Of a stretch of DNA of 64,000 nt, positions 1 through 64,000 are shown in pieces. The notes beneath the pieces are model-generated. The model had not been told where the DNA came from, made no database searches, and saw nothing but the letters and a program-made list of their open reading frames with translations. The stretch's first letter is position 1; the number at the start of each line of letters is the position of its first letter. Source of the stretch: a methanogenic archaeon mixed culture ISO4-G1. GTDB lineage: Archaea > Thermoplasmatota > Thermoplasmata > Methanomassiliicoccales > Methanomethylophilaceae. The stretch is from positions 1,039,773 to 1,103,772 of the forward strand of contig CP013703.1 of NCBI GenBank assembly GCA_001563305.1, in the 5' to 3' direction. Made by a program: the position numbers and the translations under genes.

Positions 1-126
1 TGCCATAGACGATTACTCCTTCACCGTGGATCTGGGGAACTCATGGGTCTCCATCCCGTTCTCCCAATGAACGGAACATTTGATTACAATATACAGAAAA
101 TTATGAGTACTGGACGTGGGCTTGAG

Positions 127-200
127 CGGGCCCGTCGGGATTCGAACCCGAGTCCGGAGCTCCGGAGGCCCCTATGCTATCCAAGCTATACTACGGGCCC
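127..200 (-). tRNA. tRNA-Arg (anticodon CCG), 74 nt
   Basis: Minus-strand cloverleaf. Acceptor GGGCCCG/CGGGCCC, T-arm TCGGG-TTCGAAT-CCCGA, anticodon stem GGGGC/GCTCC with loop CTCCGGA. D-arm pairing is imperfect when folded by hand. Confidence 0.7.
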
Positions 201-298
201 AGAATGAGAAAGAAAGGGTATTTGCCGGGGTTAGATACTCCCCGGCGATCCTGTGCCTCCTGTTGAGAGGGAGGAGGCGAATGAAGAATTTACCTTTC

Positions 299-484
299 TC
301 AGTTCTTGGTGAACTCGGTGTATCCGCAGCATCCACAGGACACACGGTCCTTGTGAACTGCCATGAACGTGCCGGGTCCGCACTTGGGACAGAACTGCTT
401 TGTCCTGGTGACGGTGTTTCCGTCGACCTTGTAAGCGTTAGACTTCTTGATCGCTGCCTTGGGTGCCTTTGCTTTTCCTGCCAT
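299..484 (-). CDS. rps27ae: 30S ribosomal protein S27ae (eS31), zinc-ribbon
   Basis: 61-aa C-terminal portion of ORF 299..868 (MAGKAKAPK...CPKCGPG...CGCCGYTEF) with a C4 zinc ribbon. The rest of the 189-aa ORF is run-on in GC-rich DNA. Confidence 0.85.
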
Positions 485-489
485 TCGAA

Positions 490-813
490 TCACTCCTCTG
501 CAGGTGCCTCGGCGGGTGCCTCGGGCTTGTCCGCCTCGATTCCGTTCCTCTTCAGGAGGTACTCCCTGTCGAACTCGAGTGCAGCTTCCTTGTTGTCGTA
601 GACCTTGGCGTATCCCTTGGACATGCCCTTTCCGTAGACGGACTCGATGCAGTCGACGACGACGCAGTCCCTCTTGGTCTTGCATTCCTTGGCCACAGCC
701 TCGGCAACGGCGTTCCTTCCGGGTGTGCTCTCTCCCTCGTGCATGAGGGTGAAGTACACCTCGACCCTCTTGTACAGGGGGTTCTCTTTCTTGTTCGTGA
801 TTTCCATCTTCAT
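490..813 (-). CDS. rps24e: 30S ribosomal protein S24e
   Basis: 107 aa with S24e-like sequence ([13 protein letters not shown]...[14 protein letters not shown]), sitting in the conserved archaeal neighbourhood next to S27ae. Confidence 0.85.
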
Positions 814-1313
814 TCTGCTTCCTCCATTGCGAGCAGCATCTGCTCGAATTTGGCTCTGATGCCCTCATCCGTGGTGATGCGCATCATGCACTTCCCGGGC
901 CATCCGTACACGATATCGGTACCGATCGGGGACATCAGGACAACCGGCAACAATGCCAGGTCCTCCTCCCCGACGACCTTTATCAGTCCGCCAGACCCTT
1001 CGATGCATCCGCGGATCGTCTCAGCCAGTTCCCTGGTGATCCTTCCCGCGGGGTTTTCGACCTCCTTCTTCTCCTCGTTCTCCACGAGGAGGGCGAATTC
1101 GGTCATGTCACGGCGCTCCGTCATCCCGTCGTAGACCGACAGAAAGGGCGTTATGCCGTGCTTTCTGAACGTCAGGGATACCACGTCCCCGACGGTGATT
1201 AAGGTTGTTTGAGCGTGAAACGTTTCAAGGTCGCTGTCGTACAGTTCGGTTCCTATCGGTTCCTTGAACGCCTGCCTGTTCTCAGCCGGCAGGACAAGGT
1301 CCCTCTCGAACAT
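810..1313 (-). CDS. DUF359-family protein (archaeal GTP-dependent dephospho-CoA kinase candidate)
   Basis: Internal Met of ORF 810..1541. Its ATGA overlaps spt4 upstream and S24e downstream, the conserved archaeal rpoE'-spt4-DUF359-S24e-S27ae order. About 167 aa. Confidence 0.55.
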
Positions 1314-1507
1314 CAGCGTACCTTGAGAGCGTACTTTCCGTTTGCCGAGATTCCCATCTTCTTGGCGATCTCGGACTTCTCGAAGTCGAGGACCGCGAGG
1401 TATCCCTGCCACTCCTTGGAGGTCTGACCTCCGCAGCGGGGGCACACGTCCTCCTCGGAGATGAAACTGCACTGCTTGCATGCCTTCTGGACTATGACTG
1501 CCATCAC
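1313..1507 (-). CDS. spt4: Spt4 / RNA polymerase subunit E'' (zinc ribbon)
   Basis: 64 aa with a C4 motif (CKQC...CPRCGG), immediately downstream of rpoE'. Confidence 0.8.
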   Translation of the reverse strand: MMAVIVQKACKQCSFISEEDVCPRCGGQTSKEWQGYLAVLDFEKSEIAKKMGISANGKYALKVR

Positions 1508-2076
1508 TCATCACCTTCCGAATCCTTCTTCTTGCGGGCATCCTCCTCGATCCACTGGACCTTTCCCAGTCCGGGCTGCCTCATGGTGAGTCCGATCTTG
1601 CTGTCCTGGGGGTTCTTCTCGTTGAGATCGATGCTGACGACCCTGGCCCTGACTACGTCTCCCACTGCCAGGAATCTTCCGCTGTTCTTGCCTACGAGCC
1701 TCTGGTTGGTCTCATCGATGTCCACACGGTCATCCATGACCTGGCTGATGTGCAGGAGTCCGTCGAGGGGACCGAACCTGACGAAAGCACCGAACTTGAG
1801 GATCTCCACGACCACTCCCTCGATGATCTCGTTCTCTTTGGGCTTGAAGACGATCTGGTCGAACTTTACGGTCTGGTACACTGCACCGTCCCCGTGGACG
1901 ATACGGCCCGGACCCTCGGTCCTGACGTTCCTGATCAGTACGGTGAAGGTCTTGTCGTCACCGAATCTGCCCTCGTAGGCATCCCAGGTGAGTCTGTCGA
2001 TCACATCATCGATGTCTTCCTTCAGTTCGGCCGGTGGGATACGGACGACCTTTTCGACTTCTGTAAGCATGTACAT
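1504..2076 (-). CDS. rpoE: DNA-directed RNA polymerase subunit E' (Rpo7), S1 domain
   Basis: 190 aa with an Rpo7 N-domain plus S1 fold and an acidic tail, overlapping spt4 as in archaeal operons. Confidence 0.85.
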   Translation of the reverse strand: MYMLTEVEKVVRIPPAELKEDIDDVIDRLTWDAYEGRFGDDKTFTVLIRNVRTEGPGRIVHGDGAVYQTVKFDQIVFKPKENEIIEGVVVEILKFGAFVRFGPLDGLLHISQVMDDRVDIDETNQRLVGKNSGRFLAVGDVVRARVVSIDLNEKNPQDSKIGLTMRQPGLGKVQWIEEDARKKKDSEGDE

Positions 2077-2166
2077 AGCGTGCCCTCTGATAACTCCCGT
2101 TAGTGAGGACTGTTATATAAACTGTCTGTACGCGTAATATAGAAAGAAGGATGCTGGGTAAAGGAT

Positions 2167-2186
2167 GGGAGGGGTCTCCCCCTCCC
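2167..2186. terminator. GC hairpin GGGAGGGGTCTCCCCCTCCC downstream of hppA
   Basis: Perfect 8-bp-arm hairpin followed by T-rich sequence, between the convergent 3' end of hppA and the rpoE' promoter region. Confidence 0.3.
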
Positions 2187-2195
2187 TTTACAGTT

Positions 2196-4367
2196 TCACA
2201 CGAACAGGACTGCGGTGACCAGACAGATGGTGGACAGCAGTTTGACCAGAACGTGGATCGAAGGTCCGGCGGTGTCCTTGAAGGGATCTCCGATGGTATC
2301 TCCGACGACTGCCGCTGCGTGTGCAGGGGACTTCTTTCCGCCGTGGTTACCCTCTTCGATATACTTCTTGGCATTGTCCCAGGCTCCTCCTCCGTTGTTG
2401 AGGAAGTTGGCCATGAGGATACCGACGATCGTACCGATCATGATGAGTGCTCCGACGGACATGTAGGCCTCGACGTAGTCTCCGAGCGCGTACCTCATGA
2501 TGAGTCCGAAGACCACGGGCACGAGAATGGGCAGGAGTGCGGGGACGACCATTGTCTTGAGGGCACCGCGGGTAGCGATGTCGACGCACTTTGCGTAATC
2601 GGGCTGGCTGGTTCCCTCGAGGATTCCCTTGTCCTCACGGAACTGCCTGCGGACCTCCTCGACCATCTCACCGGCTGCCTTGGAGACTGCACGGATTGCG
2701 AGGGATGCGAAGAAGAACACGAGTGCTGCACCAACGAGTCCTCCTACGAAGATGAGGGGGTTACCAATGTTGATGTTAAACACGAGTGCCAGCGGGGTTC
2801 CGGTGACCTCGGAGATAATCTCGAAGAATGCTGCGAACAGCAGGAATGCTGCGAGTGCTGCGGATGCCATTGCGTATCCCTTGGTGAGGGCCTTGGTGGT
2901 GTTTCCGGCCGCATCGAGCTTGTCTGTCCTGTCCCTGACCTCCTCGGGCTGTCCGGACATCTCGGCGATTCCACCGGCGTTGTCGGTGATGGGTCCGAAT
3001 GTGTCCTCAGCGAGGATGAATGCGGAGGATGCGAGCATTGCGATGGTTCCGATCGCGGTTCCGTAGAATCCGAAGATCATGGGGTCCACGAGAGGGGGTG
3101 CTGCAACGTAACCGAGCATGTATGTCGCGATGATGGCGACGACGATGCAGACGACGGGCAGGACGGTGGACTCGAGTCCGACCGAGATACCCTCGATGAC
3201 GTTGGTTGCCGCTCCGGTCTCAGAGGCTGCTGCGATTCCCTTGACGGGCTTGTGGTCTCCGGTGTAGTACTGGGTGATGTAGACGATGCACAGTCCCAGT
3301 GCAATTCCGACGATTCCTGCTGCGAAGAAGTTGACCCAGTAGCTCTCACCGAGCAACATGTATGTGGTGACAGCAAGGAACACGATGTTCAGAGCGATGG
3401 TGACGTAGTATCCGACATTCAGGGACTTTACGACATCTCCATCCTCATCCATCCTGACAATAGCGATTCCGACGAGGGAAGCGATAAGTCCGAATGCCAT
3501 GAGGACGAGGGGGAGGAACACCCAGTTGCTTCCAAGAAGGGGTGCCGCTCCGACGACTGCTGTACCGATGACCATCGCACCGATGATCTCGGCTGCTGTT
3601 GACTCGAAGATGTCTGCTCCACGACCTGCACAGTCTCCGACATTGTCTCCGACGAGGTCGGCGACGACGGCGGGGTTCCTGGGGTCATCCTCGGGGATTC
3701 CGGCCTCGACCTTTCCGACGAGATCGGATCCGACATCTGCTGCTTTGGTGTAGATTCCTCCACCCAGCTGGGCGAAGAGTGCTGCGAAGGATGCACCGAA
3801 GGCGTATCCGACGACTGCGTGAAGTGTAGGTGTCAGAGAGGGGTAAAGCCCGTCTCCGTCACCGATCATAGCGTTGTAGATCAGGACGACCATGAAGAGT
3901 CCGAACAGGGAGAGGGTCGAGACTGCGATTCCGGAGAGTGCTCCTCCCCTGAATGATGTCTTGAATGCCTCGCCAAGGGACCTCTTGGCTGCTGCGGATG
4001 TCCTGATGTTCGAGTTGACCGAGACCTTCATTCCGATGAATCCGGAGAGGATCGAGAACGAAGCTCCGATCACGAATGCGATCGCAACTTTGTAGTTCAG
4101 GTAGAGCGAGAAAGGCTCACCTGCGAACGTACAGAGGGCGATTATGATTGCGAGAATCATGATGACGATTCCGATTGTCTTGATCTGGCGCTTCAGGTAA
4201 GCCATCGCACCAGTCTCGATCGCATCGGACACCTTCTGCATCTCAGGGGTGCCCTTGTCCTTGGACCATACGTCTTTGAAGAAGTAGGCCGCAAAGAGCA
4301 ATGCGACAATGCTTGCAACCGGGATCATGAACAGAAGATTCTCAGTAGCGAAAATATCGACTATCAT
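2196..4367 (-). CDS. hppA: membrane-bound proton/sodium-translocating pyrophosphatase
   Basis: 723 aa and polytopic, with the H+-PPase signatures GDNVGDCAGRGADIFES and DTIGDPFKDTAGPSIHVLVK. Confidence 0.95.
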   Translation of the reverse strand: MIVDIFATENLLFMIPVASIVALLFAAYFFKDVWSKDKGTPEMQKVSDAIETGAMAYLKRQIKTIGIVIMILAIIIALCTFAGEPFSLYLNYKVAIAFVIGASFSILSGFIGMKVSVNSNIRTSAAAKRSLGEAFKTSFRGGALSGIAVSTLSLFGLFMVVLIYNAMIGDGDGLYPSLTPTLHAVVGYAFGASFAALFAQLGGGIYTKAADVGSDLVGKVEAGIPEDDPRNPAVVADLVGDNVGDCAGRGADIFESTAAEIIGAMVIGTAVVGAAPLLGSNWVFLPLVLMAFGLIASLVGIAIVRMDEDGDVVKSLNVGYYVTIALNIVFLAVTTYMLLGESYWVNFFAAGIVGIALGLCIVYITQYYTGDHKPVKGIAAASETGAATNVIEGISVGLESTVLPVVCIVVAIIATYMLGYVAAPPLVDPMIFGFYGTAIGTIAMLASSAFILAEDTFGPITDNAGGIAEMSGQPEEVRDRTDKLDAAGNTTKALTKGYAMASAALAAFLLFAAFFEIISEVTGTPLALVFNINIGNPLIFVGGLVGAALVFFFASLAIRAVSKAAGEMVEEVRRQFREDKGILEGTSQPDYAKCVDIATRGALKTMVVPALLPILVPVVFGLIMRYALGDYVEAYMSVGALIMIGTIVGILMANFLNNGGGAWDNAKKYIEEGNHGGKKSPAHAAAVVGDTIGDPFKDTAGPSIHVLVKLLSTICLVTAVLFV

Positions 4368-4567
4368 TTCATAACCCCTATTCTTTCGGTTGAACCTCAG
4401 TATATCGATTTCCTATATAAGGACACACGTTATTTTTATAGAGGAATAAAGGGAAATCTGCGCGTTGGACATGGATGTGTGGATCCTTTTATTTGTTTCC
4501 GGCGGTAAAGTGAGGACAATACCCTTTTAACCCCCATCGCACCTAGCCCCAGGTCAGAGACGATAAA

Positions 4568-5518
4568 ATGTCCAAGGAAGGAGAACTCAATCTCATCGAA
4601 GTTGAAGACATCAAAGTGAAGAAAGGAATGACAGTGGACGAGCTCATGAGGTACATGAGCGGCGCAGGCGGATTCACGGCACAGAAGCTGGCGGACGCCA
4701 CCGACATCCTCGAGAAGATGGAGAAGGACAAGGACTGCCTCAAGATCCTGTCCTTCCCAGCATGCATCATGGCGACCGGAACCCGCGGTGTGCTCGTCGA
4801 CATGGTGAAGAACAAGCAGGTCGACCTCATCATGACCACCTGCGGATGCCTCGACCACGACATTTCCAGGACTTACGAGAACTACTTCCACGGAGACTTC
4901 CTGATGGACGATGCCGAGCTCAGGACCAAATACGAGATCTCTAGGCTCGGGAACATCCTTGTGCCAGACGACTGCTACGGAGAGGTCCTCGAGGGAGAGA
5001 TCCTGCCCATGTTCGACGAGATCTTCGAGGGCAAGGACTCCATGACCACCCACGAGATCATCTGGGAGGTCGGAAAGAGGATGAACGACGAGAGCTCGCT
5101 CATGTACTGGGCCTGGAAGAACCAGATCCCGATCGTCGTCCCCGGAATCACAGACGGATCCTTCGGATGCCAGCTCTGGATGTACTACCAGACACACAGG
5201 AAGTTCAGGATCGACCTCTTCGCCGACGAGCAGCTGCTCTCCGAGATGACCAACCACGCCGTCAGGACAGGGGCCCTCATGATCGGAGGAGGAATCTCCA
5301 AGCACCACGTCATCTGGTGGAACCAGTTCCGCGGAGGACTGGACTACGCCGTCTACCTGACCACCGCAATGGAGTACGACGGATCCCTTTCCGGAGCCAG
5401 GCTCAGAGAGGCCGTCTCCTGGGGTAAGGTTGCGCCCGAGGCCAAGAAGATGACCGTCGAGGGAGATGCCACCATCACCCTGCCGATGATCTACGCCTCA
5501 CTCGTGGACAGGCTGTGA
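4568..5518 (+). CDS. dys: deoxyhypusine synthase
   Basis: 316 aa with the DHS fold (PACIMATGTRGVL..TTCGCLDHDI...GGGISKHHV). Confidence 0.85.
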   Translation: MSKEGELNLIEVEDIKVKKGMTVDELMRYMSGAGGFTAQKLADATDILEKMEKDKDCLKILSFPACIMATGTRGVLVDMVKNKQVDLIMTTCGCLDHDISRTYENYFHGDFLMDDAELRTKYEISRLGNILVPDDCYGEVLEGEILPMFDEIFEGKDSMTTHEIIWEVGKRMNDESSLMYWAWKNQIPIVVPGITDGSFGCQLWMYYQTHRKFRIDLFADEQLLSEMTNHAVRTGALMIGGGISKHHVIWWNQFRGGLDYAVYLTTAMEYDGSLSGARLREAVSWGKVAPEAKKMTVEGDATITLPMIYASLVDRL

Positions 5519-6501
5519 GAATGAAGGAGAAGATACTGGTCCTACCGGGCGACGGAATCGGTCCGTCGATAACGTCCGCCTTCGAGAAGGTCATCACCGC
5601 CGCCACCGACGCAGTGGAGATAGTTCGCGGCGATATCGGCAGGAGCGCCTATGAGACCACGGGCCAGTACCTTCCCCATGACACCTTGGACCTTTTGGAC
5701 GAGTGCAAGACCGTCATATGCGGCCCCACCGTTCCGCCGGAGAACGGGAGCGATCCCGTCAACTCTCTCAGGGTCCAGCTCGATCTCTTCGCCAGGGTCA
5801 GATGGTTCAAGACCCTGGCCCCGGACCTCGGGAAGGAAGGGGTCGATGTGCTGCTCTGGAGCAGCAACAACGATATCTCGTCCGAATTCAGCGAGGTCCC
5901 GGACCTCGAAGGCATCACCATCGGCAAGTACATCAAGAACAACGCATACAGCAGGATGATGAAGCTGGCACACAAGGACATAGAGATTCTGGGACTCAAG
6001 AGGATCACCTGTCTCACGAGAGAGGACTTCTTCCCCCTGAGCAGCAAGAGATTCAGCGACACCTTCGACTCCATGTTCCCCGCCGAGATATATGATATAT
6101 CTCACCAGAACGTCAAATTCTGGCTGTCCAGGATCCTCAAGGAGCCGACCGTCGAGGACTGCATAGTCTGCGTGGACCTCTACAACCAGCCGGTGGCCGG
6201 TGTGCTGGCCGGGATGACCGGATACATACACATGGGCCCCTGCCTGGTCATGGGCGAGGAGTACAAGATGTACGAGCCCAGCCAATGGCCGTCGTACGAG
6301 GGGCTCGAAGAGAAGTTCGCCAACCCGACGTCGGCGATCCTGTCCGCGAGCATGATCCTCCATAATATCGGACTCGCCGATCAGGCCAGGAGGATCACCG
6401 ATGCGGTCGTCGAGGCGTACCGCCTGAAGGAGAGGACCCCCGAGGTCGGGGGCAAGCTCACCGCCGCGGAATTCACGGACAAGGTCATCTCCCACCTCTG
6501 A
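5515..6501 (+). CDS. isocitrate/isopropylmalate/homoisocitrate dehydrogenase family protein (divergent)
   Basis: N-terminal LVLPGDGIGP motif of beta-decarboxylating dehydrogenases, 328 aa. Substrate not assignable from sequence. Confidence 0.65.
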   Translation: MRMKEKILVLPGDGIGPSITSAFEKVITAATDAVEIVRGDIGRSAYETTGQYLPHDTLDLLDECKTVICGPTVPPENGSDPVNSLRVQLDLFARVRWFKTLAPDLGKEGVDVLLWSSNNDISSEFSEVPDLEGITIGKYIKNNAYSRMMKLAHKDIEILGLKRITCLTREDFFPLSSKRFSDTFDSMFPAEIYDISHQNVKFWLSRILKEPTVEDCIVCVDLYNQPVAGVLAGMTGYIHMGPCLVMGEEYKMYEPSQWPSYEGLEEKFANPTSAILSASMILHNIGLADQARRITDAVVEAYRLKERTPEVGGKLTAAEFTDKVISHL

Positions 6502-6505
6502 TAGG

Positions 6506-6526
6506 GATGCATTCATCCAACATCCA
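6506..6526. promoter_or_regulatory. palindrome GGATG-CATT-CATCC (plus an extra CATCC) about 57 bp upstream of the mtaA-like gene
   Basis: Seen directly. The same GGATG/CATCC half-sites recur upstream of mtaC at 55361-55620. Confidence 0.3.
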
Positions 6527-6575
6527 GTGCTTTTTGACTCATAGTCTTTTATCGGCGTAAGCCCTGTCTTGTCCT

Positions 6576-7625
6576 ATGATCGATGCGGGACACAGGGATT
6601 GTGTTCAGGCAGCCCTGAACCATGAGAGGACCGAAAGGACGCCAGTCAACAACTTCGTTCTGGCCACCGCCGCTCGCAGTGCGGGAGTGACCGTGGACTG
6701 TGCCAGGTGGGATCCGAAGATCTCAGCGAAGGTCTCCGTGGACCACGCGATCAAGACGAAATCGGATTTCGTCAAACCCGTGTTGGACTCGCAGGTCCCA
6801 TACAAGGATCTTGGGATGAAGGTCCGCTTCCCCGAGGATGACTACGGTCAGATTCTGGAACCCATCGCCACGGATTCGGAGGGACTTGATAAACTCGCAT
6901 TGTTCGACCCTTCGAGGGCGTCCGAGTGCCCCTCGTTCACCAAGGTCTTCGTGGAGGGGTTGCAGGAGACCGCCAGGATACTTCCCGAGGACCTCCACAT
7001 CTGCGGACTCTCATGGGGTCCGTTCACCACCGGCGGTTACATCATGGGTGCGGAGAACATGATCATGAACGTGTTCATGGACCCGGACCTCGTGACCAAG
7101 CTCATGAAGAAGGTAACTGGATTCGTTGCCGATATGCAGGCGGTCATGCTCGATGCCGGTGCAACCGTGATGTGGATGGCCGATCCGACATCCTCGGAGG
7201 ACCTCATAGCACCAGACATGTTCTTGGACTACTCCGCCCCGTACATCAAACAGGTCGTGGACAAGGTCAACAAGATGGACAACACCACACCGAAGTTCGT
7301 CCACATCTGCGGCAACACGCTGGACCTCATCCCCCATATGCCGATGACGGGCGCTGACTGCCTGAGCTTCGACCATGCCGTGGACCCCACGAAGGCCAAG
7401 CAGGCCGCCGGTAAGAAGGTGTCCATCATGGGCAACATCGATCCCGTCGAGGTCATGATGATGGGAACACCGGAGTCCATCACGAAGGAATGCTACAGGG
7501 TCATCGATGCCGCGGGACAGGACGGAGGGTTCATACTGGCGCCCGGATGCGAGACGCCGATACAGACCTCGGACGAGAACGTGCTGGCCATGGGCAACGC
7601 CGCCAGGACTTATTGGTCCAGATGA
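6576..7625 (+). CDS. methylcobamide:CoM methyltransferase, MtaA/MtbA family (URO-D fold)
   Basis: 349 aa with uroporphyrinogen-decarboxylase-like sequence and N-terminal 'AALNHERTERTPV' similar to the MtaA 'ALNGE.VDRVPV'. Which methyl substrate it serves is not resolvable. Confidence 0.75.
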   Translation: MIDAGHRDCVQAALNHERTERTPVNNFVLATAARSAGVTVDCARWDPKISAKVSVDHAIKTKSDFVKPVLDSQVPYKDLGMKVRFPEDDYGQILEPIATDSEGLDKLALFDPSRASECPSFTKVFVEGLQETARILPEDLHICGLSWGPFTTGGYIMGAENMIMNVFMDPDLVTKLMKKVTGFVADMQAVMLDAGATVMWMADPTSSEDLIAPDMFLDYSAPYIKQVVDKVNKMDNTTPKFVHICGNTLDLIPHMPMTGADCLSFDHAVDPTKAKQAAGKKVSIMGNIDPVEVMMMGTPESITKECYRVIDAAGQDGGFILAPGCETPIQTSDENVLAMGNAARTYWSR

Positions 7626-7675
7626 TGCGTTGGCAAACCTTTATTAACATCATCTATATCTCTGGACTACTGAGT

Positions 7676-7762
7676 GCAAGGGTAGTCAAGCATGGCCAAC
7701 GACGCTAGCTTGAGGGGCTAGTCCTTAGTGGTCCGCGAGTTCAAATCTCGTCCCTTGCACCA
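7676..7762 (+). tRNA. tRNA-Leu (anticodon GAG), class II with long variable arm, encoded CCA
   Basis: GCAAGGG...CCCTTGC acceptor, anticodon stem CTAGC/GCTAG with loop TTGAGGG, 14-nt variable arm, T-loop TTCAAAT, 3' ACCA. Confidence 0.8.
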
Positions 7763-7785
7763 CTTCTTCACAATTCTTCCCGGAT

Positions 7786-8139
7786 TCACTGTTCACGTCT
7801 CAGCTCGCCGAGACGGTCGATGAACGATCTGGCCGCCGAACGCATGTCCGGTGAAACGGCACCTCTGAACCTTCTCCTGCGAGAGGTGACCGCCCACGTG
7901 GAATCGTCCGGATCCCCCAGGAAGGAGAGCTTCGCCCTTATCTCCCCGATGTCCCAGATGAACACCGCGTCGTAAGGCTCGTCGGCGGAATAAGTGAACT
8001 CCATGCCGTCGAACGGAGAGAGGTCGGACCCCAGTTCTTCCCTGAACGCCTCGCAGAACTTCCCTGCCTGTTCGGCAAGACCGTAGGTGTCCATATCGAT
8101 GATGTAGGACCTCATGACATCGGCCGGGTTCACGGTCAT
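7786..8139 (-). CDS. hypothetical protein (117 aa)
   Basis: Intact ORF with coding-like composition. No recognisable motifs. Confidence 0.45.
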   Translation of the reverse strand: MTVNPADVMRSYIIDMDTYGLAEQAGKFCEAFREELGSDLSPFDGMEFTYSADEPYDAVFIWDIGEIRAKLSFLGDPDDSTWAVTSRRRRFRGAVSPDMRSAARSFIDRLGELRREQ

Positions 8140-8234
8140 GGTTGCTTAATGGTCGCTGCGGATAATAACGGAATCGATGGCTCTCGGACCGATCGCATAT
8201 CAACAATCTAATAGACGCATAGTTTTCGTGTGTC

Positions 8235-9347
8235 ATGGATTCTTCGGACAGGGAGAGCAGGATCATCCGCACCAGCGCGATAGGTATCGTCACCAACATC
8301 AGTCTCGTCGCCGTGAAGATGTTCATCGGAGTCCTGTCCAACTCCATCGCCGTCATGATGGACGCCGTCAACAATCTGTCCGATGCGCTGTCGTCGGTGG
8401 TCACCATCATCGGTACAAAACTGTCAATGCGCACCCCCGACAAGAAGCACCCGTTCGGATACGGGAGGATAGAGTACATGACCGCGCTGATCGTCGCGGT
8501 CATCGTCCTGTATGCAGGAATGACCGCGCTGATCGAATCCGCCGAACACATTCTCGAACCTGCGGAAACCGATTATACCACCATATCCCTGGTCATCATC
8601 GCAATCGCGGTCCTGGTAAAGGTAATCCTGGGGCGGTACACCATGTCCGTCGGGAAGGCGACCGACTCCGGAGCACTGACCGCATCCGGTGCGGACGCCC
8701 TCTTCGATGCCGTCCTGTCCACATCGGTCCTAGCATCCGCCCTCATTCTCGTGACCACCGGGATCTCCCTGGAGGCCTACGTCGGTGTCCTGATCTCCCT
8801 GTTCATCATCAAATCCGGTCTGGAGATGATCAAGGAGACCCTTGATGACGTCCTCGGCCAGAGATCCGATCCGGATGTGGCCAGGAGGATCAAGGAGATT
8901 GTGAGATCGGAACCCGGTGTCATAGGCGCTTACGATCTGGTGATCAACAACTACGGTCCCGGAAGAGATTACGCTTCCATCCATGCTGAGGTGGAATCCT
9001 CCATGAGAGCGGAGGACATCGACGTCCTATCCAGGAAGCTCCAGGTCAAGGTGCTCGAGGAGACCGGGATAACCCTGACCGCCATCGGGATATATTCGGT
9101 GGACGTGTCCGACCCGGAGGTCCTTGCCATAAGGGACAGGATCCTGGAGATAACCTCGTCGCACGACTGGATCCTGGAGATGCACGGTTTCCATGTGGAT
9201 ACGGTCGAGAAGACGATACGCTTCGACATCGTCCTCAGTTTCGACATCGATCGCAAGGATGCCCTGAGAACCATTTGCTCCGAGATCGGCGAGGCCTATC
9301 CTGAATACAGGCTGAGTGTGGTCCCTGACGTTGATGTGTCTGACTGA
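8235..9347 (+). CDS. cation diffusion facilitator (CDF) family metal efflux transporter
   Basis: Six TM helices plus a cytoplasmic C-domain, with HPFGYGRIE and the D-A-xx-D/N metal-site motifs typical of CzcD/FieF. Confidence 0.85.
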   Translation: MDSSDRESRIIRTSAIGIVTNISLVAVKMFIGVLSNSIAVMMDAVNNLSDALSSVVTIIGTKLSMRTPDKKHPFGYGRIEYMTALIVAVIVLYAGMTALIESAEHILEPAETDYTTISLVIIAIAVLVKVILGRYTMSVGKATDSGALTASGADALFDAVLSTSVLASALILVTTGISLEAYVGVLISLFIIKSGLEMIKETLDDVLGQRSDPDVARRIKEIVRSEPGVIGAYDLVINNYGPGRDYASIHAEVESSMRAEDIDVLSRKLQVKVLEETGITLTAIGIYSVDVSDPEVLAIRDRILEITSSHDWILEMHGFHVDTVEKTIRFDIVLSFDIDRKDALRTICSEIGEAYPEYRLSVVPDVDVSD

Positions 9348-9373
9348 TCGGATAACCTAAGAGAACGGATGAG

Positions 9374-9446
9374 TGGGCCCCCCCGGATTTGAACCGGAGT
9401 CAGTGGCTCCCGAAGCCACAAGGATACCAAGCTACCCCAAGGGCCC
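9374..9446 (-). tRNA. tRNA-Pro (anticodon CGG)
   Basis: Minus strand. GGGCCCT/GGGGCCC acceptor, anticodon stem GTGGC/GCCAC with loop TTCGGGA, T-loop TTCAAAT. Confidence 0.75.
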
Positions 9447-9479
9447 ACATGGACGGACAGATTATCTTCCGATTTATAA

Positions 9480-9713
9480 TTAACGAGAACCCAGTCCGAT
9501 GGTGTCCTCGGCTATCTTGATGCACGCCAGCAGATCGTCGGCGGTGTTCCTCAGCGAACCGGCGTCCTCCGCCTCCATCCTGAACGTCAGGAAGTTCCCC
9601 TCCACCTTCGACTCGACGTATCCCCCGTTGTCGGGATCGAGGGACCTCATGACCGTCTCCGCGGTCTTCGCATCGGGATACTCGAATCTCAGCTCAAGCG
9701 AAAGCATCAGCAC
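9480..9713 (-). CDS. KEOPS subunit Pcc1-like protein
   Basis: 77 aa. The spacing L.L.F...E.A..V..SL.P......VE..L.F..EA.D...LR...D..L..I resembles Pcc1. Confidence 0.45.
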   Translation of the reverse strand: MLMLSLELRFEYPDAKTAETVMRSLDPDNGGYVESKVEGNFLTFRMEAEDAGSLRNTADDLLACIKIAEDTIGLGSR

Positions 9714-9771
9714 TCGGTAACCGATAGGTGGTAAAATAATGGTTGCCCGGGGCGGACCCCGGGAATGAGTT

Positions 9772-12651
9772 TCAGCAGGCGAAGTACCCGTGCGTCCTGA
9801 GCATGCGCTTCTTGACCATGTGGCTCCCGAAGAAGTACACGCAGGCGATGAAGGGCATCCAGATCATGGCGGTTCCGGCTATGGCGAGGAAGTCGGGCTG
9901 GAATACCTCCATCGGGAACTCCGATATGCCTGCCCAGAGCTCTCCGCTGAACGGCAGCAGGGTCCCGATGATCAATGCTACGATGGCGGACACCACGAGG
10001 GCCTTGCAAGACCAGGACTGGTAGAACGGCATCTTGTTGGTACGCACTATGTGGATCGCCCAGACCTGCATCCAGTACTGCTCTATGACCCAGATGGCCT
10101 GGAACAATGCCTCCACGTTCGTTCCGCCGAGCTCCGCGCGACCGAGTATGGCCGCACCGACGGTGTCGAATCCCGCACCGACATAGTTGCCGTATGCGTC
10201 CACCGCTAACTCCCCGGCATCGTCCAGGATCTGGAAGACCGTACCGCTTCCCGTGTCGATCAGCGGCATCGATCCGAATATCACGAAGATCATGAAGCAC
10301 CATGTCATGACATCGGTCAGCGGGCACATCGGACCGTAATGGAACATGACGTTCCTCAGGTTTATCGCATCCCATTTGCGCGGTTCCCTGACGAACTCGT
10401 CCTCCACCTTGTCCCACGGGATGATCAGGCACGCGAAGTCGTTGATGAGGTTGAAGATCAGGATCATCATCGCGCCCATGGGCGAGAAGTTGAACAGGAG
10501 CGTCGCCAGGATCAGCGAGAACATATAACCGAAGTTGATGGATCCGATCATCTTCACGTACTTGATCGAGTTGACGTAGACCTTCCTTCCCTCGATGGCA
10601 CCGTCCTTGAGGATGCCCAGATCCTTCTCCAGAAGGATCATGCTGGCAGTCTCCTTGGCTATGTCGGTACCGGTGTCGACGGATATGCTGACGTCGGCGT
10701 TCTTCATCGCCAGGACGTCGTTGATGCCGTCACCCATCAGCCCGACGCAGTGGCCGTTGTTGCGCAGCGCCATGACGATACGGGACTTGTTGTCCGGTGT
10801 GAGCCTGACGAACACGTTGTTGGCCTCCACGACCTTGGCGAGGACCTCGTCGGACATCTCGTCGATCTGTGGGCCGGTGATGATGAATGACTTCCCTTCC
10901 TCCGGCTCGAACTCCTCGATGGATCCGATGTCCCTGTCCAGGACATCGCATCTGATCCCGATCTGGTCGCACACGTAGTGGGAGACGTATTCGTTGTCCC
11001 CGGTGAGGACCTTGACCTTAATCCCGTAATCGTTCAGGTCCTGTATGGCCTTCTTTGCGGTCCTCTTGACAGGGTCGGTGAACACGACGAATCCCGCGAA
11101 TGTCTGTCCCGATTCGTCGGACGGGGTGTATTCGGATTTCGCATCGCTGAAATGCCTGTGGGTGACTCCCAGGACACGCATCCCCTTGTTGCTGTACCAC
11201 TCGACCAGGCCCAGGATCTTGCTGACCGTTGCATCGTCCAGCTCCTGAGCGTCCCCGTTCTCGTCGAGGTACTTGTCAGAAATTGCCAGAATCTCCGGGA
11301 CCGCCCCCTTGGTGACCATGATGCAGGGGTCGCTTCCCTTCCTGACCACGACGGTGGCCCTTCTCCTGATGAAATCGAACGGCACATCGCCGATCCACTG
11401 GTAGTCGTCCAGCTCCTCCATCAGGTACTCGTTCTCGGCATGCTCCTGGATGGCCCAGTCGATCTGGTTCGTTGCCGATGTGAGCTTCGTGCTGTTCAGG
11501 CACACCAGTCTCTCGACCAGGGCGTTAGGCGTCCCATAGATGTCGTTGCATGACTCTACGGAGATCCTGTTCTCGGTGAGCGTTCCTGTCTTGTCCGAAC
11601 AGAGGACGTCCATCGCACCGAAGTTCTGAATCGAGTTCACGTCCTTCACGATGACCTTGCGCTTGGACAGGTCTATTGAACCCTTGGCCAGGTTCGTGGA
11701 GACTATGGTCGCCAGCATCTCGGGCATGAGACCGATGGCGAGGACTATGGTGAATGTGACCGCGAACATGAAGCTGGTCATGGTGAGCCCCTCGGAGCTG
11801 AGCATGGCCTTGGCGATCATGATTATGAAGACCGGCGGGATGGTGTAGAGCATCAGCTTGAGCAGGACCTTGACGATGGCCTTGCTCCCCTTGTCGTAGG
11901 TGGTCTTGGTCTTCTTGGTGGATAATTTCTCGGCCATCGAACCGATGACCGTATCGTCACCGACGGCGATGACTATCGCCTCTGCGGAACCTTCCATGAC
12001 GCTCGTCCCCATGAATGCCATGTTGTTGCATTCGAGGATGCTCCCAGTGACACTGACGGGCTCCGTGAACTTTGTGGCCGCATCGGACTCCCCGGTCAGT
12101 GCGGACTGGTCCACCTTCAGGTGGTTGGATTTGATGATCCTGACGTCCGCCGGGATGACATCCCCGGTATCGAGGATTAGGATGTCCCCGACGACCAGAT
12201 CGCAGGAGTCCACCTCCGTCTCCACGTTCTCACGGCGGACCGTGATTATAGTGGTGACCATGTTGATCAGTTTGGACGCCGCCGCACTGCTGCGGGTCTC
12301 CTGGATGAACGTCATGGTACCGCTGACGAGGATCAGGGTGGTCAGGATGACGAAATAGACGAGATCCGGTTCCTCTCCGACCTCGTAACCGAGCCCCGGG
12401 ATCAGCCATATGATGTCGATGATCGTCAGGGCTATGATGAAAACGTTCACGAACGCATGGTAGAGCCTCCTGAGGACCGCATGCGTGTTGTGGTTCGAAA
12501 CGATATTCTCGCCGTACTTGATGCGTGAGGTCGTCAGTTCCTCGTTGTAATGACCCTCTATCCTGCTGTCGTACTTCTCGATGATCTCGGCGACATCCGA
12601 TGACGCCGCTTCCTTCATCCTTTGTTCCGGAGAAAATGTATCCGTTGCCAC
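9772..12651 (-). CDS. mgtA: Mg2+-importing P-type ATPase (MgtA-like, PIII)
   Basis: 959 aa with CSDKTGTLT, TGD, GDGINDV and the MgtA-specific KVIVKD.NSIQNFGAMDVLC and EGRKVYVNSIKYVKM..SINFGYMFS blocks. Confidence 0.8.
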   Translation of the reverse strand: MATDTFSPEQRMKEAASSDVAEIIEKYDSRIEGHYNEELTTSRIKYGENIVSNHNTHAVLRRLYHAFVNVFIIALTIIDIIWLIPGLGYEVGEEPDLVYFVILTTLILVSGTMTFIQETRSSAAASKLINMVTTIITVRRENVETEVDSCDLVVGDILILDTGDVIPADVRIIKSNHLKVDQSALTGESDAATKFTEPVSVTGSILECNNMAFMGTSVMEGSAEAIVIAVGDDTVIGSMAEKLSTKKTKTTYDKGSKAIVKVLLKLMLYTIPPVFIIMIAKAMLSSEGLTMTSFMFAVTFTIVLAIGLMPEMLATIVSTNLAKGSIDLSKRKVIVKDVNSIQNFGAMDVLCSDKTGTLTENRISVESCNDIYGTPNALVERLVCLNSTKLTSATNQIDWAIQEHAENEYLMEELDDYQWIGDVPFDFIRRRATVVVRKGSDPCIMVTKGAVPEILAISDKYLDENGDAQELDDATVSKILGLVEWYSNKGMRVLGVTHRHFSDAKSEYTPSDESGQTFAGFVVFTDPVKRTAKKAIQDLNDYGIKVKVLTGDNEYVSHYVCDQIGIRCDVLDRDIGSIEEFEPEEGKSFIITGPQIDEMSDEVLAKVVEANNVFVRLTPDNKSRIVMALRNNGHCVGLMGDGINDVLAMKNADVSISVDTGTDIAKETASMILLEKDLGILKDGAIEGRKVYVNSIKYVKMIGSINFGYMFSLILATLLFNFSPMGAMMILIFNLINDFACLIIPWDKVEDEFVREPRKWDAINLRNVMFHYGPMCPLTDVMTWCFMIFVIFGSMPLIDTGSGTVFQILDDAGELAVDAYGNYVGAGFDTVGAAILGRAELGGTNVEALFQAIWVIEQYWMQVWAIHIVRTNKMPFYQSWSCKALVVSAIVALIIGTLLPFSGELWAGISEFPMEVFQPDFLAIAGTAMIWMPFIACVYFFGSHMVKKRMLRTHGYFAC

Positions 12652-12766
12652 GGAACAAATTGTATCCGTTTCTAATCTTAAAACTGTCCCTCGCCGTTTT
12701 CCCGCTTTTGTCCCTGTAGGGACAGCCCGGTCTCTGACGGCACATTATCAGTACCGTAGGAACAGT

Positions 12767-14356
12767 TCAATTTTCTAGACCATCTGAATCGTGGGCCTGC
12801 ATCTCGTACATCTCGATGATCTCGCCGACCGTCGTGCACTGCTCTGGGGACTTGTCGTCCCTGACGCGCCCCGTGAACCTCGGGAACCTAATGCCCAATC
12901 CCGAATCATCCTTGAGGACGCCCCTTGCGGCGGTGTGGATCGGACTGAGGGTGATCTCCGCCGCAACCACCTCCAATACGGTCGTGGGGTCGAACCAGAC
13001 GTCAGGGATCATCTCCGCATCCACGGATCTGGGCCTCTCCTGGGACAGCCCGGAGTTTAGAAGTTCCGGCATGGAATCCAGGAACGCGTCGTCGAATCCC
13101 GTGCCGAGCTTGCAGACCGTCTCGAACCTTCCCGTGTCCTCGTTGAACGCCGCCATCAGAAGGGCGCCGTACTTTCCGGCCCTCTTGCCCATTCCGTAGA
13201 ATGCACCGACGACCGCCAGGTCGAAGGAGTCCGTGAGCGCCTGCTGGTAATCCTTCTTGTATTTGATCCACAGGAATCCCCTGGACCCTGCCCTGTAGAT
13301 GGATTCAGGTGCGATGGACTTTGCCATTATGCCCTCGCATCTGGCCGCGACGGCGTTGTTGAAGAAGTCCTCTCCCTCCTCGGGGCCGTTGACGATCCTC
13401 ATGGTGGTCATCTGGACCTTGTCCCCGATGTCGAAGGACGATTCCAGCTCGGACCTGCGCTCCAGATAGGGGATGTTGGTCATGTCCTGACCGTCGCGGA
13501 ACAGGATGTCGAACATGAAGATCCTGACGCTGACCTCCTTGACGGCCTCCTCCATCCCGTGCTTCTTCCTGCGGTGGGTGACGGCCTGGAACGGGAGCAT
13601 GAATCCGGTCTCCGGATCGACCGCGACGCATTCACCTTCGATAATCGCCTCGCCGTACTTGCATCTGGCCCTTAGGGCCTCTGCGATGTCCGGGAAATTG
13701 GTGGTCAGGTCCTCGAGCCTGCGGGAGTACAGCTTGACCGAGTTCCTCCCGATGTGGGCCTGCACCCTTATCCCGTCGTACTTGTACTCTATGGCGCACT
13801 TGCCGCCCATCCTGGCGACGACCTCGGATACCGACGGCAGACGCTCCGCGAGCATGACCTTGATCGGGTTCCCGATCTGGACCTTGATGTCCCTGATGGC
13901 ATCCATGCCGCCCTCGGCGATGGTCTCCGCGACCAGTCCGATGTCGCATGTGATGTTGAACGCCCTCTCGATAGCTGGCCTGTCCTCTTTGGTTGCGAAG
14001 GCTTCGGCCAGAGCGTCCAGGATGGTCATGTCCCCTGCGCCGACCCTCATCCTCCCGGTGACGATCCTGCACAGATAGCGGGCCTCGATGGGTCCCGAAT
14101 CGTGGAGCATGTTGGCCAGGAGCTTCATCTTCTTCTCCTGGGAATCCTTGCCCTCGGCATCCTGGATGGCTGTGAGGCCCTTGTAGACCCTGTCCACAGT
14201 GAGCTCCTCCGCGAACAATGTCATCTGCTTCTTCTTGGAGATGAGCTTCTCTGCAACCTCCCCGGGATCTCCCGTCTTAATCCAGAGCTCCTCGGCCTGC
14301 GAATCCGGCGTACCGGATGTGAACGATATGGCCTTCAGGACCAGCTTGTCCGCCAT
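12767..14356 (-). CDS. lig: ATP-dependent DNA ligase
   Basis: 529 aa with motif I KYDGIRVQ and adenylation plus OB-fold organisation. Confidence 0.9.
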   Translation of the reverse strand: MADKLVLKAISFTSGTPDSQAEELWIKTGDPGEVAEKLISKKKQMTLFAEELTVDRVYKGLTAIQDAEGKDSQEKKMKLLANMLHDSGPIEARYLCRIVTGRMRVGAGDMTILDALAEAFATKEDRPAIERAFNITCDIGLVAETIAEGGMDAIRDIKVQIGNPIKVMLAERLPSVSEVVARMGGKCAIEYKYDGIRVQAHIGRNSVKLYSRRLEDLTTNFPDIAEALRARCKYGEAIIEGECVAVDPETGFMLPFQAVTHRRKKHGMEEAVKEVSVRIFMFDILFRDGQDMTNIPYLERRSELESSFDIGDKVQMTTMRIVNGPEEGEDFFNNAVAARCEGIMAKSIAPESIYRAGSRGFLWIKYKKDYQQALTDSFDLAVVGAFYGMGKRAGKYGALLMAAFNEDTGRFETVCKLGTGFDDAFLDSMPELLNSGLSQERPRSVDAEMIPDVWFDPTTVLEVVAAEITLSPIHTAARGVLKDDSGLGIRFPRFTGRVRDDKSPEQCTTVGEIIEMYEMQAHDSDGLEN

Positions 14357-14570
14357 ACCGAGTTCCTTGGCGACGAAGTCGGGATGGAGCTTGCCCTATG
14401 AAAGGTAGATGATGTTCCTGAGCTCCTTCTTGTCCACGCCCCTGATGAAGTCCGCAAGGATGCTGGTCATCTCGAGACGGCTGCCTGTGGCCTCCAGCCT
14501 GTCGAACGTGTCCGCGAGCTCGGAATACAACATGCCCTCCCGATTGCTCGACGGCCTATTATTACTATCG

Positions 14571-16124
14571 TCAGTAGAAATCCAAATTGGACTGGGAGGT
14601 GTCCGAGATGATCGGATGGCCTGTGCTCAGCTCCATGTTCAGCCTCATCAGGCTGGCGCGCATGGTCTCCTCCTTCCTCCTGCTGGTGCTCTCCGCCGCC
14701 TCGTCCATGGTGCCGGTGGCGATCAGCACGTACACGTCCCCGTCGTTCTTCCTGCCCGTACGGCCCTTCCTCTGGATCGTCCTTATCTCCGACGGGACCG
14801 GCTCGTAGAATATGACGGCGTTGGTGCTGGAGATGTCCAGCCCCTCCTCTCCGACGGATGTGGCGACGATGACGTTGAGCTCACCGCTGCGAAGCCTGTC
14901 CAGGATCTCGATCTGCTCCTTCTGCTTGAGCCCCTTCCCGGACTGTCCGACCAGCTTCCCTACCTTCGCGCCGTTGATCGCCGAGAGCTTCCCGACGATC
15001 ATGTCGCAGGTGTCGCGGTACTGGGTGAACACCATGACCTTCGAATCCGGATCGTCGATGAGCGTCTTGCTGACGATCGACATGATCTTGGAGACCTTCG
15101 GATGCTCCACGTTGGTGTAGTCCACGATGCTCCGCATCTGGACGTACTCCTTGCGGCTGACGATGTCCTTGGCGCTCCTGCCCTTCTTCTCCTGGGCTGC
15201 CTCGTCCTCTATCTTCTTCAGATACAGTTTGAGAGGGGTCACACCCTGTGTCTCGGCGAGCATGATCGCATGGTACACCTTCATGCACATCGCCGTGAGT
15301 GCCAGACCCCTGTAGATCAGTGCGGTCTCCTCCCCTCCCTGCAGCCTCATCTGGAGCATCCTCTGTATGTCCAGAAAGTGGGTCCTCGAAGGGGGGCGGT
15401 TGGGATTCATGAGCCTCAGAGCGATCAGCTCCCCGACATAGTGGTTCATCTGCCTCTTCAGCAGATCGATGATGTCCAACAGGTCCTCCGGCAGGTTCAG
15501 CCTGAGGTTTATCACATAGGTGTCGTGAACATAAGGTGCAACGTCCCTGTCGTCCTCTGACCTGGTGTCGATGCGCTTCAGGCCGAGGTTTACACAGACC
15601 TCTTTGATATGGTTGATGTTGTAACCAGGGGAGGCGGTCATGCCGACGCGGCGGATTCCCTTGTTACAGTATTCTGAGACCTTGACGTACGCGTAGTCCC
15701 CCGTGCCCCTGTGCGCCTCATCGAATATCACCAGGGAGAAGGCATCCATGCTGTATCTTCCCTCCTCGAGGTCGTTGGCCACCGTCTGGGGCGTCGCGAT
15801 GATGACATCGTTGTCCCTCACCATGCCGACCCTCTTCTCCGGGGCAACCGTACCGCTGATGACGCATACGCTGTGGCCAACCATCAGGTTCGTGAATGTG
15901 TCGAGATGCTGGTCCAGCAGGGGCTTCGTCGGTGCCATGATCAGCACCTTTCCCTTGTCCACGAACTCCGCCGCCACACGGAGTGCGATGATCGTCTTAC
16001 CAAGACCCGTGGGCAGGATGAGCAGGGTGTTGAAGGCAATGCAGCCGGCGGCCATGCTGGTCTGATAGCTGCGCTCCTCGACCCTGTCGGGCACGATGAA
16101 TGGGTGGACGACGTGACTCATCAC
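14571..16124 (-). CDS. hef: Hef/FANCM-like SF2 helicase (helicase-only, no ERCC4 nuclease domain)
   Basis: Motifs PTGLGKT, DEAH (VIFDEAHRGTGDYAY), TASPG and QRKGRTGR. 517 aa, ending before a nuclease domain. Confidence 0.75.
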   Translation of the reverse strand: MMSHVVHPFIVPDRVEERSYQTSMAAGCIAFNTLLILPTGLGKTIIALRVAAEFVDKGKVLIMAPTKPLLDQHLDTFTNLMVGHSVCVISGTVAPEKRVGMVRDNDVIIATPQTVANDLEEGRYSMDAFSLVIFDEAHRGTGDYAYVKVSEYCNKGIRRVGMTASPGYNINHIKEVCVNLGLKRIDTRSEDDRDVAPYVHDTYVINLRLNLPEDLLDIIDLLKRQMNHYVGELIALRLMNPNRPPSRTHFLDIQRMLQMRLQGGEETALIYRGLALTAMCMKVYHAIMLAETQGVTPLKLYLKKIEDEAAQEKKGRSAKDIVSRKEYVQMRSIVDYTNVEHPKVSKIMSIVSKTLIDDPDSKVMVFTQYRDTCDMIVGKLSAINGAKVGKLVGQSGKGLKQKEQIEILDRLRSGELNVIVATSVGEEGLDISSTNAVIFYEPVPSEIRTIQRKGRTGRKNDGDVYVLIATGTMDEAAESTSRRKEETMRASLMRLNMELSTGHPIISDTSQSNLDFY

Positions 16125-16190
16125 AGGGGCAACGTCATCAAGACATTTAATGTTTAGAAAAGAAGGATGGGCCTTGCGGCCCTGAAACGT

Positions 16191-16517
16191 TTAGTGGCAT
16201 CCTCCGCCGCAGGAGGCGCAGCCGTTGAAGTTGGGATTGCGGATCGTGAGTCCGGTTCCGAAGTTGGGGTCGTCGATGAACTCGATGACACACTCGTCCA
16301 GTTCCTTCTTGGTGTCCTGGTCGTAGAACATCTTGAATCCCTTTGCGGTAGCATCGACGATCTCGCCCTCTGCCTCCTTCTCCTGGAAGGACATGCCGAA
16401 CTGGGGGCCGGAGCATGCGAAGCCCGCAACGTAGATCTTGATTCCGTAGCCAGTCTTCTGGTTCTTCTCGAGCAGATCGGTGATGAACTTCTCTGCTTCA
16501 GGTGTAATCGCTACCAT
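16191..16517 (-). CDS. HesB/IscA-family Fe-S cluster insertion protein
   Basis: 108 aa with a CSG..FG.SF core and a C-terminal CASCGGGC cysteine cluster. Confidence 0.7.
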   Translation of the reverse strand: MVAITPEAEKFITDLLEKNQKTGYGIKIYVAGFACSGPQFGMSFQEKEAEGEIVDATAKGFKMFYDQDTKKELDECVIEFIDDPNFGTGLTIRNPNFNGCASCGGGCH

Positions 16518-16588
16518 TGTTATCAGGACTCACAAACAGGGACGAGGATATAAAACAATCCTATCGGAGTTTCGGAATATCCACGCAT

Positions 16589-16975
16589 TCACTTGTACTC
16601 AATGCCGAACGCGTCAGCATACGCCCTAAGCGCGTAGGACTGGGAGCGGGTCATCGACATGTACGATCCGATCATGATGCTCTCCAGGACCTCATCCTTG
16701 GTGGCTCCCGCCTCCTTGGCGTGCTTGATCTGGACCTTGAGACAGTACTCCCCTCCGACCGCTGCCGCGGCGGAGACTGCGCACAGGAACCTCTCCTTCC
16801 TCGGTATGGCGCCGTCCTTCCTGTCCAGCACGGCCTGGCTGAATTCTGCCGACGGGACGAACATGTCCGGTCTCTCGCTTAGGACCTGGTTGACGACTGG
16901 AACGAATCCGTACGCCTCCTCAATCGCTTTGATTATCCTGTCCGTGGCCTCGCGTAGCTCGGGATCTTCCTGCAT
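16589..16975 (-). CDS. carboxymuconolactone decarboxylase / AhpD-like family protein
   Basis: 128 aa with AhpD-like helical fold signatures. Confidence 0.6.
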   Translation of the reverse strand: MQEDPELREATDRIIKAIEEAYGFVPVVNQVLSERPDMFVPSAEFSQAVLDRKDGAIPRKERFLCAVSAAAAVGGEYCLKVQIKHAKEAGATKDEVLESIMIGSYMSMTRSQSYALRAYADAFGIEYK

Positions 16976-17018
16976 ACGGAACGAAGGGGGGAATGGCGAT
17001 TAAAACCCTGTCATCGAG

Positions 17019-17801
17019 TTGCATATGACATGCAGCGTTCATCTTTATAATCCGTACAAGCACGGTCACATCAATGCGTCAAAGACGCAGGAAAACGAAA
17101 TGAGCGAATGCGACATACAAGAGATATTCTCATCCGTCGGGAAGGACTACGGTTTCCGCTCGGTCACCGCAGCCTTCTCCCCTGAGAACGACCTGAAGGT
17201 CTGCTGGATGCGCACCGGACCGACCATAGACTTCTGGGTCAGCGACTATCTGGAATCCGCCCCGGAGGACATCCTGGAATCCGTGGCCGAGGCCATATAC
17301 CGCAAGATACGCGGGAGCGGGGACGACTCCTACCCGGAAAGGGTGGTGGAGTTCCTGACGTCCCGGGACTTCGCCGAGGAGAACAGGGGATCATACCTTC
17401 AGAGGAAGGGCGGGGTCTCCACCGACAGGATCGGCCGCCATCAGGACCTGGATGCCAGCTACAGAAGGCTGGTGAGAAGGGGATTGGTGGAGCGCGAGGA
17501 CGACCTGGTGATAGGCTGGGTGCCACTCGGCATCAAGAAGGATGTGGGGAACAGCAGCGTTCTGATGAGGACCGCGCTGCTCAACCGCAGGCTGGACAAC
17601 CCGTTCATGGACGACGATCTGATCGACTACTGCCTGTTCACGCAGATAACCTTCGTCCAGATGGGGTTCTACCAGGACTCCAGGGAACGCAGGGAGAGAC
17701 TGGAGGAACTCATCGGGAGCTATCCCCATCACGAGAGGTACGAATCCGCGCTGAGGGACATGGGTCTCGGGAACGGGGAAGAATTGTCCCCCGAATGCTA
17801 A
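17019..17801 (+). CDS. hypothetical protein (start possibly internal Met at 17100)
   Basis: 260-aa ORF. No family recognised. Confidence 0.4.
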   Translation: MHMTCSVHLYNPYKHGHINASKTQENEMSECDIQEIFSSVGKDYGFRSVTAAFSPENDLKVCWMRTGPTIDFWVSDYLESAPEDILESVAEAIYRKIRGSGDDSYPERVVEFLTSRDFAEENRGSYLQRKGGVSTDRIGRHQDLDASYRRLVRRGLVEREDDLVIGWVPLGIKKDVGNSSVLMRTALLNRRLDNPFMDDDLIDYCLFTQITFVQMGFYQDSRERRERLEELIGSYPHHERYESALRDMGLGNGEELSPEC

Positions 17802-18059
17802 CACACTCTTTCATGGTGACGGCGATGACGCCGATCTCGGAGCACTGACTTACACCGGGGGTATGTGTCGGACCCCACGTTGACCCCCGGTCATCGCCGT
17901 GACGACACGTCACACGCTCCCGCGGGAGCCCAACTGAGTTGGGATGAGGCCTCTGTATGCCGTCCCGTGCACATGGCGTTCATCGATCGCGCCCCTTCGC
18001 CGGTACGACATCACTGGTAAGTGGGGTCTGTATTTAAAGTCCTTCGACCATTATCATCC

Positions 18060-18782
18060 ATGGCCCACCTGGATATCGACCTGGACAAATGCATCGGCTG
18101 CGGGAAATGCACCCGTGTCTGCATGAAAGGCAACATCGTGGTGGAGAACAAGAAGGCGAAGGAGACCGGCAAGGGCTGCTTGGAATGCTCCCACTGCGTC
18201 TCCACGTGCCCCAAGGGCGCCATCACCCTCATCCAGTCCGAGGAGAGCAGCGGTCCCTTCTCCAACCTGAAGAAGGAGAAGATCTTCGACGGCGGGCTCA
18301 TCACCGACGCGGACCTGGACAAGCTCTTCTACGCCATGGACCACGGCAAGGGGAGATGCGAGTTCTTCGTCCTGGAGGGAAGCAAGCTGGACGCGTTCAT
18401 GGAGACGGTCTGGAACATCGTGAAGGACAGCGAGAGGGAGAAGCCCCTGATCAAGGAATGGTCGGAATGGAGGGAGAACCATGACATGCTCCAGCCCAAT
18501 CCGGTCCTGTGGGAGGGGAAGCAGGTACTGTTCATATTCGCCGACAGCGACGACAGGGCCGTCATCGCCTCGAACAGGATGATCGTGAAGGGCCTGGACC
18601 TGGGGATCCGCGGATTCCATTCCAACCTCATCATGCTGGCCTACGTCATGGACAGGCAGAGGATCAGGGCGCACTTCCCGGCGGCAACGAAGGAACTCCG
18701 TATGTGCTACGTGATAGGGCACGGCCGCAGGATGGTGGAACCCATACTCAAGCCGATAATGAATCTGTTCACTGGACACTGA
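18060..18782 (+). CDS. 2x[4Fe-4S] ferredoxin domain fused to a nitroreductase-like domain
   Basis: Two CxxCxxCxxxCP motifs at the N-terminus. The C-terminal part is nitroreductase-fold-like. Start taken at MAHLD inside ORF 18021..18782. Confidence 0.5.
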   Translation: MAHLDIDLDKCIGCGKCTRVCMKGNIVVENKKAKETGKGCLECSHCVSTCPKGAITLIQSEESSGPFSNLKKEKIFDGGLITDADLDKLFYAMDHGKGRCEFFVLEGSKLDAFMETVWNIVKDSEREKPLIKEWSEWRENHDMLQPNPVLWEGKQVLFIFADSDDRAVIASNRMIVKGLDLGIRGFHSNLIMLAYVMDRQRIRAHFPAATKELRMCYVIGHGRRMVEPILKPIMNLFTGH

Positions 18783-18990
18783 TATCGACGATTTTCGATT
18801 ACGTCTATTGTCGAATATTGGATGATAAAACTGCCAAAAAGCTCATTTTTGTTAGACATCTGACGAATTCTACTGATTTCATACAATTTTCTTATCTTTT
18901 TTACGATATCCGTAGATGTTCATACGTAAAATGAAGAATCCGCAACATCAACTCCCATAGTATTATATTAAGGATTAAAGATGGACATGC

Positions 18991-21093
18991 ATGAAAGGAC
19001 TATTGACACCCAGGTCTGTGGCCATCATTGGAGCGTCCAATGATGAGTCGAAGCTAGGTGGGATGCTTCTAAAGAACATGATCAACGCCGGATTTACCGG
19101 CAACCTGTACCCCGTCAACCCCAAGGGCGGAGAAATTCAGGGCCTGAAGGCCTACACATCGATCACGGAGGTCCCCGAACCCGTCGACCTCGCGGTCATC
19201 TCCATCAAGGCCGCACTCGTCCCCGACGAGATGGCAAACCTGAAGAAGAACGGCTGCCACTGCGCCACCATCCTCACGGCAGGATTCAAGGAGGACAGCC
19301 CCGAGGGAAAGATCCTGGAACAGAAGCTCGTCGCCGCCGCCAAAGAGGCCGATGTCAGGTTCTTCGGACCGAACTGCTTCGGTAACATGAACCCCTGGGC
19401 AGGAGTCAACGCGACATTCGCTCACCTCCTCCCCCGCAAGGGACACATCTCGATCTTCTCCCAGTCCGGAGCAGTCGGATCGTCCATCATCGATTGGGCG
19501 TACTTCAACAAGATCGGAATCGCCAACTTCGTCACGTTCGGAAACAAGGCCGACCTCGACGAGGCGGACATCATCCCCGAGATCTCCGCTGACCCCAACA
19601 CGAAGGTCATCGGAATGTACTGCGAGGGAATCTCCAACGGACACAGGTTCGTGGAGGCCATCAAGAACATGCCCGTGGAGAAGCCTATCGTCGTCTACAA
19701 GTCCGGAAGGACCCAGGCGGGAGCCGCAGCGGCATCCTCTCACACCGGATCGCTGGCAGGGGCCGACGCGGTCAACAACGTCATATTCAAGAAGCTCAAC
19801 GTCTACAGGGCCAGCAGCCTGGACGACATGTTCGACGTCCTCAACGTCTTTAGCGGATGCAGCGAGATGAAGAAGGGCGGACTCGGAATCATCACGAACG
19901 CCGGCGGTCTGGGAGTCATGTCCGCGGATGCGGCGTTCGATGCGAAGAACGTCCACGCGGTCAAGTTCTCCGACGAGACCATCGCGGAGATCAGGAGGAG
20001 GCTCCCCACCGTCGCCGGTGTCACCAACCCCATCGACATCCGCGGAGACGCCAAGCCCGAGTACTTCAAAGAGGTCATCGACATCCTTTCACACGACCCC
20101 GAGGTCGGCGCACTGGTCATCATGGGATCCCCGCTGGACACAGCGGACCTGGAAGCGGTCGCACAGTCCATCGTCGAGATCAAGGACCAGATCCCCGTCC
20201 CCTTCGTCGTCTGCTTCGCAGGCGGTCACAAGTGCGACAGGGCGAACAGCTACCTCAAGGAGGCCGGCATCCCCACATACCCCACACCCGACAGGGCCAT
20301 CCACGCCCTCGACGTGATGAGGACATACACGATCAACAAGGAGAAGACCCACACCCCTATGGCATACCCCAAGGTCACCGGCGGAGGAAGGGACGCAGCC
20401 AAGAAGGTCATCGACAAGGCCAAGGCAGAGGGCAGGGACTCCCTGTCCGAGGCCGAGGGTAAGGAGATCCTCAAGGCATACGGAGTACCCACCCCCGGAG
20501 AGGCCACCGTCAACTCGGCGGAGGAAGCGGCCAAGGAGTGTAACAGGATCGGATACCCCGTCGTCATGAAGATCGTCTCCCCCGACATCAAGCACAAGAC
20601 CGATGTGGGCGGAGTCGTCGTCGGAGTTAAGAACGCCGACGATGCGAAGGCAGCGTACACCAGGATCATGGACAACTGCACCAAGAATGTGCCAGGTGCC
20701 AAGATCGACGGTGTCTCCATCCAGCAGATGGTCTCCGGGCAGGAGGTCATCCTCTCGATGATCCGCGACTCGCAGTTCGGACCCGTCGTGTCCTTCGGAC
20801 TCGGAGGTATCTACGTTGAGATCCTGAGGGAGATCTCCCAGGCCCACGTCCCCATGACGGAGGAGCAGCTGGACGAGATGATCACCTCCACCAAGGCATA
20901 CAAGCTGATGTCCGGTGCAAGGGGACTCGCCAAGTCCGACATCCCTGCGATGAAGGAAGCGATCAAGAGGATCGCGCTCATCGCAGTGGAGAACCCCGAG
21001 ATCCACGAGCTGGAGATCAACCCGGTCATCGTGCAGGTCGAGGGCAAGGGCGCCTACGCGGTCGACGCGCTGGTCACCCTCGTCAAGAACTGA
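18991..21093 (+). CDS. acd: acetyl-CoA synthetase (ADP-forming), fused alpha/beta subunits
   Basis: 700 aa with an N-terminal CoA-binding/succinyl-CoA-synthetase-like domain and a C-terminal ATP-grasp domain. Confidence 0.9.
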   Translation: MKGLLTPRSVAIIGASNDESKLGGMLLKNMINAGFTGNLYPVNPKGGEIQGLKAYTSITEVPEPVDLAVISIKAALVPDEMANLKKNGCHCATILTAGFKEDSPEGKILEQKLVAAAKEADVRFFGPNCFGNMNPWAGVNATFAHLLPRKGHISIFSQSGAVGSSIIDWAYFNKIGIANFVTFGNKADLDEADIIPEISADPNTKVIGMYCEGISNGHRFVEAIKNMPVEKPIVVYKSGRTQAGAAAASSHTGSLAGADAVNNVIFKKLNVYRASSLDDMFDVLNVFSGCSEMKKGGLGIITNAGGLGVMSADAAFDAKNVHAVKFSDETIAEIRRRLPTVAGVTNPIDIRGDAKPEYFKEVIDILSHDPEVGALVIMGSPLDTADLEAVAQSIVEIKDQIPVPFVVCFAGGHKCDRANSYLKEAGIPTYPTPDRAIHALDVMRTYTINKEKTHTPMAYPKVTGGGRDAAKKVIDKAKAEGRDSLSEAEGKEILKAYGVPTPGEATVNSAEEAAKECNRIGYPVVMKIVSPDIKHKTDVGGVVVGVKNADDAKAAYTRIMDNCTKNVPGAKIDGVSIQQMVSGQEVILSMIRDSQFGPVVSFGLGGIYVEILREISQAHVPMTEEQLDEMITSTKAYKLMSGARGLAKSDIPAMKEAIKRIALIAVENPEIHELEINPVIVQVEGKGAYAVDALVTLVKN

Positions 21094-21103
21094 AAACCTT
21101 TCA

Positions 21104-21130
21104 GGGGAGGGCGACCTCCCCATTCTTTTC
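21104..21130 (+). terminator. hairpin GGGGAGG-GCGA-CCTCCCC followed by T-tract
   Basis: 7-bp perfect arms followed by ATTCTTTTC, directly after the acd stop. Confidence 0.45.
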
Positions 21131-21200
21131 TGGAGTGAGAAGCCACAGACCTAGGATCGACATCCATGGCTTCTCTGAGTCACCGAATGACTCTGACGGC

Positions 21201-21255
21201 ATCACGATGGGTTTATATCCAATCGATCACGATGGTTATATCGCCAATCGTGATG
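21201..21255. repeat. about 24-bp imperfect tandem repeat (ATCACGATGG-TT(T)ATAT-C(G)CCAATCG) x2 plus partial third copy
   Basis: Read directly. ATCACGATGG at 21201 and 21225, CCAATCG at 21219 and 21243, then TGATGG. Confidence 0.45.
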
Positions 21256-21485
21256 GTCAGCCGAAATCCTCCATGCGGAAGATGGCTGAAAGAGATCTGT
21301 GCGCTTGGCACAATATCACCTCCTGCCGAGGCCGGGGTCGATCACCCTGATTGAACCTCTCTGATCCGCTGTTTCGGACCAAGAGGCCCGAACTTCGGCA
21401 GGAGAACAACCTCCTGGGACCCTATTTAAGCTGAATCGCTGCATGTAATATGCATCTCAGAACAGCCATGTACGCGACCAACCCC

Positions 21486-21496
21486 CCTTTTATAAT
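21486..21496 (+). promoter_or_regulatory. TATA-like box TTTATAATG about 25 bp upstream of dph5 start (leaderless-type promoter)
   Basis: A/T box preceded by a C-run (possible BRE) in an otherwise GC-rich spacer. Confidence 0.3.
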
Positions 21497-21516
21497 GCGA
21501 CTCCATTGTTCGGGCG

Positions 21517-22314
21517 ATGACTTCCGAACTCATCTTCGTTGGACTGGGCCTCAGCGGCACCGACGGCATGACCGTCAAGGCGCTCCACGCCCTGAAGGAA
21601 TGCGACAAGATCTACGCCGAGTTCTACACCTCGCTGCTCATCGGCACCAAGGTGGAGGACCTGGAGGCCGCCATCGGCAAGAAGATCAAGGTCCTCTACA
21701 GGGCACAGGTCGAGGAGTGCGACGACATCATCAGGGATGCTCTCGAGATGAGGGTCGGATTCGTGACCGCCGGGGACACCATGTCGGCCACCACCCACGT
21801 GGACCTTAGGATCCAGGCTGCGGAAGCAGGGATACCAGTCAGGCTGTTCAACGGCATCACCATCTTCTCCGCATGCCCCACGGTGTTCGGCCTGCAGAAC
21901 TACAAGTTCGGAAGGACTGTCACATTGCCGTTCATCGAGCAGGGCTACCACCCCAAGTCGCCTTACGACCACATCATGGCGAACAAGAAGATGGGTCTCC
22001 ACACGATGATTCTCCTGGACATCCATGCCGACGAGATGAGGTACATGACCGCCCATGAGGCGATCGAATGGCTCATGCTCGGGGAGGAGAAGTGGGGTGA
22101 GGGACTCATCGACGACAGGACCATCCTGTGCGTCGCATCGAGGGTCGGTTCCCCCGATGAGAAGATCTTCGCCGGCTACCCGCAGGACCTTCTGAAGATG
22201 GATCTCGGAGAACCGCTGTTCACGCTCGTTCTTCCCGGGAACCTGCACTTCATGGAGCAGTATGCCCTTGTGAAGTTCGCTGGTGCCCCAGAGGATATCA
22301 TCGAGGATGAATGA
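21517..22314 (+). CDS. dphB: diphthine synthase
   Basis: 265 aa tetrapyrrole-methylase-fold protein with LIFVGLGL...FVTAGD and diphthine-synthase-like overall sequence. Confidence 0.85.
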   Translation: MTSELIFVGLGLSGTDGMTVKALHALKECDKIYAEFYTSLLIGTKVEDLEAAIGKKIKVLYRAQVEECDDIIRDALEMRVGFVTAGDTMSATTHVDLRIQAAEAGIPVRLFNGITIFSACPTVFGLQNYKFGRTVTLPFIEQGYHPKSPYDHIMANKKMGLHTMILLDIHADEMRYMTAHEAIEWLMLGEEKWGEGLIDDRTILCVASRVGSPDEKIFAGYPQDLLKMDLGEPLFTLVLPGNLHFMEQYALVKFAGAPEDIIEDE

Positions 22315-22385
22315 CCTATAAGTGGTAAATTATATCCGTTGTTCGATTCTGATACATGCTGGCTGGATGAGTTAGGACAATATAT

Positions 22386-22423
22386 CCAACCGTATTATAT
22401 ATACGGATTGGGATTACTAATCC
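22386..22423. promoter_or_regulatory. two adjacent palindromes (CCAACCGTA-TTATATA-TACGGATTGG and GGATTA-C-TAATCC) upstream of the ABC-importer island
   Basis: Seen directly, 45-80 bp upstream of the 22469 start. The first flanks a TATATA box. Confidence 0.3.
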
Positions 22424-22468
22424 AATTCACTTAGGTGAACTATATCAATGGTTTAACCAGGCGATATC

Positions 22469-23305
22469 ATGGATAAGAAAATCGGAATTATAGCCGTTGT
22501 CGCTGTAGTCATAGTCGTTGCAGCTGGAGCGATTGTTCTGACCAACGGTAAAGATCCTTCAGCCACAATCCTCGTTGAGGATCAGAATGGAGTTTTCTTC
22601 TGGACAGAGGGTTCAGGAAAGACCATTGCGGATTGTCTCGAGAAGACATCCGCAGGTGTAAAAGTAACAATGACTGACAGCTCATTCGGCAAGTACATCC
22701 AGGCAGTTAACGGACTTGCTGGAACCGAAGACTACACAGGATACTGGTCTGTTTATCAGTACAGCAACGGAGAATGGGTGTCATCAGAACTTGGAGTCTC
22801 AAGCCTTGAAACAAAAGATAACCAGTACATTGGACTGTTCTACGTAATCACGGACCCTGAGACATATGCAATTGTTCAGGGCGGTCCTGAGAAAGTAACC
22901 GTCCCCTCCATCACCGATGCAAAGGTCTGGGACGGATCAACCGACGGAGTCATCTTTGCACTTCAGGGAGAATCTGGATTGTACTGCTACATCAACAGCA
23001 CAGTCGGAGAGAACATGTCCGAGAGATTCGACGACGCATGCACCAAATACATGGTATCCCACAGTATGAGCTCCAGGGGAGGAATCTCCACCCTGTTCGG
23101 ACTCGGAAGCGTCCCTGTTGGAACTCAGGATGATGCCACCATCTACAAGTACTGGATCCAATACGGACTCGAGGACGGAAAGTGGACTTGGATGACCACC
23201 GGACTCAAGAACACCGATGCCAACGCATACAAACAGATGGCAATCTTCTACGGTGTCGGTTCCATGTATGGTGGAGAAGACCCCACTGTACCGGCTTACG
23301 CTTGA
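22469..23305 (+). CDS. N-terminally membrane-anchored extracytoplasmic protein with DUF4430/transcobalamin-beta-like module
   Basis: N-terminal TM (IIAVVAVVIVVAAGAIVL). Motif block DCLEK...VNG....YTGYWSVYQYSNGEW is shared with the N-termini of the next two proteins. Confidence 0.45.
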   Translation: MDKKIGIIAVVAVVIVVAAGAIVLTNGKDPSATILVEDQNGVFFWTEGSGKTIADCLEKTSAGVKVTMTDSSFGKYIQAVNGLAGTEDYTGYWSVYQYSNGEWVSSELGVSSLETKDNQYIGLFYVITDPETYAIVQGGPEKVTVPSITDAKVWDGSTDGVIFALQGESGLYCYINSTVGENMSERFDDACTKYMVSHSMSSRGGISTLFGLGSVPVGTQDDATIYKYWIQYGLEDGKWTWMTTGLKNTDANAYKQMAIFYGVGSMYGGEDPTVPAYA

Positions 23306-23349
23306 ACAACGTTTAAACAAACCTCTTCCAAACCCTTTTATTTGATAAA

Positions 23350-24714
23350 ATGAAAACATCCATGAAAGTTGTTTTGAGCCTTGTTCTGGTCTTCATTGGA
23401 ATAACTTTAGCGGTAGTTTTCACACCACAAGTGGAGTCGGCGTACGCACAGGGAATCATCCTAGATTTCGGGGATTATGACATTTACTATCTCGGTATTG
23501 ATGATGAGGATGAGAACGCAATCGATTCCGTCAACAAACTCTGCGACTACTATTCCATGTCGATAACATGGAACGGGAACCAGATCTCAAAGATTTCCAA
23601 GGAATATATTGATTATCCAGAATCAGGAAGCACAGCAACCTGGAAACTGTATATCAACGAAAAGGACACTATCGGTTGGAAACTGTTCGATGGATCCGCT
23701 GAAAAGCTCCACATCGGTGATTACTCGGCAGTTTGCTGGGGGCTCTGCGAAAAGGATGAGGAACCTACACCTGGCGTAGATGCCATGGGGATCTGCTTCT
23801 ACGGTTACGGACAAAGCTACCGCATTGTATCACTAGCACCGTCCTGTACCGAGACGATAGCCGCTTCAGGCGCTGGTAATATCATAGTCGGCGCCGATGA
23901 ATTCAGCAATTATCCGCTCTACATCAAACAAGCAATGGAGTCGGGTGCTATCGTTTCAGTTGGAGGGTACACCAATCCCAGTTACGAAGTGATAGCACAA
24001 TTGAATCCGGATATTGTTATAGGCGTTGCCGACCAGTCTACACATCGCTCAGTAATAGAAAAGATGAGGGCCCACGGGGTCCACTGTCTAGCCACCTACA
24101 CGGGTGACAGCATCAAGACAATCATGGACAATACGTACATGATCGGTGCGGCAATGAACTATCAGCTCAAATCCACACAGACCATGCAACAGATCGAGGA
24201 TGCACTGGAAATACTGGATGCAGAACTATCTTCCGGATTATCGCACAGATCTGATGTTATGATCTCCCTTTCAACCTCCAAATCACCCTGGGTGGCAGGA
24301 GGCAATACTTACGCTTCTGATGTAATAAGTCGCGCGTTGTGTAATAATATATACTCATCAGAAACAGGATGGGCGATGGTCAACAGTGAAACTGTTCCCT
24401 CGCGCGATCCTGAATATATCATCGTAGTTTCGTCTGATTACGGTAATACAGATGAAGACTACAATAACATGATCTCCTCCCTCTCTGCAGAATGGAGGAA
24501 TACAACTGCCTTCAAACAAGGTAACATCTTTTTGCTCACCGGAGGGGCCACAGATTTAGCATCTCGTCCTTCCACACGCATAGCACAATTCACAGAACTC
24601 ATGTGCAGGATGATCCAACCAGAAATCTTCAACGATATCAATCTACCTCATCACATCGGTGACGATTACAAGGATTACCTGACGATAACGAAAGAATTGG
24701 GGTTCGACACATGA
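23350..24714 (+). CDS. periplasmic-binding-protein (BtuF/FhuD class III) with extra N-terminal DUF4430-like domain
   Basis: Signal/TM at N-terminus. Residues about 150-454 are BtuF-like (IVSLAPSCTE..., NPDIVIG). The N-terminal 120 aa carry the W..Y.NG..W module. Confidence 0.65.
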   Translation: MKTSMKVVLSLVLVFIGITLAVVFTPQVESAYAQGIILDFGDYDIYYLGIDDEDENAIDSVNKLCDYYSMSITWNGNQISKISKEYIDYPESGSTATWKLYINEKDTIGWKLFDGSAEKLHIGDYSAVCWGLCEKDEEPTPGVDAMGICFYGYGQSYRIVSLAPSCTETIAASGAGNIIVGADEFSNYPLYIKQAMESGAIVSVGGYTNPSYEVIAQLNPDIVIGVADQSTHRSVIEKMRAHGVHCLATYTGDSIKTIMDNTYMIGAAMNYQLKSTQTMQQIEDALEILDAELSSGLSHRSDVMISLSTSKSPWVAGGNTYASDVISRALCNNIYSSETGWAMVNSETVPSRDPEYIIVVSSDYGNTDEDYNNMISSLSAEWRNTTAFKQGNIFLLTGGATDLASRPSTRIAQFTELMCRMIQPEIFNDINLPHHIGDDYKDYLTITKELGFDT

Positions 24715-27700
24715 TGAAACAGAACACGGTTCTAAAGACCTCTGCTTTGGTAGCGATCCTCGTGGTAACATCTCTCTTCCTGTTCGTGCCAGAGTTGGAT
24801 GCAGATGGTGCATACATCCTCATCGACAAAGGAGACGGAGACACCTATTGGTATTCCGGAACCACAGAGACAGTCGCTGATTCATTCAGTACGGCCGCCC
24901 AATCCCTGGGATTGGACCTGAACATCGACGGTTCTAAAATAACTGTTGACGGAGTATCTTCGATTACCATCGGAAGCCAAACCGTATCCTGGAGAATCTA
25001 TCAGTGGGGGGATGGATGGGTCGACGTCACATCTTCTATCGATATGAGCTCCGCGCCCACATCATCCATGGCCATCGGGTTGTATCCCGCGGGCACAACC
25101 CCTACCGAGACGCCCGCGTTCATGGACTCATGGACCCAGGTCCGCGGAAACGCCTCAATGACAGGTATACAGAATGCCAATCTGGATTCCGAGAAGACAA
25201 TGGAGAACGTACTAGCATGGTCAAGAGGGGATAACGACTACATCACCGGTTGCGTACTCGTGGCCCGTGAGCATGTCTATGGATTCTTCAACGGCGGATA
25301 CATGAACACCCAAAGTACCCCTGCATTGTTCTGCTTCAACAGATTTACGGGAGAGACAGAGTGGATCGTTAACGTTCCTGCAGGAGTCGGATATGAGACC
25401 ATGTCAGGCTGTATAGTCGGCGATTACTACTATCTCCCGACCAGTTACGGATACATCTACAGGATTCCACTGGATAACCCAGGTGAGGCCTCATACTATG
25501 TCCAGATGTCCTCAAGGCTCATGGTAGATGAGGACAAGATGCCTTCAGTGACTTCCGTGAAATATAAGGCAACAGGGGAAGGCACCTACCATGATGCCCC
25601 TCTGGAGATTATGGACACTAACGCTTTCGATATACCAGTCAGCATCGGATCTACCTATGACATCCAGATATCGGATAGTAGCAGAACCTACAACGGGACA
25701 TTAACCGTCAACAACGAAGATGCACTCGGGGTAAAAATAACCGGAAATACCGAAGAAGACAAGAGTCTCATCGGAGACTACTCCTCTCGCATAAGCTATT
25801 CGTATTCCGAAGTTACAAAGACATTCATCTCGAAGACCAGATCCCCGAACATGGAAGGGCGCACGATATACAACACTGGGCCCGCTTCCATCACATACTA
25901 CGGGGGCGCACTGTTCTTCGGCACCAGTTCAGGATACACCTATGCCCTGGATTTGGATCTAAATACCCTGTGGAAGACCGACGTTAGGAGTCAAAACTAC
26001 TACGATTCTGTCATGATTTGTGATGACAGAGTATTCGTGGGAACTTACAGCGGAAAACTGTACGCATTAGATGTCTCCACTGGAGAGATCAAAGCATCGG
26101 TAACAGCAGCCTCCTACCCATCCACCGTCTACGGTGACGGAGGAAGAGTCTGCACGCCTGTGAAAGTGGATGACATTCTATTCTTCTCATCATCCGACGG
26201 ATTAGGGATGAACAGTACCCAGGGAGGATTCTCTGCATACACATTCAAAAACGATTCGTTCACGAAGATCATGTCCAACACCGACTATGGTCAAGCCTCA
26301 ACATACATGACAGTAGTGATAAATACTGAATTCAAAGGAGTCTACTTTACCACAGATTACGGTCTGATGAGACTGTCCACCGATATGCAACTCGAGATCA
26401 TCAATGAGAAGATGACGGGAGTACGTGCATCCCCAGTGCTTGTCAACGGCGATACTCTCCTAATGCAGGATTACGCCTATGCCAAGAACAACGTGGGCGG
26501 ACAGATGTACAGAGTGACCCTCGATGGTACAATCGAAGGACAATACCAGAGGCCCAGTGAGGTGGATCAGTGGACTATGAGCCCAATCACGGCCATAGGC
26601 GAGTACCTGTACGGCGGAACAGATAATGGGTTCTTCATACTGGAAGGGAAAATGCCCGAAGTCAAAGATGATTCGGGCACCGGAGGGATCAATCCTCTAT
26701 GGATTGCTTTGGCGATAATCGCAGTTATAATCAACATACTGCTCATCATAAGCTTCTTCCTAGCCAAGAAGAGCAACATGTCGACGGGAAAATACATCGA
26801 ATCAAAATTCTCGAGGATCAGCGGATTCCACAACGACTCCATGTCAAAGACGCAGGCAAACAAACGTCGTCTATTGTTCGTCCTGATACTTGGAATCATA
26901 ATCATGCTTATCATGTTCATATGCTGTCTGGCATATGGGCCTTCGATGAGCCTCTCGCCCATAGATGCTTTCTCCAATCTGATATCCGCTATACAAAAAG
27001 GTGGAGAAGGATTGACTCTGTCCGAACTTGTTGTGTACGAATCGCGTCTACCTCGTGCGATAGCCGCGATTGCCGTAGGACTGGGATTAGCAGTAGCCGG
27101 TTGCATATATCAAGCTGTCATCCGTAACCCGATGGTGGACCCGTACATAATGGGTGTTTCATCCGGAGCAGGAACCTTCGCGGTTGCTGCCATAGCGAGC
27201 GGATTCACATTCTTTGGACTTCTGGATAACTCTGAATTCATGATTCCTGTCCTCGCGATTGTCGGTGGACTGCTCGCGTTTGGACTCACCATGCTTCTTG
27301 CCTCCAAGGCAGGGAACACGGCCACAGGGTATGTGCTTGCAGGAGTTGTTATCGGATTGGCGTTCACATCAATCCAGACGGTCATTTTGACAACATCTGA
27401 TTCGGAAAAGCTCCACAGTGCGATATCTTGGCTGTACGGAAGCTTCACCAGTGTCGATTGGGGAACCGTTTGGCTGATATTCTTCCCTGCACTGTTCCTA
27501 TCACTGACTTTCTTGATCTGGGCCAAGGAGCTGAATCTTGTTCTTCTGGGCGACGATAACGCACAACAAATGGGTCTGAATGTCAAAAAATTCGATGCCC
27601 TGATGCTCATACTTGCATCGGTCCTGACATCTGTCTGCGTCGCATTTGTGGGAATCATCGGATTTGTAGGACTGGTCGTTCCTCACATCTGCCGTATGAT

Positions 27701-27893
27701 CTTGGGAGGAGATCACAGGCTGGTCCTACCTGCATCAATGGTCCTAGGTGCAGCATTGATGCTGCTTGCGGATCTGTTGGCAAGAATGCTAATGATCCCG
27801 TTGGAATTACCAGTCGGTGCCATCACCACTGTCGTCGGAGTACCACTGTTCGCTTATCTACTCATTAAGAGAGGGAGGATGTACAATGGATGA
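24711..27893 (+). CDS. fusion protein: signal/TM anchor - DUF4430-like domain - PQQ-like beta-propeller - TM - FecCD/BtuC-type ABC permease
   Basis: 1060 aa. Residues about 380-620 hold repeated YALD..TG..W/K PQQ-type blades. Residues about 700-1060 are a canonical FecCD permease (RLPRAIAAIAVG..., GVSSGAG...). Confidence 0.75.
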   Translation: MMKQNTVLKTSALVAILVVTSLFLFVPELDADGAYILIDKGDGDTYWYSGTTETVADSFSTAAQSLGLDLNIDGSKITVDGVSSITIGSQTVSWRIYQWGDGWVDVTSSIDMSSAPTSSMAIGLYPAGTTPTETPAFMDSWTQVRGNASMTGIQNANLDSEKTMENVLAWSRGDNDYITGCVLVAREHVYGFFNGGYMNTQSTPALFCFNRFTGETEWIVNVPAGVGYETMSGCIVGDYYYLPTSYGYIYRIPLDNPGEASYYVQMSSRLMVDEDKMPSVTSVKYKATGEGTYHDAPLEIMDTNAFDIPVSIGSTYDIQISDSSRTYNGTLTVNNEDALGVKITGNTEEDKSLIGDYSSRISYSYSEVTKTFISKTRSPNMEGRTIYNTGPASITYYGGALFFGTSSGYTYALDLDLNTLWKTDVRSQNYYDSVMICDDRVFVGTYSGKLYALDVSTGEIKASVTAASYPSTVYGDGGRVCTPVKVDDILFFSSSDGLGMNSTQGGFSAYTFKNDSFTKIMSNTDYGQASTYMTVVINTEFKGVYFTTDYGLMRLSTDMQLEIINEKMTGVRASPVLVNGDTLLMQDYAYAKNNVGGQMYRVTLDGTIEGQYQRPSEVDQWTMSPITAIGEYLYGGTDNGFFILEGKMPEVKDDSGTGGINPLWIALAIIAVIINILLIISFFLAKKSNMSTGKYIESKFSRISGFHNDSMSKTQANKRRLLFVLILGIIIMLIMFICCLAYGPSMSLSPIDAFSNLISAIQKGGEGLTLSELVVYESRLPRAIAAIAVGLGLAVAGCIYQAVIRNPMVDPYIMGVSSGAGTFAVAAIASGFTFFGLLDNSEFMIPVLAIVGGLLAFGLTMLLASKAGNTATGYVLAGVVIGLAFTSIQTVILTTSDSEKLHSAISWLYGSFTSVDWGTVWLIFFPALFLSLTFLIWAKELNLVLLGDDNAQQMGLNVKKFDALMLILASVLTSVCVAFVGIIGFVGLVVPHICRMILGGDHRLVLPASMVLGAALMLLADLLARMLMIPLELPVGAITTVVGVPLFAYLLIKRGRMYNG

Positions 27894-28689
27894 AACACCG
27901 CTTCTTGAGGTCAGAAACCTCAACAAAATCTACGACAATGGATACCATGCGGTACGCGACGTATCATACAAGCTACCGTCCGGCAAACTCGTCGGATTAA
28001 TCGGACCGAACGGGTGCGGTAAATCCACAATGATGAGGTGCATCAACAAAATGCACTCTATCACATCCGGTGATGTTCTGATCGATGGTATATCGGTCCT
28101 TGACCAGAATGTCACAGAGATTGCAAAACAAGTCGCCAATGTGCCAGCAGAACTGAAAAACAGCTTTGGACTCACCGTTTATGAAACGGTCATGTTAGGC
28201 CGCTACCCGTATCTGAGGAACCTTTGGTGGGAGACCAACGAGGATGAATCGGATGTCATCGATGCCATGAAGAAATTTGGTGTCGACCACCTTCAAGATA
28301 GGCAGATTAATATGCTCTCATCAGGAGAGATGCAGAGAGTACTGATTGCCAAGGCATATGTTCAGAACCCCAGATTAATGCTGGTCGATGAACCAACATC
28401 ACACCTTGACATGAAGTACAAACTGAACGTCATGGAATATTTGCGTGCAATGGTACGTCAGGATATGACGGTTCTTGTCGCGGAACACGATATTTCCCTT
28501 ATGGCAAGATATTGTGATCTCTGCATCATCATGAAGAAAGGAGAGTTAGTGACGATAGGAGATCCGAAAGAGGTCATCACAGAAGAGTTAGTGCGCGATG
28601 TCTACGATGTCGTAGCCAATGTGGGCGTGGACAAAGATGGAGAAATATACGTCCTACCAAAAAGATTCGTAGGAAATTACGAACTATGA
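27886..28689 (+). CDS. ABC transporter ATP-binding protein (FecE/BtuD-like)
   Basis: Walker A GPNGCGKST, signature LSSGEMQRV, Walker B LMLVDEPTSHLD. Start MDETPLLEV overlaps the permease stop. Confidence 0.85.
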   Translation: MDETPLLEVRNLNKIYDNGYHAVRDVSYKLPSGKLVGLIGPNGCGKSTMMRCINKMHSITSGDVLIDGISVLDQNVTEIAKQVANVPAELKNSFGLTVYETVMLGRYPYLRNLWWETNEDESDVIDAMKKFGVDHLQDRQINMLSSGEMQRVLIAKAYVQNPRLMLVDEPTSHLDMKYKLNVMEYLRAMVRQDMTVLVAEHDISLMARYCDLCIIMKKGELVTIGDPKEVITEELVRDVYDVVANVGVDKDGEIYVLPKRFVGNYEL

Positions 28690-28727
28690 GGATAACGGTT
28701 TAATCGCCCTATTCAATCCGCTCCATC

Positions 28728-29726
28728 ATGGTCAAGTGCGTACTGGTACCCAAATCGGACGGGGAATCCGTCCGTTCGCGCCTCATGTCAGAGGGTATTC
28801 TGGACCTGGGTTCCAAGATACGCAGCGAGGGCGACAGCCTCCTGATACCAATCACATGCGACTCCTTCGAGGACTTCGAGATCGTCGAATCCGAGATGGA
28901 GGTGCAGGAGCACAAGGTCCTGGATTACACGGAGATCGCCGATGTACCAGATGAGCTGAGGGACAGCCTCCCCAGTTCTTTCGACATCGTCGGCGATGTC
29001 GCCATGATCAAGATCCCCGAAGAACTGTGGGACTACAGGTCCTCTATCGGGGATGCGCTGATTAAGGTCAACAAGAACATCCGTGTGGTGTTCCACGACT
29101 ACGGTGTGAAGGGCGACTTCAGGATCAGGGACCTGGAGAAGATAGGCGGAGAGGGGACTTCGGAGACGATCCACAAGGAGTTCGGCGTGAGGCTCTACAC
29201 AGACCCTTCTAAGGTCTACTTCAACCCCAGGCTATCATCCGAGAGGTCGAGGATCGCGAACCTCGTCAAGGACGGGGAGACGGTCATCGACATGTTCGCC
29301 GGTGTGGCCCCGTTCGGGACCGTCATCGGCAAGCTGGCACATCCCAAGGTCATCTATTCCATCGACCTCAATCCCGAGGCGGAGCGCTTCGCACGCATCA
29401 ACGCCGAGAAGAACCACATCGACTGCCTCGTTCCCATGACCGGCGACTCGTCGAAGCTCATCTATGACCTGCCGATGGCGGACAGGGTCATAATGAACCT
29501 ACCGCAGATCGCGGACAGGTTCCTGGGCTTCGCCATGGACAGGATGAATCATGGCGCCGTCGCCCACATGTACAAGATCATCGAGAGGGCGGAGTTCCCT
29601 CGGTTCTGCGATGGCCTTTCGGAAGAGATGGAGAAAAGAGGACACCGCATCGAGATACACAGCTCGCAGCTGAAGACATACTCCCCGACCATGAGCGTGT
29701 ACTCGATGGATGTCGTGAAACTGTGA
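28728..29726 (+). CDS. tRNA (guanine37-N1)-methyltransferase Trm5/Taw2 family
   Basis: Class I SAM methyltransferase with Trm5-type DMFAGVAPF motif and NLP catalytic loop. 332 aa. Confidence 0.7.
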   Translation: MVKCVLVPKSDGESVRSRLMSEGILDLGSKIRSEGDSLLIPITCDSFEDFEIVESEMEVQEHKVLDYTEIADVPDELRDSLPSSFDIVGDVAMIKIPEELWDYRSSIGDALIKVNKNIRVVFHDYGVKGDFRIRDLEKIGGEGTSETIHKEFGVRLYTDPSKVYFNPRLSSERSRIANLVKDGETVIDMFAGVAPFGTVIGKLAHPKVIYSIDLNPEAERFARINAEKNHIDCLVPMTGDSSKLIYDLPMADRVIMNLPQIADRFLGFAMDRMNHGAVAHMYKIIERAEFPRFCDGLSEEMEKRGHRIEIHSSQLKTYSPTMSVYSMDVVKL

Positions 29727-30218
29727 TCAATCCTTCTTGATCTGCTCCAGGGTGACCCCGGTCTGTCCCTGGTAGTGGCCGCTCCTCTCGGAGTAGTCCT
29801 TGAGCGTGACGCTGTTGAGCGTCTCGAACACCATCTGGCAGAACCTCTCGCCGATCGGCAGCTCTATCGGGTCGTCGGTGGCGTTGTATGCCCCGAGCGT
29901 CAGTGTTCCCTCGAATCCCGCATCGATCTTCCCGAATGCGCCAATGATGCCCTTCCTGATCCATGTGGTCCTGAGCCAAAGCTGTGCGCAGACGTCCTTG
30001 GGCATCCTGACCCTCTCTATAGTCGATACATAGAACATCGTCCTCGGAGGGATGGTGACCGTCCCCTCCGTCTTCAGGTCCGGGTCTCCCCTGACCATGA
30101 TCTCCTTGATGCGCAGATCGTAGCCGTTGGGTGTGAGTCCGCGCTCGTGGTAGTCGCTGATGCCCAGATATCCGGTCATCATGCTCTCGACGATGTCCTT
30201 GTCCGATAGTATTGCCAT
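29727..30218 (-). CDS. dcd: dCTP deaminase / dUTPase-fold protein
   Basis: 163 aa with the typical dCTP deaminase family sequence (GYDLR...G.IDAGF.G). Confidence 0.8.
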   Translation of the reverse strand: MAILSDKDIVESMMTGYLGISDYHERGLTPNGYDLRIKEIMVRGDPDLKTEGTVTIPPRTMFYVSTIERVRMPKDVCAQLWLRTTWIRKGIIGAFGKIDAGFEGTLTLGAYNATDDPIELPIGERFCQMVFETLNSVTLKDYSERSGHYQGQTGVTLEQIKKD

Positions 30219-30277
30219 GACGGGTGGATTGGCGACTTGCGATAAATGTTATCTCATCCATCGCCCTTCACCGGAGC

Positions 30278-31282
30278 ATGATCATCCCCAAATTCCTGAG
30301 AGAGGGCGGAACGATAGGGGTCACCGCACCGTCTTACGGCGTCACGGACCCGATGGACATCATCCGCTTCGACCACGCGAAGGAGGTGCTGCTCTCCAAG
30401 GGCCACCCGGTCGTGGAGACGCCCAATGTGCACACCGCGGACCAGGAAGGCAGGAGCTCCCCCATGATGCAACGCGTATCGGAATACTGCGGTCTCCTGG
30501 AGGATGAGAATATCGATGTGGTCATCTCCGCCAGCGGAGGGGATTACCAGTGCGAGATGTTGGCGGGTATGGACTGGGACTTCGTGGAGAGGCATCCCAA
30601 GTGGGTCCAGGGATATTCGGACAACACCGTGCTCCTGTTCAAGACCACGGTCGAGCATGACATCGCCACCATCTACTCTGGCAATTTCGGTGATTTCGGG
30701 ATGGAACCCTGGCACAGGAGCATCACGGAGAACCTGGAGTTCCTTGAGGGCAAGAGGGATTCCCAGTCGTCCTTCGACATGTACCAGAACGGATTCTCCA
30801 TGAAGTTCACCGGCACCGAGACGCTCAGGAGCGACCTGCCCGTCGAATGGAAGTGCCCTCAGGGCGATGTGTCGTTCTCCGGGAGGCTCATCGGAGGCTG
30901 CATGGACGTCCTCGAGTGGTATCTCATGAAGAAGAACCTGATCATGGACGACTTCATAGCGAAGTATTCCCAGGACGGGATCGTCTGGTTCATGGAGACC
31001 TACGACATGGACCAGGGGCGCATCGAGAGGATGTTCTCAGGCATGCTGGACAAGGGCTGGTTCGAAGGGGCTTCGGGATTCGTGTTCGGAAGACCCCTGT
31101 TCTACAAGGGTAACGATTACCAACAGGTCATCTGCGATGCCCTGGAGAGCCTGGATGTCCCCAAGGTCTTCGACGCGGATGTCGGGCACAAGGGTCCGAG
31201 GATGGTCTTCGTGAACGGTGCCTATTCCACATTCGAAGTCAGAGGCGGGAAGGCCGAGGTCAGATACGACCTGACTAGGTGA
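30278..31282 (+). CDS. LD-carboxypeptidase (peptidase S66, LdcA/MccF-like)
   Basis: GYSDNT nucleophile motif, N-terminal GGTIGVTAPS, about 335 aa. Start at internal MIIPKFL. Confidence 0.7.
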   Translation: MIIPKFLREGGTIGVTAPSYGVTDPMDIIRFDHAKEVLLSKGHPVVETPNVHTADQEGRSSPMMQRVSEYCGLLEDENIDVVISASGGDYQCEMLAGMDWDFVERHPKWVQGYSDNTVLLFKTTVEHDIATIYSGNFGDFGMEPWHRSITENLEFLEGKRDSQSSFDMYQNGFSMKFTGTETLRSDLPVEWKCPQGDVSFSGRLIGGCMDVLEWYLMKKNLIMDDFIAKYSQDGIVWFMETYDMDQGRIERMFSGMLDKGWFEGASGFVFGRPLFYKGNDYQQVICDALESLDVPKVFDADVGHKGPRMVFVNGAYSTFEVRGGKAEVRYDLTR

Positions 31283-31339
31283 ATCTGGTCATACGCGTGC
31301 GCGCAACCTGTTTTAAGCCGTTAAGGACATACGGGTCGC

Positions 31340-32662
31340 ATGGGACTAATCAAGGCAATCACCACTTCAGTTAGCACATCACTGTCTGACCAGTGGAAGG
31401 AGTTCTTCTACTGCGAGGCGATCCCCAAGGACATCCTGATGGTCAAGGGTGTCAAGCGCGTGGGGCCCCGTTCTACCAACACCAAAGGCAGCGACAACAT
31501 CATCAGCAACGGATCGGGCATTGCCGTCGCGGACGGACAGTGCATGATCATCGTCGAGCAGGGAAAAGTCGTCGAGCTGTGTGCCGAGCCGGGACAGTAC
31601 ACCTTCGACAAGTCCCTGGAACCCAGCATCTTCAGCGGAAGCCTGGGCTCGAGCATCATCAACACGTTCAAGGTCATGGGGAGACGTATCACCTACGGCG
31701 GCGACACCGGAAGGGACCAGCGCGTCTACTACTTCAACACCAAGGAGCTCCTCGGCAACGAGTTCTCAACTCCCATCCCGATCCCGTTCCGCGTCGTGGA
31801 CCCCAACATCAATCTGGACATCGATGTCTCGGTCCGCTGCTCGGGAGTGTTCTCGTACAAAATCGATGACCCCATACTGTTCTACACCAACGTCTGCGGC
31901 AACGTCACGGACCAGTATCCCAGGTCCGAGATCAACGGCCAGCTCATCACCGAGTTCCAGGCCGCACTCCAACCCGGATTCGGGAAACTCTCCGCGATGG
32001 GACTGCGCCCCAACCAGCTTGTATCTCACACAGAGGAGCTCCAGGATGCCATGAACGAGGCCCTGTCCAGCAAGTGGGGAGAGACCCGCGGACTGAAGAT
32101 TGTCAGCATCGGTATCGGATCGGTCACCCTGCCTCCGGAGGATGCGGAGCTCATCAAGAACGCCCAGAAGGCGGCCATACTGCGCGACCCGTCGATGGCG
32201 GGAGCGACCCTCGTGGAGGCACAGGCCTCCGCCCTCAAGGCAGCGGCCAGCAACGAGGCCGGTGCCATGACCGGACTGGTCGGAATGGGATTCGTGAGCC
32301 AGGTCTCCGGGTCCGGTATGGGCGCACAGGGCTACTACGATATGGCCAACCAGCAGCAGAAGCAGGCCCCTGCACAGCAGGCAGCCCCGGCAGCGAACGG
32401 CTGGAAGTGCTCCTGCGGAACCATGGCCACCGGCAAGTTCTGCCCCGAGTGCGGTGCGAAGAAGCCCGAATCGGACAGCTGGACCTGCAAATGCGGAACC
32501 GTTAACAAAGGGAAGTTCTGCCAGGAATGCGGGTCCAAGAGGCCCGAGGGTCCGCGCACCTACAAGTGCAGCAAGTGCGGATGGGTCCCCGAGGATCCGG
32601 CCAAGCCCCCGAAGTTCTGTCCGGAATGCGGCGACCCGTTCAACACCGACGACTCGGCCTGA
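31340..32662 (+). CDS. SPFH/band-7-like protein with C-terminal low-complexity linker and four zinc-ribbon repeats
   Basis: N-terminal roughly 300 aa resemble bacterial YdjI-type SPFH proteins. The C-terminus has 4x CxCG..GKFCxECG repeats. Confidence 0.55.
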   Translation: MGLIKAITTSVSTSLSDQWKEFFYCEAIPKDILMVKGVKRVGPRSTNTKGSDNIISNGSGIAVADGQCMIIVEQGKVVELCAEPGQYTFDKSLEPSIFSGSLGSSIINTFKVMGRRITYGGDTGRDQRVYYFNTKELLGNEFSTPIPIPFRVVDPNINLDIDVSVRCSGVFSYKIDDPILFYTNVCGNVTDQYPRSEINGQLITEFQAALQPGFGKLSAMGLRPNQLVSHTEELQDAMNEALSSKWGETRGLKIVSIGIGSVTLPPEDAELIKNAQKAAILRDPSMAGATLVEAQASALKAAASNEAGAMTGLVGMGFVSQVSGSGMGAQGYYDMANQQQKQAPAQQAAPAANGWKCSCGTMATGKFCPECGAKKPESDSWTCKCGTVNKGKFCQECGSKRPEGPRTYKCSKCGWVPEDPAKPPKFCPECGDPFNTDDSA

Positions 32663-32665
32663 TAA

Positions 32666-33938
32666 CATGGGAGAAGTCATCGAGCACAAGTGTCCCGCAT
32701 GCGGAGGCACGCTTCAATTCGACGCCACGTCCCAGAAGGTCAAATGCCCCTTCTGCGACAGCGAATACGACATCTCGCAGCTGACCCCGAACGAAGGGGA
32801 CCTCACCACCGATCTGGCCTCCAACGGAGGAGAGGAGTGGGAGGAGGCCGAGCTCTACGGGATCTCCGAGTATCAGTGCCAGTCATGCGGAGGCGACATA
32901 TACACAGACGGGAGCACATCCGCCACGATGTGCCCGTACTGCGGCAGCGCGGTCATGCTCAAGGGGCGTCTCAGCGGTACCCTCAAGCCCGACAGGGTCA
33001 TCCCGTTCCAGCAGACCAAGGATGCCGCTCTCAGCGCCCTCCAGCGCCACATCAGCAGCAAGAGCTTCGTCCCGAAGAACTTCCTGGCCAACAACAAGCT
33101 GGAGGAGGTCAAGGGGCTCTATGTTCCGTTCTGGGTCTATGATGCGGAGATCCGCGCCGACGTCCACTACGAAGGTATCGACGAACGCACGTACACCAGG
33201 GACGACACCGAATACACCGAGCGCAAGTACTACGACGTTTGGAGGAACGGGGATATCTCATTCGACCACGTTCCGGCCGACGGTTCCAGCAAGATGCAGG
33301 ACGACCTCATGGAATCCATCGAACCGTTCGACTATTCCAAGTCCCAGCCCTTCACCACGGGTTATCTCACGGGATACGTCGCGGACAAGTACGACGTGGA
33401 CCAGGACGCGGTCCGTCCCCGCGTCAGGAAAAGGCTCGCGGAGGGAGCGGCGGATGCATTCAGGTCCACCGTCAGCGGATACGACTACGTCTCCACCACC
33501 AGTTCCACCTACGACACGCTGAACTCCAAGGTCGATTACGTCCTGTATCCTGTCTGGCTGATCAACACCGACTGGGACGGCAGGAAGTTCTCCTTCGCCA
33601 TGAACGGACAGACCGGAAAGATGGTCGGAAACCTCCCCCTGGACAAGGCCAAGCTCAGCGCCGTGGCACTGGGCATATTCCTGGCGATCTCGGTGGTCGT
33701 CGGGGCCATGATGTGCATGGTCGCCGAGGAGATCAACATCGGAGCGATCGTCATGGGAATGGTCCTCGGCGGTATCGCCGCGTTCGCCGTGTACGGATAC
33801 TTCAAGAACAAGCTCAGGAGCGTCGAGTTCCAGCACGGTGCCAGCGACTACTACCGTCCGGGCAGCATGAACGTCACCGGCCAATCCGACACGTACCTGT
33901 ACACCAGGACCACCAGCAGAAGGATCAAAAGCGATTGA
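32666..33938 (+). CDS. double zinc-ribbon protein with C-terminal transmembrane helices
   Basis: Two CPxCGG...CPxCxS ribbons at the N-terminus and two predicted TM helices near the C-terminus. Starts 4 nt after the SPFH stop. Confidence 0.5.
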
Positions 33939-34014
33939 AACAGCCCCGGAAGGGGCATCTTCCCTCTTTTTCCATGACTTCGTCGGAACAGATTGAGTAT
34001 TGAAGAAAAGTGAG

Positions 34015-34089
34015 TGGTCCCGCTGAGATTTGAACTCAGGACCTTCCGGTTATCAGCCGGACGCTCAAACCGTGCTAAGCTACGGGACC
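34015..34089 (-). tRNA. tRNA-Ile (anticodon GAU)
   Basis: Clean cloverleaf: GGTCCCG acceptor, D-stem GCTT/GAGC, anticodon stem TCCGG/CCGGA with loop CTGATAA, T-loop TTCAAAT. Confidence 0.85.
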
Positions 34090-34172
34090 AACTATACCCC
34101 AGGATAGATAAGTCACATATAAAGTTTGCCAGTTGGCGGACTCCGAGCAAGCCCTTAATATCCAAATAACGA

Positions 34173-34652
34173 TTGACTGGCATGGATCCCGAGTACCAGG
34201 AGACCACGATGCTGCTTCCGAAGAACCTTGCGGCCCTTCTGTCGCTGATGCTCGTAGCCACATGGGTGTCGATGCTCGTCACCAAGCTGTTCTACTACAC
34301 GGGCATGCCGTCATGGATGCTGTACATCGCGGCAGCCGTCTTCGCGGCCATAATCTTCCTGTGCTTCTGGATGTCCCTATCCGTCACCGTTTATACCGAC
34401 AGGGTGGACATCAGATACGTCGTCAAGACCACGTCCATCCCCATGGAGCAGGTCATCGATACCAAGACCGGCGAGATGAACATCATCAAGAACTACGCCG
34501 GATGGAACCTCAAGGGCGTCAAGTACAGGACGTACTCCGTGATCGGTGAGGACATGGGCATAGGCCTCAAGCTCACCGGGAAGAGGGTCTGCTTCCTGTC
34601 CACCAAGGACCCATCGACCATAGCCGCGCTTCTACCGAAGGAGGCGGCCTGA
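34173..34652 (+). CDS. hypothetical membrane protein
   Basis: Two N-terminal TM helices followed by a soluble domain. Its stop overlaps the start of the next gene. Confidence 0.4.
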   Translation: MTGMDPEYQETTMLLPKNLAALLSLMLVATWVSMLVTKLFYYTGMPSWMLYIAAAVFAAIIFLCFWMSLSVTVYTDRVDIRYVVKTTSIPMEQVIDTKTGEMNIIKNYAGWNLKGVKYRTYSVIGEDMGIGLKLTGKRVCFLSTKDPSTIAALLPKEAA

Positions 34653-35095
34653 TGCAGGTCACATTCCACTGGGTCAGGGTCCAGACGTTCTGTTACGCCA
34701 CGGAGAAGCAGGATCTCATCGAGGACACCCTGAAAGAACTCCTGGGCGACATCGAGTTCGAGGAAGAGATCTCGGAGAGCGAACACGGGAACAGCATGAT
34801 GATCCTGGAGGCCCGCATAACCAAGCAGAGGGAGTTCGCGGACCTGTTCTCAAAGCTGGGAGACGGCATCCTCGATTTCATCCTGGAGGACATCGACAAC
34901 AGGGTGGACGAGGACGACATGTTCTACCTCCGTCTCGACAAGCAGAAGGCGGTCCAGGGGATCTACGAGGTCGCCCATCACGGGGACGTGATATCGATCT
35001 TCGGAAAGGTCCAGGCCCATCCGGCGAAGAAGGAAGCCGCCATCAGGGTCCTGAAGGAGTTCATACAATCTCTTCAGGCTCGGAATCGTTCTTGA
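34652..35095 (+). CDS. putative RNA-binding protein, UPF0201/COG1931-like
   Basis: 147 aa. Weak recollection-based match to the archaeal UPF0201 family. Confidence 0.35.
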   Translation: MQVTFHWVRVQTFCYATEKQDLIEDTLKELLGDIEFEEEISESEHGNSMMILEARITKQREFADLFSKLGDGILDFILEDIDNRVDEDDMFYLRLDKQKAVQGIYEVAHHGDVISIFGKVQAHPAKKEAAIRVLKEFIQSLQARNRS

Positions 35096-36323
35096 CCGCT
35101 ATCGAGCATTCCACCACACGGTGTCCCCTGACGGACATCACCGTTATGATAACGTTGTCCAGTTCGACCTCGTCACCCTTGGTGGGGGCCCTCTGCAGCT
35201 TGTGCATGATGAACCCGCTGACGTTGGTCTCCTCATAACCGTCGCGATCGATGAAGACGCCTATCTTCTCCATCACATCATCCAGATTGGCCACTCCCTT
35301 GACGATGTACTTCCCGCCGGTGGTGGCGCTGACATCCTGCTGGATGAAGTCGCTCTCGTCCCATATCTCTCCTACCAACTCCTCCAGGAGGTCCTCAAGC
35401 GTGATGATCCCCCTGGTCCCTCCGTAGGAGTCCAGGACGACCGCCATGTGGATCTTCGACTTCTGGAGCTCGCTGAGTGCGTTGGCGACGGTCACGGTCT
35501 CCGGGATGTACTTGACGGGCATGATGATGTCGCGGATGGTGAACTTGACGTTCATCGCGGTGTTGGTGAAGTATGTCTTGGAATAGACCACTCCCACGAT
35601 GTTGTCTATGGTCTCCTCGTACACCGGGATCCTCGAGAATCCCGACTTTATGAGGAGCTTTCCGAGCTCTTCCACGGGCTCGTTGATCTCGACGGCGACG
35701 ATGTCCATACGGTGAACATAGACCTCGGCGACGGTGATGTCGTCCAGCCTCATCGCTGACTTGATCAGTTCGCTCTCGCTCTTCTCCAGGACCCCGTCGG
35801 ACTGGATCTCGTCGATCATGACCTCGAGCTCGTCCTCCGTGATGATGTTCTCGTCCCCCTTGCCAATGAACTTCGTCAGCTTGAGGAACAGCCATGTGAG
35901 GGGCGTGAATAGCCAGATGAGCCAGTATATGATGCTGCAGATGGTTATGCAGGTCTCCTCGGGATGCTTCTTGGCGTAGGATTTGGGAGTGATCTCCCCG
36001 AATGTCAGGAGGACCAGGGTCATGACGACCGTCGTGACTATGGCACCGGTCTCGGCTCCGATGAGTATCGCGAACATCGTGGTGGCGATGGATGTGCCTG
36101 CGATGTTGACCAGGTTGTTCCCGACGAGGATGGTAGTGAGGAACTTATCGTAGTTCTCACGGATGTCCAGGGCCCTCTGGGCCTTCCTGTTGCCCTCGTT
36201 GGCCATCTTCTTCAGCTTGATATCGTTGACACTGGTGAAGGCGGTCTCGGACATGGAGAAAAAGGCCGACAGAACGATCAGAATAACGATGGCGGCGGCA
36301 TATGCTATGATGATAGGTTCCAT
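35061..36323 (-). CDS. HlyC/CorC family transporter (CNNM/DUF21 + CBS pair + CorC_HlyC)
   Basis: N-terminal 4-TM DUF21, a tandem CBS pair, and a C-terminal transporter-associated domain. Confidence 0.85.
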   Translation of the reverse strand: MEPIIIAYAAAIVILIVLSAFFSMSETAFTSVNDIKLKKMANEGNRKAQRALDIRENYDKFLTTILVGNNLVNIAGTSIATTMFAILIGAETGAIVTTVVMTLVLLTFGEITPKSYAKKHPEETCITICSIIYWLIWLFTPLTWLFLKLTKFIGKGDENIITEDELEVMIDEIQSDGVLEKSESELIKSAMRLDDITVAEVYVHRMDIVAVEINEPVEELGKLLIKSGFSRIPVYEETIDNIVGVVYSKTYFTNTAMNVKFTIRDIIMPVKYIPETVTVANALSELQKSKIHMAVVLDSYGGTRGIITLEDLLEELVGEIWDESDFIQQDVSATTGGKYIVKGVANLDDVMEKIGVFIDRDGYEETNVSGFIMHKLQRAPTKGDEVELDNVIITVMSVRGHRVVECSIAVKNDSEPEEIV

Positions 36324-36446
36324 ATGTCAGGCACACATCCAGTCGGGGGCATCGTACGATGTCAATTTAATTCAACCATTTCATCTGTATGAGCCCCTAT
36401 ACTTTAAATATTGTTATATTGCGCAAGTGCTTTACGTACCTGTATG

Positions 36447-36956
36447 AAAGCCTTGGTAGTTGTCGATTACCAGAACGATTACGTGAAAGGCCCCCTCGGA
36501 AGCAAGTACGCCAAACTCATCGAGGGCAACATATGTGCCAGGATAGAAGAGTTCCTCAAGGACAGGGGGACACTCTTCCTGGTCATCGATTATCTGCCGT
36601 CCAACCACCCCGGGTTCATCCCCGATGGCAAGAAGAAGCCCGTCAAATGCTGCATAGCAGGCACTGCGGGAGCGGACGTCTACGGGAAGGTCGGGGATTA
36701 CCTGTCCTCGGGCTACATGATCCGCAAGGACGCCCTCGGCTCCGAGGAACTCCTAAAGAGGCTGAAGTCCTACGACGATATCGAGATCTGCGGGTTGGAG
36801 ACCAATACCGGCATCATCGCCAGCGCGGTGTTCGCCAGGACCGCTAACCCCTCCGCCACCGTATCCATCAGACAGAACTGCATAGCATCCGGTGATTCAG
36901 AGCTCGGGGAAGAGGCCCTGAACGTCATGGCCTCGATGGGGGTCAGGATCCTATGA
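36447..36956 (+). CDS. isochorismatase-family cysteine hydrolase (PncA-like)
   Basis: KALVVVDYQNDY N-terminus and a catalytic Cys context (CGLETNTGI). Start at an internal Met of ORF 36411. Confidence 0.7.
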   Translation, partial: KALVVVDYQNDYVKGPLGSKYAKLIEGNICARIEEFLKDRGTLFLVIDYLPSNHPGFIPDGKKKPVKCCIAGTAGADVYGKVGDYLSSGYMIRKDALGSEELLKRLKSYDDIEICGLETNTGIIASAVFARTANPSATVSIRQNCIASGDSELGEEALNVMASMGVRIL

Positions 36957-37499
36957 TCAGTCCGGGAGATTGTCCCTGACGCTGTTTATCCTCTTGACGA
37001 CCTGGATGTACTTCTCGTGCTCGGCATCGGCGGCCTTCTTGCAATCGAGATACTGCTGGTGGCACTCCTGCGCCTCGTCCCTGAGCCTGTCGGCCTCCTC
37101 GAACATCTGATGCATCTTCTCGTGGAGAGCCTGACCGCTGGCGTTGCATTTCACCATCTTCTGATGGTATGTGTCGGCCATCTGCCTGGCGCCATTGATG
37201 TCACCTAACCCGCCACGCTCCTTCATCATCTTGGCCTTGTCGTTCCACTCGTCGCGCTTCTGCTTGGCCTCCCTTGCGGAAAGGTTGTAGTCGTCCCTCT
37301 GGTCCTTCATGGCCCTTGCCTCGGACGACAGCCTCCTGGCCTTCTCCTGCAGCTTATCGCGCTTCTCGGCCAGGACGTCGGCCTGCTGATGGAACCTGTC
37401 CCTCTCGGACTTGTGCTCGGCAGCCTCCTTGTTCAGCTGGTGCAGGATCTCGTCCAGGCTGCGGAGGTCCTGCTCGACGCTATCGGAAATCTCGCTCAT
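36957..37499 (-). CDS. coiled-coil protein (hypothetical)
   Basis: About 180 aa, highly charged with heptad-like K/E/R/D/Q composition. Start set at MSEISDS. Confidence 0.4.
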   Translation of the reverse strand: MSEISDSVEQDLRSLDEILHQLNKEAAEHKSERDRFHQQADVLAEKRDKLQEKARRLSSEARAMKDQRDDYNLSAREAKQKRDEWNDKAKMMKERGGLGDINGARQMADTYHQKMVKCNASGQALHEKMHQMFEEADRLRDEAQECHQQYLDCKKAADAEHEKYIQVVKRINSVRDNLPD

Positions 37500-37542
37500 G
37501 GGATACGAAAGGATAATGTGCAACGCGGATATATTGTAAGCG

Positions 37543-37779
37543 ATGACCAACGAGGCGTACCGCAAATGCAAGACCTGCAGATACTGCAACCACAAGGATG
37601 AGATGTGGGTGTGCGTCCTGACGTCGTCCAGCACCGGCCCCGAGTCCACATGCGAGAGGTACAGGCCGGGATGCTGCGAGAACTGCGGGAGCTATTCCGG
37701 AGGCGTGTGCAGGAGGAACGGCGAGGAGAAATACGAGCTGGACGTCTGCAGCGATTACGACCCTTCAGGTTCCCTCTGA
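37543..37779 (+). CDS. small cysteine-rich protein (78 aa, 10 Cys)
   Basis: CKTCRYC...WVC and CERYRPGCCENCG...GGVC clusters. Has its own upstream A/T box. Confidence 0.4.
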   Translation: MTNEAYRKCKTCRYCNHKDEMWVCVLTSSSTGPESTCERYRPGCCENCGSYSGGVCRRNGEEKYELDVCSDYDPSGSL

Positions 37780-38676
37780 CATCCTCTGCTTCCTGTTGGA
37801 GAGCATGTTCTTGACGCTCTTCTTCGCGGTGGAGCTCCCCATCACGACCTTCTTCGCCGAATCCGGGATCCCCATGTAGACTATGTTGTCGCATATCCCC
37901 GTGGAGCACCTCATCTGACCCCTGACCTTGGAATACGATTCCTGGAGGAGCCCTATCTCCCCGTTGAGCATGGATGTGATCTCGTACACGTGCTTCATCC
38001 TGAAGTCGCTGGCGTTGGTGTAACCGGTCTCCGGCAGGAGGGGGTTGTACGTCCCTTCCATGAAATCCTCGTCCAGATCGTCCACCACATCCATCAGGTA
38101 GACTACGGTGCTGAGGTGCCTGAACACATCATCCAGATCGTCGCTGGCGTGCTCCCCGGCGATATCCCTGAGCGCCCCGATCAGGCCCTCCCCGAACGTC
38201 CTGCCCATGAGGACCGCATCCTTGCATCCCTGCTGTTCCAGATCGCGGAGGTTCGAGAATCCATCCCCCACCATCCTATCGTATTCCGGGAACTGCTCCA
38301 CGGCCTTCTCTATAGCCTTGGCCAAGGTCACGGATGCCAGCTTGGACTTGACCGAGGGCTTGTCGCTCTCGTCGTCCTGGAGCTCCCATTTGGTCAGGAT
38401 CAGTGTGTAGGCGGCCATCTTCCTCATGAGGTCGGAATCCGCCTTCGGCCTGTCCAGGACGCATAACCTGCTCTTCGTCCCTTCGAAATCCAATACGTCC
38501 CCCGCGATGCTGTTGAGGAGGATCGTGTTGAACGTCATGTCGTAGTTGACCGTCAGAGTGCTCGCGACCCCGAAACCGTCCCTGAGATGATGGCAGCCCT
38601 CGCAGTAGTACCTGCGGTAGACCTTGTTGTCCGCAGGGGAGAGCCTGTTGTAGTACGGCAGGGTGTAGCCGAGCAT
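37765..38676 (-). CDS. hypothetical protein with N-terminal Y-Y-C-E-G-C-H-H motif (303 aa)
   Basis: Intact ORF, divergent from the Cys-rich peptide/rSAM pair. No family assigned from sequence alone. Confidence 0.45.
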   Translation of the reverse strand: MLGYTLPYYNRLSPADNKVYRRYYCEGCHHLRDGFGVASTLTVNYDMTFNTILLNSIAGDVLDFEGTKSRLCVLDRPKADSDLMRKMAAYTLILTKWELQDDESDKPSVKSKLASVTLAKAIEKAVEQFPEYDRMVGDGFSNLRDLEQQGCKDAVLMGRTFGEGLIGALRDIAGEHASDDLDDVFRHLSTVVYLMDVVDDLDEDFMEGTYNPLLPETGYTNASDFRMKHVYEITSMLNGEIGLLQESYSKVRGQMRCSTGICDNIVYMGIPDSAKKVVMGSSTAKKSVKNMLSNRKQRMSEGT

Positions 38677-38814
38677 AAGCAGACATCAATCACGGACGAT
38701 TAATGGTTTCCCATCCAGTAACCGGAAAAACCAGGTCTTTGCCAACCGCCAATGATTATATAATAAGAAATTATTTGACGGAATATCAGACCCCCGCTGA
38801 TAAGGTGAATTTCA

Positions 38815-39123
38815 ATGTCCTACGATGCAGAATCCGTCGACAAACTGACCGCACTGTATGTGAGCCAATCTCCCAACGCTTTCATCGCATTCTCCATGGA
38901 GGGGCTCCCGCAGGACAACCAGCACGCAGAGCGCTTCGACAAGGGAGCCGATGCGGAGCACAGCGAACTCACCTCATGCGACTACTGCTGCTGCAACGAC
39001 AAGGGATACTGCAACAGCTGGGGATGGCACCTCTGCGTCATCGGAACCGTCGTGGTCCTCGTGGCGTGCTGCTGCTACGCCACCGATGGATTCTTCGGCG
39101 TCTGGCCCTACTGGCCCTTCTGA
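38815..39123 (+). CDS. Cys-rich peptide (102 aa; candidate RiPP precursor or membrane-anchored Cys-rich peptide)
   Basis: N-terminal about 50 aa is leader-like. The C-terminal SCDYCCCNDKGYCNSWGWHLCVIGTVVVLVACCCYATDGFFGVWPYWPF has 9 Cys including two CCC triplets. It sits 48 bp upstream of a radical SAM/SPASM gene. Confidence 0.45.
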   Translation: MSYDAESVDKLTALYVSQSPNAFIAFSMEGLPQDNQHAERFDKGADAEHSELTSCDYCCCNDKGYCNSWGWHLCVIGTVVVLVACCCYATDGFFGVWPYWPF

Positions 39124-39171
39124 TCCGTCTGAAGTCCGTTCCTTTGCATCGTGGGACGGACCAGGGTTATC

Positions 39172-40296
39172 ATGAAGCCTCATATCACCATCGTCATCAA
39201 ACCGACATTATTCTGCAACACCGATTGCAAGCACTGTTACCACCCTCCCGAGGAGAGGGTCAAAGGGGACATCCCGCTGGAAAGGGTGGAGAAGATCATA
39301 AGGCTCGCCTCGCAGGAGTATCAGAGCGCCTGGTTCATCTGGCATGGAGGGGAGCCCATGACGCTGCCGATGTCGTTCTACAAGGAGGTCATCGGCCTCG
39401 AGGAGAAGTACTTCGGCAAGGACTCCATGAGATACGGGAACACCATCAACACCAACGGCACCCTTCTCAACAGGAGATTCATGGCGTACTGCCGTGAGAA
39501 GAAGATCAACATAGGCGTCTCTTACGAGGGGCCCTACAACGGCATCCTCAGGGCGGAGAATCTGGAGAAGACCTTGGGGACGCTCTCCGCCAAGGAGAAC
39601 ATGTATTCCGTCAGCGCCACCATCTCCAAGGAGACCGCATCGAAGCAGGCGGAGATATATAGGTACTTCAGGGACAAGGACATCGCGACGACGTTCGCCC
39701 CGGTCATCGGTGCAGGCTGCGGGAAGCCTTACGTACCGGACACGGAGGAGTTCGTCAAAGGGAGCATAGAGGCCTTCGACGAGTGGCTATACGACAACAA
39801 GGCTAGGGTCCCCCTCATGCCGTTCTACCAGTACATCAGGAACTATCTCGGGGAGCCCATACCCTCCGACTGTGCCCACACGTCCTGCCTGACCAAATGG
39901 ATCTGCCTGTACCCTGACGGTTCGCTGTATCCGTGCTCCAAGGCATGTCCCAAGGAATTCCTCATGGGGAACATCGATTCCGTCTCCTCGATAGACGAGG
40001 CATTCCAGTCCGAGGGCTTCAGGAACATCCTCATCGGCTCGATAAAGAGGCGCGAGAGATGTGCCAGCTGTGAGATATTCAAGTTCTGCAACGGAGGATG
40101 CAGCATAGATGCATGCTACGAGAACGGGCTCGAGGAGAATGGAGGCGCATCCTGCGAATCTTACAAGGCGATCTTCTCGCACGTCGTCGGCGAGATCCAG
40201 AGGATACTCGACGAGAAACCCGATATGGATGTTTATAACCCCTTTGTGAAGGATGCGGTCATCAACAAGCTGATCAATCCGAAGACCGTCGGATGA
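39172..40296 (+). CDS. radical SAM enzyme with SPASM domain (anSME / peptide-maturase-like)
   Basis: CNTDCKHC (Cx3Cx2C) at the N-terminus and C-terminal auxiliary-cluster cysteines (CxxCxxxxxCxxxC: CASCEIFKFCNGGCSIDAC; plus CSKAC). Confidence 0.8.
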   Translation: MKPHITIVIKPTLFCNTDCKHCYHPPEERVKGDIPLERVEKIIRLASQEYQSAWFIWHGGEPMTLPMSFYKEVIGLEEKYFGKDSMRYGNTINTNGTLLNRRFMAYCREKKINIGVSYEGPYNGILRAENLEKTLGTLSAKENMYSVSATISKETASKQAEIYRYFRDKDIATTFAPVIGAGCGKPYVPDTEEFVKGSIEAFDEWLYDNKARVPLMPFYQYIRNYLGEPIPSDCAHTSCLTKWICLYPDGSLYPCSKACPKEFLMGNIDSVSSIDEAFQSEGFRNILIGSIKRRERCASCEIFKFCNGGCSIDACYENGLEENGGASCESYKAIFSHVVGEIQRILDEKPDMDVYNPFVKDAVINKLINPKTVG

Positions 40297-41202
40297 TCAG
40301 TCGAAGATGCCCGTGCTCATGTACTTGTCCCCGCCATCAGGCAGGATTGCGAGTATGACCTTGTCAGGCCCCTCTTCCGCTTTTCTGAGGGCTGCGTACA
40401 CCGCCGCACCCGATGATATGCCGCAGAATATCCCCTCCTTCCTGGCCATCTCCACGGTCGTGGCTATCGCATCGTCGCCCTTCACAGCCACTACATCGGC
40501 CAGCAGGGACCTGTCGAATATGCTAGGAACGAAGTTCGCACCGATCCCCTGGATCTTGTGGGGGCCGGCCTTCCCTTCCGTCACCAGAGGGCTCTCGTAG
40601 GGCTCCACCCCTATGACCTTTGCCTTGGACCCGGCATCCCTGAAAGCCATCGCCAGACCGCAAGCGGTCCCTGCGGTCCCGAATCCAGCGAACACGTAAT
40701 CGACATCCGGGAGGTCGCGGAGTATCTCCTTGCCGGTCCCGACACGGTGTGCGACCGCGTTCATCGGGTTGTCGAACTGCCCGCATATCCATCCGCCGGT
40801 CTCCTTGGCGATCTCCTCCGCCTTCCTCACGGCCCCTCCCATGCCCTCGCTGCCCGGGGTCAGTACTATCTCGGCCCCATAAGCATGTATGGCCTGCCTC
40901 CTCTCAACGGACATTGTGTCAGGCATGACGATTATGGCCCTGTAACCGCGGACGGCGGAGATCATCGCTATCGCGATACCGGTGTTGCCCGAAGTGGGCT
41001 CCACTATAGTTCCGCCCTCCTTCAGTATGCCCCTCGCCACGGCATCCTCTATCATCGAGAGCACCGCACGGTCCTTGATGGATCCACCGGGATTCCCGCG
41101 CTCCGGTTTGACATAGACCTTCGAACCCTCCTTGGGAAGGCGGTTCAGACGGACTATGGGCGTCTCTCCGATCGTTTCGATGATGCTGTCGTATATGGGC
41201 AT
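40297..41202 (-). CDS. cysK: cysteine synthase (O-acetylserine sulfhydrylase), PLP-dependent
   Basis: PLP-lysine context GGSIKDR, GNTG loop, about 301 aa. Start at internal MPIYDS. Confidence 0.8.
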   Translation of the reverse strand: MPIYDSIIETIGETPIVRLNRLPKEGSKVYVKPERGNPGGSIKDRAVLSMIEDAVARGILKEGGTIVEPTSGNTGIAIAMISAVRGYRAIIVMPDTMSVERRQAIHAYGAEIVLTPGSEGMGGAVRKAEEIAKETGGWICGQFDNPMNAVAHRVGTGKEILRDLPDVDYVFAGFGTAGTACGLAMAFRDAGSKAKVIGVEPYESPLVTEGKAGPHKIQGIGANFVPSIFDRSLLADVVAVKGDDAIATTVEMARKEGIFCGISSGAAVYAALRKAEEGPDKVILAILPDGGDKYMSTGIFD

Positions 41203-41284
41203 GCGGGGAAAATCGCGCGGACCCGTAATTAATGTATCGGACACCGACCAAACGCTAAAATTCTGGTCCCTGTTAACGGGCATC

Positions 41285-42647
41285 ATGGAGTACTCGGCAT
41301 CGGAGGTCAGGGCGGTTCAGCTTGCATGCTACGTCTCGGCGTTCATCACGCCCCTGCTGAGTACCATGATGAACCTCTCGCTGATCAACATCGGAGAGGA
41401 CTTCGATGTGGGATCCCACGATCTGGCCTACATCAACTCTGCTTTCCTCCTGGCATCGGTCATATTCATGGTCCCGTTCGCCAAGCTCGCAGACATCGTC
41501 GGGAAGAAGAGACTGTTCGTTATAGGGCTGCTTCATCGCCTGCTTCGCACCGGTATTCTGGGTGGTCATCCTGGGAAGGGCGATCATAGGCGTAGGCGCC
41601 TCATCGCTGGCTATGGTCAGCATATCCATACTCACGGATGTGGTCCCGCCGGAGAGGAGAGGGACCGCCATCGGATATCAGACAATGTTCGTCTACATGG
41701 GACTATCCTTCGGACCCGCCCTCGGCGGAGCCCTGAACGACCTGGTCGGATGGAGGCTGCTGTTCCTGATCACCGTCCCGATGGCCGTAGCATCGACGAT
41801 CATCATTCTGACCGGATTCCACAAAGAGATCGCGGTCGACAAGGACGGGTCGTTCGACCTCAGGAACTCGGTGCTGTACGGAGCGGCGATGCTGCTCTCC
41901 ATGGGCGGTGTGATGAACCTCCCGGCGGTTTGGGCGGCAGTCTGCGTCGTTATCGGAATACTCCTGCTGGCACTGTTCGTGAGATCACAGATCAACAACA
42001 GCAGATGCCTCCTGAACATGGGACTGTTCAAGAACTGGACCTTCAGCGGGTCCTGCCTCGCCGCATTCATGAACTACGCCTCGTCGTTCTCGATATCCTT
42101 CTTCCTCGCGCTGTACCTGCAGAGCATCGGCGGGCTCACCGCCACTGAAGCAGGTCTGCTAATGATAGTCCAGCCCGTGGTCCAGTGCATATTCACCCCG
42201 TTCTTCGGCAAACTTACCGACAGGATTTCGAACAAGATCATACTCCCCACAGTGGGAATGATCCTCACGTCCATCTGCATCCTGACCTATGTGTTCTACA
42301 CCCTGGACACACCGAAATACGTCGTGGCCATGTCGATGGTAATCGGAGGTTTCGGATTCGCGATGTTCTCGGCTCCGAACAGCACCCTGATCATGTCCTC
42401 CGTCCCCAAGGAGCACTCCAGCGAGGCCTCCGCAGTACTGTCCGTCATGAGACAGACCGGGATGATGGTCAGCATGGGCATCGCCATGACATACATCACC
42501 GTGATCATGGGTTCCACCGACAATCTCGGTCCCGAGACCTACGGCCTGTTCCTTCAGGTCTTGGAGCTCTCCATGATCACCTGCTTCATCATGTGCATCA
42601 TCGGGACGATAGCCTCGATTTCCAGAGGCAAACCTAAACAATTTTAA
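41285..42647 (+). pseudogene. MFS transporter gene interrupted by a +1 frameshift near 41524-41528 (GGG run)
   Basis: Frame-2 ORF encodes TM1-3 up to ...KKRLFVIG. Frame 0 continues directly with GCFIACFAPVFWVVILGRAIIGVGASS... (MFS TM4/5). Deleting one G from 'ataggg' restores a single roughly 450-aa MFS protein. Confidence 0.5.
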
Positions 42648-42699
42648 ACGGTTTTAACTCGAAATAATCGCTTTATAGTCATTTTACCATGATTCTGCT

Positions 42700-43740
42700 A
42701 TGGATGAGGCGGCGAAAACCAACTTCGATTTTCAGAAGATAGTCGCTGCCGTAGGATTCATCCTGATGGCCCTGAAATTCCTCGCCGTCTACCTCACCGG
42801 CTCCATGGCCATCCTGACGGATGCTCTGGAATCCATCGTCAACGTTGTGGCCGCCTTCATAGGCCTGTACGCTCTGTATCTGTCAGCACAACCTGCGGAC
42901 AAATCGCATCCGTTCGGGCACGGGAAGGTAGAGAACATCTCCGCCCTGATCGAAGGGAGCATGATCCTCATCGCTGGATTGATCATCATCAGCGAATCGA
43001 TAAGGTCGCTCCTGAACCCCGGCGAGATCAGGCAGCTCGATATCGGACTGGTCATCGTCGCCGCGGCGGCGTTGGTGAATTACGTCGTGGGAAGGGCCGC
43101 CATCAGCAAGGGGAAGAAGACCCGCTCGCCCGCACTGGTCGCGAGCGGAAGGCACCTGTGCTCGGACACGTATTCCTCCGTGGGCATCCTCCTGGGACTG
43201 TTCGTCGTGTACATCGCCATAGGCATGGGCTACGACGCGGCGTGGCTGGACTCTTCCATCGCCATAATCTTCGGTGTCATCATCGGTTACACAGGCATCA
43301 AGGTCGTCAAGCGGAGCATGGACGATGCCATGGACAGGACGGACGAGGAACTGCTGGAGGACATCACCGCCATCATCAACGAGTACAGGCACAACGACTG
43401 GATCGACATCTACAGGCTCAGGATCATAAAGTACGGCCACAACCTGTTCGTGGACATGCATCTGGTCCTCCCCAAGGAGCTGTCCATCGAGGATACGTAC
43501 GACGAGGAGTGCGAGCTCGGGGAGGCGCTGAGGTCCAGATACGGGGATGCCGTGGAGCTGTCCATCACCCCCAGCCCCTGCAGCGAGATGTTCTGCCGGT
43601 TCTGCGACAGGACCTGTCCCCGCAGGGCCGAGGATTTCGAGAAGTATCTCAAATGGACCTCCGAATCGCTCATCTCGAAGTACCGCCACAACCCTCCCCG
43701 GATGGTCCTCATCGACGATTCTATAAAGCAGGATGACTGA
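42700..43740 (+). CDS. cation diffusion facilitator (CDF) transporter with Cys-rich C-terminal tail
   Basis: HPFGHGKVE motif, 6 TM helices, cytoplasmic domain, then C-terminal CSEMFCRFCDRTCP. Confidence 0.8.
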   Translation: MDEAAKTNFDFQKIVAAVGFILMALKFLAVYLTGSMAILTDALESIVNVVAAFIGLYALYLSAQPADKSHPFGHGKVENISALIEGSMILIAGLIIISESIRSLLNPGEIRQLDIGLVIVAAAALVNYVVGRAAISKGKKTRSPALVASGRHLCSDTYSSVGILLGLFVVYIAIGMGYDAAWLDSSIAIIFGVIIGYTGIKVVKRSMDDAMDRTDEELLEDITAIINEYRHNDWIDIYRLRIIKYGHNLFVDMHLVLPKELSIEDTYDEECELGEALRSRYGDAVELSITPSPCSEMFCRFCDRTCPRRAEDFEKYLKWTSESLISKYRHNPPRMVLIDDSIKQDD

Positions 43741-44329
43741 TTCACCCAGCATGGCACAGGCGATTCCCAGCGAGATTTCCGAGGCTGGATTAGTAGATTG
43801 GTTCGATTCACTGAACGATATGAACAAGGTGAAGGTCAAGAGGTATCTGGCCGACATCGATACAAGCTCCAAGAAGGGGTTCCTTGTAGACCTCATGAAG
43901 CGTTCCAGCGACGACCACAACTACGGGCTCTCGATCATCGCGGGACAGTACGCCCTGCAGCAGGACCTCTGCGACTACGACCGCTTCATGGTCACCGAGG
44001 CCTACATCGACGGGCTCTTCGGAAGCGAGGATGCCGAGGCGACCAAGGAGCAGTGCTGCAAGAACCTGGACCTGTTCCCTTCGGTAAAGGACCGCTTCAT
44101 CAAGGAGAACGGAGGGGAGCTGCCCAAGACGATCATGTGCCGCAACAGGCTCATCGACGTGCTCGTCGGGATGGAGTCCGACTACGATTCCGCGCTCGAG
44201 GCCTTGGATGACTTCGTGGAGATCGGCATACTCGACCCCGCGGAACTCGACTACAGGAAGCAGAGCCTCAAGATCCACAAGATGCAGAGGACCTTCGACA
44301 ACGTGTTCTCGATCAGTCCGAAGAACTGA
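43733..44329 (+). CDS. hypothetical protein (198 aa)
   Basis: Intact ORF overlapping the CDF stop. No motifs recognised. Confidence 0.4.
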   Translation: MTDSPSMAQAIPSEISEAGLVDWFDSLNDMNKVKVKRYLADIDTSSKKGFLVDLMKRSSDDHNYGLSIIAGQYALQQDLCDYDRFMVTEAYIDGLFGSEDAEATKEQCCKNLDLFPSVKDRFIKENGGELPKTIMCRNRLIDVLVGMESDYDSALEALDDFVEIGILDPAELDYRKQSLKIHKMQRTFDNVFSISPKN

Positions 44330-44696
44330 ACCTCTTCCATCCGAACATCGGTATGACATCGATGGCTGGCTCTTCGTAAGGATGTACCCTTACGATGGCC
44401 TCCACGGCCCTGCCGACATCCTTCTCCTTCACGGCGAACTCGACCCTCATCTCGTCCGCGACCTCGATCCTTCCGATGGTGCCGTTGTAGGGATCCGACC
44501 CATTCTGGGGCCTCCATGTGCCCTTGATGGGCCAATACATGAACGTACGGTCGTATTTCGGATAGACCGGCTCAATGGCCTCTGTGACAGTATCCATCAG
44601 CCTTTCCAAGAACTCTGCGGGGATGTTCACCCCGATCTTGAAGATATCAGGACTTTCCTGCGTCATATTCCTTGATGATCCTGTCGATCTCAGCAA
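44313..44696 (-). CDS. hypothetical conserved protein (about 117-127 aa)
   Basis: Coding-like composition. Start probably the internal MTQESPD, given the overlap with the PHP gene. Confidence 0.35.
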   Translation of the reverse strand: MLRSTGSSRNMTQESPDIFKIGVNIPAEFLERLMDTVTEAIEPVYPKYDRTFMYWPIKGTWRPQNGSDPYNGTIGRIEVADEMRVEFAVKEKDVGRAVEAIVRVHPYEEPAIDVIPMFGWKRFSSSD

Positions 44697-45594
44697 GACG
44701 CTGAGGAATCTCCTTCTCCATCCTCCTCGCCCCGCGGGCGAGCCAGGCTGTGCTCAGCGCGGTGGCGAGACCGCTCATCCACGGTGTGGCGTAGGCGTAT
44801 GCGGCGAATATACCAGTGACCTTCTTCAGGTCGTTGACGCTGAGGATCTTCTCTATGAGATGGTCGTTGGGGACCTGCTCGAGCTTCCCGAACAGGGCCT
44901 TCCTCATGAGCTTCGCTCCGCCCAATGCGACCTCGATGCTCCACTGCACCTGTCCGAGGACCGGTGCTGGAACGCCAGCCGCCTTGGTCGTCCTGTTGAG
45001 GATCGATTTCCTGAGGTCCTCCGCGGTGGTGCCCTCGAACTCCGTCCAGTTGTAGCCGGAGGTGTATACCGAATGTGCATCGGATCCTGAGATCTCCGCC
45101 CATCTCTTGGGATATCTGTCCATGACCATCTTCGCGAACTTGTTGGAATACTTGTCCGGATGCCCGCCGTTGATGGTCTCGAAACCGTCGATGTCCAGCG
45201 TCAGGATCTGCTCCTTGAGTCCGAACACATGGTAGCTGAACGGGTGGGGCGCTATCACAAGACCGCCCTGTTCGCGGATGATGTCGACGGTCTCCTCGAT
45301 CGGAAGGTCCTCGGGGATCCTCTCGGTCAGGAACAGTCCTATGACCTCCCCGTCGTGGGTGGTGACCTCCTCCCCTGCGATGACCTCGATGTCGTCGAAC
45401 TTCTTGGCGTACTCCTGGGCGATGAAGGCGGCCGCGGTCTCGTCGTGGTCTGTTATGGCGATGACGTCCATCCCGTTCTTCCTTCCCTTGTCGACCTGCA
45501 TGGCCGGCGAGAGCACGGATTCCGGGAACTTCATCACTCCGAGCTTGGAGAATCCCGAGTATTGCGTATGCAGATGTGTATCGGCTTTTCCCAT
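44647..45594 (-). CDS. PHP-domain metal-dependent phosphoesterase
   Basis: N-terminal DTHLHTQYS and further His/Asp ligands (ITDHD, PHP, GSDAH). Confidence 0.7.
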   Translation of the reverse strand: MGKADTHLHTQYSGFSKLGVMKFPESVLSPAMQVDKGRKNGMDVIAITDHDETAAAFIAQEYAKKFDDIEVIAGEEVTTHDGEVIGLFLTERIPEDLPIEETVDIIREQGGLVIAPHPFSYHVFGLKEQILTLDIDGFETINGGHPDKYSNKFAKMVMDRYPKRWAEISGSDAHSVYTSGYNWTEFEGTTAEDLRKSILNRTTKAAGVPAPVLGQVQWSIEVALGGAKLMRKALFGKLEQVPNDHLIEKILSVNDLKKVTGIFAAYAYATPWMSGLATALSTAWLARGARRMEKEIPQRLAEIDRIIKEYDAGKS

Positions 45595-45612
45595 CTCAAT
45601 CCCCTGCGATTA

Positions 45613-47403
45613 TCACTGTGCGACCTGCTGGGTCACATCAGAGTAGTAATACTCCCCTTTGGACTTCTGCTCCCTATCTAGCCTCGAATCCGGCTTGTTT
45701 ATCCTCGGACGGTGGGAGTCAGCGTCCCTTCTAAATGTAATGTCTACGGCCTCGAGGAACCTGTTCATTCCTTCGCGCATGTCGAACGGTCCGTCTCCGA
45801 AACCGTGGTGTCCCGGATCCCCTCCGAACACCATCATGGAGTCGGAGACCATGTCCAGGAAGTAGATGTCGTGGTCGACGATCATTCCGCTGCGTCCGGT
45901 CTTCTCCATCATCCTCCTGATGGTCTTCGCTGCGTTCATCCTCTGGTTGGAATCCAGATACGCCGAGGGCTCGTCGAACAGGTACATGTCCGCTTCCGTC
46001 GCGAGGCACATCGTGATGGCCACACGCTGAAGCTCTCCTCCGGAGAGGTTCTTCACCTGCTTGTCCATGAGGTATTTGATACCGAGCGGTTCCAGTACCT
46101 CTCCGTTGAAGAAGCTGGTATTGACCGTGTCGTAGTACTTCATGAACAGGAGGTCCTGCACCGTCCCGTCGAAGTCGGCCGAGATGTACTGCGGCTTGTA
46201 GGCCACCTTGACCTTGTTGTCCATCTCTCCCGAATCGGGTTCGATGGCCCCCGCCAGCATCTTGACGAAGGTGGTCTTTCCCGTAGCATTGGGACCTACG
46301 ATACCTACGGATTCGCCGATCTTGACGGCCCCTCCGGAGATATCAAGCTTGAACTCCCCGAAATCCTTCTTCAGTCCCTTGAATGAAATGATGTCCGCTG
46401 TCTGCCAGTCCGCTCTGGGTGGCGATGCGGCGAACTCGATCGGCCTGTCCCTGAACCTGATATTCTCCTCGGGGAGATAACCGTCGAGATAGACGTTGAT
46501 GGCCGTCCTGACCTGCCTGGGCATGGTGAACACTCCGTATGCCCCCTCGGTTCCGTAGACGACGTTCACGTTGTCGGCCAGAAAGTCCAGGATCGCCAGG
46601 TCGTGCTCTATGACCATGACCTGCTTCTCCATGCTGAGGTCCTTGATGAGCCTGGCCATCTTGACCCTCTGGTAGATGTCCAGATACGATGTGGGTTCGT
46701 CGAAGAAGTAGACGTCCGCGTCCTTCATCATCGTGGCCGCCATGGCCAGACGCTGAAGCTCTCCTCCTGAGAGTTTCGACAGCTCCCTGTCGATGACCTC
46801 GGTGAGGTCGAAGATCTCCGCCGCCTCCTCCACGGTCATGCGCTCCTGGACCTTCGAGAGGAGGTCCCTGACGACGCCGTTGGATGCCTTGGGAAGCAGA
46901 TCGACGTACTGGGGCTTGATAGCGGTCTTGACCTTCCCGTCGTAGACGTTCTTCAGATACTCATGGAGCTCGGTACCAGCGAAATGCTTGAGGACCTCCT
47001 CCTTGGAGGGCGGGTTCTCGTAGTTACCGAGGTTGGGGATCTCGGCCCCGGAAAGCATCTTGATAGCGGTGGACTTTCCGATTCCGTTCGGTCCCAGGAT
47101 ACCGGTGACCAGCCCCTTCTTGGGAACGGGCAGCCTGTAGAGGCGGAAGCTGTTCTCGCCGTACTGGTGGATCATCTGCTCCTTCAGCTCGTCGGCGAGA
47201 CCGATGATCTTGACGGCGTCGAAGTTGCACTTGTTGACGCATATACCGCATCCCTGGCAGAGCTCCTCCGAGATTATGGGCTTGCCCCTCTCTCCGAAGG
47301 TAACACATTCCACACCGGTCCTGTTCAGGGGACAGAACTTCTCGCATTCGTGATTGCACTTCTTGTTCTGGCATCTGTCTACCAGGACTGCCGCTATCCG
47401 CAT
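45613..47403 (-). CDS. abcE1: ribosome recycling/translation factor ABCE1 (RNase L inhibitor homologue)
   Basis: N-terminal 2x[4Fe-4S] domain (CNHECEKFCP; CQGCGICVNKC) and twin ABC cassettes. 596 aa. Confidence 0.9.
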   Translation of the reverse strand: MRIAAVLVDRCQNKKCNHECEKFCPLNRTGVECVTFGERGKPIISEELCQGCGICVNKCNFDAVKIIGLADELKEQMIHQYGENSFRLYRLPVPKKGLVTGILGPNGIGKSTAIKMLSGAEIPNLGNYENPPSKEEVLKHFAGTELHEYLKNVYDGKVKTAIKPQYVDLLPKASNGVVRDLLSKVQERMTVEEAAEIFDLTEVIDRELSKLSGGELQRLAMAATMMKDADVYFFDEPTSYLDIYQRVKMARLIKDLSMEKQVMVIEHDLAILDFLADNVNVVYGTEGAYGVFTMPRQVRTAINVYLDGYLPEENIRFRDRPIEFAASPPRADWQTADIISFKGLKKDFGEFKLDISGGAVKIGESVGIVGPNATGKTTFVKMLAGAIEPDSGEMDNKVKVAYKPQYISADFDGTVQDLLFMKYYDTVNTSFFNGEVLEPLGIKYLMDKQVKNLSGGELQRVAITMCLATEADMYLFDEPSAYLDSNQRMNAAKTIRRMMEKTGRSGMIVDHDIYFLDMVSDSMMVFGGDPGHHGFGDGPFDMREGMNRFLEAVDITFRRDADSHRPRINKPDSRLDREQKSKGEYYYSDVTQQVAQ

Positions 47404-47614
47404 GGGATGGCCGATTCAATCTTAATATAAATATAATTAGACTCGACCCCTCGATGCCGATGAAGCAAAACAACGATCCACGATCCTTAGATTTGCATCA
47501 TCTGGCACATTCTGATTCCATATCGAAAACACCGCACATGGCCAGCACCTCTGGTCGTGTGTGCCCACGCGTAATCAATTAATAAAGCGTGCACAATTGA
47601 GGGGCGGTTTCAAA

Positions 47615-49861
47615 ATGTCGAAGATTTGCATAAACGTCGCGTGGCCGTACGCCAACGGACCCATACACCTGGGCCATGTGGCCGGATCGCTCCTGCCCCC
47701 TGACATATTCAGGAGATACAACCTGCTCCTTGGGAACGAGGTGCTGATGGTCGGAGGTTCGGACCAGCACGGGACACCGATTACGATCTCAGCGGAGAAA
47801 TGCGGAATGACCCCCGAGGCCTACGCCGACAAGTTCCATGAGATCAACAAGAAGGCCATCGAGGACCTCAACATCCACTACTTCTTCAACAAGACCCACT
47901 GCCCCACCCACTTCGAGGTCACGCAGTACATCTTCAACAAGCTGAAGGACAACGGATACGTCTACGTGAAGGAGACCAACCAGTACTTCTGTCCCAAGTG
48001 CGGACGTTTCCTTCCCGACAGGTACGTCGAGGGGATCTGTCCCAAGTGTGGTGCGGAGAAGACCCGTTCGGACCAGTGCGACAGCTGCGGAACCACCTTC
48101 GAACCCGGGGACCTCAAGGAACCGTACTGCACACTATGCGGATCAACACCCGAGATCAGGGCCACCAAGCATTTCTTCCTGAAACTGAGCGCGTTCACGG
48201 ACAGACTCATCGACTACGTAAAGGACAAGGACTACTGGAGATCCAATGTCAAGACGTTCACCCAGAACTGGCTACAGGGCGAGGGACTCACCGACAGGGC
48301 CATCACGAGGGACATGTCCTGGGGAGTGCCCATCCCCATGGAGGGCTGGGACGACAAGGTCATCTACGTTTGGTTCGACGCGGTTATCGGCTACCTCTCG
48401 GCATCCATCGAGTACTCCAGGCAGATCGGGAAGCCCGACTACTGGAAGGAGTTCTGGAAGAACCCCGAGTGCAAGCACTACTATTTCATCGGAAAGGACA
48501 ACATCCCGTTCCATTCGATCATCTGGCCCGCCATACTCATGGGAGTCGGCGGACTGGAGCTCCCCTACGACATCCCCGCCAACGAGTACCTCATGATAGG
48601 CGGAGGAAAGCTCTCCAAGAGCCGCGGAGGAGCGATCGATATCCCAAGCGTACTCCAGAAGTACGACGCGGACGTTATCAGATACTACCTGTCGGCGGTC
48701 ATGCCCGACACCCATGATTCAGAGTTCACCTGGGAGGACTTCCAGACCAAGGTCAACACCGAACTGGTGGCCAACCTCGGTAACTTCTTCCACAGGTCGC
48801 TGGACTTCTCGAAGAAGAACTTCGGCACCATCCCCGCGGGCGAGGACGACCCGGCGGTCACACAGGCCATCGAGGACACGGTGAAGGAGTACTGCGACTG
48901 CATCGGACGCTGCGACTTCAAGAAGGGACTAAAAGCGGTCATGAACCTCTCGTCCTTCGGGAACAAGTACTTCAACGATGCGGCGCCCTGGAAACTGGTT
49001 AAGGAGGACAAGGAGGCCTGCGGAAAGGTCATCCACAACGTCCTCAGGCTCGTCCAGGCACTGTCCGTCCTGTCTTGGCCTTACGTCCCCACGGCAGCGG
49101 AAAAGGTCTGGGGCTTCCTCGGAAACGAGGGAACGATCCAGGATGCCGGACTCAATGCGGCCAAGGCATCCGTGAAAACGGGACAGCAGCTCAACGACTC
49201 CGTGCCAGTGTTCAAGAAGCTGGATATCCCCGAGCTCAAGGAGGACAAGAAGAAGGAGAACGCTGAACCCCAGCCTGCCAACTTCACCGGGCCCTTCGCT
49301 GACTTCAGGCGCCTGGATGTCCGTGTGGGAACGATCGTGTCCGTAGAGGACCACCCCGAGGCTGAGAGGCTGTACGTCCTCAAGGTCGACCTCGGAGAGG
49401 AGGAGCCCAGACAGCTGGTCACCAACATCAAGTCGATCTTCCCCAAGGATTACATGATGGGAAGGAGGCTGCTCGTGATCTCCAACCTCAAGAAGGCCAA
49501 GTTCAAGGGCGTGGAGTCCTTCGGAATGCTCATGGCCGCCGACGACGAACAGGTCGGAGGGGACCATCTGGCACTTCTCAAGCCCAACAAGGACGTCCCC
49601 AACGGAACCGTTCTTAACTGCGGTCTCGAGAACTCATCCTCCAGGATCGAGCTGAAGCACTTCGAGGCTGTCAAGATCAAGACGGCGAGGATCAAGGACG
49701 GCAAATTCCTCGGAATGGACATAGAACTTCCCCCCGACGCACCCGAGGTGGTCACGGCGATCATCGACGGTGACAAGGCCATCCCGTTCGGAGACGGTAA
49801 AGGATGCATCATCACCGTCGACGACGGATGCGGCATCCTCGACGGGGCAGACGTAAGATGA
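47615..49861 (+). CDS. metG: methionyl-tRNA synthetase with C-terminal tRNA-binding (EMAP/Trbp111-like) domain
   Basis: HIGH (PYANGPIHLGH), KMSKS (KLSKSRG), four-Cys knuckle, and a C-terminal OB domain. Confidence 0.9.
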   Translation: MSKICINVAWPYANGPIHLGHVAGSLLPPDIFRRYNLLLGNEVLMVGGSDQHGTPITISAEKCGMTPEAYADKFHEINKKAIEDLNIHYFFNKTHCPTHFEVTQYIFNKLKDNGYVYVKETNQYFCPKCGRFLPDRYVEGICPKCGAEKTRSDQCDSCGTTFEPGDLKEPYCTLCGSTPEIRATKHFFLKLSAFTDRLIDYVKDKDYWRSNVKTFTQNWLQGEGLTDRAITRDMSWGVPIPMEGWDDKVIYVWFDAVIGYLSASIEYSRQIGKPDYWKEFWKNPECKHYYFIGKDNIPFHSIIWPAILMGVGGLELPYDIPANEYLMIGGGKLSKSRGGAIDIPSVLQKYDADVIRYYLSAVMPDTHDSEFTWEDFQTKVNTELVANLGNFFHRSLDFSKKNFGTIPAGEDDPAVTQAIEDTVKEYCDCIGRCDFKKGLKAVMNLSSFGNKYFNDAAPWKLVKEDKEACGKVIHNVLRLVQALSVLSWPYVPTAAEKVWGFLGNEGTIQDAGLNAAKASVKTGQQLNDSVPVFKKLDIPELKEDKKKENAEPQPANFTGPFADFRRLDVRVGTIVSVEDHPEAERLYVLKVDLGEEEPRQLVTNIKSIFPKDYMMGRRLLVISNLKKAKFKGVESFGMLMAADDEQVGGDHLALLKPNKDVPNGTVLNCGLENSSSRIELKHFEAVKIKTARIKDGKFLGMDIELPPDAPEVVTAIIDGDKAIPFGDGKGCIITVDDGCGILDGADVR

Positions 49862-50517
49862 AAGCAGACCTTCACGTTCATACGGAGTTCTCCCTCGACG
49901 GCCACACCAAGATGGATGAGCTGGTCAGAACGGCCGTGGAGAAGGGCATCGGCTGCATAGCCGTGACCGACCACAACGAGTTCAAGGCCTACGATATCCT
50001 CAAGGACAACAAGGACGTCATCATAATCCCTGCGGAGGAGGTCTCGTCCAAGGAAGGCCACATCCTGGCCTTCGGCATCGACAGGCAGATTCCCAAGGGA
50101 CTTTCCATCCAGGATACCATCGACAAGATACACGAGGCCGGAGGATACGCCTTCGCTGCCCACCCATACAGATGGTGGTCCGGACTGGGCGAGAAGAATA
50201 CCCTGTCCTATGATTACGACGGCATCGAATCAAGGAACGCACGCTCCATCCCATCCGCCAACAGGAAATCGGAGAAGCTCGCGGAGAGGATCGGAAAACC
50301 GGTCTCCGCCGGTTCTGATGCGCACACACCCGGGCGCATAGGCTGGGGCTACGTGGAACTGCCGGACACTGTCACCAACTGGCGGGAGGCCGTGGATGCC
50401 ATCATGAACGGTGACATCACCGCCGTCTACAGCGAGAGCCGCTCGTTCATCCAGACGCTGAGATACGGGATCAAATCCATAGGTCAGTGGATGTTCCGCG
50501 GATTCCATAGAATGTGA
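49858..50517 (+). CDS. PHP-domain phosphoesterase (small)
   Basis: MKADLHVHTEFS... and the other His/Asp ligands. ATGA overlaps the metG stop. Confidence 0.7.
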   Translation: MKADLHVHTEFSLDGHTKMDELVRTAVEKGIGCIAVTDHNEFKAYDILKDNKDVIIIPAEEVSSKEGHILAFGIDRQIPKGLSIQDTIDKIHEAGGYAFAAHPYRWWSGLGEKNTLSYDYDGIESRNARSIPSANRKSEKLAERIGKPVSAGSDAHTPGRIGWGYVELPDTVTNWREAVDAIMNGDITAVYSESRSFIQTLRYGIKSIGQWMFRGFHRM

Positions 50518-50520
50518 GAC

Positions 50521-50817
50521 ATGCCTTCCGATGCGAATTCTCTGGAAAAGGTCAGGGCGATCCTGCCCGAGATCACCTCCCACAAGATGATGGGGGAATA
50601 TCTCCTGTACATGGAAGGGAAACTATTCGGCGGGATCTACGACGACAGACTCCTGATCAAACTCACCAAGGCATCGACTACCCTTCTGAAGGGCTATCCC
50701 TCGGCATTCCCCTACGAAGGAGGAGGGGAGATGATACATTTCACGGAACCTTACGATGCGTTCCAGCTGAGAAGGGTCGTGATGGCCATGCTTCCGGAGC
50801 TCAAGACCCGTGAATGA
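50521..50817 (+). CDS. TfoX N-terminal-domain-like protein
   Basis: 98 aa. The GEYLLYMEGKLFGGIYDDRLLIK core resembles the TfoX/Sxy N-domain. Confidence 0.45.
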   Translation: MPSDANSLEKVRAILPEITSHKMMGEYLLYMEGKLFGGIYDDRLLIKLTKASTTLLKGYPSAFPYEGGGEMIHFTEPYDAFQLRRVVMAMLPELKTRE

Positions 50818-50822
50818 TACGG

Positions 50823-51425
50823 TCATCCGGTCATCTTCGACCCGATGAAATCATAGAGGGCTTCCATCCCCGCATCCGTCTTGGCGGAGACTGAGAATAC
50901 AGGTTTCGACGGATAGTTCTCCGAGAACCATCCCGCTATGCGTGATATCTCATCGTTCGTGACCAGGTCCGATTTGTTTATCAGGACGATGTCGGAACCG
51001 GACATCTGCATCTTGTAGAAGTTCTCCTTCTTCTCGATCAGCGAGTCGAAACGGTCCGCATCGGCGAGTCCGATGATGGAGCAGGAGTCCTCGTCGATCA
51101 TCGACGTGTGGACGAACTGCTTCACCTTATGTGGAAGTGCCAGACCGGTAGGTTCTATGATCAGGATGTCGGGATCGATGTCGCTCTTGATCTGCTTGAG
51201 GGTGGCCTGCAGGGATCCGACAAGGCTGCAGCATATGCATCCCTCGGGAAGCTCCGTGGCGCTGAACCCCTGAGCCTTTATCGTGGATCCGTCCACCCCG
51301 ACCTCGCCGGATTCGTTGACTATGATGGCAACGCTCTTCCCCTTGCCCGTGTACAGTCTCGCGAGGCTCAGAAGGATCGTGGTCTTTCCGCTGCCAAGGA
51401 ATCCGCCGATGATGAACACGTGCAT
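50823..51425 (-). CDS. CobW/HypB/UreG-family (G3E) GTPase
   Basis: P-loop GGFLGSGKTT and a GCICCS metal-binding motif. Last gene of the mta operon. Confidence 0.75.
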   Translation of the reverse strand: MHVFIIGGFLGSGKTTILLSLARLYTGKGKSVAIIVNESGEVGVDGSTIKAQGFSATELPEGCICCSLVGSLQATLKQIKSDIDPDILIIEPTGLALPHKVKQFVHTSMIDEDSCSIIGLADADRFDSLIEKKENFYKMQMSGSDIVLINKSDLVTNDEISRIAGWFSENYPSKPVFSVSAKTDAGMEALYDFIGSKMTG

Positions 51426-51434
51426 TTCGAATCC

Positions 51435-53051
51435 TCACTGGACCAATCTCAGGGAGTCGTACTTATAGACTTTCTTGGGGCAACTGAACTGGCATCTGTA
51501 GCATGCGGTTCCGAGACAGTTCTTGGTCTGTACCACGATCTCGTTGTCGTCCATGACCTTCAGTGCATGCTCGGGGCATTCGTTCTCGCATTTCTTGCAG
51601 CCAATGCAGCCTTCCATGTATCCGCGAAGCTCGGTCCCGATGTCGTGAAGGATGAAGAGCCCTCTGTCACCCAGATCAGGGATGTCACGCTGGACCATCC
51701 TGTGGACCGTGGGGTTACCGGTCGGTTTCGGCAGCTCCTGTATGCCGGCGATCGCGTTGTTCCTGTTGTACATCTCCATGCTCATGCCCTCGTCGCAGAC
51801 CGCGAGTTCCTGGGTGTAGATCTGCTCGAACACCTCGTCCCCGGCGAACATTATGTGGTTGGCCCTGATGCCGTTGGCTATGTCCTGGAGCTTATCCAGC
51901 AGCTCTGGGTCCCTGAGGATGTCCGTAGCCATTGCCAGCGATGTATTCCCGTACTGGTAGATCGTGTTGCACGAAGGGGGCAAGAGTCCCACCTTCCTGG
52001 CCTTGACAGCATCCACGTATGTACCGGATGCGCCGGCCATGTACATGATGTCCAGATCGCTGAACTTGATGCCTGCGTGCTCCAGAAGGGTGAAGTGACC
52101 GGCCCTCATCGCACCGATGGCCTTCAGGGCCTCCGATATGTCGTGTGAATCGATGGTGATACCATCCTGCAGATGGAGCAGCCCGTCGCTGGTGTCGATC
52201 TTCCCCTTCCTCCACAGATGGGCCTCGAGAAGGGCGGATACGGCCGCGATCACACCTGTTCCGGTGATACCTTTGGCCTTCCCGCTCATCGGACCCTCCG
52301 GCGTGACGGTCTCCAGGGCTATGTCGACCCTGTCGCCGTTCTCAGGTATTATATCGTCATTCAGGACCTTGCATATGTACTGGAAGTCGTACTCCAGGTC
52401 CGAGATGGCCCCGGGCCCGGCGAGCATACCGCATCTTATGGACTGGCCTTCCATGGCAGGTCCGGCCGCGGCCGAACCCGTGTATATGTCGTCGCCGACC
52501 TTCAGCGCCATCTCCGCGTTCGTACCGTAATCCGTGACGAGGCAGTTCTCCTTCTGCTCGAGGAAACCGCTCTTGTACATCATGGCCAAGGCGTCCGCAC
52601 CGATCTCGTGCCTGATGGCCGGAGGGACCAATAATTCGCATCCGTCCTTGACATCGAGACCGACGTCCACCGCGGAGAATGTACCAGCATCCCTCTTCTG
52701 GGCGACTATCCCTCTTGCCTTGTGGGCGTTGTCGCCTGCGAACGCAAGATCGTCCACGGGGATCCCCTGGAAGAGCGACAGCTGGATAGGGTTTCCGCAG
52801 ATGCTTACCCTCTCGACCTTGTTCAGATCGACGCCTAGGGTCCTGATCAGCTTGTTAACGGTATCCATCAGGATGTTGTGGGCCGTCTCAGTGCCGTTGT
52901 TGATGCAGAACGTAAGGTGATCCATGATGTTGGCACCCGGCAAGGGATGACATTCCGTGACAGATGTCGAAAGGATCCTGCCGTTCGAGAGATCGACCGC
53001 ATGACCCCTTGTTCCGCTCGTACCTATATCCAGGGAAATACCGTAACTCAT
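51435..53051 (-). CDS. ramA: RamA-like corrinoid reductive activation protein (ASKHA ATPase + 2x[4Fe-4S] ferredoxin domain)
   Basis: 538 aa with a C-terminal CIGCKKCENECP...CYRCQFSCP. Positioned between mtaB and the cobW-like gene. Confidence 0.7.
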   Translation of the reverse strand: MSYGISLDIGTSGTRGHAVDLSNGRILSTSVTECHPLPGANIMDHLTFCINNGTETAHNILMDTVNKLIRTLGVDLNKVERVSICGNPIQLSLFQGIPVDDLAFAGDNAHKARGIVAQKRDAGTFSAVDVGLDVKDGCELLVPPAIRHEIGADALAMMYKSGFLEQKENCLVTDYGTNAEMALKVGDDIYTGSAAAGPAMEGQSIRCGMLAGPGAISDLEYDFQYICKVLNDDIIPENGDRVDIALETVTPEGPMSGKAKGITGTGVIAAVSALLEAHLWRKGKIDTSDGLLHLQDGITIDSHDISEALKAIGAMRAGHFTLLEHAGIKFSDLDIMYMAGASGTYVDAVKARKVGLLPPSCNTIYQYGNTSLAMATDILRDPELLDKLQDIANGIRANHIMFAGDEVFEQIYTQELAVCDEGMSMEMYNRNNAIAGIQELPKPTGNPTVHRMVQRDIPDLGDRGLFILHDIGTELRGYMEGCIGCKKCENECPEHALKVMDDNEIVVQTKNCLGTACYRCQFSCPKKVYKYDSLRLVQ

Positions 53052-53161
53052 AGTATCATCTCAGCTGCACCTACGAAATATGCTTACAAATATGTGAATG
53101 TTGGAGGTCCCGGCGATACGAGGAGATCGGACCCGCCGGTAAATGGTTTTCAAGGGGGAAT

Positions 53162-54562
53162 TCAGAGTCCGTAGTTCTTCATGTTGAAGTTGGGGACGAT
53201 GTCCTTGTACTCCTTTGCTGCCCACTCGACGAACTTGTCCTCGTCATCGGGGAGTGCGGAGAGCTTCTTGTTGATGTCCTGGAGGGTCTCGAGCTGCTTG
53301 GTGGTGAGTCCGAGCTCCTTGGATTCGTAGCCCTTAAGGAGGATCTCGACTGCCTTGGTTCCGGCGGCCTTGGCCCTGAGGTAGAGGTTGTCACCGTACT
53401 GGGCGATTGCCTTTCCAATCTCGTATGCGTGGTCGTACGCGAGGATGTATGCCTCGGGTCCTCTGTACCTGTCAGAGTACATGTACATGTCCCTGAGGGT
53501 CTTCTCCTGCTTGAGCTGGATCGCGGTGTTCATGAGTGAGGCCTCGTATCCGATCGATCCGAACCAGCACTGGACGGAGGTTCCTCCGAACTCGGGGTGG
53601 TACTCGACGGACTCGTTGGACCACAGGTCACAGCACTGGGCGATGAGGTTACCCTGCAGATCGCAGTGTGCGCACTGGCAGTTCTTTCCCTCCTGTGCGG
53701 TGGGCTTTCCTGCGATGGCTTTGACGATGGGTCCCTCGTAACCGCAGTCCTTGTCGGGACCGACGGCTCCGGCCTCCCAGGCGCAGAGCGTCCTTGCGGC
53801 GGAGATTGCACGGGTGACGGCGGAGAAGGTCCTCTGGACATCCTGGTCCATCATTCCTCCGGCCATGAACATGGAAACGTTCGCTCCGGAACAGTTGGTG
53901 TCTCCTCCCGCAACGCAGTGGTTCTTCTTCGCGATGTCGACGAGCTGCTCCCAGAGCCAGGTCATATCGATGGATCCGAGGTAACCGACTCCGAACAGGA
54001 ATGCGACGATGTCTCCGTTGGTGACTGCGTAATCTGCGAACTCCTTTCCTCCGACAGACTCGATGGAGAGGTTGTTGCATCCGTTCTCACATGCGATGTC
54101 CGCACACTCGAACAGCTTCTCGGGATAGGCGTGGGCGGAGTCCATGCCGGGCCTGAGTCCGTGGTCGGCCTCACGCTGGTCGGGGATGGTCTGCCTGGTA
54201 CCGCAGTTGAGTCCGTACTCCTCGTGGTACTTCTCGCACATCTCCTGCTGTCCCGCGACGACGGGTGCGGAGAGCTTGGCCTGGTTCATCTGGGAGACCC
54301 ACTCGGTCTCGAGCTGGACATTGGGGAATCCGACTGTGAGTGCCCTGTTGAGGATGTCCTTGGTGATGTAGTCCACGTACTCCTTTCTGAGCCTCTCGGG
54401 ATCCTTCTCGGTTCCGGGCCTGGGTGCGTAGTTGATCTCGGGGATGACGTATCCGGCTCCGATCTTCAGACCGAATCCGTAGGACACGGGATTCTTCGAG
54501 AAACCGAAGACCATGTCGTCTGCACAGTCGTATGCCATCTTTGTGTATCTTGATACTGCCAT
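53162..54562 (-). CDS. mtaB: methanol:corrinoid methyltransferase MtaB
   Basis: 466 aa, collinear with Methanosarcina MtaB from the N-terminus (MAVSRYTKMAY...EINYAPRP...) to the C-terminus (ENYG). Confidence 0.9.
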   Translation of the reverse strand: MAVSRYTKMAYDCADDMVFGFSKNPVSYGFGLKIGAGYVIPEINYAPRPGTEKDPERLRKEYVDYITKDILNRALTVGFPNVQLETEWVSQMNQAKLSAPVVAGQQEMCEKYHEEYGLNCGTRQTIPDQREADHGLRPGMDSAHAYPEKLFECADIACENGCNNLSIESVGGKEFADYAVTNGDIVAFLFGVGYLGSIDMTWLWEQLVDIAKKNHCVAGGDTNCSGANVSMFMAGGMMDQDVQRTFSAVTRAISAARTLCAWEAGAVGPDKDCGYEGPIVKAIAGKPTAQEGKNCQCAHCDLQGNLIAQCCDLWSNESVEYHPEFGGTSVQCWFGSIGYEASLMNTAIQLKQEKTLRDMYMYSDRYRGPEAYILAYDHAYEIGKAIAQYGDNLYLRAKAAGTKAVEILLKGYESKELGLTTKQLETLQDINKKLSALPDDEDKFVEWAAKEYKDIVPNFNMKNYGL

Positions 54563-54563
54563 C

Positions 54564-55346
54564 TCACTGACCCCCTACAATTGCATCCCATTCTTCTCTA
54601 ACCTGTTTCCACGTGTAACCCTGCCTGATCTTCTCTGCGATCAAGGGGGTCTGAGGTGCCTTCTCGGAATAGATTCCGAGGTCGTAGGAGTTAGCGTACT
54701 CCCTGTTGACTGCACCGCCGCATCCCATCAGGGGAATCTCGATTCCCTTCTCCATGAGGATCTTGGCCTCGGCAGGGAATGCGGACATGGTCGTGGTCAT
54801 GAGTGCGGTTCCGCTTGCGAACAGGGGCTTGACCTCCTCGACCTTTGCGATGAAGTTTGTGATTGCCACATCACGTCCCATGTCGATGACGTCGTATCCG
54901 GAGGACCTGACCATGACGGCCGCGATGTTCTTTCCGATGTCGTGGGGGTCTCCCTCGGCAGCGTGCATGACGACGGTTCCCTTGGACTCTCTTCCGCCGG
55001 GGACCATCTTGACTGCGATCGCGATTCCGATCTCCATTGTCTTTGCTGCCATCATGATCTCGGGAAGGAAGTAGACGTGCTCTGCGTAGAGCTTTGCGAC
55101 ACATTCCATACCTGCGACCAGTCCATTGTTGATGACGTCGAGGGGATCTTTCTGTTTGAGGGCCTCCGTAACGACGGGGACCACTGTCTTGAATCTCATA
55201 TAGAGAATCTCTTCTGCTACCTGCCTTAATACAGGATCTTCGGGCAAGAGTTTCTTTGCCATCTGCTCGGGTGTGAGTGATACCTGAGTCTCGATGTCGT
55301 AACGCTTGAGGACCTTTGTGAAATCTGCACCTTCCTTACTAAGCAT
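54564..55346 (-). CDS. mtaC: methanol corrinoid protein MtaC (B12-binding)
   Basis: 260 aa with a DxHxxG cobalamin-binding motif (GDPHDIGKN) and an N-terminal cap helix domain. 1-nt gap to mtaB. Confidence 0.9.
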   Translation of the reverse strand: MLSKEGADFTKVLKRYDIETQVSLTPEQMAKKLLPEDPVLRQVAEEILYMRFKTVVPVVTEALKQKDPLDVINNGLVAGMECVAKLYAEHVYFLPEIMMAAKTMEIGIAIAVKMVPGGRESKGTVVMHAAEGDPHDIGKNIAAVMVRSSGYDVIDMGRDVAITNFIAKVEEVKPLFASGTALMTTTMSAFPAEAKILMEKGIEIPLMGCGGAVNREYANSYDLGIYSEKAPQTPLIAEKIRQGYTWKQVREEWDAIVGGQ

Positions 55347-55607
55347 CTAATCACCTGCTTGGATGTTATCAGGATGCCTAACTTTATAACCTGTCTCAAA
55401 ATACAAACTCGATGCTCCAATTATAACAAATTTAAATTTATCTACAATATATCCTACCTAGATGGATGATACATCCAGCACACAATTTACATCAATTGTT
55501 CAATTCTGGATAGTGGTATTTACCGCATCTAACTAAATCAATCAATCTATACTAATTCTTGTATAATTGGATAACTATTTGTATAATTATATTATTATAC
55601 AATATGG
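55347..55607. promoter_or_regulatory. AT-rich divergent intergenic region with mtaC promoter elements and GGATG/CATCC palindromes
   Basis: SD-like AGGTGAT about 7 nt before the mtaC ATG. TTATAAA box about 50 bp upstream. TGGATG-ATA-CATCCA at 55463-55477 and ATGGATG-T-CATCCAT at 55604-55618. Direct repeat TTGTATAATT x2. Confidence 0.45.
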
Positions 55608-57125
55608 ATGTCATCCATAGTCTATTTGAAAAATCCGAGGTCCAATACTATTTATGCCTATCTCAATGAATCCGTTTGGGATCCAGAAAGGAAGAAGACG
55701 GTATACAGGAGGAAGTGCGTAGGGCATGTGGACCCGGAGACTGGGGAGATCGTTCCCAACAGGAAGACGTTGGTGAAAGACAGTCCGATCGTGAAATCCA
55801 GATACCTGTGCGCCATCTATGACAGGGTATCCGAGGACATGCACCTTACGGAGACACTCAAACTTTCCTTCCCGGACCACTGGAAGAAGATCCTTTCCAT
55901 AGCCTACTACCTGCTATCAACCAACGAACCGCTCTCGTTCTGCAAACAATGGTCGGAACAGCATAAGACCCCATACAACCAGACCATCAGCAACAATCTG
56001 ATCAACGACCTCCTGACATCCATCAACCCCAATGGGATCTCCCTTTTTTTCACACTCTGGAAACTGCGTGTCCAGCCTGTGGAAACATTCACCGCGTCCA
56101 TCAATATCGGAGGCCACAGGATCAACCTCAGCGAGTTCTCAAAAGACTATATGGAGATCAGCAACGACTTCGACAACAGTCTGAAGATGACCATGTACTT
56201 CTCCACTAAGAGCAACGTCCCGATTTGCTATCAGCTGTCCGACCCCATCACCGGGCGCAAGATCGGCGATTACGATGTCTCCCCCAACAGCTTCAGCAGG
56301 CTGTCGTCCTTCATCGACCATACCCGCGGTGACAACGTGGACCCTTCACTGGTGCCGTATGCGGACAGCAACATCACCGTCCGCACCTACCCCAACAACG
56401 ATTTCGTCAGGAACCTTGTCGAGAAGGTCGGATCGACCATCACCAACCCTGAGAACTACAGGATCATCCTGGGAACCCCGATGTTCATCGAGAGCTTCAT
56501 GCAGCACGTCAGCGGGAAGAAGTACTATGTCCACATCTTCTTCGACCCGAACCAGGCCGTGACGGACCTGTCCGCATTCATCTCGGTTATCAACATGTGC
56601 AAATACGAACTCGAGATGGATTCCCCTGTGGAGAGGCATCAGCAGTTGTACGACGAGTTCCTGATAGTCAAGGAGGATGAGAAAGGGAACACTGTGGTGG
56701 AACTGAACAGTGAGGCTATCATGAACCACAACAAGTTCCTTGGATACAACGTCCTGATATCGAACTTCACGGGTAACGCCTCCACTGCCATCGTCCCGTT
56801 CATCCAGAGGTCCAGCGTCTCAAGGAGGTTCGATTCGATAAGGAACGAGTACGACAGCACTACCATGAACCTCTTCACGGAGACCAACTATCTGAGCAGG
56901 GTCTTCCTACAGTTCATATCACTGATCCTCAGGGTCGGCGTCCTGAACGTGATGAACACGAAGAAGCTCAACAGGACCATGACCTTCAAGGAGGTGGTCA
57001 TGGAGATATCCAACCTCAGGACCGTGAAGATTCCGGGGGTAAAGAGACCCCAGAACACGTTCGCCAGCGATGAGCAGCTCCGTATCCTGAGGGCTTTCGA
57101 CGTGCCCATCGACGATGAGAAATGA
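55608..57125 (+). CDS. IS1634/IS4-family transposase-like protein (possibly degenerate or domesticated)
   Basis: N-terminal IVYLKN..TIYAYLNESVWDPERKK..RRKCVGHVDPETGEIVP resembles the conserved N-terminal block of IS1634-type transposases, and GYNVLISN resembles their internal motif. A clean DDE triad could not be confirmed by eye. Composition looks AT-shifted. Confidence 0.4.
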   Translation: MSSIVYLKNPRSNTIYAYLNESVWDPERKKTVYRRKCVGHVDPETGEIVPNRKTLVKDSPIVKSRYLCAIYDRVSEDMHLTETLKLSFPDHWKKILSIAYYLLSTNEPLSFCKQWSEQHKTPYNQTISNNLINDLLTSINPNGISLFFTLWKLRVQPVETFTASINIGGHRINLSEFSKDYMEISNDFDNSLKMTMYFSTKSNVPICYQLSDPITGRKIGDYDVSPNSFSRLSSFIDHTRGDNVDPSLVPYADSNITVRTYPNNDFVRNLVEKVGSTITNPENYRIILGTPMFIESFMQHVSGKKYYVHIFFDPNQAVTDLSAFISVINMCKYELEMDSPVERHQQLYDEFLIVKEDEKGNTVVELNSEAIMNHNKFLGYNVLISNFTGNASTAIVPFIQRSSVSRRFDSIRNEYDSTTMNLFTETNYLSRVFLQFISLILRVGVLNVMNTKKLNRTMTFKEVVMEISNLRTVKIPGVKRPQNTFASDEQLRILRAFDVPIDDEK

Positions 57126-57487
57126 ATAAAACGATTGAATCCCTGCGAACCCTCATGTCGGACTGCAAACTATGCGTGGATGCCGGTGTGTGCAAGATGA
57201 TCACCACCATCACGGCCAAGACAGACGATATCGGCATGGTCGAACTGGATGTCAAGAGCGACTGCCCCCACATCCTGAAGATGTGCTGGCATCTGGAACC
57301 CATCAGCCCCTATTCGGAGGTGGAGTCCGAGTTCTACAAGTCCGAGATATACAGGCTAGCGCAGGAGGCGCCCCTCCCGCATACTGCCTGCCCCGTACCC
57401 TCCGCCATGATCAAGGCAATAGAGGTCGCAGGTGGCCTCGGGCTCAAGCGTGACGTTCACATCACGTTCATGGACCCCGAGGAATGA
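57122..57487 (+). CDS. hypothetical Cys-containing protein (121 aa), translationally coupled to the upstream gene
   Basis: ATGA overlap with the stop of the transposase-like gene. CxxCxxxxxC cluster near the N-terminus. Confidence 0.4.
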   Translation: MNKTIESLRTLMSDCKLCVDAGVCKMITTITAKTDDIGMVELDVKSDCPHILKMCWHLEPISPYSEVESEFYKSEIYRLAQEAPLPHTACPVPSAMIKAIEVAGGLGLKRDVHITFMDPEE

Positions 57488-57590
57488 GCGGTCAGGGTTA
57501 ACGACTGTGGTCCCGCGGCCATCCGTTCGCATGTCTTATTAATCATTATTTCCGTCCGCCTCACATCACAATCCCAAGAGGGTAGAGCAA

Positions 57591-58571
57591 ATGGACAGCA
57601 ACGTACGCCCGGATTCTATGGAACGCATAACGACGCCTGCGCTGGCAGACGCCTTCATCAACGAACAGGTAGAGGCACTCAGGAAACAGATCGGTGACGG
57701 AAAGGTGCTGCTGGCACTGTCAGGAGGAGTTGACTCCTCCGTCGTGGCCGCACTCCTCATCAAGGCCATCGGTAAGAACCTCACATGCGTGCACGTCAAC
57801 CACGGACTCCTCCGCAAGGGTGAGGCCGAGCAGGTCATCGAAGTGTTCCGCAACCAGATGAAGGCCAACCTCGTGTACGTTGACGCGACCGACCGTTTCC
57901 TCGACAAGCTCGCAGGAGTCTCCGACCCGGAGCAGAAGAGGAAGATCATCGGTAAGGAGTTCATCGATGTCTTCGAGGAGGAGGCCAACAAGATCGAGGG
58001 CGTCAAGTTCCTCGGACAGGGGACCATCTACCCTGACATCCTGGAGAGCCACGGAGTGAAGGCCCACCACAACGTCGGCGGACTTCCGGAGAAGTTCGGA
58101 TTCGAGCTCGTGGAACCCGTCAAGCTGCTGTTCAAGGACGAGGTCCGCGTGGTCGGAAAACAGCTGGGCCTCCCGGACAACATGGTCTACAGGCAGCCCT
58201 TCCCCGGACCCGGACTCGGTGTCCGCTGCACAGGTGCGATCACACGCGACAGGCTCGAGGCCGTCAGAGAGTCCGATGCCATCCTCCGTGAGGAGTTCGC
58301 CAAGGCGGGACTCGAGGGCAAGGTCTGGCAGTACTTCACCGTCGTCCCCGACTACTGCTCCACCGGAGTCCGCGATGGAAAGCGTCTCTGGGACTGGCCC
58401 GTCATCATCCGTGCCGTCAACACCAAGGATGCCATGACCGCGACGGTAGAGGAGGTCCCCTGGCCACTCCTGAAGAAGATCACCGACAGGATCCTCAGCG
58501 AGGTCAAGGGAGTCAACCGTGTGCTCTACGACCTCTCGCCCAAACCCTGCGCCACCATCGAGTGGGAATGA
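57591..58571 (+). CDS. guaAB: GMP synthase, ATP-pyrophosphatase subunit (archaeal split guaA, subunit B)
   Basis: PP-loop SGGVDSS, with conserved dimerisation and C-terminal blocks. True start may be an internal Met. Confidence 0.85.
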   Translation: MDSNVRPDSMERITTPALADAFINEQVEALRKQIGDGKVLLALSGGVDSSVVAALLIKAIGKNLTCVHVNHGLLRKGEAEQVIEVFRNQMKANLVYVDATDRFLDKLAGVSDPEQKRKIIGKEFIDVFEEEANKIEGVKFLGQGTIYPDILESHGVKAHHNVGGLPEKFGFELVEPVKLLFKDEVRVVGKQLGLPDNMVYRQPFPGPGLGVRCTGAITRDRLEAVRESDAILREEFAKAGLEGKVWQYFTVVPDYCSTGVRDGKRLWDWPVIIRAVNTKDAMTATVEEVPWPLLKKITDRILSEVKGVNRVLYDLSPKPCATIEWE

Positions 58572-58656
58572 ATATCATCGGCGGGCACCAGCCCGCCATC
58601 CAAACCCTTTCGACATTGTTTTATCGGCTGTCGGCGATTTCTCTACCGGCGATATC

Positions 58657-59199
58657 ATGGGAGAGCTCGAGGACATCCGCAGGGAACTGGGATTGGTTCA
58701 GATCTACACCGGGAACGGCAAAGGGAAGACCACGGCCGCATTGGGTCTGGCACTTAGGGCGAGCGGACGCGGGCTGAACGTCCTTTTCCTCCAGTTCCTG
58801 AAACCCGACGCAGGCTACGGGGAGCAGAAGGCATGCTCCGGGATCGATAAGATCACCATGATCCCGATGGGGGCCGACCACTTCATCGGAAAGAACCCCT
58901 CGCAGGAGGACATCGACATGGCACATGACGCACTGTCGAAGTCGGAGGAACTGATAGGTTCCGGCAGATACGACGTGGCGATCCTCGACGAGGCAATAAA
59001 TGCCGTCCGTCTAGGGCTTATTACTTCAGAAGAACTCATAGCATCATTGAAAAGACGCCCCAAACACGTCGAGATCGTCCTCACCGGAAGGGGAATGACC
59101 CCCGAGCTCGAGGAGTATGCCGACCTCATCACCGAGATGAGACTCGTGAAGCACCCCATGGACAAGGGGATCGATGCGAGAATGGGAATCGAATACTGA
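58657..59199 (+). CDS. cobA: ATP:cob(I)alamin adenosyltransferase (CobA/CobO/BtuR family)
   Basis: About 180 aa with the P-loop-like YTGNGKGKTTAALG characteristic of the CobA family. Confidence 0.8.
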   Translation: MGELEDIRRELGLVQIYTGNGKGKTTAALGLALRASGRGLNVLFLQFLKPDAGYGEQKACSGIDKITMIPMGADHFIGKNPSQEDIDMAHDALSKSEELIGSGRYDVAILDEAINAVRLGLITSEELIASLKRRPKHVEIVLTGRGMTPELEEYADLITEMRLVKHPMDKGIDARMGIEY

Positions 59200-59208
59200 A
59201 AGAAGGAA

Positions 59209-59282
59209 TGGGGTCGGGAGAGGGGATCGAACCCCCGTATGCGGATCTGCAGTCCGCCACATAGCCACTGTGTTACCCCGAC
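59209..59282 (-). tRNA. tRNA-Cys (anticodon GCA) with encoded CCA
   Basis: Acceptor GTCGGGG/TCCCGAC, D-stem CACA/TGTG, anticodon stem GCGGA/TCCGC with loop CTGCAGA, T-loop TTCGATC, 3' CCCA. Confidence 0.75.
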
Positions 59283-59375
59283 GCTGGACAGTAGCATTAT
59301 TTGACCCTATATAACACTAACGTCATCGCTTTTTCGGCATCAATCGAGAATCGATTTTGCCACACGTTCCGCCAT

Positions 59376-60389
59376 CTAGCCCAAGGAATCGATGCCTATG
59401 CGCTCGTTCCAGAACAGGCGCCCGCTGACCGCCGCCTGAGGGTCGGGGATGAACGACACCTTCTCAGGTACCAGGCCCCTGAATATCGGATCGCCTATGA
59501 CACACTTGTATCCTGAGGATACGAGTTCCGTGAGATGCTCCTCGGACCTCACCTTCAGGTCCCCCTCCTCGGAGAAACTGTCGCTGAGCGTGAAGAATGT
59601 GGCCACGTCCGCATCGACACCCTTGTGCCTGAGCTCGTTGCGTATAACATTGGACCTAACCTGCTCGCCGACCACAAGGATCTGGCGGTCGCCGTTCCCT
59701 TCGGCCTTGGTCCCCGGCATGAACGCCTCGTATTCGACACCGAATTTGGACCTCATTATCCTGGCGAACGGTTCCGCGGACGATGACAGCAGGATGTTCC
59801 TTTCTGCGTTTCTGATTCCCGACAGGACCCTGATGTCGGAACCTGGGAATGTCACGGCCGCTCTTACATCGGCGGAGATCGCGGACATCTCCTCTGCGGT
59901 GTATTCCAAGGGACTGAATCCCAGAAGGGCCGTTCCGGACCCTTCGCCTTCGGGAACGATCTCCAGTATCCTCTTCATGGCTTTGGCCATACCGTCGTGG
60001 TACGTACCGTACCCGTTCGTCTCTATGGATACCGCCGGGATCCCGAACTCCTTCTTCAGCCTCCTGCACATGATGTCCGTGTCTATTCCGACCAGCGACG
60101 ACACCGGTGTGTGGACGAACCCTATGAATCCCGTATCCTTAGGGATGTCGAGATTCCTGAACTCCTCCATCCAGTCCCTGTCGCCGAAGATAACGTCCTT
60201 CTCGTTGAGCTCGAGCTGCAGTACGTTTCCCGGGAGTTCCGCCCAGCGGGGCTCGTCGAAGCGGACGTAGTTCCCCATGCAACCGTTAGGGCAGCATATG
60301 ACCGCCAGACCTCCGCAGTCGCGGACTGCCGATGCGGCCGAGGAATAATCGGTGGCGAACAACGGCAGTGTGCTGTACAGTCTTCCCAT
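59376..60389 (-). CDS. nitrogenase component-1-like oxidoreductase (NifD/K / BchN/B / CfbD family), 337 aa
   Basis: Oxidored_nitro-like Rossmann-type layout with an N-terminal Cys cluster (AVICCPNGCMG). Adjacent to a paralog with a 1-nt overlap. Confidence 0.55.
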   Translation of the reverse strand: MGRLYSTLPLFATDYSSAASAVRDCGGLAVICCPNGCMGNYVRFDEPRWAELPGNVLQLELNEKDVIFGDRDWMEEFRNLDIPKDTGFIGFVHTPVSSLVGIDTDIMCRRLKKEFGIPAVSIETNGYGTYHDGMAKAMKRILEIVPEGEGSGTALLGFSPLEYTAEEMSAISADVRAAVTFPGSDIRVLSGIRNAERNILLSSSAEPFARIMRSKFGVEYEAFMPGTKAEGNGDRQILVVGEQVRSNVIRNELRHKGVDADVATFFTLSDSFSEEGDLKVRSEEHLTELVSSGYKCVIGDPIFRGLVPEKVSFIPDPQAAVSGRLFWNERIGIDSLG

Positions 60390-61609
60390 CAGATCACCAG
60401 ATTCGCATTTTCGACCTGACGGTGGAAGTCGGTCGGCGACTCGATCGATTCCTCGATCTTGTCCATCAGTCTCTCGATCCCGTAGAATCCGAACAGACCC
60501 CTGTCCTGCACGATGTCCACCGAGCGCTGCGCCATGGTGAAGTACGCGGCATTGAACCCTATCGCTATGTCAACGCTCCCGCACTTCCCTACCATGGAGG
60601 ACATCGCCGGATCTCCGCAGTCATAGACCTTCAGGTCCGGGATCCTGGCCTGCAGATACTCCAGATCCTCCCTCTCGGACTTCGATATCCCCGAATGGAA
60701 CACGGAACGCACATCGAAACCGTAATTCACCAGGCTCCTGGCGAGGTCGAACGGCCTCTCGGTGGCCATGCTCCCAACCGATACGGTCATACCCTTGACC
60801 ATATCGGATACCTTCCTGACATGGTCCTCTGCGCTCTTGGCGTACTTATCGAGATCGAAGCTGACCCCGAGCGATTCGGACAGCCTGCGGTAATGGTCCT
60901 TCACGCGGTCCACGGAATATGTGGGGAGCAACGGAATGTGCCTTGCGTTGCTGATCTCCTTGGCAGCACTCATCGCCTTCACGGACAGAACGAGGTTCGT
61001 GCCTGCCATCCCCATACGGAGGAAATCATCGTAGGTTCTGCACAGCGTGAGATGCTTGACCTCTTTCACCCCGCATCCCTTCAACAACGGGTACAGTTCG
61101 CATTCCGCATCTGGTGCCGCATCGGAGCCGATGAGGTTCACGATGTCGTCCCGGACATCCGTGAAATCCAAAAGACCCAGTATCTTCTTTTGTGTGGCGA
61201 CCGCGGGCGGATTGTGGGTGTCCGCGGCCACAGGGTTCATGTCCACCACGAGCACCTCTGTATCCGAATTCTCCGATTTGACCCTCTGTCTGAGACGCTC
61301 GTTGTCCAGACCTGAAATGTACGTCGAACAGCAGACGTATATCAGGAGTATCCTTGGGCGTCTGCTCCGGATGATCTTCGAGGCTGCCTCGACGACGCCG
61401 TCCTCGGCCACGCCCAGGATTACCTCGCTCTCGTCCATCACATAGTAGCTCATCCTGTCGCTGTATCCTGCCAGGTGAGCGGATATTGATATGTGCCTGC
61501 CGCAGGCATTGGAGGATGCCATCAGGATCTGGCTCTCCGGTATGTCCGAACCGACGCGTACGATGCCGTAACCGCCGTCGGTCGCCGGACAGAAGCACAG
61601 CCTGGACAT
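60389..61609 (-). CDS. nitrogenase component-1-like oxidoreductase paralog, 406 aa (alternative start at 61522)
   Basis: Same family by overall pattern. If the start is M30 (61522), it forms a TGATG overlap with the upstream ABC ATPase stop. Confidence 0.55.
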   Translation of the reverse strand: MSRLCFCPATDGGYGIVRVGSDIPESQILMASSNACGRHISISAHLAGYSDRMSYYVMDESEVILGVAEDGVVEAASKIIRSRRPRILLIYVCCSTYISGLDNERLRQRVKSENSDTEVLVVDMNPVAADTHNPPAVATQKKILGLLDFTDVRDDIVNLIGSDAAPDAECELYPLLKGCGVKEVKHLTLCRTYDDFLRMGMAGTNLVLSVKAMSAAKEISNARHIPLLPTYSVDRVKDHYRRLSESLGVSFDLDKYAKSAEDHVRKVSDMVKGMTVSVGSMATERPFDLARSLVNYGFDVRSVFHSGISKSEREDLEYLQARIPDLKVYDCGDPAMSSMVGKCGSVDIAIGFNAAYFTMAQRSVDIVQDRGLFGFYGIERLMDKIEESIESPTDFHRQVENANLVI

Positions 61610-62394
61610 CGCAGCCTCCCGATCGGAATTATGAACCTGTACGTCTCGCCGTTCTCGGTCATGGAGCCTATCCTGGCCTTGACCCTGAACACGTTCATGA
61701 GGTTCTCCTCCGTGATCACATCAGCGGTGTTTCCGAATATGTAGTTGCCCTTGCCGTCCAGCATGAGGGTCTTGTCCGAGATGCGGAGAGCGTGCTCCGG
61801 ATAATGGGTGTTGATTATGCATGTCATCTCGCCAGACAGTTCCTCGATCAGATCCATTATCCTCAGCTGGTTGCTGTAGTCCAGATTGGATTCAGGCTCG
61901 TCGAGCACGAGGATCTCCGGTTCGGACACGAGTGCTCTCGCGATCATGACGAGCTGCATCTCTCCCCCGCTCAGGGTGTTGTAGCGGCGGTCCGCAAGAG
62001 ACGCGATGTTGAGTCTCTCCAGATAGGAGTCGACGATGGCCTCGTCGGCCTCCGAGGGGGAATCATACATGCCGATGTGGCCTGAACGGCCCATCATGAC
62101 CATCTCCCTGACCGTGTAGTCGAAGGTGGCACTCTTCATCTGCGGAACATATGCCAGATGCTTGGTCAGCTCCCTGGGGGAGAACGTGCTTATGTCCCTG
62201 CCATTGAGTTCGGCCTTCCCCGAGGACCACTTGTAGAATCCCATCACGCACTTGAGGAGCGTGGTCTTCCCGGCCCCGTTGGGTCCGAGGATGGTGAGGA
62301 CCTGATTGTCCCCTACCTCGAAGCTTATGTCGGAGAACAGGACGCGGTCCCCGAACCCGAAACGCCCGTTCGTGACCTTCAAATCCTTGACCAT
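61522..62394 (-). CDS. ABC transporter ATP-binding protein (FecE/BtuD-like)
   Basis: Walker A GPNGAGKTT, signature LSGGEMQLV, Walker B LVLDEPESNLD. Start MVKDLKV overlaps the permease end. Confidence 0.8.
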   Translation of the reverse strand: MVKDLKVTNGRFGFGDRVLFSDISFEVGDNQVLTILGPNGAGKTTLLKCVMGFYKWSSGKAELNGRDISTFSPRELTKHLAYVPQMKSATFDYTVREMVMMGRSGHIGMYDSPSEADEAIVDSYLERLNIASLADRRYNTLSGGEMQLVMIARALVSEPEILVLDEPESNLDYSNQLRIMDLIEELSGEMTCIINTHYPEHALRISDKTLMLDGKGNYIFGNTADVITEENLMNVFRVKARIGSMTENGETYRFIIPIGRLRCPGCASVRRPTAVTASYASVRTYRRARS

Positions 62395-63380
62395 GACCTT
62401 TGCCTCCTTATGAACAGTACAGCGAATATGGGCGCACCGATGAGCGCCGTGCAGATGGACAGCGGGATCTCGGCCGCGATGAGGCTGCGGCATATGGTGT
62501 CGCAGACCATCAGGAACGTCGCCCCCAGGACCATCGATACGGGGATGACACGGCTGTTGTCAGAACCGACGACCAGCCTTGCGATGTGCGGGATGACCAA
62601 TCCTATCCACCCGATCTGACCGCACAACGAAACCGACGTGGCGACCAACAGCGTGGCGGCCAGCATGAATGTCCAGCGCAGCTTGGCCGGATCGTGCCCC
62701 AGGGCCCTGATCTCCTCGTCATCGAGCGATATTATGTTGAGTCTCCACCTCAGGGCGTATATCACGATGGCTCCTATCAGGAACAGCGGCAGGGCGTTGA
62801 GTATCGTATCGTACCCCTTCCCGGAAAGGCTTCCCATGAGCCAGTAGGTGATATCCGGCAATTGTGTCAAAGGGTCCGCTATGTACTTTATGAGGGCGAT
62901 CAGAGCGTTGAACACCCCTGCTATGATGATTCCTGCCAGTACTATGGACAGAATGGATGATGAATGCGATGATTTGCAGATGAAGAACACGACCGCCAAT
63001 GCGACCAGTCCCATCGCCAATGCGAGGAACTGCATGGGGAATGCCGAGAGACCGATGAAGATCGCGAGGGCGGCTCCGAATGCCGTGGCTGACGACACTC
63101 CGATGACGTCAGGCGATGCCAGCGGGTTGGAGAGTGTGGACTGGAACACGGTACCGGCCATGGCCAGCGCACAGCCGACGATGGCTGACATCACTATGCG
63201 CGGGAACCTGACCTCCATCACCACCGTCTCCTCCGTGGAACCGGTGGGGGATACTATGAACGACCATATGCACTCCACCACATGATCGAAAGGTACGGAG
63301 TACCTGCCGACCCCGAGTAGTAGGAACCCGAGGACGACAGGCACAGCGACCAGTAAGAGTATTTTGTTCTCGTATTTCAT
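62379..63380 (-). CDS. FecCD/BtuC-family ABC permease
   Basis: 333 aa, about 9 TM helices, with RFPRIVMSAIVG and GVSSATAFG motifs. Confidence 0.85.
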   Translation of the reverse strand: MKYENKILLLVAVPVVLGFLLLGVGRYSVPFDHVVECIWSFIVSPTGSTEETVVMEVRFPRIVMSAIVGCALAMAGTVFQSTLSNPLASPDVIGVSSATAFGAALAIFIGLSAFPMQFLALAMGLVALAVVFFICKSSHSSSILSIVLAGIIIAGVFNALIALIKYIADPLTQLPDITYWLMGSLSGKGYDTILNALPLFLIGAIVIYALRWRLNIISLDDEEIRALGHDPAKLRWTFMLAATLLVATSVSLCGQIGWIGLVIPHIARLVVGSDNSRVIPVSMVLGATFLMVCDTICRSLIAAEIPLSICTALIGAPIFAVLFIRRQRSWSRI

Positions 63381-64000
63381 CAGTGGATGACCGCGGAAGT
63401 CGGATCAGGGTATATGAATTTTGATACCATCTCATCCGACGCATCATATCCGAACATGTCCTTGATCCATTTCTTGGCAACATTCTCGATGTCAAGGGAT
63501 TCGAACAGGTCTGGATGCAGAACCTTCGCTAGGAACTGGAGTGTGACTCCCGCTTCCAGGGAGGGGGCGTACGAGAAATATGTCTCCGAGGGGAACACGT
63601 AAACGTGACTGTCCTGAGCGGCCTTCACGGATGCCCAGTTCTGTCCGTCGATCTTGTTCTCGATGATATCCGCCGGCATCTTCCCGGAACTGTTGGCGAA
63701 GAAGATGTATTCAGGATTCCATGCGAGGATCTGATCCATATTGACGTCCTGGAGTCCGGTAAGGGACGCGGCTACGTTCTTCGCACCGGCAGCATTGAGC
63801 CAGTACTCGGAGTAGTGTCCGCTTCCGGCGACCTTGACCGTTCCGTTCGCATTGATAGCGAAGATGATCATGACCTTGGGTTTGTCAGCGTCCGCCACGG
63901 TATCGATCTTCTCCTTGACGAGGGCCTTCGCCGAATTGTTGTAGTCGACCAGTTTCTTGGTGGGCCCGTCGTTCTTGAAGATGTCCTTCATGAGCTTGAG
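63380..64000 (-). CDS. periplasmic binding protein (BtuF/FhuD-like), 5'-truncated by window edge
   Basis: C-terminal 203 aa of a class III SBP (NPEYIFF, KVMIIFAINANG). The N-terminus lies beyond 64000. Confidence 0.6.
   Translation of the reverse strand, partial: LKLMKDIFKNDGPTKKLVDYNNSAKALVKEKIDTVADADKPKVMIIFAINANGTVKVAGSGHYSEYWLNAAGAKNVAASLTGLQDVNMDQILAWNPEYIFFANSSGKMPADIIENKIDGQNWASVKAAQDSHVYVFPSETYFSYAPSLEAGVTLQFLAKVLHPDLFESLDIENVAKKWIKDMFGYDASDEMVSKFIYPDPTSAVIH

Follow-up and report, generated by a model that had tools for sequence, protein, structure and literature searches.

Human transcobalamin grips vitamin B12 with a small fold, the beta domain, and requires an alpha-toroid partner domain. 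In Bacteroides, the surface lipoprotein BtuG, a beta-propeller capping BtuB, captures B12, and clusters in which archaeal btuFCD is joined by cbiZ and further salvage genes are said to be a known marker from the work of Woodson and Escalante-Semerena. Extracellular paralogous proteins of the transcobalamin-like SLBB clade that are encoded in transporter operons, propeller fusions among them, have been predicted to be B12 scavengers, and the operons described by Burroughs, Balaji, Iyer and Aravind in 2007 combine CbiO/CbiQ (ECF-type) transporters with stand-alone SLBB proteins (PMC1796856). A solved prokaryotic extracellular example of the SLBB fold is RUMGNA_00854 (3u7z).

The operon considered here lies in a 64,000-nucleotide stretch of DNA (the window) from the rumen methanogen ISO4-G1. 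With a probability of roughly 0.6, it is the ISO4-G1 copy of a Methanomethylophilaceae/Methanomassiliicoccales operon for an SLBB-decorated type-II importer, most likely of corrinoids, and, separately, an allele obtained from a lower-GC relative.

The operon and its flanks

Four genes, g1 to g4, occupy positions 22469-28689 on the forward strand, between dphB and trm5 (Table 1). The genes g2 and g3 overlap by 4 nt and g3 and g4 by 8 nt; the true start of g4 is the ATG at 27886, which gives this latter overlap and a length of 267 aa, both as in homologues. Pfam searches bore out the identities originally assigned to the flanking genes, a dphB-type TP_methylase, Trm5 and DCD, as well as to MtaC at 54564-55346; ISO4-G1 carries MtaB, MtaC, and RACo. 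The intergenic region 5′ of g1 contains TATA-like boxes, e.g., CTATATCA about 25 nt 5′ of the ATG, and the short palindromes GGATTAcTAATCC at 22410-22422 and CCAACCGTAT...ATACGGATTGG at 22386-22411. A search for Rfam riboswitches in this region gave none.

Table 1. Features of the operon, in window coordinates
Feature	Coordinates	Strand	Basis
AT-rich intergenic region, presumed promoter/operator	22315..22468	+	read from sequence; function predicted
g1 (AUP07_1013, annotated 'hypothetical'), 278 aa, membrane-anchored	22469..23305	+	two tandem SLBB modules only
g1 signal anchor, hydrophobic helix, residues 5-23	22481..22537	+	hydropathy 3.16; helix 5-25 in model
Module p1a, g1 residues ~30-140	22556..22888	+	copy closest to DUF4430; hairpin motif SSFGKYI..VNGL kept
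Module p1b, g1 residues ~155-270	22931..23278	+	second, more divergent SLBB copy; hhalign to p1a
g2, 454 aa, anchored substrate-binding protein: p2n and class-III (BtuF/ShuT-like) domain	23350..24714	+	Pfam
Module p2n, g2 residues ~36-140	23455..23769	+	hhalign to p3n, p1a; no Pfam match
g3, 1060-aa fusion	24711..27893	+	Pfam FecCD, PQQ_2; ectodomain model
Module p3n, g3 residues ~34-126	24810..25088	+	BLASTP, hhalign to p1a
PQQ/BamB-like beta-propeller, g3 residues ~140-650, ~510 aa	25128..26660	+	Pfam, Foldseek
Beta-sandwich insert in propeller, g3 residues ~270-385	25518..25865	+	strands 282-372 in model
TM helix, chain back to cytoplasm, g3 residues 665-683	26703..26759	+	hydropathy 3.07; Lys/Arg-rich linker next
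BtuC/FecCD-type permease domain	26904..27869	+	PF01032 281.9 bits, E 7e-84, residues 732-1053
g4, ABC ATPase, 267 aa	27886..28689	+	ABC_tran E 5e-32, PF00005 111.8 bits, above cut-off

Four homologous modules on three extracytoplasmic proteins

In all three extracytoplasmic proteins, g1, g2, and g3, a hydrophobic helix stands at the N-terminus and a module of some 100 aa comes next; the block W..Y....(N/D)G.W is common to these modules. The original prediction had counted three of them; their N-terminal position in each of the three proteins stands, and their number rises to four because g1 carries two tandem copies (p1a and p1b). That the modules are paralogous was likewise confirmed: hhalign related them at 93-99% (p1a with p1b 99.2%, E 1e-19; p3n with p1a 96.3-96.7%; p2n with p3n 98.1%; p2n with p1a 92.7%), as opposed to at most 1.2% for reversed or column-shuffled controls, and BLASTP aligned p3n with p1a at 27% over 108 aa. 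Judged by these profile comparisons, homology among the four modules exceeds chance. The order of strands and helix in the g1 model is the same in p1b as in p1a, and the internal duplication is obvious in the homologue P0010.

The proposed likeness of the modules to DUF4430 and the transcobalamin beta domain held for the predicted fold of g1 and failed at the Pfam threshold. None of the four modules in the window reached the gathering threshold of DUF4430 (PF14478; 23.8 bits); p1a gave a sub-threshold score of 16.8-18.7 bits (E 0.0025-0.0095), and p1b, p2n, and p3n gave no match. Among 15 orthologous p1a modules, seven match DUF4430 (best E 1.4e-5). The structure model of g1 (pLDDT 86) predicts a transcobalamin-beta fold: a beta-grasp of five strands and one helix, the helix being followed by an inserted beta-hairpin, as is characteristic of the transcobalamin-like SLBB clade, and its best 11 Foldseek matches are transcobalamin-family beta domains. 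The extracytoplasmic location and the operon linkage to a transporter are likewise features of this clade. In the model of p3n, the topology (E-E-H-E-E-E-E-E-E) is the same as in the g1 module, a hairpin again being inserted behind the helix of a beta-grasp.

Among PDB profiles, p1a matches the haptocorrin beta domain best, with an E of 0.21, which is not significant. In this non-significant alignment, the p1a hairpin SSFGKY lies opposite RSWGPY of haptocorrin, whose residues R357, W359, and Y362 are in contact with the corrinoid (PMC4350170). Only p1a retains the aromatic hairpin residues, p2n and p3n carrying G..I..(V/I).G in their place, so that these two modules perhaps do not bind corrinoid as transcobalamin does.

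The binding protein, the permease fusion, and the transporter class

The Peripla_BP_2 domain of g2 (residues 159-396; E 2e-29; PF01497, 103 bits, above the cut-off) lies C-terminal of p2n, which is followed by a Cys-containing linker (CWGLC...GICFYG). About 78 clusters of 442-474 aa cover the N-terminal module of g2; ordinary binding proteins of about 300 aa align with its C-terminal 60% only.

In g3, the chain runs from a signal/anchor helix through the SLBB module, a beta-propeller of about eight blades with a beta-sandwich insert, and a TM helix to the BtuC/FecCD permease; its homologues comprise 16 full-length proteins and 50 genome loci. The ectodomain was modelled with a pLDDT of 88.8 and a pTM of 0.90. 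The propeller between the module and the BtuC-like permease had been overlooked in the original prediction. It matches PQQ_2 (E 1.3e-6) and Beta-prop_ACSF4 in Pfam and, in Foldseek searches, tetrathionate hydrolase (6l8a, E 6e-13), BamB (TMt up to 0.77), YxaL, and PQQ dehydrogenases. No similarity to BtuG was found by Pfam or among the best 50 Foldseek matches. The beta-sandwich insert occurs only in a 'type I' clade of about 1060 aa and is missing in the 938-953-aa homologues P0026-P0029.

Since PF01032, PF01497, and PF00005 are present together and above their cut-offs, the operon encodes a type-II ABC importer of the FecCD/BtuC class, and the BtuFCD-type transporter originally proposed was recovered by Pfam in the form of a FecCD/BtuC-type importer whose binding protein belongs to Peripla_BP_2 and whose ATPase is of the ABC type. 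The NCBIfam equivalog cut-offs for BtuCD-F (BtuC 334 or 461, BtuF 234, corrinoid ATPase 537 bits) were reached by none of the proteins, the scores being 216 and 210 for BtuC, 51.5 for BtuF, and 208 bits for 'corrinoid ABC transporter ATPase', the best NCBIfam match of g4. For the g3 permease, BtuC (PRK03784) and FhuB score about equally at 216 bits, both under their equivalog cut-offs. As the BtuCD-F cut-offs are missed and the scores of FhuB, FecD, and FecE about equal those of BtuC and BtuD, sequence alone does not decide the substrate.

Distribution and genomic context

Genomes of about 50 Methanomassiliicoccales species carry the same operon; often, its composition there is native and it lies at the dphB|trm5 site. 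Its four-gene arrangement is conserved in 50 loci, and all homologues with the fused architecture belong to the Methanomassiliicoccales. Synteny of the type dphB|operon|trm5-dcd is found in many species; besides ISO4-G1, the operon occupies the dphB|trm5 site in loci L005, L013, L015, L020, L021, L023, L025, L030, L034, L037, and L051. The native-composition alleles found at this site in relatives are of two very different types, with a binding-protein identity of either 77-81% or about 45% at equal flank identity.

In at least ten related genomes (loci L007, L022, L028, L029, L035, L047, L049, L053, L057, and L059), the operon adjoins the cobamide salvage genes cbiZ-cbiB-cobS-cobT, the neighboring products being CobD-aminotransferase, CbiB, CbiZ, CobS, CobY, and CobT. 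In the ISO4-G1 window, cobamide salvage genes are not adjacent to the operon. Its physical linkage in relatives to cbiZ, cbiB, cobS, cobT, and cobY makes corrinoid scavenging, the function first suggested for it, a plausible reading.

Substrate and proposed function

Most likely, the operon serves to capture corrinoids at the cell surface and to import them through a decorated BtuFCD-type transporter, with cobalamin-type cofactors or precursors such as cobinamide as the putative substrate. The presence of MtaB, MtaC, and RACo in the organism is in keeping with such a function. We infer the substrate, the binding by the modules, and the order of hand-over. The anchored tandem SLBB protein g1 would act as a high-affinity surface trap, and g2 as a membrane-tethered BtuF-like shuttle whose own module might bind ligand or dock to the other modules. 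The SLBB-plus-propeller ectodomain on each permease subunit might hold or pass the ligand beside the g2 docking site, a binding role of the propeller being speculative, and g4 and the C-terminal part of g3 would form a BtuD2-BtuC2-like motor and channel. Functional coupling of g1 to the permease is suggested by P0167 and P0181, in which g1-like tandem modules, propeller, and FecCD permease are fused in one polypeptide.

A narrower version of the corrinoid importer, which we regard as a real possibility although its chances are below even, would have only g1 (p1a) bind the ligand, the g2 and g3 modules and the propeller serving as assembly or tethering devices. These would keep g1, g2, and the permease in one assembly at the surface of a wall-less cell, or attach to other cells or polymers. 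The lack in p2n and p3n of the aromatic hairpin residues common to p1a and haptocorrin is consistent with such a role, as are the fusion of g1-like modules to BspA-type LRR_5/Flg_new adhesin-like proteins in relatives, the typical use of BamB-type propellers as protein-interaction scaffolds, and the surface complexes suggested for extracellular SLBB paralogues by Burroughs et al. (PMC1796856). However, conservation across about 50 species is strong in every module and extends to surface-exposed W/Y positions, which argues against such a role.

That the operon encodes an iron-chelate or heme importer, as publicly annotated, with SLBB modules that bind a non-corrinoid ligand, appears unlikely. 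The NCBI name of g2 is 'iron ABC transporter substrate-binding protein', and the best solved relatives of its binding domain, the 'iron-binding protein' 4m7o (128 bits against the g2 family profile) and the heme binder ShuT (83 bits), outrank BtuF (69 bits). The equal NCBIfam scores of FhuB, FecD, and FecE point the same way, and the reviewers of the SLBB paper cautioned that members of the clade may bind other ligands (PMC1796856). In the same profile comparison, the tetrapyrrole binders ShuT and BtuF stand above the siderophore binders (at most 55 bits), which favors import of corrinoids.

Compositional shift and history of the locus

GC3 amounts to 0.54 in g1, 0.50 in g2, 0.57 in g3, and 0.53 in g4, compared with 0.81-0.84 in the flanking genes and 0.68-0.89 in every other plausible gene of the window, and the shift begins and ends sharply at the operon borders. 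The AT shift noted in the original prediction is therefore genuine. It is specific to strain ISO4-G1: the difference in GC3 between operon and flanks is -0.29 there, as compared with -0.02 ± 0.06 (minimum -0.16) in 35 related loci, and the amino-acid make-up of the ISO4-G1 operon proteins is that of low-GC lineages. As in a genomic island, the composition deviates from that of the host; mobility signatures or absence from relatives were not found, the site being filled in related genomes. There is no tRNA within 5 kb of the operon, and no meaningful flanking direct repeats and no integrase or mobility genes were detected at it. The best account of the shift is that an allele from a relative of lower GC within the family has displaced the resident operon, and at most it points to such intra-family allele replacement. 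No donor of the allele is present among the sampled sequences, the best non-self identities being 66-71%.

An origin in place, by local mutation bias or by rare-codon or slow-translation selection on secreted and membrane proteins and with no transfer, is improbable. The identity to the L005 lineage is similar for operon proteins (53-88%) and flanking genes (59-83%), and in a few relatives the shift is also negative, though smaller (down to -0.16), as such an origin would allow; yet no systematic shift is seen among relatives that have the same proteins, all four genes are affected, the cytoplasmic ATPase included, amino-acid composition is shifted too, and no other gene in the 64 kb is alike. 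Horizontal acquisition of an island from a distant low-GC donor (Firmicutes or Bacteroidetes), originally suggested by the GC3 contrast with its sharp borders and seemingly supported by six matching contigs under bacterial bin names, is already effectively refuted, since the fused architecture is confined to the Methanomassiliicoccales, where it is syntenic and of native composition, the same insertion site is filled in relatives, mobility genes, tRNA, and direct repeats are lacking at the locus, and the 'bacterial' contigs have the archaeal gene order ACS-dphB-operon-trm5-dcd, match the flanks of ISO4-G1 at 80-85% identity, and are thus mis-binned.

Comparison with known systems

With transcobalamin, intrinsic factor, and haptocorrin (beta domain; DUF4430; SLBB clade), the operon modules share, according to the models of g1 and g3 and the homology among the four, the small B12-gripping fold. 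Unlike these mammalian carriers, which have an alpha/alpha-toroid partner domain, the ISO4-G1 operon encodes none; its modules are arranged in tandem or fused to transporter parts, their similarity lies under the Pfam threshold, and binding by them is putative. BtuCD-F (E. coli; archaeal counterpart in Halobacterium) has the same FecCD permease, class-III binding protein, and ABC ATPase. In ISO4-G1, by contrast, the permease is extended by an ectodomain of 655 aa and one more TM helix, the binding protein is membrane-anchored and has an additional module on its N-terminal side, and the proteins stay below the NCBIfam equivalog scores. Whereas the operons of Burroughs et al. (PMC1796856) have stand-alone SLBB proteins, the modules here form fusions with two parts of a type-II (FecCD/BtuC) importer, its binding protein and its permease. 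A literature search found no paper on fusions of this kind, and the archaeal family-wide design, with four modules and a beta-propeller on the outward importer parts, is apparently undescribed. In concept, a surface beta-propeller attached to B12 uptake machinery resembles BtuG, but the ISO4-G1 propeller is PQQ/BamB-like, has about eight blades, and is covalently fused to an inner-membrane permease.

Tentatively, the operon might amount to a self-contained 'archaeal transcobalamin system' on a BtuFCD importer, which would relay corrinoids from the gut to the channel and whose alleles would be swapped among family members, as the ISO4-G1 copy suggests. If so, it would be a target, exposed at the surface and specific to the lineage, through which methyl-reducing methanogens of rumen and gut might be inhibited, and would represent a third, independent solution to high-affinity B12 capture beside the mammalian carriers and Bacteroides BtuG/BtuH.

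Gene organization and genomic surroundings

The four co-directional genes of the operon, g1 to g4, encode an anchored SLBB protein, an extended binding protein, a fused permease, and an ABC ATPase. Their host is a rumen methanogen of the Methanomassiliicoccales (Methanomethylophilaceae), recorded as 'methanogenic archaeon mixed culture ISO4-G1'. Public annotation describes the proteins as 'hypothetical', as part of an 'iron ABC transporter', or as a 'helical backbone metal receptor'. Both the length of the ATPase and its overlap with g3 are identical in homologues. The genes named in the original prediction as landmarks, dphB, trm5, dcd and mtaC, were all confirmed by Pfam, and the cluster of RACo-type corrinoid activase, MtaB, and MtaC confirms the corrinoid dependence of the organism. 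Upstream of g1, the spacer harbors two small palindromes, one perfect (GGATTAcTAATCC) and one imperfect (CCAACCGTAT...ATACGGATTGG), along with three TATATC(C/A) boxes, and may, judged by sequence, represent a candidate operator. An Rfam search detected neither a cobalamin riboswitch nor another RNA near the operon; absence of a riboswitch is expected for archaea. A second, undecorated FecCD-type ABC importer of native composition (GC3 0.74–0.77) lies further along the window and could be an iron or heme system. The spacer past mtaC is AT-rich (G+C 0.44 at 55–56 kb).

Features of the ISO4-G1 window in window coordinates
Feature	Position	Strand	Remarks
dphB-type TP_methylase	21517-22314		flank; Pfam
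Upstream spacer	22381-22446		palindromes, TATATC(C/A) boxes
Perfect palindrome	22410-22422		
g1, anchored SLBB protein	22469-23305	+	278 aa; 100% identical to AUP07_1013
g2, extended binding protein	23350-24714	+	454 aa; 100% identical to ISO4-G1 'iron ABC transporter substrate-binding protein'
g3, fused permease	24711-27893	+	1060 aa; overlaps g2 by 4 nt
g4, ABC ATPase	true start ATG 27886	+	267 aa; overlaps g3 by 8 nt
Trm5	28728-29726		flank; Pfam
DCD	29727-30218	minus	flank; Pfam
Methanol methyltransferase cluster	51435-55346	minus	
RACo-type corrinoid activase	51435-53051	minus	
MtaB	53162-54562	minus	
MtaC	54564-55346	minus	
ORF beyond AT-rich spacer	55608-57125		505 aa; no Pfam match
Second importer	61522-63991	minus	FecCD type
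Second importer, ATPase	~61630-62331	minus	
Second importer, permease	~62403-63233	minus	32% identical to g3 permease
Second importer, binding-protein fragment	~63488-63832	minus	

Four paralogous modules of transcobalamin-beta type

The proteins g1, g2, and g3 each open with one hydrophobic helix followed by a module of about 100 aa with the common block W..Y....(N/D)G.W. Three such paralogous modules had been predicted; the modules are real, but their count is four since g1 holds two in tandem (p1a and p1b), in addition to the N-terminal modules p2n of g2 and p3n of g3. Pairwise BLASTP against a four-sequence database gave 27% over 108 aa for p1a and p3n and 24.5% for p2n and p3n, and identified the second half of g1 as a further copy; the internal duplication is plainly visible in the homologous protein P0010. 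As no Pfam family was found for p1b, p2n, or p3n modules from any orthologue, homology was established by profile–profile comparison with controls. Using alignments of orthologous modules, hhalign returned 99.2% for p1a and p1b, 96.3% for p1a and p3n, and 86.8% for p2n and p3n. Deeper alignments, comprising 44 p2n and 48 p3n sequences from related genomes, raised the last value to 98.1% and gave 92.7% for p2n and p1a and 96.7% for p3n and p1a, while reversed or column-shuffled templates never exceeded 1.2%. When 1.84 billion representatives were searched with a profile of the g1 family, N-modules belonging to proteins of g2 or g3 type were not recovered at E≤1e-3, so that hhalign carries the links to these modules; by the same comparison, p2n is a probable member of the set.

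The predicted resemblance to DUF4430 holds for the fold of g1 and fails at the Pfam threshold. None of the four modules of the window reaches 23.8 bits, p1a scoring only 16.8–18.7 bits; among orthologous p1a modules, 7/15 match DUF4430 (best E 1.4e-5). The structural model of g1 (pLDDT 86, pTM 0.82) comprises two beta-grasp units, each running strand–strand–helix, two-strand hairpin, and three strands. Its top 11 Foldseek matches in the PDB are transcobalamin (including the isolated beta domain), intrinsic factor, haptocorrin, and 3u7z, a bacterial DUF4430 protein. A hairpin insert after the helix defines the 'transcobalamin-like clade' within the SLBB beta-grasp superfamily (PMC1796856), and the modelled g1 units fit this clade exactly. 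In the model of the g3 ectodomain (pLDDT 88.8, pTM 0.90), residues 35–125 adopt the strand and helix order of a g1 unit.

The best PDB sequence match of the p1a profile is the haptocorrin beta domain, at a non-significant E of 0.21. This match aligns the p1a hairpin 'SSFGKYI..INGL' with haptocorrin 'RSWGPYITCIQGL', a stretch containing the corrinoid contacts R357, W359, and Y362 (PMC4350170). Aromatic residues are kept in p1a at the W359 and Y362 positions; p3n ('G..ITVDG') and p2n lack them. Past its N-module, g2 carries cysteines in CWGLC, G.C.YG, and APSCTET motifs (23734–23799, residues 129–149; residue ~166), invariant among its 7 nearest orthologues and conserved in most members of the wider family, which might form disulfides or ligate metal or cobalt.

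A propeller fused to the permease

Overlooked in the original prediction, a beta-propeller (Pfam PQQ_2; about 510 aa) separates p3n from the permease in g3. Its model resembles eight-bladed PQQ/BamB-type propellers such as tetrathionate hydrolase, BamB (TM-score up to 0.77), and YxaL. The model bears no resemblance to BtuG, and a BtuG-like identity was rejected. The propeller is interrupted by a beta-sandwich of about 110 aa (residues ~270–385), which homologues of 938–953 aa lack. The propeller is followed by a transmembrane helix (residues 665–683), a basic linker, and the FecCD/BtuC permease (732–1053; 282 bits).

Distribution and gene neighborhoods

All 16 full-length homologue clusters of the fused permease derive from Methanomethylophilaceae-type sources, including M. 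alvi. Binding proteins with an N-module (442–474 aa) form ~78 clusters, beyond which matches drop abruptly to ordinary binding proteins of ~300 aa aligning with the C-terminal 60% only. The g1 profile recovered only 130 proteins among the 1.84 billion representatives. A scan of one genome per species in GTDB, queried with the propeller segment as the p3n alignment offered no sufficiently conserved stretch, yielded 50 loci, and the order SLBB protein, extended binding protein, fused permease, ATPase is kept in 50/50. The stand-alone SLBB gene encodes one, two, or four tandem modules depending on the species (for example, the upstream genes of L001 and L005, 545 and 560 aa, and L004 1147–1605, 152 aa).

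Two genomic contexts recur. In the first, shared by the window, the operon lies between dphB and trm5-dcd-S66 (L005, L013, L015, L020, L021, L023, L025, L030, L034, L037, L051, and others). In the second, dphB-trm5-dcd are contiguous and the operon is immediately followed by genes for a CobD-type aminotransferase, CbiB, CbiZ, CobS, a CobY-like nucleotidyltransferase, and CobT (L022, L028, L029, L035, L047, L049, L053, L057, L059; divergently in L007). These were assigned in L007 by Pfam (CbiZ PF01955, CobS PF02654, CobD_Cbib PF03186, DBI_PRT PF02277) and at the other loci by BLASTP at 37–80% identity; the known roles of these genes in archaea are cobinamide salvage and nucleotide-loop assembly. 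Searching the 64 kb of the window with the L007 salvage genes (tblastn) gave no match.

P0167 (1444 aa) and P0181 (1206 aa) each combine the propeller and the FecCD permease with a p3n-type module, a transmembrane helix, and between two and four g1-like modules on a single polypeptide; this Rosetta-stone fusion is an argument for physical cooperation of g1 with the permease. The g1-type tandem modules sit between propeller and permease in both. Further relatives join g1-like modules to adhesin-like surface proteins of the BspA type (LRR_5/Flg_new; P0142, P0197, P0216; also P0007).

Composition and origin of the operon

Across 22–29 kb of the window, G+C falls from ~0.57 to 0.46–0.50, and the shift starts and stops in intergenic spacers. 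The AT-shifted codon usage predicted relative to dphB, trm5, and dcd is evident from GC3 values of 0.54, 0.50, 0.57, and 0.53 for g1 to g4 against 0.81–0.84 in the immediate neighbors and 0.68–0.89 in all other plausible genes of the 64 kb. The proposal that this marks a foreign island is not supported. In relatives, the operon shares the host composition (per gene, L001–L009) and often occupies the same dphB/trm5 site. Subtracting flank from operon GC3 at 35 loci gives −0.02 ± 0.06, and no locus falls below −0.16, whereas the window stands at −0.29. Differences of −0.13 to −0.16 belong to L034, L035, and L060, moderately AT-shifted operons in which the difference is possibly ORF-calling noise; if real, it may indicate recurrent allele exchange between lineages of different G+C.

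The best explanation, to which we assign a probability of about 60%, is that the operon was replaced and that the donor of the allele was a member of its own clade, lower in GC and so far unsampled. In amino-acid composition, the operon proteins of the window match lineages of lower GC: FYMINK is 0.290 and GARP 0.214, where regression predicts 0.243 and 0.260 for such flanks, and both values equal those of L007, L022, and L028. The flanks of ISO4-G1 are about equally identical to those of L005, L015, L025, L030, and L037 (dphB 83–85%, dcd 83–90%), and yet the operons at this site fall into a type I, with binding protein 77–81% and propeller 66–70% identical to those of the window, and a type II, with ~45% and 30–40%. 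One MAG (RGIG4274) carries two operon copies at different sites (L030, L031). Two operon types at one site despite equal flank identity, together with the two-copy MAG, indicate that alleles have been exchanged or replaced within the family; the window operon would stem from the type-I clade. Best non-self identities (g1 69%, g2 71%, g3 ectodomain 66%) reveal no sampled donor, and neither an integrase, a tRNA, nor att-like flanking repeats were found at the operon (repeat search; Rfam). Compositional change in place is a minority possibility. Assembly chimerism, conceivable for a 'mixed culture' genome, is judged unlikely because the locus is syntenic and the borders coincide exactly with its intergenic spacers. 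Bacteria can in practice be excluded as the source, since the six contigs in bacteria-named bins (L017, L019, L021, L048, L051, L060; labelled Bacteroides ovatus, Lachnospiraceae, Ruminococcus sp. CAG:579, Dialister hominis, Bacteroidaceae, and Prevotella hominis) show archaeal ACS-dphB-operon-trm5-dcd-S66 synteny (ACS, ADP-forming acetyl-CoA synthetase) with flanks 74–85% identical to ISO4-G1 and are therefore mis-binned Methanomethylophilaceae contigs. The bacterial MAGs concerned all come from one project.

Substrate and proposed mechanism

Sequence alone does not decide between a corrinoid and another substrate. Best or near-best matches in NCBIfam are the equivalogs for BtuC, BtuF, and the corrinoid ATPase, all far below their cut-offs and tied with FhuB, FecD, and FecE. 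Against PDB sequences, the g2 family profile scores 128 bits with 4m7o (an uncharacterised 'iron-binding protein'), 83 with the heme binder ShuT, 69 with BtuF, and at most 55 with siderophore binders, thus ranking tetrapyrrole-type binders above siderophore binders, yet heme above B12. The strongest evidence here for a corrinoid is the linkage to salvage genes in at least 10 species, by which the corrinoid role originally predicted is plausible.

With parts list, topology, and fold of the importer established, a mechanism can be proposed in which corrinoid binding by the operon proteins is wholly inferred. The g3 permease would dimerize like BtuC and form the motor with g4, while g2 would act as a shuttle tethered through its N-terminal helix. 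The anchored g1 would serve as a trap, the p1a hairpin gripping the corrinoid and p1b possibly joining p1a in place of the absent alpha-toroid. The module and propeller of g3 and the module of g2 could offer further low-affinity hand-over sites or mediate mutual docking of components. That p2n and p3n are docking or scaffold devices is a tentative alternative, considered because both lack the aromatic hairpin residues.

Relation to known systems

In the rumen and the human gut, methyl-reducing methanogens rely on corrinoid methyltransferases, and gut communities are shaped by competition for B12-type cofactors. An importer typical of this family, displaying four transcobalamin-fold modules and a propeller outside the cell and linked to cobinamide salvage genes in other species, is at present annotated as 'hypothetical' or 'iron transporter'. 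The operon provides a concrete, testable hypothesis for corrinoid acquisition in Methanomassiliicoccales, and its proteins are exposed, lineage-specific candidate binders or targets.

A comparative study of 2024 drew attention to 'diverse BtuC clades' among the Methanomassiliicoccales, which it saw as a potential lever on methane emission; the terms 'fusion', 'fused', and 'propeller' are absent from its main text (PMC10804542). No description of such an architecture was found in the literature on transcobalamin-like modules, Methanomassiliicoccales cobalamin uptake, and ISO4-G1. Extracellular SLBB paralogues of the transcobalamin-like type, encoded together with the transporter and in some cases fused to propellers, were predicted in 2007 for ECF-type (CbiO/CbiQ) operons (PMC1796856). 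In contrast to those operons, the modules described here are fused to two components of a type-II importer, its binding protein and its permease. This double fusion, the PQQ-like propeller fused to the permease, the confinement to a single archaeal order, and linkage with salvage genes of the cbiZ type are new, and they extend the 2007 prediction from ECF-type transporters to type-II ABC importers.

Follow-up and report, generated by a model that had tools for sequence, protein, structure and literature searches.

The closest described systems are the type II ABC importers BtuCD-F and FecCDE, with which the locus analyzed here shares a full-length FecCD permease core, a Peripla_BP_2 binding protein, an ABC ATPase and overlapping, coupled genes. 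BtuC-type permeases have an N-in topology and work as homodimers, as known from BtuCD. The canonical permeases BtuC, FecC and FecD are about 330 residues long and lack an extracytoplasmic domain. Extracytoplasmic domains covalently attached to an importer permease, two copies per dimer, are found in OpuA and GlnPQ, which are type I importers with fused substrate-binding domains. A preliminary description of the locus had stated that importer permeases normally lack large extracytoplasmic domains, which is accurate for BtuC, FecC and FecD but too broad with OpuA and GlnPQ in view.

Several accessory proteins are relevant to the comparison. The Bacteroides surface lipoproteins BtuG and BtuH capture corrinoids, and BtuG, itself a propeller, covers BtuB as a lid (PMC10404256, PMC8941943). 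In Mycobacterium, the BamB-like propeller Rv3035 binds FecB, a binding protein of the class encoded at our locus, without occupying the FecB ligand site (Kd 27.5 nM); this complex (PDB: 9p3f) acts in cell-envelope biogenesis and not demonstrably in transport (PMC13041763). Prokaryotic surface SLBB (DUF4430) proteins have been predicted to scavenge vitamin B12, occur with paralogous SLBB partners, are sometimes fused to propellers and are linked to ECF (CbiO/CbiQ) transporters, with no permease fusion reported (Burroughs et al. 2007, PMC1796856). The isolated β-domain of transcobalamin binds both cobalamin and cobinamide (PMC5599065).

We analyzed a window of 64,000 nucleotides (the whole stretch of DNA under study) from ISO4-G1, a rumen methanogen, in which one gene, gene 3 of a four-gene cluster, joins an N-terminal extracytoplasmic module of about 635 residues to a complete FecCD/BtuC-type permease. 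A check of the reading frame found an ATG start and zero internal stops, in agreement with the single 1060-residue ORF described previously. There are two candidate ATG codons, at 24711 (1060 aa) and 24714 (1059 aa). The GenBank record, AMK14057.1 (1059 aa), deposited within the complete genome of methanogenic archaeon ISO4-G1, is the same coding sequence counted from the second ATG and is named merely "iron ABC transporter permease protein". The gene and its parts are as follows.

24711..27893, + strand: gene 3, SLBB-propeller-permease fusion, 1060 aa in a single uninterrupted 1060-codon frame
24729..24785, + strand: N-terminal hydrophobic helix, aa 7–25, Kyte-Doolittle peak 2.24
24798..25124, + strand: transcobalamin β-domain-like domain (SLBB/DUF4430 fold), aa 30–138
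25131..25496, + strand: conserved linker (SWTQVRGN...), assigned ring-closing strand and propeller blades 1–2, aa 141–262, from DSSP of the AF2 ectodomain model
25497..25865, + strand: β-rich insert domain between blades 2 and 3, aa 263–385, with β-strands at model residues 255–345
25866..26675, + strand: propeller blades 3–8, aa 386–655, of eight BamB/PQQ_2-type blades overall
26703..26759, + strand: extra transmembrane helix (TM0), aa 665–683, hydropathy peak 3.07
26760..26870, + strand: basic cytoplasmic linker, aa 684–720, with the conserved motif SGF(H/R)ND(A/S)MSKTxANKRRL
26871..27890, + strand: FecCD/BtuC-type permease core of a type II ABC importer (Pfam FecCD), aa 721–1060

The order of modules, including the DUF4430-like domain of about 110 residues, is that given in the preliminary description. 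The N-terminal helix is predicted to serve as a Sec signal peptide or to stay uncleaved as an anchor, and in the alignment of homologues it is followed by small residues, as in SSEA/DD and YSNA/DE. The small domain that follows has the transcobalamin-β fold and belongs with the transcobalamin-like SLBB/DUF4430 domains. Its sequence similarity lies below Pfam thresholds, in distinction from the proteins surveyed by Burroughs et al. (PMC1796856): the DUF4430 model (PF14478) did not match it even at E = 10, short of the gathering score, and a profile search of PDB sequences with this domain gave no match. The fusion has no counterpart of the α/α-toroid that is the partner domain in transcobalamin, intrinsic factor and haptocorrin.

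The AF2 model of the ectodomain (pLDDT 86.6, pTM 0.91; AF2 models were built on a 16-sequence alignment) contains an eight-bladed β-propeller of the BamB/PQQ_2 type, and Pfam PQQ_2 matches the protein by a narrow pass (28.6 bits; gathering score 27.6). The repeats quoted previously, YTYALDLDLNTLWKTD and GKLYALDVSTGEIKAS, are located at aa 409–424 and aa 448–463. Residues 141–262 include the near-invariant motif GVGYET(Q/M)(T/S)G, which, together with the SWTQVRGN linker, served as a search pattern for homologous loci. The insert domain matches no Pfam family and is missing from a subgroup of homologues of about 950 residues (alignment gap in P0013–P0016), its presence or absence in each homologue being scored with an HMM. 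In structural comparison, the closest propellers are YxaL, BamB and Rv3035; identity to Rv3035 is 12%, too low to indicate a specific homology between the two. A BtuG-type propeller, the seven-bladed lipoprotein lid on BtuB, was considered and rejected, as the fusion propeller is eight-bladed and bears no resemblance to it. "PQQ-like" is probably a fold label only in this case; pqqE has been reported absent from the order Methanomassiliicoccales (PMC10804542).

Hydropathy peaks fall at aa 7–25 and at TM0, followed by the permease helices. TM0, which is kept in all fused homologues, would, by the logic of the topology, bring the chain back into the cytoplasm ahead of the BtuC core. Residues 687–722 carry eight K/R against two D/E, and this basic character fits both a cytoplasmic location of the linker and the N-in topology of BtuC. 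Across homologues, S712, K713, N717, K718, R720 and L721 are invariant, and S704, G705, F706 and N708 nearly so. The permease is complete, as had been claimed: Pfam FecCD (PF01032) matches aa 732–1053 over model positions 2–311 of 311 (E = 7e-84; 281.9 bits against a cut-off of 26.5), and the genes for a class III Peripla_BP_2 binding protein and an ABC ATPase lie beside it. Matches near E = 1e-60 were obtained with the NCBIfam models for BtuC, FhuB and FecD, each below its equivalog cut-off; of the two BtuC models, NF003001 gave 216 bits (cut-off 334) and NF007081 gave 210 bits (cut-off 461), and the scores for FhuB and FecD were similar.

The neighboring genes are as follows.

22469..23305, + strand: gene 1, 278 aa (AMK14055.1, "hypothetical protein"), an N-terminal transmembrane anchor followed by two transcobalamin-β-like (SLBB/DUF4430-like) domains
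23350..24714, + strand: gene 2, membrane-tethered substrate-binding protein, 454 aa, Pfam Peripla_BP_2 at E = 2e-29
27883..28689, + strand: gene 4, ABC ATPase, Pfam ABC_tran at E = 5e-32

An HMM built from the N-terminal domain of the fusion matches gene 1 at aa 29–123 (E = 2e-6) and aa 176–264 (E = 3e-3), and Pfam DUF4430 matches it weakly (E = 0.003; 18.4 bits, below the gathering score of 23.8); gene 1 homologues occupy the same operon position in most loci. Gene 2, deposited as AMK14056.1 counted from 23362, consists of an SLBB-like N-terminal extension (approximately aa 28–150) followed by a Peripla_BP_2 domain of the BtuF/FecB class (aa 159–396). This additional SLBB domain sets the binding protein apart from those of BtuCD-F and FecCDE; the extension aligns with the other SLBB-like domains and is matched by the nt HMM in three homologues (L020, L028 and L052), bringing the number of SLBB-like domains in the operon to four. 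The nearest solved relatives of the binding protein bind iron, heme or B12, with iron- and heme-binding proteins at the top and BtuF lower in the list. The ATPase gene has a putative start at ATG 27883, an 11-nt overlap with the end of the permease gene; the exact protein from this ATG is absent from the protein collection. Its best NCBIfam match, "corrinoid ABC transporter ATPase", has E = 2.5e-61 and is below the cut-off. The genes for the binding protein, the fusion and the ATPase are adjacent, on the same strand and overlapping at their ends, the stop codon of gene 2 overlapping the start of gene 3, and both the arrangement and the overlapping starts are kept in homologous loci. No B12 riboswitch was found at the operon, which is uninformative because its absence is expected in archaea.

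The same fusion is present as one ORF in about 40 species of Methanomassiliicoccales, at 28–67% identity. We found 48 species-level loci; wherever both parts are complete they form one ORF, with the single exception of L049, where two overlapping ORFs probably reflect a frameshift. Clustering gave 16 PQQ + FecCD clusters at 90% identity and approximately 23 fused clusters at 50% identity. The split form is confined to one sister clade, in which the same SLBB-propeller module is encoded by a separate gene between those for the binding protein and the permease, so that the order is binding protein, SLBB-propeller-TM, FecCD, ATPase, with a gap of 5–60 bp between propeller and permease. In these split homologues, the counterpart of TM0 anchors the separate propeller protein at its C-terminus and is followed by a short basic tail. 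Because the gene order is kept, the split clade strengthens the functional link between propeller and permease.

The split arrangement and the broken frame of L049 are what might be expected if the long ORF were an artefact, produced, for instance, by a missed frameshift or stop or by the mistaken assembly of two separate genes, for a propeller and a permease, into one. We regard this as extremely improbable, and effectively refuted. The frame runs on without a break in about 40 independent assemblies (28–67% identity), in which TM0 and the cytoplasmic linker are both conserved; the alignment runs unbroken through the junction in 15 full-length homologues; the fusion also stands in a complete genome; and the propeller proteins of the split clade, ending in their own membrane anchor and short basic tail, are a different, coherent design. 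The earlier statements that no stop or frameshift interrupts the junction and that the fusion is genuine are thus borne out by dozens of species: the fusion is a genuine, lineage-typical gene of Methanomassiliicoccales, mainly Methanomethylophilaceae, and represents a propeller-permease importer design not previously described.

The fused module is probably a nutrient-capture or docking device. The preliminary description had inferred substrate capture or surface-layer docking; our results lend no specific support to S-layer docking, and point instead to a tetrapyrrole- or corrinoid-binding role of the transcobalamin-like domains and to a scaffold role of the propeller, possibly docking the binding protein by analogy with the Rv3035-FecB structure. 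As a whole, we lean slightly towards a corrinoid (tetrapyrrole) importer that has capture domains and, built onto its permease, a scaffold for docking. Under this model, a corrinoid or a close tetrapyrrole would be bound and concentrated on the cell surface by the four SLBB domains. From its position at the channel, the propeller might act as a scaffold, keeping both the tethered binding protein and the remaining SLBB proteins at the permease; since permeases of the BtuC type are homodimeric, the docking site of the binding protein would have a propeller on either side. The ligand could then pass to the binding protein and through the BtuC-like dimer, driven by ATP. In favor of a corrinoid, the best-scoring models are that for BtuC in the case of the permease and that for a corrinoid ATPase in the case of gene 4, and the operon carries four SLBB-like domains, including that of the fusion with its transcobalamin-β fold. 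In the same direction, a canonical FecCD-type operon lies next to the fused one at one locus (L034), and its binding protein has no SLBB-like domain. The scaffold role is suggested by the YxaL, Rv3035 and BamB scaffolds being nearest to the propeller. Methanomassiliicoccales rely on corrinoid methyltransferases, and their BtuC clades are unusually numerous (PMC10804542).

Other observations speak against a corrinoid. The NCBIfam equivalog cut-offs for BtuC, BtuF and BtuD are missed, FhuB and FecD score nearly equally, the solved relatives nearest to the binding protein bind iron or heme, and the SLBB domain is under the Pfam DUF4430 threshold. The anaerobic B12 pathway is largely encoded in Methanomassiliicoccales (PMC10804542), and since archaea with SLBB domains often make B12, the 2007 survey suggested that they may scavenge "a distinct metabolite" (PMC1796856). 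The same architecture might accordingly import heme, an iron chelate (a siderophore or ferric citrate) or some other metallo-tetrapyrrole or cofactor, for example a precursor of a nickel tetrapyrrole, and the SLBB domains would bind that ligand. Public annotations as "iron chelate uptake" or "iron ABC transporter" agree with this, but they are generic family names; and heme binding has been proposed for transcobalamin-like proteins of Lactobacillus sakei, although that proposal rests on docking (bioRxiv 10.1101/864751). Among the ligands that we found in the literature for the transcobalamin-type SLBB fold, corrinoids alone are established by experiment. To our knowledge, Methanomassiliicoccales lack cytochromes, so there is no obvious demand for heme. 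On balance, we judge a substrate other than a corrinoid unlikely.

It is also conceivable that the ectodomain has nothing to do with the substrate and is a cell-envelope or adhesion module that anchors or spaces the transporter or mediates cell contact, its SLBB domains being structural β-grasp spacers. The propeller blades share their repeat type with huge archaeal PQQ-like surface proteins, the ectodomain is built in a modular way, homologues differing in their inserts and having additional domains, and the operons often adjoin adhesin-like genes with Flg_new or LRR_5 domains (an adjacency also seen in PMC10804542). Yet throughout the order the SLBB-propeller unit is strictly tied to one transporter operon, either fused or adjacent, and the SLBB domain recurs only on the binding protein and the partner protein of that operon. 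The high conservation of the SLBB core and the linker is also more readily reconciled with a specific molecular function than with a spacer role, and we consider an envelope module improbable.

Relative to canonical BtuC, FecC and FecD, the fusion adds about 635 residues of SLBB domain and propeller plus one transmembrane helix. It does not belong with the OpuA/GlnPQ class, which we rejected because the fused module is an SLBB domain and a propeller and the Peripla_BP_2 protein is encoded by a separate gene; in OpuA and GlnPQ, the importer is type I and the fused domain is the binding protein, whereas here a type II permease carries another fold and a separate binding protein is kept. Rv3035 is soluble or periplasmic and acts together with the arabinofuranosyltransferase AftB in envelope biogenesis, not with a permease (PMC13041763), in contrast to the permease-bound propeller of the fusion. 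The SLBB proteins described earlier are linked to ECF transporters, and here the transporter is of the BtuC type. The likeness to BtuG and BtuH is one of concept: accessory proteins at the surface are placed right on the transporter and capture corrinoids, the latter being a predicted role for the fusion.

Should cobamide capture or docking of the binding protein be the role of the module, archaea would have their first described surface capture apparatus for a cofactor; the module would also be a new route for adding accessory domains to a type II ABC importer and an independent counterpart of Bacteroides BtuG/BtuH and animal transcobalamin. A bolder version appears doubtful to us: the SLBB domain and the propeller face would form a two-part corrinoid clamp in which the propeller replaces the transcobalamin α-toroid, as the BtuG propeller does unaided. 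Two such clamps would sit directly over the BtuC dimer, and the operon with its four SLBB domains, covalently wired into an ABC importer, would correspond in archaea to the surface relay of Bacteroides and to the intrinsic factor/transcobalamin chain of mammals. If true, gut methanogens could compete for cobamides. Methyl-reducing gut and rumen methanogens depend on corrinoid-dependent methyltransferases, and a recent survey proposed that rumen methane might be influenced through the BtuC clades of Methanomassiliicoccales, whose number it found unusual; that survey aligned the permease core alone and does not mention the ectodomain (PMC10804542). The fused and split forms together provide a natural test of the newly described pairing of a BamB-like propeller with a binding protein (Rv3035-FecB), and the hypothesis is directly testable because source organisms, ISO4-G1 and Methanomethylophilus alvus, are cultivable.

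The stretch at 24711–27893 on the forward strand reads as one uninterrupted ORF of 1060 codons, and both repeat motifs quoted in the preliminary description were found in it. The encoded protein belongs to the FecCD permease family, with a complete FecCD domain at residues 732–1053 (Pfam, E 7e-84); the Pfam match to the BamB-type PQQ_2 propeller, at residues 394–505, is marginal. A hydropathy scan located an N-terminal helix (residues 7–25), an isolated, very hydrophobic helix, TM0 (residues 665–683), and then the helices of the permease, with 8 K/R and 2 D/E in the segment between TM0 and the permease core. Given these helix positions and the basic segment that precedes the permease core, the order of anchor, propeller, connecting helix and permease proposed earlier yields a self-consistent topology. 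An ectodomain of ~635 residues is predicted to lie outside, TM0 would bring the chain back to the cytoplasm, and the BtuC-type core would begin at its usual cytoplasmic N-terminus. In the BtuCD structure, the N-terminus of BtuC is cytoplasmic.

The structure of the ectodomain was predicted with AlphaFold2 from an alignment of 16 sequences. The model, proposed earlier for the full protein and built here for the ectodomain, is confident (pLDDT 86.6, pTM 0.91) and bears out the propeller fold. We assign to the propeller eight four-stranded blades in this model, with an N-terminal strand completing the last blade and a beta-rich insert placed between blades 2 and 3; a subgroup of homologs of ~950 residues lacks the insert. 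The propeller is thus an eight-bladed member of the BamB/PQQ_2 type; in fold searches, YxaL, Rv3035 and BamB came closest. The small domain preceding it has the SLBB fold of the transcobalamin beta domain (DUF4430), an assignment made by fold, with sequence similarity below the threshold. In isolation, the N-terminal domain and the insert gave no usable match in Pfam or NCBIfam, and a profile of the N-terminal domain retrieved only chance-level matches among PDB sequences and a single fragment from an index of 5.8 billion proteins.

The fusion is the third of four genes that lie on the same strand with overlapping ends:

Genes of the fusion operon (window coordinates)
22469–23305, +, gene 1: transmembrane anchor and two copies of the small domain (nucleotide HMM, E 2e-6 and 3e-3)
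23350–24714, +, gene 2: Peripla_BP_2 binding protein, tethered, whose N-terminus carries a further copy of the small domain
24711–27893, +, gene 3: the fusion
27883–28689, +, gene 4: ATPase

If translation is taken from its second ATG (24714), the fusion matches AMK14057.1 exactly (1059 residues, 'iron ABC transporter permease protein'), so GenBank already contains the long CDS, under a name that covers only its last third. The binding protein read from 23362 equals AMK14056.1, and the 278-residue product of gene 1 is identical to AMK14055.1 of the complete genome of methanogenic archaeon mixed culture ISO4-G1 (1,593,503 bp). GenBank places the starts at 24714 (second ATG) for the fusion and at 23362 (Met5) for the binding protein, while the longest ORFs begin at 24711 and 23350; the start codons are ambiguous at 24711–24716 and 23350–23362. 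The protein collection lacks the ATPase in the form that starts with the ATG at 27883, so the annotated start of this gene is probably elsewhere.

The same architecture was sought in other archaea and found across Methanomassiliicoccales loci. A query with the ectodomain alone returned 16 clusters at the 90% identity level (938–1075 residues), all with PQQ-type and FecCD domains, and their alignment is unbroken across the propeller, TM0, the cytoplasmic motif and the permease. Searched exhaustively with a profile, a set of 1.84 billion representatives gave ~23 fused clusters (50% identity level), and a scan of one genome per prokaryotic species yielded 48 loci, nearly all labeled Methanomethylophilaceae, Methanomassiliicoccales or related archaeal metagenome-assembled genomes (MAGs) from rumen, gut, termite and bioreactor samples. 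Wherever both parts are complete, they form a single ORF, with the exception of locus L049 (6896–9852), where two ORFs of 467 and 521 codons overlap by 13 nt inside the propeller; this probably reflects a frameshift or a sequencing error in the MAG, not a true split gene. The continuous frame, the unbroken alignment through the junction and the recurrence among the 48 loci uphold the view that the fusion is genuine. That the long ORF is an artefact is, for practical purposes, excluded by the conservation of the single ORF across clusters and loci.

The linker between TM0 and the permease core (residues 684–720; 26760–26870) carries a near-invariant motif, SGF(H/R)ND(A/S)MSKTxANKRRL, throughout the aligned fused homologs. 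Some fused homologs are much longer (P0030, P0033, P0041, P0043 and P0049; 1206–1752 residues). Their additions are up to three copies of the insert, another SLBB-like domain following the propeller, or an unassigned stretch of several hundred residues ahead of the permease, and from these the ectodomain is modular and expandable.

A split form of the system also exists. Ten representative clusters of 600–720 residues combine the same small domain and propeller with a C-terminal transmembrane anchor of their own and a short basic tail. In both contigs examined, each of archaeal context, the gene order is binding protein, SLBB-propeller-TM protein, FecCD permease and ATPase, matching the order of domains in the fusion exactly. 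In one of these split systems (L052), the separate permease lacks the linker motif and has in its place a Q/P-rich extension of ~190 residues. In a rough neighbor-joining tree of ectodomains, the split forms make up one clade adjoining a fused member, and the fused form is widespread; homologs that were always split genes would have spoken against the fusion, and this is not the case. Whichever came first, fusion or fission, the propeller module belongs to this transporter as a dedicated part.

The individual components have precedents. DUF4430 is the C-terminal domain of transcobalamins (PMC4350170); taken on its own, the beta domain binds cobalamin as well as cobinamide (PMC5599065). Burroughs et al., who defined the SLBB superfamily, reported transcobalamin-like SLBB proteins that prokaryotes secrete; some of these are fused to a beta-propeller or to Ig domains, and a second SLBB paralog is often found in the same operon. 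They proposed B12 scavenging, with the caution that archaeal versions might bind another metabolite (PMC1796856). The eight-bladed BamB-like propeller Rv3035 binds FecB, a protein of the Peripla_BP_2 class, with a Kd of 27.5 nM; contact is made by the side of one blade, and the ligand site of FecB stays open (PMC13041763). In BtuG2, which caps BtuB, corrinoids are held in the central cavity (PMC10404256); kinship with BtuG was rejected, as the propeller of BtuG2 has seven blades whereas that of the fusion has eight, and the fold score was weak. Methanomassiliicoccales have many BtuC clades, rely on corrinoid methyltransferases and lack pqqE, and the study reporting this mentions neither a propeller nor a fusion (PMC10804542). 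Full-text searches for FecCD with propeller, for DUF4430, and for corrinoid or B12 transport in Methanomethylophilaceae or Methanomethylophilus retrieved no description of the architecture. A BtuC-type permease with a built-in SLBB-propeller ectodomain is thus undescribed in the searchable literature, and differs from the OpuA/GlnPQ type of importer, in which a binding domain is fused.

On balance, we favor import of a corrinoid, or of a closely related tetrapyrrole, by a type II ABC system in which SLBB domains would capture the ligand and the propeller would serve as scaffold. Of the SLBB domains that would catch the ligand at the surface, the permease and the binding protein carry one each and the anchored partner carries two; the permease-borne propeller would hold the binding protein and the partners at the channel. 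BtuC-type permeases function as homodimers, so two ectodomains would flank the docking site of the binding protein. The analysis shows the architecture, the folds, their conservation, how fused and split forms relate, and the make-up of the operon; from these we infer which ligand is carried, that SLBB domains bind it, that the propeller docks the binding protein, and in what order the ligand is handed over. Such a design would be unexpected to specialists in transporters or in B12, and through the fusion, the competition for cobamides in which methanogens of rumen and gut engage becomes open to direct test.

A machine of the same build could instead carry an iron chelate, heme or another cofactor, which we consider unlikely but worth keeping in view. 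Sequence models do not identify the fusion as a BtuC equivalog: scores stay below the equivalog thresholds of BtuC, BtuF and BtuD, and the FhuB and FecD models score similarly. The binding protein failed to assign a substrate, its nearest solved relatives binding iron, heme and B12 alike, and a weak point of the corrinoid reading is that Methanomassiliicoccales largely encode B12 synthesis (PMC10804542). On the other side stands the transcobalamin-like fold of the small domain. The scaffold reading has a weak point of its own, since Rv3035-FecB is not known to act in transport (PMC13041763). That the ectodomain plays no part in substrate handling and serves the envelope or adhesion instead seems improbable to us, as the module accompanies the importer genes in both fused and split forms.

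The four-gene set recurs in most loci with enough flanking sequence; Dph5 and Trm5b are its usual neighbors, and in many loci they flank it directly on either side. The upstream gene of the tetrapyrrole methylase family was rejected as a cobalamin clue because it is the diphthine synthase Dph5. Within the window, neither a cobalamin riboswitch nor another regulatory RNA was found, only four tRNAs. At locus L034, the operon adjoins a canonical binding protein-FecCD-ATPase operon whose binding protein has no extra domain. The window itself holds a second, canonical FecCD-type importer (59376–64000, reverse strand), with no SLBB or propeller part in either of its proteins examined:

Second importer and adjoining genes
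63380–63991, −, binding-protein fragment at the window edge
62379–63380, −, permease of 333 residues
61522–62493, −, ATPase
59376–61609, −, two nitrogenase-component-1-like (Oxidored_nitro) genes, directly beside the importer

Six loci (L009, L010, L012, L014, L048 and L051) were binned as Bacteroides ovatus, Ruminococcus sp. CAG:579, Dialister hominis, Lachnospiraceae, Bacteroidaceae and Prevotella hominis. Five of them carry archaeal Dph5 and/or Trm5b ordered as in the window, in Methanomethylophilaceae synteny; we therefore regard these five contigs as mis-binned archaeal DNA and reject a bacterial occurrence of the operon for them. L014 contains the operon alone. All six look like binning contamination in public MAGs.

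The operon (22469–28689) has a markedly lower G+C content, 0.478, than the remainder of the window, 0.567, and the low value holds for each of its genes (0.455–0.493); a dip of this kind is missing from most homologous loci but present in L030. This composition suggests horizontal acquisition; with the Dph5/Trm5b synteny conserved, a copy from a relative of lower G+C may have taken the place of the original operon. At locus L039, one ORF of 874 codons (4299–6923) upstream of the fused permease encodes two complete units of SLBB extension and binding protein in tandem.

Follow-up and report, generated by a model that had tools for sequence, protein, structure and literature searches.

A gene block in gut methanogens linking a cysteine-rich peptide, a radical SAM/SPASM enzyme and a DUF5685 protein points to a new protein-modification system

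What is made when a gene for a Cys-rich peptide lies next to a gene for a radical SAM (rSAM) enzyme with a SPASM domain in a methanogenic archaeon: an antibiotic-like peptide that leaves the cell, or something else? The question arose from a four-gene block in a stretch of 64 kb from the genome of ISO4-G1 (contig CP013703.1; this whole stretch is hereafter called the window), for which a first-pass annotation had suggested peptide maturation of the ranthipeptide/SCIFF/CcpM type. The results presented here confirm that the peptide is conserved and is paired dedicatedly with the rSAM/SPASM enzyme, and they point to a new protein-modification system in this gut methanogen lineage rather than an ordinary antibiotic-peptide cluster. 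The peptide-rSAM system appears to be undescribed, as no description of it was found in the literature searched and the peptide is absent from Pfam and NCBIfam.

Organisation and conservation of the gene block

The four ORFs were confirmed at the coordinates first assigned to them (Table 1), including the 78-aa ORF with its 10 Cys and the divergently oriented 303-aa protein with the sequence YYCEGCHH (residues 23–30), and dN/dS values indicate purifying selection on all four genes. The 102-aa ORF, singled out earlier for its nine clustered Cys and two CCC triplets, proved to be a genuine gene: nine Cys in 48 residues correspond to a binomial p of 1.6e-7 given the Cys background of the window (1.8%), homologues exist, and the dN/dS of 0.08–0.28, measured over the full length, is similar to that of the two enzymes of the block. 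The same is true of the 78-aa protein, with 10 Cys in 78 residues (binomial p = 1.3e-6 against the window background) and a dN/dS of 0.14–0.35. A 264-aa ORF (38703-39497) overlaps the peptide gene in another frame; since the frame of the peptide is the one backed by homologues and dN/dS, this ORF is probably spurious, like many others that arise from the GC-rich sequence here. For the divergent intergenic region, in which a TATA-like element is found and an SD-like element precedes the peptide ATG, we infer a promoter function. With regard to the borders, the cluster had been described as bounded by convergent genes. This applies to the right border, where the rSAM gene and cysK converge with a gap of 0 nt, but not to the left one, where a coiled-coil gene stands head-to-head with the 78-aa gene. 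Within the block, the 78-aa and DUF5685 genes are convergent and overlap by 15 nt at their 3' ends.

Table 1. Positions of genes, domains and sequence elements of the block (numbered from the first letter of the window).
Feature	Position	Strand	Basis or remark
78-aa protein, 10 Cys	37543..37779	+	ORF, orthologues, dN/dS
DUF5685 protein, 303 aa, predicted all-alpha trans-isoprenyl-diphosphate-synthase/prenyltransferase fold	37765..38676	-	
DUF5685 second Asp-rich motif DVVDDLDED, residues 196-204	38065..38091	-	alignments
DUF5685 first Asp-rich motif DDESD (DDxxD), residues 101-105	38362..38376	-	alignments
DUF5685 CxxC(H) motif CEGCH, residues 25-29	38590..38604	-	alignments
Divergent intergenic region, 138 bp	38677..38814	.	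read from sequence
TATA-like AT-rich element TTATATAATAA, in divergent intergenic region	38756-38766		read from sequence
SD-like AGGTGA, ahead of peptide ATG	38803-38808		read from sequence
Cys-rich peptide, 102 aa, 9 Cys	38815..39123	+	ORF, homologues, dN/dS
Peptide residues 1-54, leader-like	38815..38976	+	alignments
Peptide core, residues 55-102 and stop codon	38977..39123	+	conservation in 78 distinct tails
rSAM/SPASM enzyme, 374 aa, anSME-type architecture, no RRE	39172..40296	+	PF04055, TIGR04085, 4K36 match
CNTDCKHC (CX3CX2C) for SAM-binding [4Fe-4S]	39214..39237	+	C15/C19/C22 invariant
SPASM region, residues 234-328	39871..40155	+	eight invariant Cys

The block is kept across Methanomethylophilaceae-type Methanomassiliicoccales. 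Conservation of the peptide-rSAM adjacency in relatives had been named as a check on the annotation, and the peptide gene was detected directly upstream of the rSAM gene in 79 of 80 species loci; among the 56 scorable loci, the two genes were without exception on the same strand, 1–53 nt apart. A candidate precursor gene is thus found beside a modifying enzyme and co-conserved with it, which is a generic hallmark of a RiPP locus. The remaining locus is a truncated contig. The DUF5685 and small Cys-rich genes were also found to accompany the pair: DUF5685 lies adjacent to and upstream of the peptide gene in 40 of 42 loci, always in divergent orientation, and the 78-aa gene adjoins DUF5685, overlapping its 3' end, in 39 of 42. 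Adjacency and divergent orientation persist down to approximately 50% rSAM identity, and down to the same level the peptide homologues and the orthologues of the 78-aa protein are retained as proteins. The outer neighbours (coiled-coil protein, isochorismatase, cysK, HTS) differ between lineages. In some genomes (L005/L006, L017, L023 and L027) insertions split the peptide-rSAM pair from the DUF5685 module, and in one locus (L035) DUF5685 was not found within 8 kb. No gene for a leader peptidase or other protease, an ABC or other exporter, or an RRE protein was seen in or beside the block; the neighbours are the outer genes just listed, an MFS transporter of housekeeping synteny, and similar genes.

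The radical SAM/SPASM enzyme and the 102-aa peptide

The start codon of the rSAM gene (ATG at 39172) is common to homologues of 374–377 aa. The description of the product as an anSME-like rSAM enzyme with a full SPASM domain, encoded downstream of the peptide, holds: it matches PF04055 (41.3 bits, threshold 29.5) and the SPASM model TIGR04085 (40.5 bits, cutoff 27), and the SPASM pattern is complete (C239-x10-G250-x4-C255, C297xxC300x5C306x3C310 and C328, plus C234) with every one of these positions invariant. As judged from these motifs, the enzyme carries all ligands for three [4Fe-4S] clusters, two of which would be the auxiliary clusters of SPASM. Beyond these domains, however, it scored below the cutoff of every named NCBIfam family. 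The nearest peptide-maturase and anSME models were DynA (NF041298, 148.1 bits against a cutoff of 450) and anSME (TIGR03942, 147.8 against 349.45), followed by the methanogen peptide-modifying rSAM model TIGR04083 (111.4 against 300), the anSME model PRK13758 (108.9 against 441), GrrM (93 bits) and DarW, AmcB and DarE (72–77 bits; for DarE, NF038005, 72.5 against 650). Assignment to the ranthipeptide, SCIFF or CcpM families was not borne out. Scores of 39–54 bits were obtained for models with cutoffs of 340–500, namely PapB (NF047865, 53.9 against 340), CcpM (TIGR04068, 40.8 against 500, covering only residues 14–129 of the rSAM core) and the SCIFF maturase (TIGR03974, 38.8 against 425). Moreover, the N-terminal RRE is missing, as the CX3CX2C motif starts at residue 15 and residues 1–103 of CteB have no counterpart in the alignment.

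The partner of this enzyme matched no precursor family or other entry in Pfam or NCBIfam. The N-terminal part of the peptide has predicted helices at residues 3–17 and 20–29, a low-confidence AF2 secondary structure in a model with an overall pLDDT of 65, together with an LYxxQxP motif that is followed by an acidic/His linker. In a divergent sub-family most of this leader-like region is replaced and L-Y-x-x-Q-x-P is kept. In the core, the Cys cluster CxYxCCx[DE]xGxC is followed by a hydrophobic helix that is rich in Cys and ends in CCCY, and this in turn by an aromatic tail; the nine Cys are found at positions 55, 58–60, 66, 74 and 85–87. The hydrophobic helix spans approximately residues 70–90 (Kyte-Doolittle peak 2.9; AF2 helix 69–89 with a pLDDT of about 80–87). 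Comparison of 78 distinct tails revealed 8–13 Cys in each, with several Cys positions varying, whereas the aromatic C-terminal tail TxGFxGxWxYWP[F/N] is invariant in all of them apart from the last residue of the peptide, which can be F, N, L or A. Overall, the peptide resembles a membrane protein of the tail-anchored type with a Cys string, but no J domain was found in it with Pfam.

DUF5685 and the 78-aa protein

The 303-aa protein belongs to DUF5685 (PF18937; 142.9 bits against 26.7, residues 1–275 aligned with positions 1–271 of a 272-position profile). Residues C25, C28 and C72 are invariant in bacteria and archaea. So are D101 and D105 of the first Asp-rich motif, which is placed at the C-terminal end of helix 82–105, and the Asp residues of the second motif are invariant or near-invariant across the two domains. 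The family thus has two candidate DDxxD-type motifs in archaea as well as in bacteria, and its structural model predicts an all-alpha isoprenoid-diphosphate-binding fold of the trans-isoprenyl diphosphate synthase/class I terpenoid synthase kind. At the sequence level there was no other Pfam match even at E <= 10, no match in PDB and no similarity to isoprenoid enzymes.

The bacterial relatives show which genes keep company with DUF5685 elsewhere. In 66 of 67 bacterial loci a gene for a J-domain/TPR protein (PF00226 at 52–66 bits) follows directly after DUF5685, and 65 of these 66 proteins end in a Cys string, with 5–12 Cys in the last 35 aa. Bacterial DUF5685 is linked with a soluble J-protein and shows no such link with lipid genes. 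The bacterial loci contained no rSAM gene and no homologue of the peptide or of the 78-aa protein, and their Cys-string tails have no detectable homology to either of the archaeal Cys-rich proteins. These tails also hold invariant D/E/GGD residues, so metal binding could be equally possible for them. Since DUF5685 neighbours Cys-string J-proteins in bacteria, Cys-rich protein partners emerge as a common theme of the family.

The 78-aa protein has two half-sites, C9-x2-C12-x2-C15-x8-C24-x12-C37 and C44C45-x2-C48-x7-C56-x12-C69, and its key Cys are all invariant in orthologues of 58–68% identity. When 1.84 billion representatives were searched exhaustively with phmmer, only about 12 true relatives came up, all of them small proteins, and no match was found in Pfam or NCBIfam. 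The protein probably binds metal or Fe-S.

A putative maturation pathway, its rivals and its known relatives

We propose that a lineage-specific system encoded here matures a protein retained within the cell, as opposed to a classical secreted RiPP, and we consider this proposal to stand in even balance between right and wrong. A Cys-string membrane protein would be matured by cross-linking through the rSAM enzyme and possibly also by prenylation, the chemistry being putative throughout; from gene adjacency alone, the peptide is proposed as the putative substrate of the enzyme. The peptide and rSAM genes would be co-transcribed from the divergent promoter region, the LYxxQxP leader region would be bound directly by the rSAM enzyme, and reductive cleavage of SAM would generate a 5'-deoxyadenosyl radical able to abstract hydrogen from one of the core residues, whereupon the enzyme may introduce at least one intramolecular cross-link into the C-terminal core. 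The type of cross-link is a guess from family resemblance. An aromatic C-C (or C-X) bond is favoured, at slightly short of an even chance, because the enzyme resembles DynA, DarE and the cyclophane formers more than sacti- and ranthisynthases and because WxYWP is invariant; a Cys thioether is also quite conceivable. The modified protein would then be inserted post-translationally as a tail-anchored membrane protein. In the two weakest links of the scheme, DUF5685 might S-prenylate the Cys string with a prenyl diphosphate held via Mg2+ and the DDxxD motifs, and the 78-aa protein might act as a metal or Fe-S accessory, e.g. as electron donor or chaperone.

The reading nearest to the first-pass annotation is that the 102-aa product is the precursor of a classical RiPP, given thioether links of the ranthipeptide/SCIFF kind and set free to serve as a signal or an antimicrobial. 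The Cys-rich core beside a full SPASM enzyme and the leader-like region with its conserved motif fit this picture, and SCIFF is likewise conserved lineage-wide without a dedicated protease or exporter. We nevertheless regard it as unlikely in view of the low SCIFF, CcpM and PapB scores, the missing RRE, the lack of any matching precursor family and the invariance of the aromatic tail where several Cys positions vary. A modified small membrane protein is likelier than a secreted RiPP because the peptide is about 100 aa long, has a TM-like Cys-rich helix of about 20 residues, is conserved and under purifying selection over its full length, and has no protease, peptidase or transporter gene in the block. 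Whether all four genes serve one pathway is a separate matter. The peptide-rSAM pair and DUF5685 with the 78-aa protein might be two independent modules, the second with a function shared with Clostridia, and their adjacency might be inherited synteny. As the modules are separable in some genomes, by insertions or by distance, DUF5685 may be functionally independent, and its bacterial members do occur without an rSAM enzyme or a peptide homologue. On the other hand, adjacency and divergence were kept in nearly all loci down to approximately 50% rSAM identity while the outer flanks were reshuffled, and the protein encoded next to DUF5685 has, in archaea as in bacteria, a Cys-rich, partly hydrophobic C-terminal region. 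We hold such independence to be possible, if short of probable.

Three further readings concern what the rSAM enzyme acts on. Its substrate could be a non-peptide molecule such as an isoprenoid membrane lipid or a tetrapyrrole, with the 102-aa protein as membrane anchor or partner and DUF5685 supplying or binding the isoprenoid. A predicted isoprenoid-synthase-fold protein beside an rSAM enzyme in an ether-lipid archaeon and the membrane-embedded appearance of the 102-aa protein are in keeping with this, and some SPASM/twitch enzymes (AhbD, NirJ, BtrN) do take non-peptide substrates. This is improbable, considering that the nearest families (anSME, DynA, GrrM, DarE) all modify proteins or peptides and the NirJ-type model gives 33 bits, that the cytoplasm-facing motifs and aromatic tail of the peptide show the invariance that a substrate should have, and that the bacterial DUF5685 genes keep company with a J-protein. 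A peptide-derived redox cofactor specific to the lineage, formed like PQQ or mycofactocin by cross-linking and excision of the C-terminal aromatics, would account for the housekeeping-like, lineage-wide conservation and for the W and Y residues near the C-terminus, and SPASM enzymes carry out the first step of PQQ as well as of mycofactocin biosynthesis. It is very improbable, however, since the block encodes neither an RRE/PqqD-like protein nor a peptidase or an enzyme for later tailoring, the mycofactocin and quinohemoprotein maturase models give 38 and 39 bits, the last residue of the peptide varies, and this reading gives no reason for the TM helix and the Cys string. Least credible of all is a genuine anaerobic sulfatase-maturating enzyme serving a sulfatase encoded elsewhere. 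The best solved-structure match is indeed anSMEcpe (4K36; E = 4e-37, residues 4–346 against 3–364), full-length and with the same domain architecture, and TIGR03942 ties for the top score. That score (148 bits) is still far from the cutoff of 349, and the YPC-D of anSMEcpe aligns with YPC-S/A/G-K in the present family, so that Ser, Ala or Gly stands in the place of Asp277, which follows the aux-I Cys276 and serves anSME as catalytic base. Moreover, the enzyme is obligately coupled to a Cys-rich peptide that lacks the sulfatase motif C/S-x-P/A-x-R (CxPxR), and, in agreement with the earlier remark that no sulfatase is nearby, no sulfatase signature is present anywhere in the window.

Among known systems, anSMEcpe and the TIGR03942 family share with the present enzyme an rSAM core that starts at the N-terminus, a complete SPASM domain for two auxiliary clusters, and the lack of an RRE, but act on a sulfatase with C/SxPxR instead of a Cys-string peptide and possess Asp277. 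The group of DynA, DarE, DarW, GrrM/OscB, AmcB and XyeB includes the highest-ranking peptide-maturase models, yet all lie far below cutoff. In sequence, DarE lies nearer to anSME than to the rSAM enzymes of other RiPPs (PMC10288494). The same is true of the enzyme described here. The cores of DarA and DynA are C-terminal, and the aromatic-rich WxYWPF end of the peptide recalls them. The daropeptide and cyclophane systems differ in that the substrate here belongs to an archaeal host, has a length of about 100 aa and a TM-like helix rich in Cys, shows no hallmarks of export or BamA targeting, and would carry a cross-link of putative chemistry. SCIFF/CteB, CcpM and PapB are similar in having a Cys-rich precursor beside an rSAM/SPASM enzyme, and SCIFF also in its conservation across a lineage without protease or exporter; the peptide here is twice as long, contains a hydrophobic helix and matches none of the precursor models, and the N-terminal RRE of CteB has no equivalent.

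For DUF5685, the isoprenyl-diphosphate-synthase-fold prenyltransferases ComQ (of ComQ/ComX) and MoeN5 come to mind, with which it shares no sequence similarity; it adds an N-terminal CxxC...C, and its acceptor, donor and catalysis are all putative. To our knowledge, no Cys prenyltransferase with an isoprenoid-synthase fold is known, and it is doubtful that DUF5685 represents a new protein-lipidating class, an isoprenoid-synthase-fold S-prenyltransferase of Cys strings in both Clostridia and methanogens. The eukaryotic parallel would be cysteine-string protein (CSP), which is membrane-anchored through lipidation of its Cys string (PMC4447612). CSP differs in several respects: a J domain is missing from the archaeal 102-aa protein, D/E/GGD residues are invariant in the bacterial tails, the lipid would be attached as an isoprenoid thioether instead of a palmitoyl thioester, and there is no homology beyond the J domain. 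Like CSP, the bacterial DUF5685 partner is a J-domain protein with a string of 5–12 Cys, and the archaeal 102-aa protein has a comparable string. If the lipidation proposal is true, the J-domain/TPR co-chaperone of Clostridia would be anchored to the membrane by DUF5685 as a prokaryotic analogue of CSP, and in the methanogens DUF5685 would combine with an RRE-less rSAM/SPASM enzyme to yield a cross-linked and prenylated, tail-anchored Cys-string protein.

Four genes in a conserved block

All four ORFs proposed in the first-pass annotation are present in the window (see the table), and they are real genes that form a conserved block. Both cysteine-rich products stand out against the window-wide Cys frequency of 1.8%: the 102-aa protein, hereafter the peptide, carries 9 Cys between residues 55 and 87 with CCC triplets at 58-60 and 85-87 (binomial p = 1.6e-7), and the 78-aa small protein contains 10 Cys (p = 1.3e-6). 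Compared with six relatives, dN/dS ranged within 0.08-0.28 for the peptide, 0.14-0.35 for the small protein, 0.09-0.22 for the radical SAM/SPASM enzyme (rSAM) and 0.11-0.31 for the DUF5685 protein. The rSAM gene most likely starts at ATG 39172, since the resulting 374 aa matches homologues of 374-377 aa. Many further long ORFs in this GC-rich sequence run across real genes, either in another frame or on the opposite strand. Rfam and tRNA scans returned tRNAs only, none of them within the locus. The cluster had further been described as bounded by convergent genes; this applies to the right border, where cysK abuts the rSAM stop codon, but not to the left one, where the small-protein gene lies head-to-head with a coiled-coil gene.

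Coordinates of the features discussed; L-numbers denote homologous loci, all other positions refer to the window
Feature	Position	Strand	Remark
78-aa ten-Cys protein	37543-37779	+	
DUF5685 protein, 303 aa	37765-38676	-	
102-aa Cys-rich peptide	38815-39123	+	
rSAM, 374 aa	39172-40296	+	
Sulfur amino-acid genes beside rSAM	40297-41286; L003:7139-8969; L171:1350-3180	- (window)	convergent with rSAM
Overlapping ORFs (examples)	37496-37909; 38703-39497	-; +	
Low-GC stretch	22469-28689	+	
Methyltransferase, corrinoid activase and CfbD-like genes	51435-55346; 59376-61609	-; -	
DUF1016_N/YhcG_C pair	L005/L006:4039-5442		nuclease-like
Divergent peptide sub-family	L059, L060, L063, L064, L066, L075, L076, L079-L081		ORF upstream of rSAM
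Archaeal block under bacterial titles	L021, L023, L025, L027, L037, L041, L042, L047, L048		
DUF5685/J-protein loci	L087:7001-8508; L088:6965-8570; L089-L168		Clostridia-type bacteria
RseC-family genes upstream of DUF5685	L087:6586-6996; equivalents in L089-L097, L100		
DUF5685 sub-clade followed by an old-yellow-enzyme-like ORF	L129:1019-1897; L132:61-912		termite-gut metagenome contigs

Scanning one genome per species yielded 111 relatives; 80 loci, reaching down to 50% identity, were retained. The peptide-rSAM adjacency recurs in these related genomes: as judged by ORF and HMM analysis, the peptide gene lies immediately 5' of the rSAM gene in 79 of the 80 loci, the sole exception being a contig that begins inside the rSAM gene. 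The two genes are on the same strand, separated by 1-53 nt from peptide stop to rSAM start in the 56 loci with an automatically placed rSAM start. DUF5685 was found within 8 kb upstream, on the opposite strand every time, in 40 of the 42 loci with enough flank (in one locus, L035, it was not found within this distance), and the 78-aa gene was present in 39 of these 42, overlapping the 3' end of DUF5685. Reciprocal look-ups from DUF5685 recovered the identical arrangement. The outer neighbours vary by lineage and include a coiled-coil protein, isochorismatase, acetyltransferase, PDT, cysK and homoserine O-succinyltransferase (HTS).

Homology searches gave 306 rSAM homologues (E ≤ 1e-3) and 66 clusters of peptide homologues, and those that are named come only from Methanomassiliicoccales-type archaea, including Ca. 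Methanoplasma termitum and Ca. Methanoprimaticola. The top rSAM matches are rumen and gut MAGs of uncultured Methanomethylophilaceae or "Thermoplasmata", and the block ranges over Methanomethylophilus-, Methanoplasma-, Methanogranum- and Methanoprimaticola-type genomes. Several genome records with the archaeal block bear bacterial titles (Bacteroides ovatus, Dialister hominis, Prevotella hominis, Lachnospiraceae and others), and these look like mislabelled public bins.

Sulfur amino-acid genes recur directly beside the rSAM gene: one for cysteine synthase (cysK/M, 370 bits) and, in relatives, one for HTS. Their position may reflect chance synteny or a tie to the Cys-rich products. Elsewhere in the window, MtaB (687 bits), MtaC, a RACo-type (RamA-like) corrinoid activase and two nitrogenase-component-1-type (CfbD-like) genes confirm that the host is a methylotrophic, methyl-reducing methanogen. 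A stretch of low GC (0.48 vs ~0.57) encodes a Peripla_BP_2 binding protein, an ABC ATPase and a 1060-aa beta-propeller-like/FecCD permease fusion, and looks like an Fe/corrinoid-type uptake system, perhaps acquired.

The radical SAM enzyme and the Cys-rich proteins

The rSAM scored above the cutoffs of PF04055 and TIGR04085 and its SPASM Cys set is complete, in agreement with the full auxiliary-cluster domain annotated earlier. It fell below the cutoff of every named NCBIfam family (bits/cutoff: DynA 148/450, anSME 148/349, TIGR04083 111/300, GrrM/OscB 93/310, CbpB 92/375, PapB 54/340; DarW, AmcB and DarE gave 77, 75 and 73 bits). The SCIFF or CcpM-type assignment of the first-pass annotation was not borne out, the enzyme reaching only 39/425 for the SCIFF maturase and 41/500 for CcpM. 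An exact-sequence look-up returned no record. The CX3CX2C motif occupies residues 15-22 and thus leaves no room for an N-terminal RRE; likewise, CteB aligns with the rSAM only from CteB residue 104 on, so that the CteB RRE has no counterpart. The solved structure anSMEcpe aligns over the full length (E = 4e-37). In this alignment, anSME Cys276-Asp277 corresponds to Cys255-Ser256 in the rSAM; across the family the second residue is Ala, Ser or Gly, and the one after it an invariant Lys. Asp277 being the proposed catalytic base of anSME, its replacement makes a formylglycine-generating role unlikely. DarE is likewise nearest to anSME in sequence, yet forms aromatic cross-links, and in this part of sequence space the similarity of whole sequences predicts chemistry poorly (PMC10288494). 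The rSAM falls in the poorly charted space between anSME and the darobactin, dynobactin and cyclophane maturases, and its chemistry could therefore be new.

The peptide is present in one copy in the window. An alignment of 78 distinct C-terminal halves, each with 8-13 Cys, shows a core that starts with C-x-Y-x-C-C-x-[DE]-x-G-x-C, continues with ~18 hydrophobic residues rich in Cys, Val, Gly and Ile (Kyte-Doolittle mean up to 2.9) and ends with C-C-C-Y-x-T-x-G-F-x-G-x-[WY]-x-[YW]-W-P-[F/N/L/A]. The only confident element of the AF2 model is a helix at 69-89 (pLDDT ~80-87; overall 65). Since just 12 residues lie beyond this hydrophobic helix, the layout suggests a tail-anchored membrane protein. 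The N-terminal half resembles a helical leader. In a divergent sub-family, the N-terminus is extended by a long stretch rich in Lys, Ala and Glu, the leader is a different one (ARAMMANKLYTRQLPDVLPENYNEA) and the tail ends in WPN instead of WPF; this sub-family keeps the Cys/TM/aromatic core and the motif LYxxQxP. Because this motif is retained where most of the N-terminal half is replaced, it is the best candidate for a recognition element.

In the 78-aa protein, the ten Cys form two similar half-sites and are all invariant in the aligned orthologues, a pattern from which we infer that it may bind metal or Fe-S. Searched exhaustively with phmmer, 1.84 billion representative proteins gave 15 matches (~12 true small relatives, one read-through artefact and otherwise low-complexity sequences), and the family is thus lineage-restricted. 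Database protein P0310 (401 aa), one of the overlapping ORFs and deposited as a seeming fusion of the small protein, was rejected as read-through of the DUF5685 antisense frame.

DUF5685 and its neighbours in archaea and bacteria

The AF2 model of DUF5685, built from 34 homologues, is all-alpha (pLDDT 82, pTM 0.83), and Foldseek placed it in the trans-isoprenyl-diphosphate-synthase superfamily with weak E-values and TM-scores of ~0.5. A PDB sequence search gave no sequence-level likeness to isoprenoid enzymes or any solved protein, nor did any other Pfam family match at E ≤ 10; the predicted prenyltransferase-type fold thus derives from the model. Two Asp-rich motifs, DDESD 101-105, at the end of helix 82-105, and DVVDDLDED 196-204, as well as the cysteines C25, C28 and C72, are conserved from Clostridia to archaea.

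Our bacterial sample comprised two plasmid/chromid matches (Pusillibacter and Subdoligranulum) and 80 metagenome loci. In 66 of the 67 loci with at least 750 nt downstream, the next gene 3' of DUF5685, often overlapping it, encodes a protein of ~210 aa with a DnaJ J-domain (PF00226) and a TPR repeat. In 65 of these J-proteins the last 35 residues hold 5-12 Cys (e.g. CDCCSSLICADCCCECMGGDLIPCC; 55 distinct tails), with the consensus CxxCxxLxCADCCCECMGGDLIxCC. Such a bacterial "cysteine-string J-protein" is apparently undescribed: a literature search retrieved no report of its pairing with DUF5685, and searches on DUF5685, bacterial cysteine-string proteins and ChlB, or on rSAM or RiPP systems of Methanomassiliicoccales, found nothing relevant. 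No rSAM and no relative of the peptide or small protein was found at the bacterial loci. Homology of the bacterial tails to the archaeal Cys-rich proteins was rejected, with hhalign probabilities of 0.3% (78-aa) and 0.1% (102-aa), and the common ground across domains is therefore thematic, in that DUF5685 neighbours a protein whose C-terminal region carries a cysteine string. A membrane protein of the RseC family (SoxR-reducing system) with a Cys motif is encoded directly upstream of some DUF5685 genes; as a general partner it was discarded, since it occurs at just 10 of the 65 bacterial loci, each of them from the Pusillibacter group. In a termite-gut sub-clade, an old-yellow-enzyme-like ORF follows DUF5685 instead of the J-protein.

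Proposed mechanism, alternatives and relation to known systems

On balance, the rSAM is best read as a maturase dedicated to the 102-aa protein. Like anSME-type enzymes, it would need no RRE to recognise the leader region, and it would introduce one or more radical-mediated cross-links into the C-terminal core in the cytoplasm, after which the product would insert in the membrane and remain with the cell. An aromatic cross-link in the invariant tail is quite conceivable, if short of probable; a Cys thioether is a more tentative proposal. The aromatic type is favoured because the nearest peptide-modifying relatives of the rSAM form daropeptides and cyclophanes, because several Cys positions vary more than the aromatic tail does, and because sacti/ranthisynthase models score poorly. 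As suggested by its fold and gene neighbourhood, DUF5685 may bind a prenyl diphosphate via its Asp-rich motifs and modify the Cys string.

Within the block, the small protein forms one tight module with DUF5685 and the peptide another with the rSAM; insertions sometimes part the two modules (2-2.5 kb in the archaeal loci L017, L023 and L027; elsewhere a nuclease-like gene pair). That the modules are unrelated and kept together by synteny is less likely than not; against it stands the DUF5685 linkage in 40 of 42 loci. A classical secreted ranthipeptide-like RiPP seems unlikely; the precursor is Cys-rich, while its layout is predicted to be tail-anchored, and Pfam and NCBIfam searches with the peptide and the 78-aa protein, run for known precursor families, returned no hits. 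A non-peptide substrate of the rSAM is improbable, and we consider a peptide-derived cofactor more improbable still. That the rSAM is a true anSME, its best match among solved structures, is scarcely credible: this assignment was rejected on its score, the missing Asp277 and the lack of a sulfatase motif in the window, where, as noted earlier, no sulfatase is encoded nearby.

Mining of rSAM/SPASM-peptide pairs has so far been mostly bacterial, and here such a pair is a fixed feature of a major methanogen clade from gut and rumen. This suggests a physiological role for the maturase and its peptide rather than dispensable secondary metabolism, which could give a lineage-specific handle on methane-producing archaea. 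The prenyltransferase-type fold predicted for DUF5685, together with its near-obligate cysteine-string partner in Clostridia, leads to a testable hypothesis of prokaryotic protein lipidation or metal handling.

Functionally, the system is akin to RiPP-type rSAM/SPASM maturation. Only three memberships hold, namely in the rSAM superfamily, in the SPASM domain family and in DUF5685; every specific family tested failed on its cutoff or a defining feature. The system is set apart by its archaeal, RRE-less character, by a proposed substrate of ~100 aa that combines a TM-like helix with a Cys string, and by its coupling to a DUF of predicted prenyltransferase fold. Lipidation of cysteine strings by DUF5685 in Clostridia and methanogens is only a lead, but if true it would be categorically new.
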